Origin: an uncultured Acidobacteriota bacterium
GTDB lineage: Bacteria; Acidobacteriota; UBA6911; RPQK01; JAPXNP01
DNA: 34,248 nt
Assembly (NCBI GenBank): GCA_963777605.1
Contig: CAVZRV010000045.1
Location: 1-34,248, forward strand
Reading direction: 5' to 3'
The position numbers and the translations under genes are program-made. Below are positions 1-34,248 of the stretch, piece by piece. The notes beneath the pieces were generated by a model that saw nothing but the letters and a program-made list of their open reading frames with translations, ran no database searches and had not been told where the DNA came from. How positions within the stretch are numbered: the first letter of the stretch is position 1; each line of letters begins with the position of its first letter.

Positions 1-2
1 CG

Positions 3-611
3 TTTTCGGTTGCCCCGGGGTTCCGGCTGCCCCCGACCTCCGACCTGCGGCCTCGGCTGGAACATTTGCATTCGCTCCTGGTCGAGCTCTCCCGCGCATC
101 TGGAGAGCGGACCCACTTGTGGAAGCCCTTTGTCCGGTACGGAGAGCTGCTGATGGGCCTGGCTGAAAGGATGAGACAGAGCAGCCTGCGGAGTCTCGCT
201 CAATGGGACAGTAGGCACCTCCTCATGGAACAGGCCCGCGACGCCTTCCTGCTACGGGGAGTCGAGTCCGCAAAGTACCCGAGAGAGCCGCAGGTGCTCT
301 ATGGCCCGATCAGCCGCCAGATCGACAGCTACGGCACCGAGTTGCTGAACGGGCTCTATTTCTTGGAACTGAACGACTTCGCAGAGAAGTACCTCGAGTA
401 CGGTGGCGGAATTCTCAATCCGTCCCAGAAAACCAAACTGCACGAACTGCTGGCTGTTGGCTACCGGATGACCGGGGACCAGCTCAACAGCCTGTCCCAC
501 CTGCAACAGTGTGATCTGAAGTCTCCCCAGCTCGAAAAGAGGCTTGCGGAATACCGAAGGAAAGGAATCCCGGTCCCACCCGTCGAAGCTGCTGAATCGA
601 ACGCACCATAG
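3..611 (+). CDS. Hypothetical protein, 3' part (5' end outside window); helical, possibly TPR-like C-terminus
   Basis: The frame of ORF 66..611 is open back to position 3 (FSVAPGFRLPP...); protein-like helical composition; no family recognised. Confidence 0.55.
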   Translation, partial: FSVAPGFRLPPTSDLRPRLEHLHSLLVELSRASGERTHLWKPFVRYGELLMGLAERMRQSSLRSLAQWDSRHLLMEQARDAFLLRGVESAKYPREPQVLYGPISRQIDSYGTELLNGLYFLELNDFAEKYLEYGGGILNPSQKTKLHELLAVGYRMTGDQLNSLSHLQQCDLKSPQLEKRLAEYRRKGIPVPPVEAAESNAP

Positions 612-848
612 TTGGAAGCAGGGTCCGTTCTTTGTTAGCCGGAAGGCAACGACCCGGCCCGGATAGAAGCCCACCTTACCGACGACAGCCTGCAGCCCAT
701 CTTCGATCAAATTCAGACCGATCCCGAGGTTCGGTCTGCTGTGGAGAGCCGCTGTCAACCCGTCATTACATCGCTCCTGAAGGAACCGCTCTCGAAACTG
801 AGTGGAAAATAGCCGAGGCCGGTGAATCGCTCTTGTTTAATCCTTGTG

Positions 849-882
849 GAATATTGAATATTCAGCAAGTGATCACTAATAT
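849..882 (+). promoter_or_regulatory. Sigma70-like promoter (TTGAAT-N17-TAATAT) overlapped by a perfect 7-1-7 palindrome GAATATT-G-AATATTC
   Basis: -35 at 854-859, -10 at 877-882, palindrome at 849-863; AT-rich island ~80 bp upstream of the leader ORF. Confidence 0.55.
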
Positions 883-961
883 GAACCTGGAAGTGTCAGG
901 AACCGAAAGGATGGCGTTCTAACCCAATCCAGTTAACCGGCGGATTTGCGGGTCGGGCAGG

Positions 962-1297
962 ATGGTTTCAGCGATACGTCACTTTGTGCATGGGACTTTG
1001 CGGCGCCTCTCCCGGCGGCTGGTGAAGGTTCTCTCCATCCTTCTGGTTATCGTTTCAGCGGCTGTTCTACTCTCGGTTTCGTTTGCTGCAGCAGGCGATC
1101 TTCACCCAGGTGGGTTCGACAAGAACTGCAACCTCTGCCTTTTCAACAGGGCTCCGCTGATTCATGCCAGCCCCCCTGTGTTCATTCCCCCCAGCGAACT
1201 CGTCTCATGGGAAGTCCGGGTGGTTCCCGTCCTGTTCCGCCGGCAACAGGTCGTCTTCTCCGGACTTTGCCGCGCCCCTCCCGCCCCTCTCTCCTGA
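962..1297 (+). CDS. DUF2946-family (CruR/CutF-like) metal-sensing leader / ribosome-arrest peptide
   Basis: 111 aa: basic N-terminus, hydrophobic segment, H...CNLC (CxxC), Pro-rich linker and C-terminal RAPP; directly upstream of a TonB-dependent receptor. Confidence 0.85.
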   Translation: MVSAIRHFVHGTLRRLSRRLVKVLSILLVIVSAAVLLSVSFAAAGDLHPGGFDKNCNLCLFNRAPLIHASPPVFIPPSELVSWEVRVVPVLFRRQQVVFSGLCRAPPAPLS

Positions 1298-1363
1298 GAA
1301 GTTTCGGAGTCCGAGAACTTCGCGGATGACCTGTTGAATAACCCAAACAGGTTCTGAGGAGGG
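1289..1363 (+). promoter_or_regulatory. Anti-SD/SD pairing and two inner hairpins between the leader ORF and the receptor gene
   Basis: CTCTCCTGAGAA (1289-1300) can pair with TTCTGAGGAGGG (1352-1363, containing the SD) at 11/12 positions including one G-U; inner stems at 1298-1320 and 1329-1352. Confidence 0.55.
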
Positions 1364-1375
1364 TGTGACGTGCGT

Positions 1376-1694
1376 ATGAATCGAACCCAACGGGTTCTCC
1401 TTGGACGATTTTGCTTGCTGTGCTGTATCCAGCTGAATGTGCGAATGCCTCCCGGTGGGAACCGAAGAACCACACGGCTGGCGCCGGAACACGCGATCGG
1501 TCGATTACGACCCGCTGAATGAGATGTTGATGGAGGGAACTGTTGTAGCTGTTGAGATGGCAATTTCTGCCCGGCGCCAGCCCACTCGGTTCAACTGCTG
1601 CTTGAAACGGATGGGGGATTGATCCGGGTCCACCTGGGGCCGTTGAGTTTCCTTCAGGCTTGGGGAAGGAGATCGAAACGGTGACCGGGTTTCC
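1376..1694 (+). pseudogene. Frameshifted N-terminal part of the TonB receptor gene (signal-like start plus OB-fold, MamS/MamX-like module)
   Basis: SD GAGGAGG 1356-1362, then GTG 1370/ATG 1376. Segments YDPLNEMLMEGTVVAV, VQLLLETDGGLIRVHLGPLSFL and GDRVSVKGS alternate between two frames and continue into ORF 1695 (..LIAARL..IELRDARGVPVW). Confidence 0.6.
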
Positions 1695-4022
1695 GTGAAA
1701 GGATCCCTGGTCACCGTCGGAAAGGAGGATGTGCTGATAGCTGCCCGCCTCAGTTATAGTTCGAAGTCCATCGAACTCCGCGACGCGCGCGGGGTGCCGG
1801 TCTGGGCCGGCTGGCGAGCCAGCGGGGCCGAAGAGGGCTTGGGATGTGCCATCTTCGGGGCGGTCTGCGACACGTCTGGAGCGGGAGTCCCGGGGGCGGT
1901 CGTGGTGTTGGAGCCCAGTGCTCAAAGCGTCACAACCAACGAGGATGGAAGCTTCTGTTTTCCTCATCTCGATCCCCTGACGGCGGCTGTATCGGTGAGC
2001 GCTCTCGGCTTTGAAGAGCAGTGGACCGATTTGCGGGTGTCCAACCAGCCGGGAATGGAACTCAACCTGATCTTGTTTCCGGCCGTCATCGAGGAAACGG
2101 TGACGGTCACGGCGGCGACGCGTACCGTGAAGAGCCTCGAGGAGGTACCGGTTCGAACCGAAGTTGTTTTGCCGGAATTGATGGAGCTATCCGCCTCCCG
2201 GAACCTGGCCGATGCGGTGGAGTTCAGTCCCGGGATACGAGTCGAAAGCAACTGTCAGAACTGCAATTTCTCACAGATCCGGATGCTCGGGCTGCAGGGG
2301 CCTTACACCCAGATCCTGTTCGACGGTCAGCCGACGATGTCATCGCTGGCGCAGGTCTACGGAATCGAGCAGATCCCCTCCCGTATGGTGGAGAGGATTG
2401 AAGTCGTCAAGGGAGGGGGGTCGTCGATTTATGGACCAGGATCAGTTGGGGGCGTGGTGAACATCGTCTCTCACGTGCCGTTTCGAACCACAGGATACCT
2501 GCTCGCCCGCACTGGTTGGATGAACGGTGTCCCCAACCAGACCTTCAGTGCTTCGGCGGATTGGGCATCCTCGAATCGGGATAGTGCCGCAACGATTTTC
2601 GGACAGGGTGACAAGGTAAATCCGGTGGACGTTGACAGTGACGGGTTCACCGAGGTTTCAAAGCGGGATTTCAGGGCAATGGGCGGTCGATTCCGACAAA
2701 ACTTCCTCGATCAGAAAGGTGAATTGACGATTGACTTCAACCGGTTTCGGGAGGAACGCCGGGGGGGAGATAGACTGGACCTGCCGCCCGATCGAGCCTG
2801 CGTCGCAGAAGCGGTCGAGAGCACCCGTTCAGCCGGTGGTGTGAGCTGGCACCACACTCCGAGCGCCGCTTTTGACTACCGGTTGGCTTTTTCGGTTGCC
2901 CGAATGGATAGGGAAACGTATTACGGATCGGGGCAAGACCCGAATGCCTACGGGACCAGCCGGAATCCCCTGTGGGTTGTTGACTCCCAGTTCAATCATT
3001 TCCTCGGCTCGCACATTTTGTCGTGGGGAGGCCAAGTCACTTCAGACGGAGTCGAGGATGTTCAACCGGCGTACGAACGCTCTTATGATGAGACCTATCG
3101 GAATTTCGGTGGGTTCATCCAGGATGACTGGTTCCTCCTTCCGGGCCTGGAGTTGGTCTGGGGCGGCCGGATTGACAAGCACAGCGCGATCAAGGAACCG
3201 GTGTTCTCGCCTCGGTTGGCCCTGATGTGGACTGCAGCTTCCGATCTGCGCGTTCGGACGTCGGTTGCGACCGGCTTTCTGGCGCCCCGCGTGTTCGACG
3301 AAGACCTCCACATCACGGTTTCCGGAGGCGAAGCCCAGGTCATCCGCAACGCCGCCGATCTCAAGGAAGAGAGTTCGAAGACCCTGATGGCAGGTGTCGA
3401 GTGGAAGCCCCGTTCAGGAAGTGCAGGCGGCCTGGTGGAAGTTAACCTCTTCCAGACGACGCTGAAGAACCTCTTCAATGTCGTGGAGGACGACCTTCCC
3501 GAGACCGGGGAGGTGGAGTTCACTCGAATCAACTTTGGCAGGGCGAGAGTCTACGGTGCCGAGGTCAACCTGGGGTACGTGTTGAACCCTTCCATCGAAA
3601 TTCAGATTGGATACGTCGAACAGCGTTCGCGCTTTGAGAACCCGGAACCGGATTTCGGCAGCAAGGACTTCTTTCGCACCCCGAACCGCTATGGGCTGGC
3701 GACGCTGGTCTATCGCAACCCCCGCCTGGTCGACGTCTTTCTGGGGATGCGCTACACCGGTGAGATGAGCTTGCCCCACTATGCCGGCTGGATTGCCGAA
3801 GACCGTCTGGAAACCAGCCCTTCGAACTGGTCGCTGGACGCGAGCGTGTCCCGGTCATTTTCGATCGGTTCCGAAGCCGGCCTCACACTAACCCTCGGCG
3901 GCAAGAACCTGACAAATGCTTATCAGGACGACCTTGACCGTGGTCCTCAGCGCGATTCTGGCTATGTCTGGGGTCCAAGGTTTCCCATGACGCTCTATGT
4001 CGGCACGGCCGTGGAATTTTGA
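1695..4022 (+). CDS. TonB-dependent outer-membrane receptor with carboxypeptidase-regulatory-like domain and a CxxC-containing plug (true start probably 1370/1376)
   Basis: GAVCDTSGAGVPGAVVVL prealbumin-like domain; TonB box ETVTVTA; plug NCQNC...ERIEVVKGGGSSIYG; beta-barrel ending in a terminal Phe. Confidence 0.93.
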   Translation: MKGSLVTVGKEDVLIAARLSYSSKSIELRDARGVPVWAGWRASGAEEGLGCAIFGAVCDTSGAGVPGAVVVLEPSAQSVTTNEDGSFCFPHLDPLTAAVSVSALGFEEQWTDLRVSNQPGMELNLILFPAVIEETVTVTAATRTVKSLEEVPVRTEVVLPELMELSASRNLADAVEFSPGIRVESNCQNCNFSQIRMLGLQGPYTQILFDGQPTMSSLAQVYGIEQIPSRMVERIEVVKGGGSSIYGPGSVGGVVNIVSHVPFRTTGYLLARTGWMNGVPNQTFSASADWASSNRDSAATIFGQGDKVNPVDVDSDGFTEVSKRDFRAMGGRFRQNFLDQKGELTIDFNRFREERRGGDRLDLPPDRACVAEAVESTRSAGGVSWHHTPSAAFDYRLAFSVARMDRETYYGSGQDPNAYGTSRNPLWVVDSQFNHFLGSHILSWGGQVTSDGVEDVQPAYERSYDETYRNFGGFIQDDWFLLPGLELVWGGRIDKHSAIKEPVFSPRLALMWTAASDLRVRTSVATGFLAPRVFDEDLHITVSGGEAQVIRNAADLKEESSKTLMAGVEWKPRSGSAGGLVEVNLFQTTLKNLFNVVEDDLPETGEVEFTRINFGRARVYGAEVNLGYVLNPSIEIQIGYVEQRSRFENPEPDFGSKDFFRTPNRYGLATLVYRNPRLVDVFLGMRYTGEMSLPHYAGWIAEDRLETSPSNWSLDASVSRSFSIGSEAGLTLTLGGKNLTNAYQDDLDRGPQRDSGYVWGPRFPMTLYVGTAVEF

Positions 4023-4096
4023 TGCGTGACGAGTCCGCGCCTGAAGCGAGAATGTTGCTTAATTGAGGTCATTTCGTTCACCATTAGGCAAATCAA

Positions 4097-5491
4097 ATGA
4101 AGAATTTGTTGATGTCAATTGCGGCTGTGCTGATATCGATGAGTTTGCTTGCGGCGCAAGAGCCGGATTCGGAGCATGCTCGGAAAACCCTCGAGATATA
4201 CAGGCACATTGTGGAGATTGAATCCTCCAAGGGGCTTGGCCGGGTGCCCGAGGTGGCGAACTACCTGGCCGACGAACTCGTTGCTGCGGGCTTTCCCAGG
4301 GAGGATGTGGAAGTGGTCCCGCTCGGCGAGACCGCAGCCCTGATCGCCCGCTATCGCGGAGACGGGTCCTCGGGGAAAAAGCCGATCCTCCTATTGGGCC
4401 ACATGGACGTTGTGGAGGCTCGCGCGGAGGACTGGGAGCGACCGCCGTTTCAACTGACCCGGGACGACAAGTACTTCTATGCCCGCGGGAGCATTGACTG
4501 CAAGTTTGGTGTTTCGCAGGTGACTTCCACTCTTATCCGTTTGAAGAAAGATGGGTTTGTTCCGACGCGGGATTTGATCATTGCATTCTCGGGCGATGAA
4601 GAGAGCGGAATGAAGACGACTCGGTTGCTCGCCCATGACAGGCCTGAGTTGGCCGACGCCGATTTCGCACTGAATTCGGATGCCGGCGGCGGCGACCTCA
4701 CTGCGGACGGAAAGCCGGTGGCTTACCTCGTGCAAGCTGCGGAAAAGACCTATGTCACCTGGGAGATCACGATCCGCAACCCGGGTGGACACAGTTCTCG
4801 CCCCAGGCCCGACAACGCCATTTACGACCTGGCGGATGCCGTCAAGAAGATCCATGACTACCGATTCCCGGTTCGATCGAGCGAGATGACCCGCACTTTC
4901 TTCCGGGAGACGGGGAAGCAGTTGGGCGGGGAACTGGGGGAAGCCATGATCCGGTTCGCCGACAACCCCCAGGACCAGAAGGCCGCGGACCGGTTGGCCG
5001 TGGAATCGTCCTACGTCGGGACCACACGGACGACCTGCGTCCCAACCATGCTGCGTGCCGGACATGCCGAAAATGCGTTGCCGCAATCTGCGACGGTCAC
5101 CGTCAACTGCCGCGTCTTTCCCGGCGTGCCGGTTTCCGAGGTTGAGGACACGCTCAAGCGGGTAGTCGGCAACAGCCAGGCTGAATTTATGCAACTCGGC
5201 GAGGTGACGGAGAGCCCAATATCGGAATTGCGGCCGGACGTTCTTGCCGCGGTCAGCAAAGCGGTGCACACCCGCTACCCCGACGTGAAAGTGATCCCAT
5301 ACATGGAGTCGGGAGGCACCGACGGGACCCACTTTCGAAATGCTGGAATCCCGACCTGGGGAGTCAGCAGCATCTTCATGAATCCGGACGAAGTGTTTGC
5401 GCACGGACTCAACGAAAGGGTTCCCATCAAGGCGTTCTACGATGCGCTCGACCACTGGAGCATCATTCTCAAGGACCTTGCCGGAGACTGA
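4097..5491 (+). CDS. Secreted M20/M25/M40-family metallopeptidase
   Basis: Signal peptide; GHMDVV, ARGSID, GDEE, GGHSS, GGTDG and AHGLNE motifs. Confidence 0.93.
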   Translation: MKNLLMSIAAVLISMSLLAAQEPDSEHARKTLEIYRHIVEIESSKGLGRVPEVANYLADELVAAGFPREDVEVVPLGETAALIARYRGDGSSGKKPILLLGHMDVVEARAEDWERPPFQLTRDDKYFYARGSIDCKFGVSQVTSTLIRLKKDGFVPTRDLIIAFSGDEESGMKTTRLLAHDRPELADADFALNSDAGGGDLTADGKPVAYLVQAAEKTYVTWEITIRNPGGHSSRPRPDNAIYDLADAVKKIHDYRFPVRSSEMTRTFFRETGKQLGGELGEAMIRFADNPQDQKAADRLAVESSYVGTTRTTCVPTMLRAGHAENALPQSATVTVNCRVFPGVPVSEVEDTLKRVVGNSQAEFMQLGEVTESPISELRPDVLAAVSKAVHTRYPDVKVIPYMESGGTDGTHFRNAGIPTWGVSSIFMNPDEVFAHGLNERVPIKAFYDALDHWSIILKDLAGD

Positions 5492-5500
5492 GTCGCGGTC

Positions 5501-6667
5501 TCAGCCTGCGCGAAGGATGGGCTCCCTCTGAGTAACTCGGGGATTGAGACTGTTTCGGGCGTAGCGGACCCGTTCGGCAGCCTCCTCGACGGTACTCCCC
5601 AAGGCCGTGATGTGGCCCATCTTGCGCCCGCTCCTTGCCGACTCCTTGCCGTAAAGGTGGAGATAGAGTCCCGGCACTTCGAGAATCTGCTCGAACGCAG
5701 GCGGAGACTCTTCCCAGAGGTCGCCCAACAGATTGGCCATTGCCGCTGCTTGACGCAGATCGACTCGACCGAGCGGCAACCCGCAGATGGCCCGAAGTTG
5801 CTGCTCAAACTGGTTCGTCAAGTGGGCTTCGAGCGTGAGGTGTCCCGAATTGTGAGGACGAGGAGCCAGTTCATTCACGAGTAGTCTGCCCTGGGTCGTG
5901 ACAAAGAACTCCACGCAAATCAACCCCCAGAGATCGAGTTGATCCGCGATCGCCTCGGCCAATTCTCCGGCCTGCCTGGAGATGGATTCCGGAATGCCGG
6001 CGGGAGCCACGGTGAGATCCAGAATGTGGTTTCGGTGAGTATTCAGAAACGGCGGATAGGTAACCTGCTGCCCGTGTCCGTTGCGGGCGGTGATAACCGA
6101 AATCTCGCAGGCCAGATCCACCAACTGCTCAACGACCACTGGAAACCTGTTTATTTTTGGAACTTGGCGGTCGGACTTGCTGCTGAAGCGCCACTGGCCG
6201 TGGCCGTCATAGCCGTTGCTGACGGTCTTGACGACAGCCGGCAAGCCGATCTGATCCAGAGCTTGATCCAGTTGGTCAGCAGACGTGGCGGCGGCATACG
6301 GGACGACCGGGAAGCCGTGACCGCTGAGAAAGTCTTTCTCGCGGAGCCGGTTCTGGGCGATCCCAAGAACTTTCGCTCCCGGGCGGACTGGAACCCGGGC
6401 TGAAAGGTGACGCACAGCCGCTTCGGGCACATTCTCGAATTCCAGCGTCACAACATCGACGCGGTCCGCAAAGCGGGCCAGGGCGAGAGTGTCGTCGAAC
6501 GGGGCCAGCGTTTCTGAATCCGCCACCCTGGAGGCCGGAGAACCGGGTGAGGGCGTGAAAACATGAAATGAGTAGCCCATTTTTCGGGCTTCTCGACCGA
6601 GCATGGCTCCAAGTTGACCGCCGCCAAGGCAACCGATGCTCCCACCGGGTGAAACTATCCGTGACAT
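5501..6667 (-). CDS. purK: N5-carboxyaminoimidazole ribonucleotide synthase
   Basis: Start ATG 6667 (MSRIVS..) after GGAGG; [41 protein letters not shown]; overlaps the end of purE. Confidence 0.97.
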
Positions 6668-7206
6668 AAGAGTGCCTCCTCCGAGATCTTTCGTTCCTGA
6701 TTGGCCCGGAATTCCTGGAGCCGCTTTCGCAGTTCCGGAAACTCCGGTGCGAGAATGGAAGCCGCAAGCAGTGCCGCATTCCGGGCGCCTGATTCGCCGA
6801 TGGCGAGCGTTGCGACCGGGACGCCTCCCGGCATCTGGACAATCGACAGCAGCGAATCCAATCCGCTCAAGGCTCTCGATCGCACCGGGACACCCAGAAC
6901 AGGCAACGTTGTGAGTGATGCGACCATGCCGGGCAGGTGGGCCGCTCCTCCCGCCCCGGCAATGATCAGGCGAAGGCCCCGGCCTTCGGCCGACTCCGCG
7001 AAGTTCACCATGGCCCGGGGGGTTCGGTGTGCAGAAACCACCCGGCATTCATGAGGAATCCCGAACTCCTCGAGGAGGGTGTGGGCTTCTTTCATGGTGT
7101 CCCAATCCGAGCGGCTTCCCATGATGACCGCAACCAGGGGGTGAGACTTCCCCCGGTCTGTTGGCGTGCCAGTGTCTGTGTCTGTTTCTTGGGTGGCTTT
7201 AGCCAT
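6655..7206 (-). CDS. purE: N5-carboxyaminoimidazole ribonucleotide mutase
   Basis: [38 protein letters not shown] motifs. Confidence 0.98.
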
Positions 7207-7236
7207 GACTGCAGTCCCTAAATAAGATTTCCATTA

Positions 7237-7268
7237 CATGAATTAAAAACCCTGAAAAAGAATTCATG
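7237..7268. promoter_or_regulatory. Inverted repeat CATGAATT-N16-AATTCATG in the AT-rich divergent purE/wHTH promoter region (candidate operator)
   Basis: Perfect 8-bp arms at 7237-7244 and 7261-7268. Confidence 0.4.
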
Positions 7269-7305
7269 AGAGACTATGCACCAAAATGGCGGTAGGATTC
7301 ATACA

Positions 7306-7629
7306 ATGTCGAGGAAATCGCCGGAATTTTCGGAACAAGAGGTTGGGGCGGGATGGACCTATCTCACCAACCACGCCCACGTGCTCATTTACCTGGCCGG
7401 CCACCCTGGGGTTACCCTTCGTGAAGCCGCCGGCGCGGTTGGTATCACGGAACGGGCGGTCCTGAGAATCGTCGCAGAGTTGGAAGAGGATGGGGTTCTG
7501 AGGAGAGTCAAGCAAGGGCGCAGGAACGAATACGAGATCGATCTCGACCGTCGCCTGCGCCATCCCGTCGAGAATCACTGCAAGGTCGGAGAACTTCTCG
7601 ATTTGGTCGTGGGTACGTCGTCGGGTTGA
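7306..7629 (+). CDS. Small winged-helix (MarR/AsnC-like) transcriptional regulator
   Basis: WTYLTNHAHVL...VGITERAVLRIVAELEEDG...GRRNEY...LRHP; start at ATG 7306 (alternative 7276). Confidence 0.88.
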   Translation: MSRKSPEFSEQEVGAGWTYLTNHAHVLIYLAGHPGVTLREAAGAVGITERAVLRIVAELEEDGVLRRVKQGRRNEYEIDLDRRLRHPVENHCKVGELLDLVVGTSSG

Positions 7630-7635
7630 AATGCC

Positions 7636-7956
7636 ATCCTTGGAAGAACTGGAAGAACTGGAAGAACTGGAAGAACTGGATGATTTGGAGGAACTCGATG
7701 AACCGGCGCGGCCGGGGGCAGTGTAATCCAGGCAGCCGTGCCTGGTATGGTGTCCGGGCAGCTTGCCCGGCGATTTCCGGTTCCCAAAGGAGCTGCCGCC
7801 TACCGCGAAATTGAAACGCCAAGACGCGAAGATCGCAAAGGGCTTTATTGTCGAAAACAAGAGATTTCTTAGCGTCTTCCCTTCTTTGCGGTTCAAAACA
7901 CTCGTGGCAAGTTTCGCTGCCTGAATGATCCGCGGAAGGCGCGGGGGTGGGGCTGA
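7636..7956 (-). repeat. Dispersed hairpin-rich intergenic repeat, copy A
   Basis: Reverse complement is colinear with 29609-29897 (e.g. GAAACTTGCCACGAGTGTTTTGAACCGCAAAGA and AAGAAATCTCTTGTTTTC are identical). Confidence 0.92.
7641..7703 (+). repeat. 9-bp tandem repeat (TGGAAGAAC)x4 plus 3 degenerate units
   Basis: Exact units at 7641-7676, then TGGATGATT, TGGAGGAAC, TCGATGAAC. Confidence 0.95.
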
Positions 7957-8025
7957 GCTGGAACTTCCGTGGCCTGCCGCGGGGACACCGGCGGATCTGT
8001 TTCGGTGCCCCCGCGGATGATGGGA

Positions 8026-9937
8026 CTACTGCCCGGAGTCAGCGCGCCCGGCTATGACCGGAAACGCCGTCAGGATCGGAACTTCGTTTGGATAGGGCAC
8101 CGCCCCGTCGTCGTTTTGTCGCAGCGTCAGCGCCGCTACGGCAACGTCGCTACCCACGGTGACGACGCCCTCCATCTCCTGTAACTGGCTGACGATGTCA
8201 ATCGAGGCTCCGCCCTCCTGGAAGATTTCCCAGATGAACTTTCCAATGGCCTGTCCCGGCTGCAGCGTCAACTGGACCTCACCGAGCTGATCTTGGAAGT
8301 CCTGGTCCCACACTCGGACCGTCAGGGTCGCGAGAGTTCCCGGGGTCGTGCTGTCACCGGCAGGATTGACGATCGCAAGTCCGGTGTCCTTGCCCGCCGT
8401 CGAGTCGAGCAGCACCGTGAAGTCCTGAATCGGGTGGGCCGCCGGCACGCCGGCCTCGGTCATGGTGATCCCGTTGTCGGCGCGACTGAACACCACGGTA
8501 CCGGTGATCGGCGAGGTCGTGTTATCGGCCTCGGGATCGGAGGAGCTTTTCACTTTGACCAGGGCATAGCCGACCTGGAGACCCTCTTCGGTGCCCGGAG
8601 TCTGCGCCGAGAAGACCCGCCCCCGGGTAAAGGTCAGGTCAAACGTAGAAGCGGGGCCGTTCTCACCCAACGTGACCGCCAGGGGATTGCCGGCACGGTC
8701 GTAGAACTCGACCACGGCATCCCGATCTTCTCCGACGCTGGCGAGCAGGAGGCTGCTCTTCAACTGGATTCCGGTCGACAGCCCGTCACCAAACAAGGGA
8801 AAGTAGAAGACATCGCTGAATTCGGGCTGTAGGTGCGCAACGTTGAACCCAAGCTTTGCCATGGTCTCCCGATCCAATGGTTCGGCATAGAACAGGTGCT
8901 GGTTGTCAACCGTGGACTTGAGGTAGGACCAGTCGGTGTTCTCCTGGAGGTTGTTCACGTCACCGTTGAACTGAGCGAAATCATAGCTGAGCGCGGTATC
9001 CCAGTCCTCCGGAATTGGAACTACGCCAGTCGGCCCGACGATTTTCTTGGTGTCCGGGTTCCATTTGGTCATGGTAATCGAACCGGTCGTGTTGTACTCC
9101 TGGATTGCCGCGTTCGTCCCGCCGAAGTTGTTGTGGCAATCCCCGCAGGTCGAGGCATTCTTCTGGATCGTGTGGGAGTGAAAAGAGGAGATGATGACGT
9201 TCGTCTTGCCATCGTAAGTGTGGGTCATGAAGTCGCCCAGTTTAACCTTGCCGTTCTTCTTCACCAGCATCTTGAAGTTCCAAAGCTGGTTGATGGCTCG
9301 GTTCTTTCCCGTGGCGATCAGAGTCTCGAAGTGACAACTCGCGCAGGCGACGCTTCCGACGGCGTGGCAGGCCGCGCAGTCTACCGTGTCGGCATGAATC
9401 ACGTGGGATTCATTCTGGGACAGGTCGATGTGGCAGCCTTCACACGACGCCTTGACCGCGCCGGGTTCCTTAAGAGCGGCGTAGTCAACACCATCGTCAC
9501 CGTGCAGTTCAGCCGCGGTGTGACAGGTCCAGCAGGTCATGCCAGCGTTCAGGTGCACATCCGCCATGGGATTGGTATCCGGGTTCCCGTAGCGGGCCCG
9601 TTCGTACACTTGCCGGCTGTGGCAGTTCAGACAGCTCTGCTCGACGACACTGAGATCGGCGGCATGGCAGTCCGAGCAGTTGGGCGTGTAGGTGGCGGGA
9701 TCGATATCATTTCCGGCCGCGTCCTTGCCGGTTCCCGAGTGGCATTTCCAGCAGGATAGATCCTGCATGGGAATGAATGTTCGTGATCAACTCCATACCG
9801 CCATTCTCTGCGGCGTAGGCAGTGAACTTGCCCTGCCTGGTCTTGTGCAGGCTGGTGTCAAAGTGCGCCTGGGCAAACATCAGTTCTGCACCGAACAGCG
9901 CAAGCAGCAGGGTCAGAAAGGTGACTCGAATCTTCAT
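8026..9937 (-). CDS. Secreted octaheme c-type cytochrome with a C-terminal non-heme beta-rich domain; frameshifted at 9771-9778
   Basis: SD AGGAGG + ATG 9937 + signal peptide (ORF 9707..9937) joins ORF 8026..9768 if one GAAT of GAATGAAT is removed (..ITNIPMQDLSCWKCH). Eight CxxCH: CWKCH, CSDCH, CLNCH, CWTCH, CEGCH, CAACH, CASCH, CGDCH. Confidence 0.9.
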
Positions 9938-9984
9938 CGTTACCTCCTGTGAAAGCTGCGTCGGGGACTCCCGAACAATTGATG

Positions 9985-9998
9985 TGGATACAAATCAA
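9985..9998. promoter_or_regulatory. Possible FNR/Crp-family box upstream of the cytochrome gene
   Basis: TGGAT-ACAA-ATCAA, one mismatch from TTGAT-N4-ATCAA; no convincing -10 element. Confidence 0.3.
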
Positions 9999-10330
9999 CT
10001 GGGAAGGAATGTTCGACAAACCGATCAAATAGAAAGGCTTGCACCCGCTGAGTCTATCGCTCATTTATACATCGATCAATGTAGATTTTAAAAATAGTTG
10101 CATTTGGCGCCCACTTGGGTGTCAAGCTCTTTCGCGAACCGCGGTCGATGCGGATCATGCGCGATTTGCCGTGTCGAACAGCTGATTTTTCAAAAGCTCT
10201 GTGGGTGTGCCGGGATGATAGAGTATCTTCATCGCGGGTTTCCCGGCCGGCCGGGTATGGCCATCGGGAGGCTCAGGGAGTGGGTGCCGGACGTCGAGTC
10301 GGGCACTCGGTAGACCTGCCGGAGAGCGGG

Positions 10331-11680
10331 ATGAGTGGACGGAAGAAAAGCCCGATGGTGCTCCTGAACCCGACCGAAGCGATTCTTGAGAGCATCTCGG
10401 ACGGAGTCTTTACGGTCGGCCTGGATTGGTGTGTCACGTCGTTCAACCGGGCGGCTGAAGAAATCACGGGAGTACCGCGCGGCGAAGCGCTCGGCCGTCG
10501 CTGTTCCGAGGTTTTTCGATGCAGCATGTGCGGTACCGGGTGCGCGCTGGATCAGACGGTCAGGACGGGACGCCCGATCATTGGAAAGTCTGCCTTCATC
10601 ATTGACTCGAAAGGAAACCGCATCCCGATCAGCGTCTCAACCGCGGTGTTGAGGGACGCCGCCGGCCGCGTTATCGGCGGTGCGGAGACGTTTCGCGACC
10701 TTTCGGAAGTCGAGGCGTTGCGTCGGGAACTGGAAGGGCGGTCGCGAGTCGGTGATTTGACCAGCAACAGCTTGTTGATGAAGCGAGTCTTCGAAGTACT
10801 CCCGGCTATCGCTGCCAGTCCCAGCACGGTGCTGCTTCTGGGTGAAACAGGAACGGGAAAGGAACTGGTCGCGAGAACGATTCACTCCCTGAGTCCTCGC
10901 AATCGCGGTCCATTCGTGGCGTTGAACTGCGGAGCACTGCCCGATACCCTCCTGGAATCGGAGTTGTTCGGATATCGGGCGGGTGCCTTTACCGGAGCAA
11001 CGAAGGACAAGCCAGGCCGCTTCGCCCTGGCGAAGGGGGGGACAATCCTTCTCGATGAGATCGGCGAGATCAGCCCCGCACTCCAGGTCCGACTGCTTCG
11101 GGTTCTCCAGGAGCGGAAATACGAACCTCTCGGGGCGACCCGATCGGAGGTGGCCGACGTGCGGGTGATCGCCGCGACCAACCGGGACCTGGCGGAACAG
11201 GTCAGGTTAGGAGCTTTTCGGGAGGACCTCTACTACCGCATCAACGTGGTCCGCATCGAGCTCCCGCCCCTGCGACGCCGCAAGGAGGACATTCCTCTGC
11301 TAATTGAAGAGTTCGTCGCACGCTTTAATCGACTGCAGGGGAGGGCGGTCCCCGGCATCAGCCCCGAAGCATTGTCCCTGCTGATGGCTCACGACTGGCC
11401 GGGCAATATCCGCGAACTCGAAAACGTGATCGAACGTGCCTTCATACTCTGCGGAGACGATGAAATCCACATCCAGCACCTTCCCCTTGAGGTGACCGGG
11501 CGGGATGCCGCCGCGGGTTCCGCGGACGGTGACCTCAAGTCCGTCCACGACATCCTCGATGCACAAGCGATTACCGCCGCTCTGGAGCGCAACCAACAGA
11601 ACCGGACGGCGGCCGCGCGCGAACTCGGAATCCACAAGACCACCCTCTACCGCCGCATGAAGAAACTGGGGCTGACCTGA
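10331..11680 (+). CDS. PAS-domain sigma54-dependent activator, OrpR-like (copy 1)
   Basis: Start ATG 10331 after GGAGAG; PAS with CSEVFRCSMCGTGC (C-X8-C-X3-C); GETGTGKE, ESELFG, GAFTGA, LLDEIGE, WPGNIREL; Fis-type HTH. Confidence 0.95.
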   Translation: MSGRKKSPMVLLNPTEAILESISDGVFTVGLDWCVTSFNRAAEEITGVPRGEALGRRCSEVFRCSMCGTGCALDQTVRTGRPIIGKSAFIIDSKGNRIPISVSTAVLRDAAGRVIGGAETFRDLSEVEALRRELEGRSRVGDLTSNSLLMKRVFEVLPAIAASPSTVLLLGETGTGKELVARTIHSLSPRNRGPFVALNCGALPDTLLESELFGYRAGAFTGATKDKPGRFALAKGGTILLDEIGEISPALQVRLLRVLQERKYEPLGATRSEVADVRVIAATNRDLAEQVRLGAFREDLYYRINVVRIELPPLRRRKEDIPLLIEEFVARFNRLQGRAVPGISPEALSLLMAHDWPGNIRELENVIERAFILCGDDEIHIQHLPLEVTGRDAAAGSADGDLKSVHDILDAQAITAALERNQQNRTAAARELGIHKTTLYRRMKKLGLT

Positions 11681-12040
11681 AACTAGGTAGGATAGGCTTC
11701 CAGCTTGTCTCCGTAATCGATGCCACCTAACCCGGAGACCGACACAGAGCCTGGGTTAAGGCGCAGCCCCGGGTTCGTCCGGGAAGCTTTCCCGGCGCAT
11801 TCTGCTTCTGGAACTGGAGGAATTTTCACGGGTCTCTTAGATGACGGTCATGTCGTCCCGCAGAGCGGGACTCAAGTTTGGTGGGGTGACGCACATCCCA
11901 GGACTGTGCGTCCTGGTCTACTCCATGACGCCCTCCGGGCTGGCTCACGCACGCGATCGATGACTCCGCTGGTGCGTTACGTCTCAGCATTGCCAGACGT
12001 GAATCGGCTGTCCGCCTAGGCAGGCGTCTTCAGTTTTTCA

Positions 12041-12099
12041 ACCGTAGCATTAATGCACCCGTTAGAATTGCCTGACCGTAGCGTTTGCGCTACGGTCAG
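12041..12099. promoter_or_regulatory. Paired enhancer-like sites upstream of sigma54 promoter P1
   Basis: Palindrome CTGACCGTAGCG-TTTG-CGCTACGGTCAG (12072-12099) and related ACCGTAGCATTAATGCACC (12041-12059), 34 bp apart. Confidence 0.6.
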
Positions 12100-12180
12100 A
12101 AGTGTGGACTGTTCCGGAACTGATCGGTTAACCCCTTTCTTTTCTGCCCATTCAGATGGAGCGGGCGGTCTGCTGTCCAT

Positions 12181-12196
12181 TGGCCCCATCCTTGCT
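12181..12196 (+). promoter_or_regulatory. Sigma54 (-24/-12) promoter P1 of the ORP-like operon
   Basis: TGGCCCCATCCTTGCT = TGGC-N7-TTGCW with exact GG-N10-GC spacing. Confidence 0.8.
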
Positions 12197-12209
12197 TATT
12201 CAAGATGCC

Positions 12210-12620
12210 GTGAGCAATGGAAGACGATCCCGGACGGCATTTTCCCACTTGGACAGCCGGATTGCGCCAGTTTTTGATACCGCCTCCGAGCTCCGAGTCT
12301 GCGAGTTCGCAGATGGCCAGTTGGTCAATGAGACGCGGGAGACGATTTTAGAGGACTTGCCGATCCAGAAGGTGTTGCGGCTTGCCGAGTTGGGGGTGGA
12401 GACCCTTGTGTGCGGGGCGATTTCTCGACCGCTCGAGGGGCTGATTACCGCTTACGGGATCAAGGTCGTTCCGTTTCTGGCGGGTGAGTTGCAGGAAGTT
12501 GTTGACGCGTGGCAGTCCCCAATGTTCAGCCGAAGGGCGTTCATGATGCCCGGGTTGTGGACGCCGCGGCATCGGGCGCCGCGGCGACGGCATGCGAAAG
12601 GAGAGACCGATGAATGGTAG
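12210..12620 (+). CDS. NifB/NifX-family (COG1433) Fe-Mo cluster-binding protein; probably fused to the next ORF
   Basis: RIAPVFD, LVCGAIS, FLAGELQEV, FMMPG. The ORF start 12156 lies upstream of the promoter, so GTG 12210 is preferred. Removing one G at 12552-12554 gives MPGCGRRG.. in frame with 12592..12816. Confidence 0.85.
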   Translation: MSNGRRSRTAFSHLDSRIAPVFDTASELRVCEFADGQLVNETRETILEDLPIQKVLRLAELGVETLVCGAISRPLEGLITAYGIKVVPFLAGELQEVVDAWQSPMFSRRAFMMPGLWTPRHRAPRRRHAKGETDEW

Positions 12621-12816
12621 AGGACGTGGATCGGGAGGCTCGGGTCGTGGCCAGGGCGGCGGCCGAGGCGGGCGGATGGGCGGTCCGCTGCGAGCCGGCC
12701 CGACCGGAAACTGTGTCTGTCCCAAGTGCGGGCATGTGGAATCCCACGAGCGGGGGATTCCCTGCGTCGAGCGGACCTGCCCGCAGTGCGGGACGACCAT
12801 GACGAGACAGTCTTGA
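12610..12816 (+). CDS. Gly/Arg-rich, Cys-rich small metal-binding domain (CxCxxC...CxxxxCxxC)
   Basis: GRMGGPLRAGPTGNCVCPKCGH..HERGIPCVERTCPQCG; own SD AAGGAG, or the C-terminus of the preceding NifX-like protein. Confidence 0.8.
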   Translation: MNGRGRGSGGSGRGQGGGRGGRMGGPLRAGPTGNCVCPKCGHVESHERGIPCVERTCPQCGTTMTRQS

Positions 12817-12840
12817 AGACTGGGCAAGGAGGAAATTGAA

Positions 12841-13218
12841 ATGCCAAGAGGAGATCGAACTGGACCCCGTGGATGGGGTGCGATGACAGGTCGGGCAGCC
12901 GGCTTCTGCTCGGGTTACGAGGTTCCGGGCTATGCCAACCAGGGGGCGGGCCGAGGATTGAGAATGGGACGTGGATTCCGAGGTGGAAATCGGGGTTCGC
13001 TCGCCCGGGGGTTGTCCGCCGTTTCACCCGGCGGTCGCTGGGGACGGGCTGGCGTGGACCCTAACGGCGGCCCAGCCTACGCGGCGGATGCGGAACCCAG
13101 AGTTGAGCGGCGGGTGCTCAGGCAGCAGGCCAAGGCGCTGCAAGCGGAACTCGATGCCGTCAACAAACGGCTGGAGGAACTCAAGCAGCCCGACGGGACC
13201 AAATCGGCCGGAGATTGA
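12841..13218 (+). CDS. DUF5320-family protein
   Basis: MPRGDRTGPxGxGAMTGRAAGFC N-terminus, RG-rich middle, coiled-coil C-terminus; SD AAGGAGG. Confidence 0.9.
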   Translation: MPRGDRTGPRGWGAMTGRAAGFCSGYEVPGYANQGAGRGLRMGRGFRGGNRGSLARGLSAVSPGGRWGRAGVDPNGGPAYAADAEPRVERRVLRQQAKALQAELDAVNKRLEELKQPDGTKSAGD

Positions 13219-13303
13219 TTGTCAAAAGAGCCGGTAGCCCGCAGGACATCGACTTTTTTCAGAGGGAGGACTTGTGGGCTCCGGCGGAAAGGGAGAACAC
13301 TCC

Positions 13304-13666
13304 ATGAAGATCATCTTCACAACCTCGGGATGGGGAGAAGAGGCCCCTCTCGACCCGCGCTTTGGGCGGGCGGCGGGATTTCTCCTCTACGATTCAGACG
13401 ACCGCTCATTTCAGCCGATTGACAACATCGAGGGGGCCGATTCAGGGCTGGGTGCCGGGATTCAGGCGGCAGAAAGGGTGGCGAAAGCAGGGGCGGACGT
13501 TGTGGTGACGGGACACTGTGGACCGAAGGCGTTTCGGGTGCTGCATGCTGCCGGTGTCAAGGTGTTCAATACCGAAGCGGCCACTGTAGCAGACGCGCTC
13601 GACCTTTTTCGGGCCGGGCGATTGGTAGAGGCAACGGAACCGGACGTGGATGGGCACTGGTCATGA
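13304..13666 (+). CDS. Orange-protein-like NifB/NifX-family (COG1433) protein
   Basis: DPRFGRA, GAGIQAA, TGHCGPKAF, C-terminal DVDGHW; start ATG 13304 after GGGAG. Confidence 0.92.
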   Translation: MKIIFTTSGWGEEAPLDPRFGRAAGFLLYDSDDRSFQPIDNIEGADSGLGAGIQAAERVAKAGADVVVTGHCGPKAFRVLHAAGVKVFNTEAATVADALDLFRAGRLVEATEPDVDGHWS

Positions 13667-14166
13667 TGGTGGAGCCGGTCTCTTACACTCCGATCGGGTT
13701 CCTCCACAGCAGCCATCAAGCTGCTGAAGAAACGCCGATTCAACCGGCGTATGCCCCAGACTGTGAAGGGCGACTCGTGGTCTTTCCCGAGTATGTCGAA
13801 GGTCTCCGGGACCTCGACGGATTCTCCCACATGTACCTGATCTACCACTTCCACAGGGCGCAACCGGTCAAGTTGATTGTGAAACCGTTCCTGCAAAACG
13901 TGGAACACGGAGTATTTTCGACCCGGGCCCCTGTCAGGCCCAACCCGATCGGGTTGAGCATCGTTCGGTTGGTGCGAATCGAGGGCAACATCTTGCACTT
14001 GCGGGGTGTCGACATCCTTGACGGTACCCCCGTTCTCGACATCAAGCCCTACACCGACAAGTTCGACCACGTCAAGACGTTGCAAAACGGCTGGCAGGAT
14101 GACGTGGACGGAGCGACGGCCCAGGTGAGGGGGCGGAGGAAGTTTCGAGGTGGAGGAACCTCATGA
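13663..14166 (+). CDS. tsaA: TrmO/TsaA-family SAM-binding protein (tRNA m6t6A37 methyltransferase family)
   Basis: PIG, GLRDLDGFSH, GVFSTRAPVRPNPIGLS, DILDGTPVLDIKPY; ATGA overlap with the upstream gene. Confidence 0.92.
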   Translation: MMVEPVSYTPIGFLHSSHQAAEETPIQPAYAPDCEGRLVVFPEYVEGLRDLDGFSHMYLIYHFHRAQPVKLIVKPFLQNVEHGVFSTRAPVRPNPIGLSIVRLVRIEGNILHLRGVDILDGTPVLDIKPYTDKFDHVKTLQNGWQDDVDGATAQVRGRRKFRGGGTS

Positions 14167-15047
14167 TCCTGGCGGTTGCATCGGGAAAAGGAGGAACCGG
14201 GAAGACCACGGTGTCGGTCAATCTTGCTCGGGTTTGGGGATCACCGGTCCAGTTGCTCGATTGTGACGTCGAGGAACCGAACGATCACTTGTTCCTTCCC
14301 GGCTTGCCGCAGAGTGAGGAAGAAGTCTCCATTCCCTTTCCGCGGGTGGATACTTCGCTCTGCGACGGCTGTGGAGAGTGTTCCCGTTTCTGCCGGTTCA
14401 ACGCGATCATTTGCCTGGGGAACCGCCCCTTGGTCTTTCCTGAGCTATGCCACGGGTGCGGCGGATGCGCGATGGTCTGTCCCCGGGAGGCAATCGACGA
14501 GGTCGCCCGGCGCATCGGGGTCGTCTCGACAAAGCGAGCAGGCGACATCACTCTCATCCAGGGCCTTCTCGACGTCGGCGTAGCGATGGCCCCGCCACTG
14601 ATTCGGGCGGTGCGGGCACGACGAAACAAGTTCTCATCCGCCATTTTGGATGCTCCACCCGGCACAACCTGTCCCGTGATCGCCGCGGTGCGGGATGCGG
14701 ATTACCTCTTGTTGGTCACAGAGCCGACCCCGTTTGGGCTGCATGACCTGGAGTTGGCTGTCGAAATGGTCCGGGTTCTGGGACTCCGGTTTGGGGTCGT
14801 GATCAACCGGGTCGGAATCAGTGACGATCGGATTCGCGAATTTTGTTTTACACAGGGAATCCGGATACTCGCAGAGATTCCGGATGACCGGAGGGTCGCG
14901 GAAATCTCATCGAAAGGAGCGCTGATCGTCGATCACTTGCCGGAGTACCGCGCACTCTTTCAGCGCCTGGCTGAAGAGGTTCTCCTGGAGGAGAAGGGTT
15001 CTCCCAGCTCTGTCCGGAGGATCCGGACTGCAATGCAAAGGCAATGA
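14163..15047 (+). CDS. MinD/ParA-like P-loop ATPase with inserted 2x[4Fe-4S] ferredoxin domain (COG1149), copy 1
   Basis: SGKGGTGKTT, DCDVEEPN, CDGCGEC..C, CHGCGGC..CP, DAPPGTTCP, VTEPTPFG. Confidence 0.94.
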   Translation: MILAVASGKGGTGKTTVSVNLARVWGSPVQLLDCDVEEPNDHLFLPGLPQSEEEVSIPFPRVDTSLCDGCGECSRFCRFNAIICLGNRPLVFPELCHGCGGCAMVCPREAIDEVARRIGVVSTKRAGDITLIQGLLDVGVAMAPPLIRAVRARRNKFSSAILDAPPGTTCPVIAAVRDADYLLLVTEPTPFGLHDLELAVEMVRVLGLRFGVVINRVGISDDRIREFCFTQGIRILAEIPDDRRVAEISSKGALIVDHLPEYRALFQRLAEEVLLEEKGSPSSVRRIRTAMQRQ

Positions 15048-15076
15048 CTGCGCCAGGGCTCCTTGGGGGTAAAACG

Positions 15077-16051
15077 ATGGAACCAACCGATATTCGAGTT
15101 ACCTTTGGACCCGTTCCGTCGCGGAGGCTGGGTCGCAGTGTCGGGATCAACAACATCCCGGCGAAGCTCTGCTCCTATTCGTGTGTGTACTGCCAGGTGG
15201 GCCGGACCAGCCGGCTGCAGAGTGACCGCGCGCCTTTCTATCGGCCGGAAGCCCTCCTGAGCGATGTTCAGTCCCGGATAGTAGAAGCCGGTTCGGCCAA
15301 GATGCCGATTGACTACCTGACATTTGTTCCTGACGGTGAGCCGACACTGGATGTCAACCTGGGAGAGGCGATCCGGCTGGTTCGGGAAGTCGGGATCCCG
15401 GTCGCCGTGATCACCAATGGATCCATGATGGCGAGGAGGGATGTTCGAGAGGATCTTGCCGAGGCCGACTGGGTGTCGCTGAAAATCGACACCGTCCGGG
15501 AAGACGAGTGGAGAAGGATCAATCGGCCTCACCGCTCTCTCAGCCTCTCCGCAATCCTCGAGGGCATGCTGGAATTCTCTGAATCCCACACCGGGACCCT
15601 GGCGACGGAAACCATGATCGTCGACGGGATCAATGACGGCCCGCAGAGTGTTGCTGAAGTTGCCGACTTTCTCTGGAAGTTGGTCCCCGATGAGGCGTAC
15701 TTGACTGTTCCCACTCGACCTCCCGCCGAATCGTGGGTTCGGGGTCCGGATGAGAGCACTCTTGTGAGGGTTTACCAGCAGTTTTCCGCGTGTGTCGAGC
15801 GAGTAGAGCATCTCACCGGGTACGAAGGGAACACCTTTGCTGCGACAGGCGATCCCGAAAGCGATTTGTTGGGTATCACGGCTGTCCACCCGATAAGATC
15901 CGAGGCCGCCGAAATCTTCCTGGCGGAGGCCGGAGCCGATTGGTCGCTGGTGGACCGCCTCGTGGCACGGGGAGATCTCGTGGAAGCGGAATACGGGGGG
16001 CACAGGTTTCTCCTCCGAACCTTCATCAGGCAGGGGAGAACTTCGCCGTGA
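15077..16051 (+). CDS. Radical SAM protein (COG0731, wyosine-synthase-like family)
   Basis: FGPVPSRRLGRS, CSYSCVYC (CxxxCxxC), DGEPTL, ITNGS, PTRPPAE; start ATG 15077. Confidence 0.92.
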   Translation: MEPTDIRVTFGPVPSRRLGRSVGINNIPAKLCSYSCVYCQVGRTSRLQSDRAPFYRPEALLSDVQSRIVEAGSAKMPIDYLTFVPDGEPTLDVNLGEAIRLVREVGIPVAVITNGSMMARRDVREDLAEADWVSLKIDTVREDEWRRINRPHRSLSLSAILEGMLEFSESHTGTLATETMIVDGINDGPQSVAEVADFLWKLVPDEAYLTVPTRPPAESWVRGPDESTLVRVYQQFSACVERVEHLTGYEGNTFAATGDPESDLLGITAVHPIRSEAAEIFLAEAGADWSLVDRLVARGDLVEAEYGGHRFLLRTFIRQGRTSP

Positions 16052-16169
16052 CGAGGAGGAGAGTCACGCTGCTTCGCGTGGGAGTGAGTGGGCGGCTTGT
16101 CGAGAGGACTGAGAGCCCGTCACCTGGATCGTCTGAATTCCAGGTTCCGGGAGAGAGCAGGTTGAAGTC

Positions 16170-17051
16170 ATGAGAGAACTCGTTGTCATCAGTGGGAAGG
16201 GTGGAACGGGAAAGACCAGCCTCACCGCTTCCTTCGCAGTGCTGGGCGGCCGGCCTGTCCTCGCCGATTGTGACGTGGATGCCTCGGACCTGCACTTGCT
16301 CCTCTCTCCCCGGGTGATGGAACGCCATCGATTCATCAGCGGGCACGAGGCGTCGATCCGGCAGAAGGACTGTCTTGGTTGCGGCGTCTGTGCCACCAAT
16401 TGTCGTTTTAATGCCGTGAAAGTGAGTGGTAGGCCCCCCGGGACTGTCCGATACTCGATCGATCCGACCGCCTGTGAAGGGTGTGGAGTCTGTGTGCGTT
16501 TCTGTATTGCCGATGCGATCGATTTTCCCGAGCGGGACTGTGGAGAGTGGATGATCTCGGACACGCGCTGCGGGCCAATGGTTCACGCGCAACTTGGCGT
16601 CGCGGCAGAGAACTCGGGGAAGTTGGTCACGGGGATTCGCCGAGAGGCACACCGGATCGCCCGGGAGGAGGGACGCTCTTTGGTGATCGTGGACGGTCCT
16701 CCCGGAATCGGCTGTCCGGTCATCGCTTCGCTGACCGGCGCCACCCAGGTACTTGCGGTCACGGAGCCGACGGTGTCGGGGCGGCACGATCTTGAGAGGT
16801 TGCTCTCGCTCACGCGGTACTTTGAGATTCCGACTTCCGTGTGCGTCAATAAGTGGGATATCAACCCCGAACTCGCAGACCAGATCGAAGAGGAAGCCCG
16901 TCGGCGGGGGGCCTCGGTCTCAGGACGCGTTCGTTATGACCCGGAAGTGACGCGGGCGCAAACCCGGGAGCAGGCGATCGTCGAGACGGCGGCCCCTTCT
17001 GCCGCGGATGTCGAGCGGGTCTGGCGGCAGCTTGGATTGCAGGAGAACTGA
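16170..17051 (+). CDS. MinD/ParA-like P-loop ATPase with 2x[4Fe-4S] domain (COG1149), copy 2
   Basis: SGKGGTGKTS, DCDVDA, CLGCGVC..C, CEGCGVC..C, ENSGKLV, DGPPGIGCP, VTEPT. Confidence 0.94.
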   Translation: MRELVVISGKGGTGKTSLTASFAVLGGRPVLADCDVDASDLHLLLSPRVMERHRFISGHEASIRQKDCLGCGVCATNCRFNAVKVSGRPPGTVRYSIDPTACEGCGVCVRFCIADAIDFPERDCGEWMISDTRCGPMVHAQLGVAAENSGKLVTGIRREAHRIAREEGRSLVIVDGPPGIGCPVIASLTGATQVLAVTEPTVSGRHDLERLLSLTRYFEIPTSVCVNKWDINPELADQIEEEARRRGASVSGRVRYDPEVTRAQTREQAIVETAAPSAADVERVWRQLGLQEN

Positions 17052-17459
17052 ATGAGGACAGATTCCAACACCTCTCACTCGGGATGCCTGCTTTGCGGGG
17101 ACCACAACCCACGCTCTCTCGGGCTTCATTTTGAATCGGACGGAAATGGAGGGGTCAGGGCGGGTTTCAAGGCGGAGCGAAATCTGCAGGGGTACGAGGG
17201 CATCCTCCACGGGGGAGTGATTGCAGCCCTCCTTGATGCCGGGATGACCCACTGCCTCTTTCAGCATCGAGTCGAAGCGCTCACGGGGGACCTTCATGTT
17301 CGATTTCTTCACCAGGTAAACTGCGGCGAAGCGTTGCAGATCCGAGCCTGGATCCTCTCCGGCAACCCTCCTCTGTTCCTTCTCAAATCGGAGTTGACGG
17401 CGGGGGATCGGGTGCTGGCCTGGGCTGAAGCCAAGTTCGTGGCTCGCCGAAGCGTCTAG
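17052..17459 (+). CDS. PaaI-family hotdog thioesterase
   Basis: CLLCG..NP..LGL N-terminus; QGYEGILHGGVIAALLD. Confidence 0.9.
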   Translation: MRTDSNTSHSGCLLCGDHNPRSLGLHFESDGNGGVRAGFKAERNLQGYEGILHGGVIAALLDAGMTHCLFQHRVEALTGDLHVRFLHQVNCGEALQIRAWILSGNPPLFLLKSELTAGDRVLAWAEAKFVARRSV

Positions 17460-18814
17460 TCTTTGCGATCCTCCCGGCCGGGGAGTTCGATGCCGAGTGT
17501 CTTGATCTTGCGAAACAGAGTGCTCGGGTTGATCCCCAATTCCCTGGCTGCGGCCGCACGATTTCCATGGTTTCGGCGTACCGCTTCAATGATATGAACG
17601 ATTTCCCAGTCCTTGAGTGCCAGCGCCCTTTCGTTTGCCGGAAATGCCCCTCCGACTTTCGGGGCGAGGTCCAAGGGAAGATGATCCGGGCCGATAAAGC
17701 CCTCCCGGCAGAGAATGAACGCATGCTCAATGATGTTCTCGAGTTCACGAACGTTTCCCGGGTAGTCGTGGTTCAGGAGGATTTTCAGAGCGTCTTCTGA
17801 AACCCCGGTCAGGGTTTTTCCCTGCAGTCGATTGAACTTGGAGATGAAGTGCTCGATGAGGATCGGGATATCTTGCCGGCGATCTTTTAACAGAGGAATA
17901 GTCAGCGCGAAAACATTAATGCGGTAGTAAAGGTCGTTCCGAAATTCGCCCCTGGCGACCAATTCCTTCAGGTTCCGGTTGGTTGCGGCAATGACTCGAA
18001 CGTTGATCTTGATCGGTCTGACCGACCCCAGCGGTTCGATGACCTTCTCCTGGAGCACCCTGAGCAGTCGTGACTGCATGGCGGGGGACACGTCACCGAT
18101 CTCGTCGAGCAGGATCGTTCCTCCCTCCGCGGCCAGAAACTTACCCGGCTTGTCATTTCGGGCATCCGTGAAGGCGCCTGCTTTGTGCCCGAACAACTCG
18201 GATTCGAGCAACGTATCGGGAAGAGCGCCACAGTTTATGGCCAGGAACCTCTTGTTTCGCCGGTCCGACAAGCTGTGGATCGCCCGGGCAAAGAGCTCTT
18301 TGCCCGTCCCGCTTGCCCCTTCGATCAGAATGGTGCTGTCACTGCGTGCCACATCGGGCAGTATGTCGAACAACCGGCGCATCGGTTGACTGCGCCCGAT
18401 GATGTCCGCAAAGGTGTAATTTTGCTGAACCTGTTTTCGAAGTTCCTCAACAAGGCTCATGTCCCGAAAGGTCTCGATGCCTCCGATTGTCTCGCCCTTT
18501 CGGTTCTTCAAAATTGCCGTGGACAAGGATACGGGCACCCGGCGTCCATGCACGTCCAGAATGAAGATGTGCTTCGCAATCACCGGGCGTCCGGTTTTCA
18601 TGGTTTGGCGGAGAGCGCATTCGGATTCACATACGCTCGCCCGGAACACCTCGCAGCAGGGCCGACCAAGCGCCTCCTCGGCAGGAACCCCTGTGATTGT
18701 CGTAGCTGCCTTGTTGAAGGCAATGATTCGCCATTCCTGGTCAACCGCAAAAACCCCGTCTGAGACCGAGTTCAGCATGGCGTCACAGAGATTGAGATCC
18801 GTTGGACGATTCAT
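17456..18814 (-). CDS. PAS-domain sigma54-dependent activator, OrpR-like (copy 2)
   Basis: Start ATG 18814 (MNRPTD..); PAS CCEVFRASVCESEC (C-X8-C-X3-C); GASGTGKE, ESELFG, GAFTDA variant, YPGNVREL; Fis HTH. Confidence 0.95.
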   Translation of the reverse strand: MNRPTDLNLCDAMLNSVSDGVFAVDQEWRIIAFNKAATTITGVPAEEALGRPCCEVFRASVCESECALRQTMKTGRPVIAKHIFILDVHGRRVPVSLSTAILKNRKGETIGGIETFRDMSLVEELRKQVQQNYTFADIIGRSQPMRRLFDILPDVARSDSTILIEGASGTGKELFARAIHSLSDRRNKRFLAINCGALPDTLLESELFGHKAGAFTDARNDKPGKFLAAEGGTILLDEIGDVSPAMQSRLLRVLQEKVIEPLGSVRPIKINVRVIAATNRNLKELVARGEFRNDLYYRINVFALTIPLLKDRRQDIPILIEHFISKFNRLQGKTLTGVSEDALKILLNHDYPGNVRELENIIEHAFILCREGFIGPDHLPLDLAPKVGGAFPANERALALKDWEIVHIIEAVRRNHGNRAAAARELGINPSTLFRKIKTLGIELPGREDRKD

Positions 18815-19026
18815 GCTCAGCAAAGTCCTTTTCCGGGGATGCTCGGCGTGCAGGCAATCCCGGTGGAGATGCGGGTTCGGTCCCCCAGCGGTAGATCCTT
18901 GCGAAAGAACCGGGTGGCCGGATCCGCTCAGGACACTAGTATATACGCCGATCCTCGACAGTAGCCCGAGACATCTGATCGCAAGTCGGAGAATTGTTGA
19001 CTTTGCCAGTCGAGCCGGAGATGCGC

Positions 19027-19066
19027 GCAGATTGCGGCATCGGGCTCGGTGATCATTGCAAAATGC
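19027..19066. promoter_or_regulatory. Tandem GCA-N3-TGC enhancer-like sites, 31 bp apart
   Basis: GCAGATTGC 19027-19035 and GCAAAATGC 19058-19066; CATTGCAAAATGC recurs exactly at 23803-23815. Confidence 0.55.
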
Positions 19067-19157
19067 GTCGGTCTGCGTTTGGATCGGGCCTTGGTGCGGG
19101 TGTGATCCGGCTGAGCGAATCAGTGGGGATGAGTCTTTCGGTGTTCCAACCAGGCGT

Positions 19158-19173
19158 TGGAAACAAACATGCT
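19158..19173 (+). promoter_or_regulatory. Sigma54 promoter P2 (upstream of the NTP-transferase operon)
   Basis: TGGAAACAAACATGCT, GG-N10-GC, about 93 bp downstream of the tandem sites. Confidence 0.5.
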
Positions 19174-19348
19174 TCCAAAAGCCAGCGAGGGTATTCCCGG
19201 TCGGGTTTGAATGCTCAGCTTTGACTTTCTCACCGTTACGGGTCCCGGAAGACGAACAATTCGAGCATGGGGTTAGGCAATGGTCCGAGTTCCCGTTCAA
19301 TATCGATTGCCGACCACCTGCTCCACATCAATCAGGAGAACGGTTGCT

Positions 19349-20320
19349 ATGAATGTTCCTCATTCTCTTTGGTCGATTATTCTCGCTGGAGGCCAGGGTG
19401 AGCGGATGTGCCCCCTGGTTTCCCGATGTTTCGAGCAAGGACGTCCGAAGCAGTACTGCCGCTTTTGCGGTCCGAAATCGATGTTGGAGCAGACTATTGA
19501 GAGAGCCCTGGACCTGGTTGAGCCTGACCGCCTGATCACTGTCATTGGGTCGGGACATCGTGGTTTTCTTGGGAGCAGGGTTCCCGGTCGGGTTCTTGAG
19601 CAACCGGAAATGCGTGGCACCGCCGTCGGAGTCTTTTGGCCCCTGGTGCGCGTCCTCAACGCCGATCCTGATGCGACAGTCCTGGTCCTTCCATCCGACC
19701 ACTACTTCTACCCGCGGGCAGCGCTTCTTTCCCAATTGGAAGCCGCTTGCCAGTTAGCGAACGAGCATTCCCAAAAGGCCATTCTTGTGGGAGCCATTCC
19801 GGATGCTCCGGAAACCGATTACGGTTGGATCGAACCCGTTGCGCGTTCGGCTTCGCACGATCATGCAGTGAGGTACTTCGAAGTCTCAAGTTTTCACGAG
19901 AAACCGTCCCAGACGCTGGCCAAACGTTGGTTCGAAGACGGCTACCTGTGGAACACGATGATCACGATCGGCCGGGCTGAGACTCTTTGGAAGATGGGCC
20001 GGGAGGTGTTGCCCGATGTAGTCAGAACACTGGAGGAGGTTGGTTTCGGGAAAGGCCCCAGAGCAGGGATCCTCTCTTGTGAAGATCCCTGGAGGAGAGT
20101 GTACGAGAAACTCCCGAACCGGGATTTTTCACGTGATTTTCTGGCGCAGGTTGCCCCCCGAAGCCTGGTGATGCCTCTTGATGGAGTCTTCTGGAGTGAT
20201 TGGGGGCGTCCGGAGCGACTCTACCAGTCACTGAACCGAATGAGAGAGGCCTACCCTGAGTGGATCGACAGCCCGGATTGCGCCAGCTTGGAACAGGTTT
20301 GGAACCGTTGGGCTTCCTAA
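19349..20320 (+). CDS. Sugar-phosphate nucleotidyltransferase (mannose-1-phosphate guanylyltransferase-like, no PMI cupin domain)
   Basis: ILAGGQGER, PKQY, LEQP..RGTA, LPSDH, TDYGWI, FHEKP, WSDWG; SD AGGAG before ATG 19349. Confidence 0.9.
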   Translation: MNVPHSLWSIILAGGQGERMCPLVSRCFEQGRPKQYCRFCGPKSMLEQTIERALDLVEPDRLITVIGSGHRGFLGSRVPGRVLEQPEMRGTAVGVFWPLVRVLNADPDATVLVLPSDHYFYPRAALLSQLEAACQLANEHSQKAILVGAIPDAPETDYGWIEPVARSASHDHAVRYFEVSSFHEKPSQTLAKRWFEDGYLWNTMITIGRAETLWKMGREVLPDVVRTLEEVGFGKGPRAGILSCEDPWRRVYEKLPNRDFSRDFLAQVAPRSLVMPLDGVFWSDWGRPERLYQSLNRMREAYPEWIDSPDCASLEQVWNRWAS

Positions 20321-20361
20321 CTGGCGCCCCGGGTCACAAAAGGAGATGCGTGCGAATTTAC

Positions 20362-20380
20362 GGCCCAGGGCCCCTGGGCC
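20362..20380. other. GC-rich intergenic hairpin GGCCCAGG-GCC-CCTGGGCC
   Basis: Perfect 8-bp stem just before the SD of the CooC-like gene; resembles the CCCAGGGC REP arm at 29977. Confidence 0.45.
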
Positions 20381-20395
20381 GACAGGAGATCGTCG

Positions 20396-21310
20396 ATGGA
20401 CCAACACATTTTGGCCGGAACGAGGGTTGGCGTACTTGGAAAAGGGGGAGCCGGGAAGAGTACCCTGACGGTGCTCCTGGCTAAGTCTCTCCGGAGGCTC
20501 GGTTACGAGGTCTGTGTTCTCGATGCTGACTCAACGAATTTGGGCCTCGATCGGGTTCTCGGCCTTCCTTCCCCACCGGCTCCGCTGATTGAGTATTTTG
20601 GCGGGACGGTCTTCATTGGCGGACGAGTCAGTTGTCCCGTTGATGACCCATCACCTCTGCCGGGTGCCCGAGTCTCAGTCGAAGAGTTGCCCAAGAATTA
20701 CTATTCCGTTACGTCCGAGGGGATCCTCTATCTTGTGGCAGGGAAGATCGGTGAGTACGGCCCAGGATCGGGTTGCGACGGGCCTGTTTCAAAGATCGTG
20801 CGGGATGTGCGGATCGTCGGCAATCGAGAACCGTATGTCACCCTGATCGACTTCAAGGCGGGCTTCGAAGAGATCGCACGGGGTGTAGTTGCGAGTCTCG
20901 ACCATATCGTGGTCGTTGTCGACCCGACGACTGCCGCGATACAGATGGCGTCGGATCTTTATGAATCCGTTCGCAAAATCAGAGGCGGAGTCCGTCCGGC
21001 CACGAAGCACTTGCAGAGGGCTGAACTGGTTGCGATCGCAAATCTGAATTTCGAACTGGCGGAGATCACGGGTTTCTTCGTCGTTCTGAATCGAGTCCGC
21101 GACCCCGAAGGAGAGATTCGAATGATTCAGCGACTTCGAGGGCGGGGACTTGATCCAACCCTGACCATACCCGACGATCTCTCGATTGCCGGCGCCTGGT
21201 TGGAAGAGGTTCCTTTCGAACTGCAGGATGAGGGCGGGATCAACGAAATGATCCGACAGCTTGAAGAGTCAGCAACGCCGAAAGGCCAAGCCACGGAGGT
21301 CGCCCAATGA
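20396..21310 (+). CDS. CooC-like (Ni-insertase family) P-loop ATPase
   Basis: GKGGAGKST deviant Walker A, LDADS.NL, GKI...GSGC, DFKAGFE, VVDPT, VLNRV. Confidence 0.8.
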   Translation: MDQHILAGTRVGVLGKGGAGKSTLTVLLAKSLRRLGYEVCVLDADSTNLGLDRVLGLPSPPAPLIEYFGGTVFIGGRVSCPVDDPSPLPGARVSVEELPKNYYSVTSEGILYLVAGKIGEYGPGSGCDGPVSKIVRDVRIVGNREPYVTLIDFKAGFEEIARGVVASLDHIVVVVDPTTAAIQMASDLYESVRKIRGGVRPATKHLQRAELVAIANLNFELAEITGFFVVLNRVRDPEGEIRMIQRLRGRGLDPTLTIPDDLSIAGAWLEEVPFELQDEGGINEMIRQLEESATPKGQATEVAQ

Positions 21311-21786
21311 AGATACTGTTAGCCGTAGACGGATCGCTTTGCAGTGATGCCGCAATTACCGAGGTTGCCACTCGACCCTGGCCCATCGGGAGTTCAGTGG
21401 TGATTCTCTACGTTGTCCACGCCCGCGTGCCACAGATCCCAGATCCGTTCTTCTCGCTTTACGCCGCCCATGAGCAGTTCCTGGAGGAAGAGCAGGAATC
21501 CGGGCAAAGGCGGGTCGTAAATGCGGCGGAGCGAATCAGGAAGAATCCCACGATCGACTTTGTAGACGTCGAGACGATTGAAGGATCTCCCAAAAAGTCG
21601 ATCCTCAAGGAGGCTGGGAGGATTGCCGCAGACCTGGTGGTGCTTGGAAGTCACGGCTATGGCGCCATCGGCCGAATCGTGCGAGGATCGGTCTCCCAGG
21701 CCGTTCTCTCTGAAGCCCACTGTACTGTAGAAGTAATCCGTTCACCGCAGGGACCCGTCCTTTCCGCGTCGAGGCCATGCAATTAG
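21307..21786 (+). CDS. Universal stress protein
   Basis: KILLAVDGS; DLVVLGSHG..GSVSQAV..AHCTVEVIR. Confidence 0.95.
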   Translation: MKILLAVDGSLCSDAAITEVATRPWPIGSSVVILYVVHARVPQIPDPFFSLYAAHEQFLEEEQESGQRRVVNAAERIRKNPTIDFVDVETIEGSPKKSILKEAGRIAADLVVLGSHGYGAIGRIVRGSVSQAVLSEAHCTVEVIRSPQGPVLSASRPCN

Positions 21787-22610
21787 GCGAGAATCTGCTT
21801 CAAGCTCTCCAGATCACGCTCCTGGTCCTTGTGATGATGATTCTGGTGGATCTGGTGGATGTGCGAACCCAGGGCCGTTTGCGATCTCTACTCAGGGGAG
21901 GACAGTGGCGCCAGTACACCCTCACCTCTCTCCTCGGCGCAACACCCGGCTGCCTTGGGGCGTTCATGTCGGTGACCCTGTACGTGCATGGTGTCGTAAC
22001 TTTCGGGGCGATCGTCGCCTGTATGATCGCCACTTCCGGGGATGAAGCATTTGTAATGCTCGCCATGTTTCCCAAGCAGGCATTGCTCCTGTTCGGCCTG
22101 CTGTTCGTTTTGGGGGTCGTCTTCGGCTGGATCGCTGATCGCGTTGCCGCCCTGCTCCGCATTATTCCCTGTGAGAAATGCGTCAAGCAGGAACACCATC
22201 CGGGCCACGAGACGGCGGGTCATTACTTGCGGGATCATGTCTGGGGACATATTGTGAGGCGCCACATCTGGAGGGTCTTTGCGTGGACGTTCCTGGCGCT
22301 CTTGATTGTCAGCAGCGGGACTCAATATTGGGATTTGGGGTCAATCGTCAAATCTCACCTGGGCATGGTGCTCATATTGAGCGCATTGTTTGGGATCATT
22401 CCGGAATCGGGCCCAAATCTGATCTTTGTGACTCTCTTCGCCAGTGGCATGATTCCGTTTTCGGTCTTGCTGACCAACTCCATCGTCCAGGATGGGCACG
22501 GGATGCTGCCGCTCCTGTCTCATACTGTCAGAGACTCAATTCTCATCAAGATTCTGAACCTGATATTCGGATTGGGCGTTGGGGGATTAGTTTACCTTGC
22601 GGGTTTCTGA
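21777..22610 (+). CDS. Putative metal permease (ArsP_2/DUF2899 'putative manganese transporter' type)
   Basis: LLGATPGCLG, ATSGDEAFV, GIIPESGP, SIVQDGHG motifs; multiple TM helices; CxxC/His-rich loop CEKC..EHHPGH. Confidence 0.85.
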   Translation: MQLGENLLQALQITLLVLVMMILVDLVDVRTQGRLRSLLRGGQWRQYTLTSLLGATPGCLGAFMSVTLYVHGVVTFGAIVACMIATSGDEAFVMLAMFPKQALLLFGLLFVLGVVFGWIADRVAALLRIIPCEKCVKQEHHPGHETAGHYLRDHVWGHIVRRHIWRVFAWTFLALLIVSSGTQYWDLGSIVKSHLGMVLILSALFGIIPESGPNLIFVTLFASGMIPFSVLLTNSIVQDGHGMLPLLSHTVRDSILIKILNLIFGLGVGGLVYLAGF

Positions 22611-22692
22611 GAACGGCCTGAAGGCAGGTGCGGTGAGTACAATCGGAGCCGAACCATCGCCGGTCGTGCGTCCCGTCACCGGGTGGGACCGG

Positions 22693-23577
22693 TCAAGCTC
22701 GAGATCTGGCAACGGTCCCGGCGGGTCTGCTTATCAACTCTCCAAGCGTGGCTTTGTCGAGGCGGCTTTCAGAATCGTCTGGGCAGAGTGTTATCTGAAT
22801 CCGGAGCAGGTCGTCCAGGGCATTCAGGAGCCCATGTACGTCCATTGCCTGGATCCAGGGTTTTCCGGCAATTTCGACGAGCTGATTCAAAACCCGCGCG
22901 GCGCTCGTGCACATCTCAAGGTCGACGACATATTCGACACAGCCCGCCCGATCCAGAACGAGTTCCAGGCGGTCTGGTTCAAAGTACCAGTCCCCCCACC
23001 GCTGTTGAAAATTCTCTCCTCCGTGGTTCATGGCTGATCTCCCGAAGCTTCGATTCAAGGATTGGCTGTCCTTCCCGACGTGGCCTGGTTGCAGAGCGCT
23101 CTGGGTCACATGAGGCCAGGGCGGCACTGGCTCTGCACTGAAGTCGGTTGACGTGCGGAGCGTGGCCATCCCATGATTTGATTCCATATCCCGGGAGAGT
23201 TGGTAAGAGTTCCACTCCGGACGTGCGTCACCGGCCGAATACTGGTCGAGGAGTTTTCGAAGCTGCCTGTCCGGATGCGGCCCGACGAATTTGCCGACCA
23301 ACCTGCAATCGTAGAACACAAGAATGGTGGGGATTCCTTGGATGCAGAACTTCGCCGCAAATTCCGGCCACTGTTCAACATCAACACGGGCAAGCACACA
23401 CCGGCCTTCGAATTCTTCTGCATTCCGTTCCAGCGTGTCGGCAACTTCGCTGCAGGCACAGCTTCGCTCAGCCCAAAACTCGAGAAGTACGATTCGTTCT
23501 CGTGACGCCCCGAGGATCTTCTCTTCAAACTCGTCCGGCGAGAGCTTCAGAATCAGGCCCGGCACTTTTTCGGACAT
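22693..23577 (-). CDS. Thioredoxin-fold protein with atypical active site, in frame with a C-terminal hypothetical domain (possibly a separate gene from ATG 23031)
   Basis: VLLEFWAERSCAC, ARVDVE, IQGIPTILVF; an unstructured-looking linker; internal GGGAG + ATG at 23031 (MNHGG..WGDW..YVVDLE). Confidence 0.7.
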   Translation of the reverse strand: MSEKVPGLILKLSPDEFEEKILGASRERIVLLEFWAERSCACSEVADTLERNAEEFEGRCVLARVDVEQWPEFAAKFCIQGIPTILVFYDCRLVGKFVGPHPDRQLRKLLDQYSAGDARPEWNSYQLSRDMESNHGMATLRTSTDFSAEPVPPWPHVTQSALQPGHVGKDSQSLNRSFGRSAMNHGGENFQQRWGDWYFEPDRLELVLDRAGCVEYVVDLEMCTSAARVLNQLVEIAGKPWIQAMDVHGLLNALDDLLRIQITLCPDDSESRLDKATLGELISRPAGTVARSRA

Positions 23578-23806
23578 GAGGGCTTCCCTTCAAGCCGCCA
23601 GTCTTCATTTCACGACACGGGTTGCCGCAAGCAGGTGGCGGCCCCTTGAATTGCAGGTTGGCTGGTTGGTTGCCGTGTCCGCAACATGATCACACTTTCG
23701 TTTCAAGCAAGCCGCATTCCATAAGGGACACTCGCTCTATTGGCTTAAATCCTTTGCCGGAGAGGACTTGGAAGATGCTGGACTTGGAGGAGCCTGACGG
23801 GGCCAT

Positions 23807-23847
23807 TGCAAAATGCCTGTGCAGGAACGCTTGTCGTTGCACGGTGC
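23807..23847. promoter_or_regulatory. Tandem GCA-N3-TGC enhancer-like sites, 32 bp apart
   Basis: GCAAAATGC 23807-23815 and GCACGGTGC 23839-23847. Confidence 0.55.
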
Positions 23848-23970
23848 GGCTATTTTGGGACGTTCTAAACGAGTTTTCGATGCGGCACGTTAGTTGGTTG
23901 AACCGCGCTCCATCAATCACGGCAAGGAAAGACTGGTGAATTTGAAAAGGCGGTACCAGCACGCCATTTC

Positions 23971-23986
23971 TGGAAGATAACTTGCA
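23971..23986 (+). promoter_or_regulatory. Sigma54 promoter P3
   Basis: TGGAAGATAACTTGCA, GG-N10-GC with TTGC; GTG start 14 nt after the -12 C. Confidence 0.7.
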
Positions 23987-23998
23987 ACGAAGCCCGGC

Positions 23999-24382
23999 GT
24001 GAAAGTCGCAGTACCCTACTGGAGGGGGCGAGTCTCTCCGGTCTTCGATGTGGCGAGCGATCTTCTTGTGCTCGACTTGGGGATGACCGGACAAGTCGCT
24101 GGTTCCGAGAAGAGTATCGTTCTAGACGATCTCGCACGCCGCGCAAGCCAGGTTGCCGAACTAGGCGTAGACCTTCTGATCTGTGGCGCCATTTCGAGAC
24201 CGCTCAGGATACTCCTGGAATCGAAGGGCATCCAGGTTTTGGATGGTGTGTGCGGCGACGTCCCTGGAGTCGTAAGAGCTTACGCAGATGGGCGGCTGGA
24301 TGACCAAACATTTGCGATGCCCGGGGCCAAAACGCGTCAAAGGTTTGCGGGAACCCGAAAACCCTGGCGAAACCAGGAGTAG
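23999..24382 (+). CDS. NifB/NifX-family (COG1433) protein, paralog of 12210..12620
   Basis: MKVAVP..GRVSPVFD, LICGAISRPL, FAMPG; no SD, consistent with a leaderless transcript. Confidence 0.9.
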   Translation: MKVAVPYWRGRVSPVFDVASDLLVLDLGMTGQVAGSEKSIVLDDLARRASQVAELGVDLLICGAISRPLRILLESKGIQVLDGVCGDVPGVVRAYADGRLDDQTFAMPGAKTRQRFAGTRKPWRNQE

Positions 24383-24403
24383 GTTCCCCCGCTCTATTTC
24401 ACC

Positions 24404-25900
24404 TCATCCTTCAGTTCCAGTGGCTGCCTCGGTTCCCTCAAGGATGGAAAGTGCCTCGGCTTCGCTCATCACGGGGTTTTCGTGGTCTACACCGAGGGCG
24501 CCGGTCATCCAGGGGTAGATCTGGGTGATGTCGACCAGGCCGAGTTGGGCCGCCGTGGTTCCTGCCCCGTAGACCGCGACCGGGACTGGGCCCGCGGTGT
24601 GCTGTCCGGCCGAATACTGGATGTTCAAGTTGTCCGGGTCGTCGAAATTCATGCCGCCGGCAACCACCGAGGCCAGCGAGTTGGCCGGTTGCTCGTGGTA
24701 GGCGGCGATGTTCGCGATGCGGGGATGCCCCTGGATGGCGTCTGCGATGATCGAGGCCTTTTCCGGTTTCAGGTTGAGCCCCAGGTACGTTCCCGCCGCC
24801 TCGGCGATGTCGGAAGCCTGTGGAGACGATCCGAGTTGACCCAGGATGTGTTCGTAGGATGCCTTTCTCGAGCCGATCCGATCAAAGGAGGTGGAGGACC
24901 GCTGGTACTCGCTTCCGATTCCGTATATGGCGCCGCCGCCGGTCCCGTGATCGGCTCCGAGAATCAGGAGCGTTCCCGGGTTCCGGTCGGTGAAATCAAG
25001 GATGCTCTCAAGTGCTTCGTCGGCAGCCAGCACGTCCCACAGCATGGCTCCGGGATCGTTGTTGTGGTTGGCGTGGTCGATTCGTCCAGCTTCGACCTGG
25101 ACGACGAATCCTCCGGACGAAGCCGACAGCAGGTCGAGGCCCTTGCGGGTCATGTCGGCCAGGCTTGGCCCTTCGACTCCCTGATAGCGGCGGTCGATTT
25201 CGTAGGGCATGTGCGAGTTGCTGAACGTGCCGAGTACTCGAGATCCTTTAAACGCCCCCATTTCGTCAACCGTCTTCAGTACCGAGTAGCCCTTGGCAGC
25301 AAATGCCCCGTAGAGATCTCGACCGTCTCCTCGGGTAGCGGAGCCGAAGTGCCGCGCGCCCCCTCCCAGAATCACGTCGGGCTGCAACTCCAGGTACTGG
25401 GTGGCGATCTCGTCTTCGTCGTCCCGGTTTTCGACGTGGACGGAGCATCCGGCCGGCGTTGCGTGGGTAACCCGGGCGGTCGTAATGAGGCCGGTTGCTT
25501 TGCCCTGTCCCTTCGCCACTTCCAGGATCGTCGTCAGCTTCCGTCCATCCGGAAAGACACCAATGTTGCCGTTTGCCGTCTTTCGTCCCGTCCCAAACGC
25601 TGTTGACGCAGCGGCAGAATCGGTGATGATGCTGGTCAGGCTGTGGGTGAACATCGAGCCTGCCCTGCCCAGGGTCAGGAGGCGCTCCAGGGCCAGGGCC
25701 TTCCCCTGGCTGCGGTGCATGAAGTGGCGGGCAACCGCCAGGTCTTCCCAGCTGAATCCGTCATAGACATAGAAGATGATGTTTCGCGCCGAACCAACCG
25801 GCGGCTGGGGGTGAATCGACTGGGCGGCGCCAAATCTGGAAGTCAAGGCCGCTCCCATCCCAACCAGTCCCGAGTGGGTCAAGAAATCCCGTCGTTTCAT
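24404..25900 (-). CDS. phoA: Tat-exported PhoA-type alkaline phosphatase
   Basis: MKRRDFL twin-arginine signal; NIIFYVYDG, TDSAA (catalytic Ser), THATPA, VEAGRIDHANH, ADHGTGG. Confidence 0.92.
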   Translation of the reverse strand: MKRRDFLTHSGLVGMGAALTSRFGAAQSIHPQPPVGSARNIIFYVYDGFSWEDLAVARHFMHRSQGKALALERLLTLGRAGSMFTHSLTSIITDSAAASTAFGTGRKTANGNIGVFPDGRKLTTILEVAKGQGKATGLITTARVTHATPAGCSVHVENRDDEDEIATQYLELQPDVILGGGARHFGSATRGDGRDLYGAFAAKGYSVLKTVDEMGAFKGSRVLGTFSNSHMPYEIDRRYQGVEGPSLADMTRKGLDLLSASSGGFVVQVEAGRIDHANHNNDPGAMLWDVLAADEALESILDFTDRNPGTLLILGADHGTGGGAIYGIGSEYQRSSTSFDRIGSRKASYEHILGQLGSSPQASDIAEAAGTYLGLNLKPEKASIIADAIQGHPRIANIAAYHEQPANSLASVVAGGMNFDDPDNLNIQYSAGQHTAGPVPVAVYGAGTTAAQLGLVDITQIYPWMTGALGVDHENPVMSEAEALSILEGTEAATGTEG

Positions 25901-26096
25901 CAGTGCGTACCTCCAGGGACGATCGCCCTGCCTGTGAATTTATGAGCATTCCAATCCGTCGACGGAGCCGAAGCTCGTCGCGTCGAACCGAATTGTACCT
26001 TGAATTAGCCGATTACCCAGGTTGTGCTGCAGGCGCGGGACGACTTGAAAGTCAGGGTAGGATAATCATCACTGATTGTCTCCGCGGCCGAAGCCA

Positions 26097-26285
26097 CTAA
26101 CCTGGAATCTCGGCTTCGACCAGTTTCGCAAGTAGCGTTAGCGATTCCTGCCAGCCAAGGTAGCAGGCTTCCGGAGGGATAACATCGGGTACGCCTTCCT
26201 GCACGATCTCCAGTCCGGTGCCAACGGAAACCTCCTTTAGCGTCATCGTCACCTGGCGTTCGCCGGGCAGGTTCGGGCCGTCGTC
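26097..26285 (-). pseudogene. 3' remnant of an SRPBCC/AHSA1-family gene (absent from the ORF track)
   Basis: Manual translation DDGPNLPGERQVTMTLKEVSVGTGLEIVQEGVPDVIPPEACYLGWQESLTLLAKLVEAEIPG*; N-terminal half missing; begins right after the vapC stop. Confidence 0.8.
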
Positions 26286-26681
26286 TCACTCGATCAGTTC
26301 GGCTCGAAGGTGGACACCTGGTGCACGGGCCAGCTTGGCATCACACGTTAGCAGGACCGTTTCCAGCGCTTCGGCCAGAGCGACATAGACGGCATCATAA
26401 GCAGACAGATTCTCCCGTAACTCCCAGACTCGCTCCAGAAGCGGTTCGTGTGCGTGCCGTTCCAGGTCGAGCGAGCGGAGATCTTCGAGAACCGTCAACG
26501 CCGGTGCCGGTTCGAGTTCACCTTCCCTCACGAAGCGGCGCAGCACCTGGGTGATTTCGACGTCGGCGAGATGCGGAACGTGGAGACTGAGGGCCGGGTC
26601 CTGGATCCGAACGCTGACAGACTTTCCACGAGCGGTGCCCAGAAGCAACTCCAGAAGAGCGGAGGCGTCGAGGACGATCAC
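26286..26681 (-). CDS. vapC: VapC PIN-domain toxin
   Basis: IVLDASA..., E in ADVEI, NLSAYDAVYVALAE, LLTCDAKL; GTGA overlap with the antitoxin gene. Confidence 0.95.
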   Translation of the reverse strand: MIVLDASALLELLLGTARGKSVSVRIQDPALSLHVPHLADVEITQVLRRFVREGELEPAPALTVLEDLRSLDLERHAHEPLLERVWELRENLSAYDAVYVALAEALETVLLTCDAKLARAPGVHLRAELIE

Positions 26682-26911
26682 CTTGCGTCTCGCTCCATCC
26701 GAATCGCCTCGGTCGGGCTCAACTTGAAGACCCGATCGGCTTGAGTCCGGAGCCGTTCCAGGACCTCATGGCGCATTGGGCGCTCCAACGACTTGCGCAA
26801 CTCGCGCAACACGTAGTCCGACATCGACATCCCTTCAAGAGCCGCCCGGGCCTTCAGCCGCCGATGGAGTTCAGGCGGCACATTGCGGATCTGAACCATG
26901 GTCTTTGACAT
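26678..26911 (-). CDS. FitA/VapB-like ribbon-helix-helix antitoxin
   Basis: MVQIRNVPPELHRRLKARAALEGMSMSDYV; directly upstream of vapC. Confidence 0.92.
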   Translation of the reverse strand: MSKTMVQIRNVPPELHRRLKARAALEGMSMSDYVLRELRKSLERPMRHEVLERLRTQADRVFKLSPTEAIRMERDAR

Positions 26912-26946
26912 GAAATTAGTCTATTTTCATCGCTATTTCATGTCAA
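26905..26946 (-). promoter_or_regulatory. Leaderless sigma70 promoter plus operator of the TA module
   Basis: Minus strand TTGACA-N17-TAGACT-N6-ATG; perfect 12-bp inverted repeat TTGACATGAAAT (26905-26916) / ATTTCATGTCAA (26935-26946). Confidence 0.85.
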
Positions 26947-26962
26947 TAGCGGCTCCTCAAGC

Positions 26963-27160
26963 CTAGGCGATCTTGCAGAATCCCACACACTTCTTCACTT
27001 CGGCGGCATTGGCCAAAGGTTCTGCGGCCGCGGCATCGACTGGAGGATGGGTCTCCGTGCAGGCCGCAGGAAAGCAGAGCAGGGCCAGGACGAGTGCGCA
27101 GAGGCTGCGGGTCGGGCCCTTGTTCTCCGAGACGGCAAAAGGTGATCGCAATGACTTCAT
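26963..27160 (-). pseudogene. Short ORF with secretion/lipoprotein-like signal; likely a truncated 5' gene remnant
   Basis: SD GGAGAGG; hydrophobic LCALVLALLCFPAAC; stops after 65 aa next to the TA promoter. Confidence 0.4.
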
Positions 27161-27245
27161 GGCACCTCTCCGAATTCGACTTCAGCGGAGTCCGCTGTCA
27201 AGCCGATTCAACCACGTTCAACTCGCCTCCGCTACCCCGCAAAGC

Positions 27246-27349
27246 AGTCCACGCTGCCCTGCCTGGCACGGTGCCCGCGCGGCTTGCCCGACGACGGTGG
27301 AGTAATCCAGCGAGCCGTGCCTGGAATGTCATCCGGGCAGCCTGCCCGG
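27246..27349 (+). repeat. Two tandem copies (58-bp period) of the 47-bp double-hairpin submodule of the dispersed repeat
   Basis: 27303-27349 matches 7724-7770 and the reverse complement of 29782-29828 (39/47 by manual count); 27246-27290 is a degenerate copy (36/45 vs 7725-7769). Confidence 0.8.
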
Positions 27350-27430
27350 AACCCTTGACATAGCCGCGGGCTTCAGGTAATCGAGTAGACGCAAGGATCC
27401 TGAGCTCGAGTAGATGGTGCCTCACAGCCT

Positions 27431-28324
27431 ATGAACGTCGCCGATCAAAGTGCACATTGGAACAGTGTTTCCAGTTCCTGGTCATTTCTGGGACCTCCGC
27501 TGAAACCGTCCCCGGAGGACATTCAGGTCATCCTCGAGGTTGTCGCTCGGCACCGCCTCGAGCGGGGCGGGGGACGGTACCGGGTGGTGCTCTGGGGCGT
27601 CACGCCCGAACTGGCTTTGATGGAATGGCCCGCTGAAACCGACCTTTTGGCCATCGATCACGCTCCCCAGATGCTTGAATCGGTATGGCCGGGAGATGTC
27701 CCCGGGTTCAGAAAGGCAACCTGTGGAGAATGGGCGGATACGCTCCGGCTTGCGGGTGGGGGGGGCCTCGACTTGATAATCGGTGATGGCAGCCTGAGCT
27801 GCGTCGGCTACCCCGGGCAATACCGCGAACTGGCAAGTGTGGCAGCTGAGAGTCTGCGCGCCCGGGGACTGGGCATCCTGCGCCTTCACGCAGCCGTCGA
27901 GGTTCGCGAGAAGCCGGAGCAGGTAGTCGAGGATCTGCTGAATCTTCAGATCGGCAACTTCCACGTTTTCAAATTCAGACTTGCCATGGCGCTGCAGGAG
28001 AGCCCGGAAGACGGGGTTGAACTCGCAGAGGTCTGGAGCTACTGGAAGACTCTCGAGATTGACGAAGAAAGCCTCTCCAGGCGGACGGGTTGGGACCCCC
28101 GGGTAATACGGACCATCCATCTCTATCGTGGGAAAAGAGATCGGTACTCGTTCCCAACGGTGAGCGAGCAACTCAGGGCCCTGGAGCCTCAGCTCGAAGT
28201 CGTGGAGGTTCGGATCCCGCAGTATGAGATGGGAGAACGCCGCCCGATTGTCGTTCTTTCGAAGCGAGAGCGGGCTTGCGGTGCCGAAGGAGACACGGCA
28301 GATGCCGGTCGTGAATCGGACTGA
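27431..28324 (+). CDS. Class I SAM-dependent methyltransferase-like protein
   Basis: VVLWGVTPEL (degenerate motif I), LAID..PQML, DLIIGDG, L..RGL.ILR. Confidence 0.72.
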   Translation: MNVADQSAHWNSVSSSWSFLGPPLKPSPEDIQVILEVVARHRLERGGGRYRVVLWGVTPELALMEWPAETDLLAIDHAPQMLESVWPGDVPGFRKATCGEWADTLRLAGGGGLDLIIGDGSLSCVGYPGQYRELASVAAESLRARGLGILRLHAAVEVREKPEQVVEDLLNLQIGNFHVFKFRLAMALQESPEDGVELAEVWSYWKTLEIDEESLSRRTGWDPRVIRTIHLYRGKRDRYSFPTVSEQLRALEPQLEVVEVRIPQYEMGERRPIVVLSKRERACGAEGDTADAGRESD

Positions 28325-29597
28325 AGCAGTCTGGATTTTGGCGGCGAAAGGCTTCTTAACCCGGGAAGCGTTGCGCCGGTTTCAGTCCCGTCAACTGGTT
28401 TCGCTGGTCCGTTACGCAGGTGCAAGTGTCCCTTACTATCGGCGCCTCTTTAAGAAACACGGCTTCGACCCGAGAGCGTTTCGGGGGATCCAGGATCTTG
28501 GGGATATCCCCATCAGCTCCAAGGATGACCTGATCTCCGCCATCCCGGAAGACCTGGTCAGTTCCCGGGTGAAGAACCGGAGACTTCTCGCCCGCACCAC
28601 CTCGGGATCGACGGGGCGACCGTTCACGGTTCGCTGCACCCGCTTTGAAGACCGCTATTTGAGTGCACTCCGCTTCAGGGTGTACATGAAGATGGGAATG
28701 AGAATCAGGGACTCGGTCGCCGGGATCCGGTTCGTTGGTGGAGATTCCCGAAGAGAGCCGTGGGTCGGCTTTCTCAACCGCCTGGGAATGTTCCGGGTCA
28801 GCCGTCTCAATTCGTCGTTGAGTCCGCGCGAAATAGCCCATCGGCTGGACGGGATTGGCGCCGACGTCGTCAGGGGATACGCCAACCTGACGTCCCTGGT
28901 TGCCGACGCCGTTCAGGAGGCAAACCTTGAGGTGCGCCCCCGGATGGTGATTGTTGGAGGAGACACATTGACGCCGGGCATGAAACAACGGATTGGCGAC
29001 GCCTTCCAGGCGCCCGTCCGGGAAGTCTATGGCAGTCATGAGTTCAACATGATTGCCTGGGAGTGCAAGGCGACTGGGAGTCTGCACGTTTGCGAGGAAG
29101 GAGTCGTTCTCGAGGTCATTCGGGAGGGGCGACCCGCCGCGGCGGGCAAGAGAGGAGAAGTCGTTGCAACGGCACTGCATTCCTTTGCGCAGCCCTTTAT
29201 ACGGTTCCGCCTTGGTGACGTTGCCACCCAGGGTGGGGGACCTTGCAGGTGTGGGGCGCCCTACAAGACGATCGATTCAATCGAGGGAAGGATCTATGAC
29301 CGGATTATCCTTCCGGACGGCCGCGCCGCTTCCCCGGGCGACGTCCTCTCCCGCCTGGAGCAGGGCTTCGATTGGGTCAAGCAGTACCAGATGGTCCAGG
29401 AGCGCAGTGACCTGGTTGTGCTTCGCCTGGTGCCCAAGACGGCACCGCCTTCAGGCGATGTCGAGGCGATCGACGGGATGATGGAGGGATTCTTGGGTCC
29501 TGGGATCAGGCACCGCGTCGATCTCCTGGAGGCCATACCCCTGGCCCCTGGAGAGAAGTTCAGGGCCTCAATTTCGAAGGTCTTTTCCAACTACTGA
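28302..29597 (+). CDS. Phenylacetate-CoA ligase / CapK-like adenylate-forming enzyme
   Basis: VPYYR, TSGSTGRP, YGSHE, PFIRFRLGD, IEGR..D; start ATG 28302 after AAGGAG. Confidence 0.9.
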   Translation: MPVVNRTEAVWILAAKGFLTREALRRFQSRQLVSLVRYAGASVPYYRRLFKKHGFDPRAFRGIQDLGDIPISSKDDLISAIPEDLVSSRVKNRRLLARTTSGSTGRPFTVRCTRFEDRYLSALRFRVYMKMGMRIRDSVAGIRFVGGDSRREPWVGFLNRLGMFRVSRLNSSLSPREIAHRLDGIGADVVRGYANLTSLVADAVQEANLEVRPRMVIVGGDTLTPGMKQRIGDAFQAPVREVYGSHEFNMIAWECKATGSLHVCEEGVVLEVIREGRPAAAGKRGEVVATALHSFAQPFIRFRLGDVATQGGGPCRCGAPYKTIDSIEGRIYDRIILPDGRAASPGDVLSRLEQGFDWVKQYQMVQERSDLVVLRLVPKTAPPSGDVEAIDGMMEGFLGPGIRHRVDLLEAIPLAPGEKFRASISKVFSNY

Positions 29598-29608
29598 GCC
29601 ATCAATGG

Positions 29609-29948
29609 TGAGCCCCGCCCCCGCGCGGCCGGACCATTCCGAGAGTGAAACTTGCCACGAGTGTTTTGAACCGCAAAGACGCGAAGGCGCGAAGAAATCT
29701 CTTGTTTTCAACAATATCGCCCCTGGCGTCTTGGCGTTTCAATTTCGCGATAGGCGACGGCTCCTTTGGGAACGGCAATTGCCGGGCAAGCTGCCCGGGC
29801 GACATACCAGGTACGGCTGCCTGGATCACCCTGCCCCGACCTTGCCGGTTAATCCAGGTCCTCCAAATCATCCAAGCCTTCCAGTGCATCCAAGATGAAG
29901 TCAGCCCCGCCCCCCGCGGCCAGCGCGGATCATTCAGAGAGTGAAACT
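29609..29948 (+). repeat. Dispersed hairpin-rich repeat, copy B, followed by a direct re-start of its first ~45 bp
   Basis: 29609-29897 is the inverted homolog of 7636-7956; 29901-29948 repeats 29609-29652 (AGCCCCGCCCCC..CATTC.GAGAGTGAAACT). Confidence 0.9.
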
Positions 29949-30103
29949 GGACCTGGCGCTGGCGCCTTGGTTTCAGCCCAGGGCTTGCCCTGGGTCTGTG
30001 GTCCCGGCAAGGCGATCGCGGCCTGTAAGGTCGCGCCGATTCTTCACGTCCGGAGAGCTGTGCCGCCCTTTCAGGGCTGGATTCTTGATGGGGGAACCGT
30101 AAA
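29949..30103. repeat. REP-like palindrome doublet interrupted by the IS (continues at 31903-31928)
   Basis: Hairpins CCCAGGGC-TT-GCCCTGGG 29977-29994, GCCCTTTCAGGGC 30065-30077, GGCCCCCTTCAGGGGCC 31912-31928. Confidence 0.6.
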
Positions 30104-30144
30104 GGGGCTGTATCAAAAAGGTGTCCAGCCTTCGCTTGTTTCCC

Positions 30145-30176
30145 GCTGACCCGGCCTTTTTCGCGGCCGGGTCAGC
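30145..30176. terminator. Hairpin inside the IS end, downstream of the transposase
   Basis: GCTGACCCGGCC / GGCCGGGTCAGC, 12-bp perfect stem with 8-nt loop; no clear U-tract. Confidence 0.45.
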
Positions 30177-30248
30177 CGGCTTCGGCAACCAATCTAATCC
30201 AGTCGTATCCGTTCGTTCTTTCGGCCTATTCGAGCTCTTATTTCCGGT

Positions 30249-31798
30249 TCAGATCGGCTGTGCTGCCGGACTGGCCAGGCGCATCAGATTCATCGCGATC
30301 ACCAGATAGCCCAACTCGACGGTCGCCTTCCCGAATCCCCGCAACCGAAACCGGGTAAACCCCAGATTCCGTTTCATCATCGCAAACCGCGTCTCCGTCT
30401 CCCATCCCCGCCGCTGACGCAGCTTGACTCCCTCCTCCGACGTCAGCCTTTGCCGCACCCGCGACTGATGGCTTAGTTTCGGCAGCCGTTTCAGGGTCGG
30501 TTGCCTTCCCCCTGTGTGCAGTTCGACTTCCACCGACAACCCGGCAATCCGCACACGCGTAGACGATCGCCTCGGTGACATAGCCCGATCGCCGTTCCAC
30601 CCATCATCCCCCGTCCTCACCAACCGACGCCCCTCGGGGCAGATATACTCGTCTCGATCTGCGTCGTATCCAAACGCCGCCTTCTCAAATCGCTTCAGCT
30701 TCCCCGTCACCTCCCGGTGCCAGCCCGGGTACTTCACATATCCTTCGATCCCCCGTCCTCAAGCGCCTCGTAGTTCTCCTCGGTTCCGTAGCCCGCATCC
30801 GCGATCACGCGCTCCGGCTTCCCGTCCAACCCCTGCCGGTCCCGCGCTTCCAGATGCCCGGCCAACGCACTGGCATCATTCGGACTCTGGCTCACCGAGT
30901 ACCCCATGATGAACCCGTTTTCCGTCCCCACCTGCACGTTGTAGCCCGCCCGCAATTCCCCGTTCTTCATCCGCATGAACGTCGCCCCGGCGTCCGTCTT
31001 CGAGTACGAGTTCCGCTCCCCCAGTTCCGCCTGTTGAGCCTCATACTTCTGCAGCTTCTCCGCCTCCTGCTCCAGACGCCGCACCGCCCGCTGCTTCGGA
31101 TCCTTTTTCGCTTCCCCTCGCTCTTTCCGGGCCTGCTTTTCCTCCAACTCCCGTCCCAGCCGTTTCGCCGCCTCCCGGATCGCCTCCGCCGTCAACTGCG
31201 TCCCTTCCCCCGTCTCTTCCAGATCCCGATCCCCATATTCCTCGTCTTCTTCCCGGTTGATCCGCTCCACCTCGGCCAGAATCTCTTTCGCCCGCTGCCG
31301 GACTCGTGCCGCATATCGCTCTGCGTTCTTGCGCCAGACCGCCGTGTACTTCCCCGCATCCGCCTCCACCAGCGTCCCGTCCACGAAATAGTCCCGTCCC
31401 TTCACGTACCCCTGCTCCAGCAGCAGTTCCATCAACTGCCCAAAGACCTCTTCCAGGCATTCCGCCAGGTGGACCGACCGAAATCGGTTCACCGTGTTGA
31501 AGTCCGGCCGCTCCAAAGCCGACAACCACAGAAAGTTCAGGTTCTGCCGGCACGCCTTCGCAATCCCTCGACACGAGTACACCCGTTGGCTATAGGCGTA
31601 CAAAAGTATCTTCAGCATCACCCGCGGCGAATACGCAGGACGTCCCCGCCGCTTCCACCGCCGACCTTCGATCATCCGCCTCGGCAGGGTCTCCACAAAT
31701 TCGTCCACCACCCGCACCAGATCCTTCTCCGGGACCATCGATTCCAGGTCGGGCGGCAGGAGCAGCAACTGCTTTTGATGGTTGGGACGAAAGGGCAC
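30249..31798 (-). pseudogene. IS1182-family DDE transposase, frameshifted in its 3' third
   Basis: GRPAYSPRVMLKILLYAY, PDFNTVNRFR, VDGT, SKTDAGATFMRMK, GYNVQ, ADAGY; C-terminal DEYICPEG and MKRNLGFTRFRLRG pieces split across ORFs 30734..31798, 30249..30737 and 30238..30600. Confidence 0.92.
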
Positions 31799-32040
31799 GA
31801 AAACACCTCCAAAATCTTCGTTACCCTATCATTTTATTATACTTAGGTGACAATTCTGACCTTGCTTGACGCTTTGAGGAGGGGGACTTTTGATACAGCC
31901 CCCTGGAAACAGGCCCCCTTCAGGGGCCAGTCCGGCGCCGATCCCGTGATCATCACTCATCCACGTCTGGCACCAGACCAGGAACCAGGATCCAGCCGAT
32001 AATCACGTCCCTGGCTCTCCACCGATCGCCTCAATCCCCG

Positions 32041-32090
32041 TCCAGACGCATCCAATTCGTCCAGGTTTTTCAACTCATCCCAAATGAAGT
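32041..32090 (+). repeat. Degenerate 9-bp-periodic TCCA tract related to the tail of the dispersed repeat
   Basis: TCCAGACGCA TCCAATTCG TCCAGGTTT TTCAACTCA TCCCAAATG AAG resembles 29853-29900. Confidence 0.45.
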
Positions 32091-32213
32091 TTCAGGTCAG
32101 CTTGCCCAGTGACCACCAGGAGACTCCGCCGCCCAGACTTGCCATGGAAGCTCCCTCCGGACTATCTTGGGCACGCTGTTTATTGCCAATCCCACTCCAC
32201 GAGAGAGGTCTGC

Positions 32214-33920
32214 ATGCGCGGTTTTGAGTCTTGGAAGCGGTTGATTCCGGTGTTGGTTGTCGGTACGTTTGCCCTCGTGAACCTTTCTGCCCAGGACGGA
32301 GGAACCCGGCGGTTTATGATGGGAAAGACCCGGGCAATCGTTTCGACTCCGAACGGCATGGTGGCAACGAGCCAGCCACTGGCCGTCATGGTTGGTCTGG
32401 ACGTCCTCAAGAAAGGGGGCAACGCCATCGATGCAGCGGTAGCCGCGAACGCCATGATCGGAATTGCGGAGCCCGCCAATTCCGGAATCGGGGGCGATTT
32501 GTTCGTGATTTACTGGGATGCCCGATCACAGAAACTCTACGGACTCAATGCCAGTGGACGCTCGCCTTACGCAATCGATATCGATGCCGTGAAATCGCGG
32601 GGCTACACGGCGATTCCGGCTCAGGAGCCGGCGGTTTGGACGGTGCCCGGGTGCGTTGATGGCTGGTCGATGCTGCTGGAGCGTTTCGGAACCATGGGTC
32701 TTGGGCAATTGCTGCAGCCTGCAATCGAATATGCCGAGAGCGGCTTTCCGATCAGGGGTTGGGACGATCCGGGGCCTGACTACTACGAGATTCCCGGGTT
32801 CGCCGACACCTACATGCCGGATGGCCACTTTCCGAAGAACGGAAGTTTCTTCAAAAACCAGGCCCTGGCGGACACCTATCGAATGATCGCCCGCAGCGGT
32901 CGCGATGCCTTCTACAAAGGTGAAATTGCCGAGCGCATCGTGAAGTTTTCAAAGCGGCACAACGGGTTCCTCAGCATGAAGGATTTTGCCGATCAGCACG
33001 GACAGTGGGTCGATCCGGTTTCGGTTGACTACCGGGGCTATCAAGTCTGGGAACTTCCTCCCAACGGGCAGGGAATCGCCGCGCTCCAGATGCTGAATAT
33101 TCTCGAGGGGTATGACCTTGCCTCCATGGGATTCAACAGCGCCCAATATCTGCATGTCTTGATCGAGGCCAAAAAGCTGGCCTTCGCCGACCGCGCCCGC
33201 TACTATGCGGACCCGGAATTTGCGAAGATCCCGCTCGATCGCCTGCTCTCCAAGGAGTATGCCGCCGAGCGGCGAAAGCTGATCCGGCCCGACCGCGTCC
33301 TGATGACCGACTCGCCGGGCGACATGCCGGAAGAGCACGACACCATCTTCATGGCGGTTGCCGACAAGGACGGCAACATGGTGAGCCTGATCCAAAGCAA
33401 CTCCTGGGCGTTCGGATCGGGATGGGTGCCGAACCACCTCGGTTTCGTCCTGCAGAATCGGGGTGCGATGTTCAATCTCGATCCGGAGCATCCCAACCGG
33501 CTGGAGCCTCACAAGCGCCCTTTCCACACCATCATCCCCAGCTTTGTCACCCGGAACGGCCGGCCCTGGCTGAGCTTCGGGGTGATGGGCGGCAACATGC
33601 AGCCTCAAGGCCACGTCCAGGTGCTGGTCAACATGATCGATTTCGGAATGGACATCCAGGAAGCGGGGGACGCCCCCCGAATCCGTCACATGGGTTCCAG
33701 CCAGCCCTGGGGGGAGCGGATGGAACAGGGCGGGTCGGTCGCATACGAGGTCGGCGTGGCCCAGGGAGTCATTCGCCAGCTCGAGCACCTTGGACACCGC
33801 ACAAACCCGCTGGGATCACAGCAGTTTTTCGGGGGCTACCAGGCCATCCTCAATGATGGGGAAGGGAACTGGCACGGAGCGAGCGACCCCAGGCGCGCCG
33901 GCTGCGCCTTTGGCTACTGA
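32214..33920 (+). CDS. ggt: Gamma-glutamyltransferase (secreted)
   Basis: Start ATG 32214 after GAGAGG, signal peptide; GGNAIDAAVA, GIGGD, PPNGQG, nucleophile HDT, PHKRPFHT, GVMGG, GASDPR. Confidence 0.96.
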   Translation: MRGFESWKRLIPVLVVGTFALVNLSAQDGGTRRFMMGKTRAIVSTPNGMVATSQPLAVMVGLDVLKKGGNAIDAAVAANAMIGIAEPANSGIGGDLFVIYWDARSQKLYGLNASGRSPYAIDIDAVKSRGYTAIPAQEPAVWTVPGCVDGWSMLLERFGTMGLGQLLQPAIEYAESGFPIRGWDDPGPDYYEIPGFADTYMPDGHFPKNGSFFKNQALADTYRMIARSGRDAFYKGEIAERIVKFSKRHNGFLSMKDFADQHGQWVDPVSVDYRGYQVWELPPNGQGIAALQMLNILEGYDLASMGFNSAQYLHVLIEAKKLAFADRARYYADPEFAKIPLDRLLSKEYAAERRKLIRPDRVLMTDSPGDMPEEHDTIFMAVADKDGNMVSLIQSNSWAFGSGWVPNHLGFVLQNRGAMFNLDPEHPNRLEPHKRPFHTIIPSFVTRNGRPWLSFGVMGGNMQPQGHVQVLVNMIDFGMDIQEAGDAPRIRHMGSSQPWGERMEQGGSVAYEVGVAQGVIRQLEHLGHRTNPLGSQQFFGGYQAILNDGEGNWHGASDPRRAGCAFGY

Positions 33921-34248
33921 ACAGTAGCGCTGTCGAAGGCCAGGAGTGGGGGGAGGGAGCCGGGATTCAACGATGGGAAATGAATGAAAGTTTGGCGTCG
34001 CGTTCACTCCGTTCGCGTTCTGAACAGCGAGCCCAATGACAGGATTATCCGTGGCAGGTTTCACTCTTTAAGGGATCCGGCCATTGTTCCTGGAACTCGG
34101 CGTTGTTACGATCCGTTGGAAGGGAGGTTCGAGCGATGGACCTTGGCGGGCAAGATTCCCGTGGGTGAATCAGGATTACGTAGATCGGTTCGGAAAACCC
34201 CCGCTACTCGACTACGGCCGGGAGTTGTTGAACTGGACAATGTGATCG

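Follow-up and report, generated by a model that had tools for sequence, protein, structure and literature searches.

Does the short open reading frame (ORF) that lies directly ahead of a TonB-dependent receptor gene in an uncultured Acidobacteriota bacterium encode a ribosome-arrest leader that senses metal, and by what route would such a leader control the receptor? We analyzed this question in a window of 34,248 nucleotides, by which we mean the whole stretch of DNA under study. A preliminary description had proposed a complete switch here, in which a ribosome stalled on the leader frees the receptor gene's Shine-Dalgarno (SD) sequence. Our verdict is that the leader belongs to the CruR/CutF class, already known, as a new and divergent member, and we consider it probable that it functions as a cis-acting, metal-sensing arrest-peptide leader of this DUF2946-like class at the head of the receptor gene.

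The leader ORF, taken from the sequence and the ORF list, runs from an ATG at 962 to a TGA at 1295-1297 and comprises 111 codons (Table 1). All of the elements previously noted in it can be read directly: a signal-like helix, a CNLC motif (residues 56-59, nt 1127-1138), and an RAPP motif followed by only four residues, APLS, before the stop codon. Residues 1-22 contain six K/R and no D/E, and residues 23-41 have a 19-residue Kyte-Doolittle mean of 2.75, with hydropathy as the sole basis of the export call. Downstream of this hydrophobic stretch is SFAAAG/DLHP, an AAA(G/A)-DLHP motif.

Table 1. Features of the leader-receptor locus (positions in the window)
Feature	Position	Strand	Basis or detail
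AT-rich inverted repeat CTTGTGGAATATT / AATATTCAGCAAG	843..869	.	13-nt arms, 85% complementary
Leader ORF, CruR/CutF-like (DUF2946-like) arrest-peptide leader	962..1297	+	25 aligned family members
Hydrophobic stretch for export (residues 23-41), either a signal peptide or an N-in anchor	1028..1084	+	Hydropathy
Putative metal-binding motif H48-x7-C56-N-L-C59	1103..1138	+	H48, C56, C59 invariant, 25/25
C-rich, G-poor distal half of leader; candidate Rho-utilization tract, contains anti-SD registers	1127..1306	+	C/G
Anti-SD-capable tract: major register 1270-1282, minor 1284-1292, and previously described 1289-1300	1270..1300	+	Folding
RAPP arrest motif, residues 104-107	1271..1282	+	Sequence, family alignment
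Intergenic hairpin 1, begins right after stop codon	1298..1321	+	-10.2 kcal/mol, z -1.45
Intergenic hairpin 2	1328..1353	+	-9.1 kcal/mol, z -3.25
SD sequence AGGAGGG of receptor gene	1357..1363	+	AGGAG invariant in three loci
Receptor 5' part: signal peptide and MamS/MamX-like domain, in three reading frames	1376..1694	+	Homologue alignment
Intact receptor remainder: CarboxypepD_reg, Plug, beta-barrel; 775 codons from GTG 1695	1695..4022	+	
M20/M28 peptidase gene; possible operon member	4097..5491	+	74 nt after receptor stop

Four close homologues of the leader were identified at 46 to 95% identity, and the leader is 95% identical to P0001 over its full length. A profile search with the leader family against 1.84 billion representatives detected 22 proteins at E <= 0.001, and conservation of the protein persists to identities of about 27%. 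H48, C56, C59, R104, and P106 are invariant columns in a 25-sequence alignment. Of these 25 sequences, 19 have RAPP as their arrest motif, three RSPP, two RGPP, and one RAPA, with 1 to 13 residues after it, and a hydrophobic segment precedes CxxC in 24 members, the remaining one being N-terminally truncated. The spacer between CxxC and R(A/G/S)PP is 44 residues in 23 of the 25 members and 45 in the other two (44 in the window leader), and the sequence inside it is poorly conserved. Retention of a 44-residue ruler when the sequence between is not retained supports geometry relative to the tunnel or translocon as the conserved functional parameter.

These conservation patterns bear on whether the leader ORF is open merely by chance in GC-rich DNA, or whether its product is a metallochaperone that is stable in the periplasm and regulates nothing. 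Open frames often overlap in this region, with two on the same strand as the leader (946-1329 and 1164-1337), no Pfam family reaches threshold for the leader, and, according to excerpts of the CruR study, CutF was originally proposed as a Cu chaperone (PMC9426467). However, even at such low identity the protein retains H, C, C, R, and P without exception and keeps its spacer length fixed, and in all three loci the ORF sits 72-78 nt ahead of the same receptor, which leaves a chance frame or a simple chaperone extremely improbable.

The preliminary description had suggested an HMM comparison with DUF2946 (Pfam PF11162). The leader scored 15.9 bits (E 0.023), which does not reach the gathering cut-off of 23.7 bits, with leader residues 48-107 aligned on profile positions 56-117. 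DUF2946 matches at E <= 1 were obtained for 10 of the 25 family members (best E 0.0036), a search of NCBIfam with the leader gave zero matches, and none of the 12 leader-family matches checked has a precomputed Pfam domain. The Pfam DUF2946 model misses this leader subfamily. As a lead only, proteins that look like the leader by their features are named "DUF2946 domain-containing" and are commonest in Acidobacteriota.

We found two related loci, L001 and L002, with an 11-sequence alignment (two loci from five pattern matches). Both belong to Acidobacteriota MAGs and are near-identical to each other, and in each the leader is separated by 75 nt from a receptor that is intact and 887 aa long. 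A TonB-dependent receptor gene is next to the leader on the same strand in these two loci and in the window, and the leader-to-receptor spacing across the three loci is 72-78 nt. A scan of GTDB representatives with patterns from the five closest leader sequences matched 156 stretches, none of which encoded a relative. That the nearest loci are from Acidobacteriota MAGs agrees with the earlier impression of an acidobacterial host. Likewise, the conserved CxxC and RAPP motifs, at a spacing of 44 that fits the CruR ruler of 45 within 1-2 residues, bear out the earlier proposal of a CruR/CutF-kind leader before a TonB-dependent receptor. The accompanying view that known cases are proteobacterial is dated, since a 2025 survey of 52,895 GTDB genomes, in the excerpts used here, finds TonB receptors preceded by RAPP/RGPP uORFs in phyla across the Gram-negative range (PMC12992588).

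A TonB-dependent receptor gene does follow the leader on the same strand, as had been described, but the SD sequence and start at 1358-1376 do not open the receptor ORF as sequenced. The switch is hence not "complete" in this window, because the 5' part of the receptor is frame-disrupted, with 1376-1694 distributed over three frames. The receptor start ATG at 1376 aligns with the ATG of L001 and L002; a GTG at 1370 is also possible and opens a frame of 50 codons that stops at 1520-1522. Relative to the intact homologues, single-base gaps occur near 1398, 1445, 1578-1585, 1659-1664, and 1679-1681, giving at least three frame changes (about five single-base gaps in the DNA alignment). The L001 and L002 receptors have a signal peptide, which in the window receptor is in a different frame from the gene body, and the long ORF from GTG 1695 is in another frame than the SD-linked start and is without a signal peptide. 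The intact remainder contains Plug (E 9e-21) and barrel (E 3.4e-32) domains by Pfam. We rejected a separate small gene at 1370-1522 (50 codons), as this stretch aligns with the N terminus of the intact receptors. Programmed frameshifting was also dropped, as it would have to occur at too many sites (at least three, about five) and no slippery-site pattern is present.

The window receptor is frame-broken in its first ~320 nt, either by a local assembly error or because the gene is dead. If dead, the locus would be a decaying relic with a receptor pseudogene and an intact leader that regulates nothing in this organism. The number of frame changes and the end of the start-linked frame after 50 codons are consistent with decay, and a split IS transposase (30252-31825) indicates that broken genes do occur in the window. 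However, the disruptions are confined to about 300 nt, and the remaining 2.3 kb of the receptor reads through, as do other Pfam-supported genes of the window. Furthermore, the shifted segments are 43-46% identical to homologues (60/140 and 64/140 aligned residues) and have no internal stops, and the leader has kept its full-length identity to P0001. All five gaps are deletions, which a local consensus or assembly fault would fit better than neutral decay. Taken together, these observations make a relic somewhat unlikely.

Searches with the receptor against NCBIfam returned 32 matches, and no receptor substrate is assignable because all 25 of those listed were far below the curated cut-off. When PDB sequences were searched with the L002 version of the MamS/MamX-like domain, only designed armadillo-repeat proteins and hits with E > 1 came back, which we regarded as spurious. 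The M20/M28 peptidase gene downstream of the window receptor is not conserved in L001 and L002.

For the leader, we propose that it would be translated and that its N-terminal hydrophobic segment would engage the export machinery. The ribosome would then arrest at R104-A-P-P107. By analogy with the CruR toeprint, which in excerpts of that work places the third RAPP codon in the P site and the fourth in the A site (PMC12992588), Pro106 (1277-1279) is expected to occupy the P site and Pro107 (1280-1282) the A site. The same excerpts indicate that RAPP and RGPP support arrest in several contexts and that RSPP is partially permissive. At arrest, H48 and C56xxC59 would lie 47-58 residues from the peptidyl-transferase center, just beyond the exit tunnel, with the strictly kept 44-residue spacer presumably acting as a ruler. 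The stalled ribosome would cover about 1265-1292 of the C-rich tract, including the best SD partner and part of the rut-like C>G region, and we propose that receptor expression would therefore be ON. Metal at H/CxxC would release the arrest, upon which the leader would be completed, the tract bared, and receptor expression lowered. Such stall-ON logic is likely. What the sequence shows is the ORF, its motifs with their conservation and spacing, the C-rich tract, the potential for pairing, and synteny; arrest, metal sensing, the direction of the response, and its coupling to the receptor are inferred. That metal binds to an exported CxxC, as previously supposed, is an assumption because the CruR signal peptide is dispensable according to the excerpted CruR study (PMC9426467).

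The strictest form of the earlier model invokes translational coupling only: the SD sequence is masked by the leader's 3' end, a stall at RAPP uncovers it, and metal on the exported CxxC releases the stall. Such a model joins SecM/CutF-type wiring to CruR-type logic. It had been built on an 11-of-12 pairing of 1289-1300 with 1352-1363, which does exist (10 Watson-Crick pairs, one G-U, and one mismatch; duplex -15.1 kcal/mol), but which is a minor register in the folding ensemble (P only 0.07-0.12). The SD core (1358-1363) instead pairs mainly with 1276-1281 in the Pro codons of RAPP (P 0.83-0.86). Consistent with masking, the major helix 1270-1282/1358-1372 is wholly within the expected stalled-ribosome footprint of 1265-1292, the 121-nt region folds better than shuffles (z -2.97, 0/200), and the SD sequence is largely open when only the RNA 3' of the footprint (1293-1385) is folded. 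We also observed the second Pro codon of L002 plus one base to pair with AAGG of the SD sequence (4 bp, P 0.36-0.47), and spacers as short as those of the three loci are in the range where a stalled ribosome is expected to unfold a stem-loop (PMC9973294).

In contrast, the SD-sequestering helix that had been called visible failed both controls for chance. Pairing with the SD region was at least as good in 9.3% of 4856 windows of 39 nt taken elsewhere in this sequence, and as good in 35% of 3000 synonymous recodings of the window peptide tail; with 3000 samples for each related locus, it was as good in 28% (L002) and 60% (L001). Both the anti-SD potential and the C-richness arise because the leader peptide is rich in Pro, Ala, and Ser, whose C-rich codons face a G-rich SD sequence. 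Nor is the pairing preserved in the homologous loci, as it is weak in L002 and absent in L001, where the SD sequence pairs locally with UUCUC (P <= 0.46) and not with the leader end, and the L002 and L001 folds are no better than shuffles (z -0.77 and -0.60, respectively). Hairpins do form at the position of hairpin 1 in both loci (L002, -18.4, z -4.7; L001, -16.0, z -3.7). Blocking the footprint did not clearly free the SD sequence: with upstream RNA present, its P(unpaired) rose only from 0.13 to 0.17. Under blocking it re-paired with 1171-1177 or 1395-1402, and with 35 nt of receptor coding sequence included, it paired with 1395-1402 at P up to 1.0. Dispensability of the CruR signal peptide is a further point against this model, and we find translational coupling as the only mechanism doubtful. 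As a practical lesson, anti-SD pairing by a Pro-rich C terminus is expected from composition and needs a synonymous-codon control before being read as a switch.

An alternative output for an arrested leader is Rho-dependent polarity. C/G is 2 or more at 1127-1216 and 1232-1306 of the leader, relative to a background 95th percentile of 1.80, and 2-3 at 6223-6342 of L002. In CruR, the one RAPP/TonB case that has been characterized, copper relieves the stall and coupling is by Rho-dependent termination, not by SD masking, over a Rho-controlled cruR-bfrG spacer of 162 bp (PMC9426467). The 72-78 nt spacer of the three loci is far shorter, which is a point against Rho coupling. We tentatively rate Rho-dependent polarity as in CruR slightly likelier to be the conserved output than SD unmasking, which may be a local reinforcement in this genome and has a lesser chance of being the main output; the two are mutually compatible. 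The window, with a strong helix between the SD sequence and the RAPP codons, and L001/L002, with a weak one or none, form a compact natural pair for the question of Rho polarity versus unmasking of the ribosome-binding site.

One could go further and suppose that in this acidobacterial subfamily the four arrest codons double as the anti-SD, so that the arrested ribosome occupies the one sequence able to pair strongly with the receptor ribosome-binding site. In that case, a translational output of the SecM/CutF type, and not Rho, would serve a CruR-type sensor (CxxC, 44-residue ruler, RAPP, and TonB receptor), and the invariant His by CxxC, in the mature N terminus right after the signal peptide, would tune the sensor to a non-copper metal that is the cargo of the MamS/MamX-domain receptor. 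We judge this combination unlikely.

TonB-dependent uptake receptors are normally repressed by their own cargo. This regulation argues against a reversed polarity of the leader, in which metal would induce or prolong the stall and the receptor would be ON with metal, for example in a detoxification or sequestration response. CutF, which is in the same broad family, does behave in this way, as it stalls on periplasmic Cu, requires its own signal peptide, and responds to Cu oppositely to CruR (PMC9973294; preprint 10.1101/2025.02.05.636593). The strong export segment of the leader, the position of H/CxxC directly after the predicted cleavage region, and a short spacer as in CutF-like loci are also consistent with CutF-type polarity. 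However, the motif set is that of CruR, in which Cu relieves the stall: CxxC and not CxxxC, RAPP and not PPP, a spacer of 44-45 residues, and a TonB-dependent receptor downstream. A CutF-type response thus appears very unlikely, and release of the stall by metal remains our preferred reading.

Other elements around the leader were sought as well. The AT-rich inverted repeat is located about 95-120 nt upstream of the ATG of the leader. Its core, a perfect 7-1-7 at 849-863, occurs nowhere else in the window (0.35 matches expected by chance at <=3 mismatches), and it is possible that the repeat serves as the operator of a metal-responsive repressor. A promoter scan of 600-1800 gave no promoter-like sites, and a terminator scan of the same region gave one site (1627-1641), which is within the receptor coding region and is no more than shuffles give. 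The leader-receptor spacer contains no intrinsic terminator, and the whole window contains no tRNAs and no Rfam families at gathering scores.

Our analysis extends the principle of metal sensing by a nascent leader through ribosome arrest, as in CruR and CutF, to a divergent and mostly acidobacterial subfamily. The closest comparison is with CruR (Bp2923, a DUF2946 protein of Bordetella pertussis; Roy et al. 2022). The excerpted CruR study gives as hallmarks a CXXC motif, RAPP three residues from the C terminus, and 45 residues between them, kept within 1-2, along with an export signal, as a signal peptide or an N-in/C-out anchor, in >95% of cases, a first position in the operon, and, across a long intergenic region, a TonB-dependent receptor or other Cu-homeostasis gene downstream (PMC9426467). 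The window leader similarly is a small gene at the head of a putative operon, with an N-terminal export signal, and the two share CXXC, 44-45 residues, and RAPP 3-4 residues from the C terminus, a TonB-dependent receptor as the next gene, and a C>G tract inside the leader. The copper response and Rho dependence of CruR are experimental, whereas the leader described here is likened to it from sequence, with a C>G tract compatible with rut. Unlike CruR, which is 145 aa and betaproteobacterial, the window leader is 111 aa and acidobacterial, scores below threshold for PF11162, and belongs to a family with an invariant His eight residues before CxxC. The spacer to the receptor is also shorter than that of CruR (72-78 nt versus 162 bp), and the receptor has MamS/MamX-like and CarboxypepD_reg N-terminal domains.

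Compared with the Rhodobacter capsulatus protein CutF (Ozturk et al. 2023, PMC9973294), the window leader passes all four filters used to define CutF-like proteins (<150 aa, PP in the last 15 residues, a signal peptide, and a same-strand neighbor within 1000 nt), with 111 aa, PP at 106-107, a hydrophobic stretch near the N terminus, and a spacer of 72-78 nt. Both loci have a short intergenic spacer with stem-loops and an SD sequence that can be masked, in the window by predicted pairing. In contrast, CutF combines CxxxC with PPP, undergoes a Cu-induced stall, and controls a multicopper oxidase, whereas the leader here combines CxxC with RAPP and precedes a TonB receptor. The anti-SD of CutF is in an intergenic stem-loop; here, the best candidate is the RAPP codons inside the ORF, a pairing without statistical support. 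SecM and ApdA/ApdP (PMC10987492; excerpts of PMC12992588) share with the leader a C-terminal R-A-P-P/R-A-G-P core, an N-terminal localization signal, and control of a downstream gene in cis, but it is the Sec/YidC machinery that these proteins monitor, and pulling force that releases them, whereas the conserved H/CxxC site of our leader points to metal as the ligand and its target gene encodes a receptor. Finally, as a small protein with a signal sequence, a near-C-terminal motif, and a TonB receptor downstream, the locus fits the RAPP/RGPP uORF class as outlined in excerpts of its description (PMC12992588).

The window sequence contains the 111-codon leader ORF with its CNLC and RAPP motifs and a four-residue tail (APLS) between RAPP and the stop codon, as the preliminary description had reported. 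Leader residues 1 to 22 include six K/R and zero D/E, and the hydrophobic run at residues 23 to 41 (Kyte-Doolittle 19-residue mean of 2.75) is followed by SFAAAG-DLHPGGFDKNCNLC. Four relatives of the same length class, at 46 to 95% identity, came from a word-indexed search over 5.8 billion proteins, and their profile, run with HMMER in full against 1.84 billion cluster representatives, picked up 22 proteins at E ≤ 0.001. In a 25-sequence leader alignment, H48, C56, C59, R104, and P106 were invariant and A43, D46, L58, and P107 nearly so; the stretch between CxxC and the arrest motif was poorly conserved in sequence. The distance from CxxC to R(A/G/S)PP was 44 residues in 23 of the 25 leaders and 45 in 2, with the arrest-type motif being RAPP in 19, RSPP in 3, RGPP in 2, and RAPA in 1. 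A hydrophobic segment preceded CxxC in 24 of 25 sequences, the odd one out being N-terminally truncated. The leader ORF is thus a real gene, as this conservation and spacing pattern would not arise in a chance frame.

The preliminary description had proposed a comparison with the DUF2946 HMM (PF11162), in which the leader scored 15.9 bits (E of 0.023, residues 48 to 107) against a gathering score of 23.7. DUF2946 matched only 10 of the 25 leader relatives at E ≤ 1, and none of the 12 matches of a further leader profile search carried a precomputed Pfam domain. By Pfam's rule, the leader thus lies outside DUF2946. As a lead only, language-model look-alikes fell into clusters named "DUF2946 domain-containing protein", which are commonest in Acidobacteriota and Verrucomicrobiota, with PF11162 on 13% of the members of one cluster. 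According to PMC9426467, hallmarks of CruR, the Bordetella pertussis leader, are CXXC and RAPP three residues from the C terminus, with an export signal in >95% of CruR-type members, and CruR-type genes are operon-first with frequent TonB-dependent transporter neighbors. Judged by these published functional hallmarks, the predicted leader fits the CruR type. It also passed all four operational "CutF-like" filters of PMC9973294. Overall, we consider this class assignment, together with a cis-regulatory role, reasonably probable.

A first genome scan for leader relatives turned up none, and a second identified two loci, L001 and L002. Both are in Acidobacteriota MAGs, supporting the acidobacterial host surmised earlier. 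In each, a leader ending in ...SRAPPSLTPFSV(V) is separated by a spacer of 75 nt from an intact receptor of 887 aa that has a signal peptide; this leader-spacer-receptor layout is conserved. Genes downstream of the receptor differ: the window has an M20 peptidase, L002 a TlpA-like thioredoxin, and L001 PadR. Since L001 and L002 are close to each other, the three loci effectively represent two lineages.

The window ATG at 1376 aligned with the ATG of both related receptors. The start-linked frame stops at 1520-1522, 50 codons counted from GTG 1370, and the long receptor ORF starts at GTG 1695 in a different frame and without a signal peptide. An N-terminal extension is annotated as PF26390 (MamS_MamX) in P0005 (the L002 receptor, 887 aa) and P0006 (another full-length relative, 869 aa). 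By tblastn and frameshift-aware alignment, this extension maps to window 1476-1694, where the frame changes near 1578 and near 1664-1679; identity is 60/140 and 64/140 aligned residues. The start codon lies in yet another frame than 1476 does, and the signal peptide and MamS/MamX-like domain (1376-1694) are spread over three frames. In the DNA alignment with L001 and L002, the window has single-base gaps close to 1398, 1445, 1585, 1659, and 1681. The 5' part of the receptor gene carries at least three disruptions, and probably five, all of them deletions and all confined to about 300 nt. The other 2.3 kb of the gene reads through, and so do the window's other Pfam-supported genes apart from an IS transposase, whose split suggests a frameshift. 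The receptor frame breaks represent either a local assembly or consensus fault or a very recent pseudogene, and their clustering favors a local consensus fault over slow decay. The MamS/MamX-type domain (PF26390, from precomputed annotation and Atlas look-alikes) was located at window 1476-1790 and L002 6505-6885; the domain order is MamS/MamX-type, CarboxypepD_reg, and plug, and such an N-terminal extension is unusual. Among the 25 matches listed for the window receptor, no NCBIfam equivalog reached its cutoff.

An SD-sequestering helix between 1289-1300 and 1352-1363 had been proposed as the regulatory switch. This pairing is present, with 10 Watson-Crick pairs, one G-U, and one mismatch (duplex of -15.1 kcal/mol), and the 1265-1385 region folds at -42 kcal/mol (z of -2.97; 0 of 200 shuffles as good). 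As the main SD pairing, this register did not hold up (P of just 0.07-0.12). Once 120 nt of upstream RNA is included, the SD core at 1358-1363 instead pairs with 1276-1281 (the last Ala-codon base, Pro106, and two bases of Pro107) at P of 0.83-0.86, and 1365-1372 pairs with 1270-1275. Toeprinting of CruR, in PMC12992588, placed the third RAPP codon in the P site. By analogy, a ribosome stalled with Pro106 in its P site would cover about 1265-1292, and because both registers lie inside this expected footprint, the SD-masking model is physically coherent.

Four results make this model weaker. Among 3,000 synonymous recodings with window codon usage, 35% paired with the SD at least equally well (28% for L002 and 60% for L001); RAPPAP codons are necessarily C-rich and the SD is G-rich. 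Elsewhere in the sequence, 9.3% of 4,856 39-nt windows paired with the SD region as well. The L002 equivalent is 4 bp (CCUU/AAGG, P of 0.36-0.47), the L001 SD pairs with a local UUCUC instead (P ≤ 0.46), and neither fold is better than shuffles (z of -0.77 for L002 and -0.60 for L001). In the footprint-blocked folding check proposed earlier, the SD remained paired (P unpaired from 0.13 to 0.17) because it shifts to the C-tract at 1171-1177. When RNA 3' of the ribosome was folded alone, the SD paired with 1395-1402 once 35 nt of receptor coding sequence was included. Compared across just two lineages, the homologous loci do not support the helix. We consider SD unmasking rather unlikely as the main output. 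In local folds, CU-rich tracts at 1395-1402 and 1446-1453 in the receptor coding region can pair with the receptor's SD, with P reaching 1.0. A G-rich SD has many potential partners in so GC-rich a genome.

For CruR, PMC9426467 describes a stalled ribosome that masks a rut site, located in a C>G leader region, until copper triggers release and allows Rho-dependent termination. The distal half of our leader is C-rich and G-poor, with C/G ≥ 2 at 1127-1216 and 1232-1306 (background 95th percentile of 1.80), and the L002 counterpart has C/G of 2-3 at 6223-6342. The C-rich tract is conserved between lineages and the SD helix is not; C-richness partly reflects peptide composition. By analogy with CruR, Rho-type coupling is a tentative candidate for the conserved output, rated slightly above SD unmasking. 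Both outputs could act together, since lost receptor translation would expose RNA to Rho. Stable spacer hairpins begin straight after the leader stop codon in the window (-10.2 and -9.1 kcal/mol), L002 (-18.4 kcal/mol, z of -4.7), and L001 (-16.0 kcal/mol, z of -3.7). No U-tract lies 3' of these hairpins, which rules them out as intrinsic terminators.

We propose a stall-ON leader in which arrest at RAPP would cover the C-rich tract and permit receptor expression, and ligand binding at H48/C56/C59, 47-58 residues from the peptidyl-transferase center at arrest, would release the arrest and shut down the receptor. A response of the reverse, CutF-like polarity seems quite improbable.

Some 100-140 nt ahead of the leader ATG are AT-rich inverted repeats, at window 843-869 (13-1-13, with a perfect 7-1-7 core GAATATT-G-AATATTC) and at L001 625-657 (15-nt arms TGTTATTGAAAATGA / TCAATTGCAATAACA); no comparable repeat was found in L002. 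We take these repeats to resemble the operators bound by Fur-family or similar metalloregulators. Elsewhere, a cluster at 12132-17048 encodes two Nitro_FeMo-Co (NifX/NifB-like) domain proteins, DUF5320, TrmO_N, two CbiA/MinD-like P-loop proteins with 4Fe-4S domains, and a radical SAM protein, flanked by PAS/sigma-54 activators at 10085-11677 (+) and 17459-19327 (-); this could be a module for metallocluster or redox maturation. Low-complexity repeats occupy 7511-7896, with a poly-Ser run on the minus strand and, in overlapping frames, short tandem repeats of the WKN/FFQ type; they adjoin a small MarR/HTH_24 regulator gene (7270-7626, +).

Coordinates of the leader, receptor start, and other genes in the window
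Feature	Position	Strand	Remark
Leader ORF	ATG 962 to TGA 1295-1297	+	111 codons
CNLC	leader residues 56-59		
RAPP	leader residues 104-107		nt 1271-1282
SD AGGAGGG	1357-1363		then GTG 1370 and ATG 1376
Cytochrome c7-like multihaem protein	8029-9786	-	
ArsP_2 10-TM heavy-metal exporter-like permease	21714-22607	+	beside Usp protein
Alkaline phosphatase	24407-25939	-	
PIN-domain protein	26289-26765	-	
IS-type transposase	30252-31825	-	split into two overlapping ORFs
DDE_Tnp_1_6, C-terminal	30252-30758	-	IS transposase
DUF772 and N-terminal part of DDE_Tnp_1	30737-31825	-	IS transposase
Gamma-glutamyltranspeptidase	32088-33917	+	

The leader class is already known, with CruR and CutF characterized, and PMC12992588 describes RAPP/RGPP uORFs "universally" before TonB receptors in Gram-negative bacteria across 52,895 GTDB genomes. 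"Acidobacter" occurs once in the main text of that paper, in a legend on motif avoidance, and is absent from the main text of PMC9426467, of PMC9973294, and of PMC10987492. We file the leader as a divergent new addition to the known CruR/CutF class. Mildly new are the invariant His of the leader family, the exact 44-residue ruler within a subfamily scoring under Pfam's threshold, and a target receptor that bears a MamS/MamX domain. The leader-receptor spacer also differs, at 72-78 nt here versus 162 bp in the CruR system.
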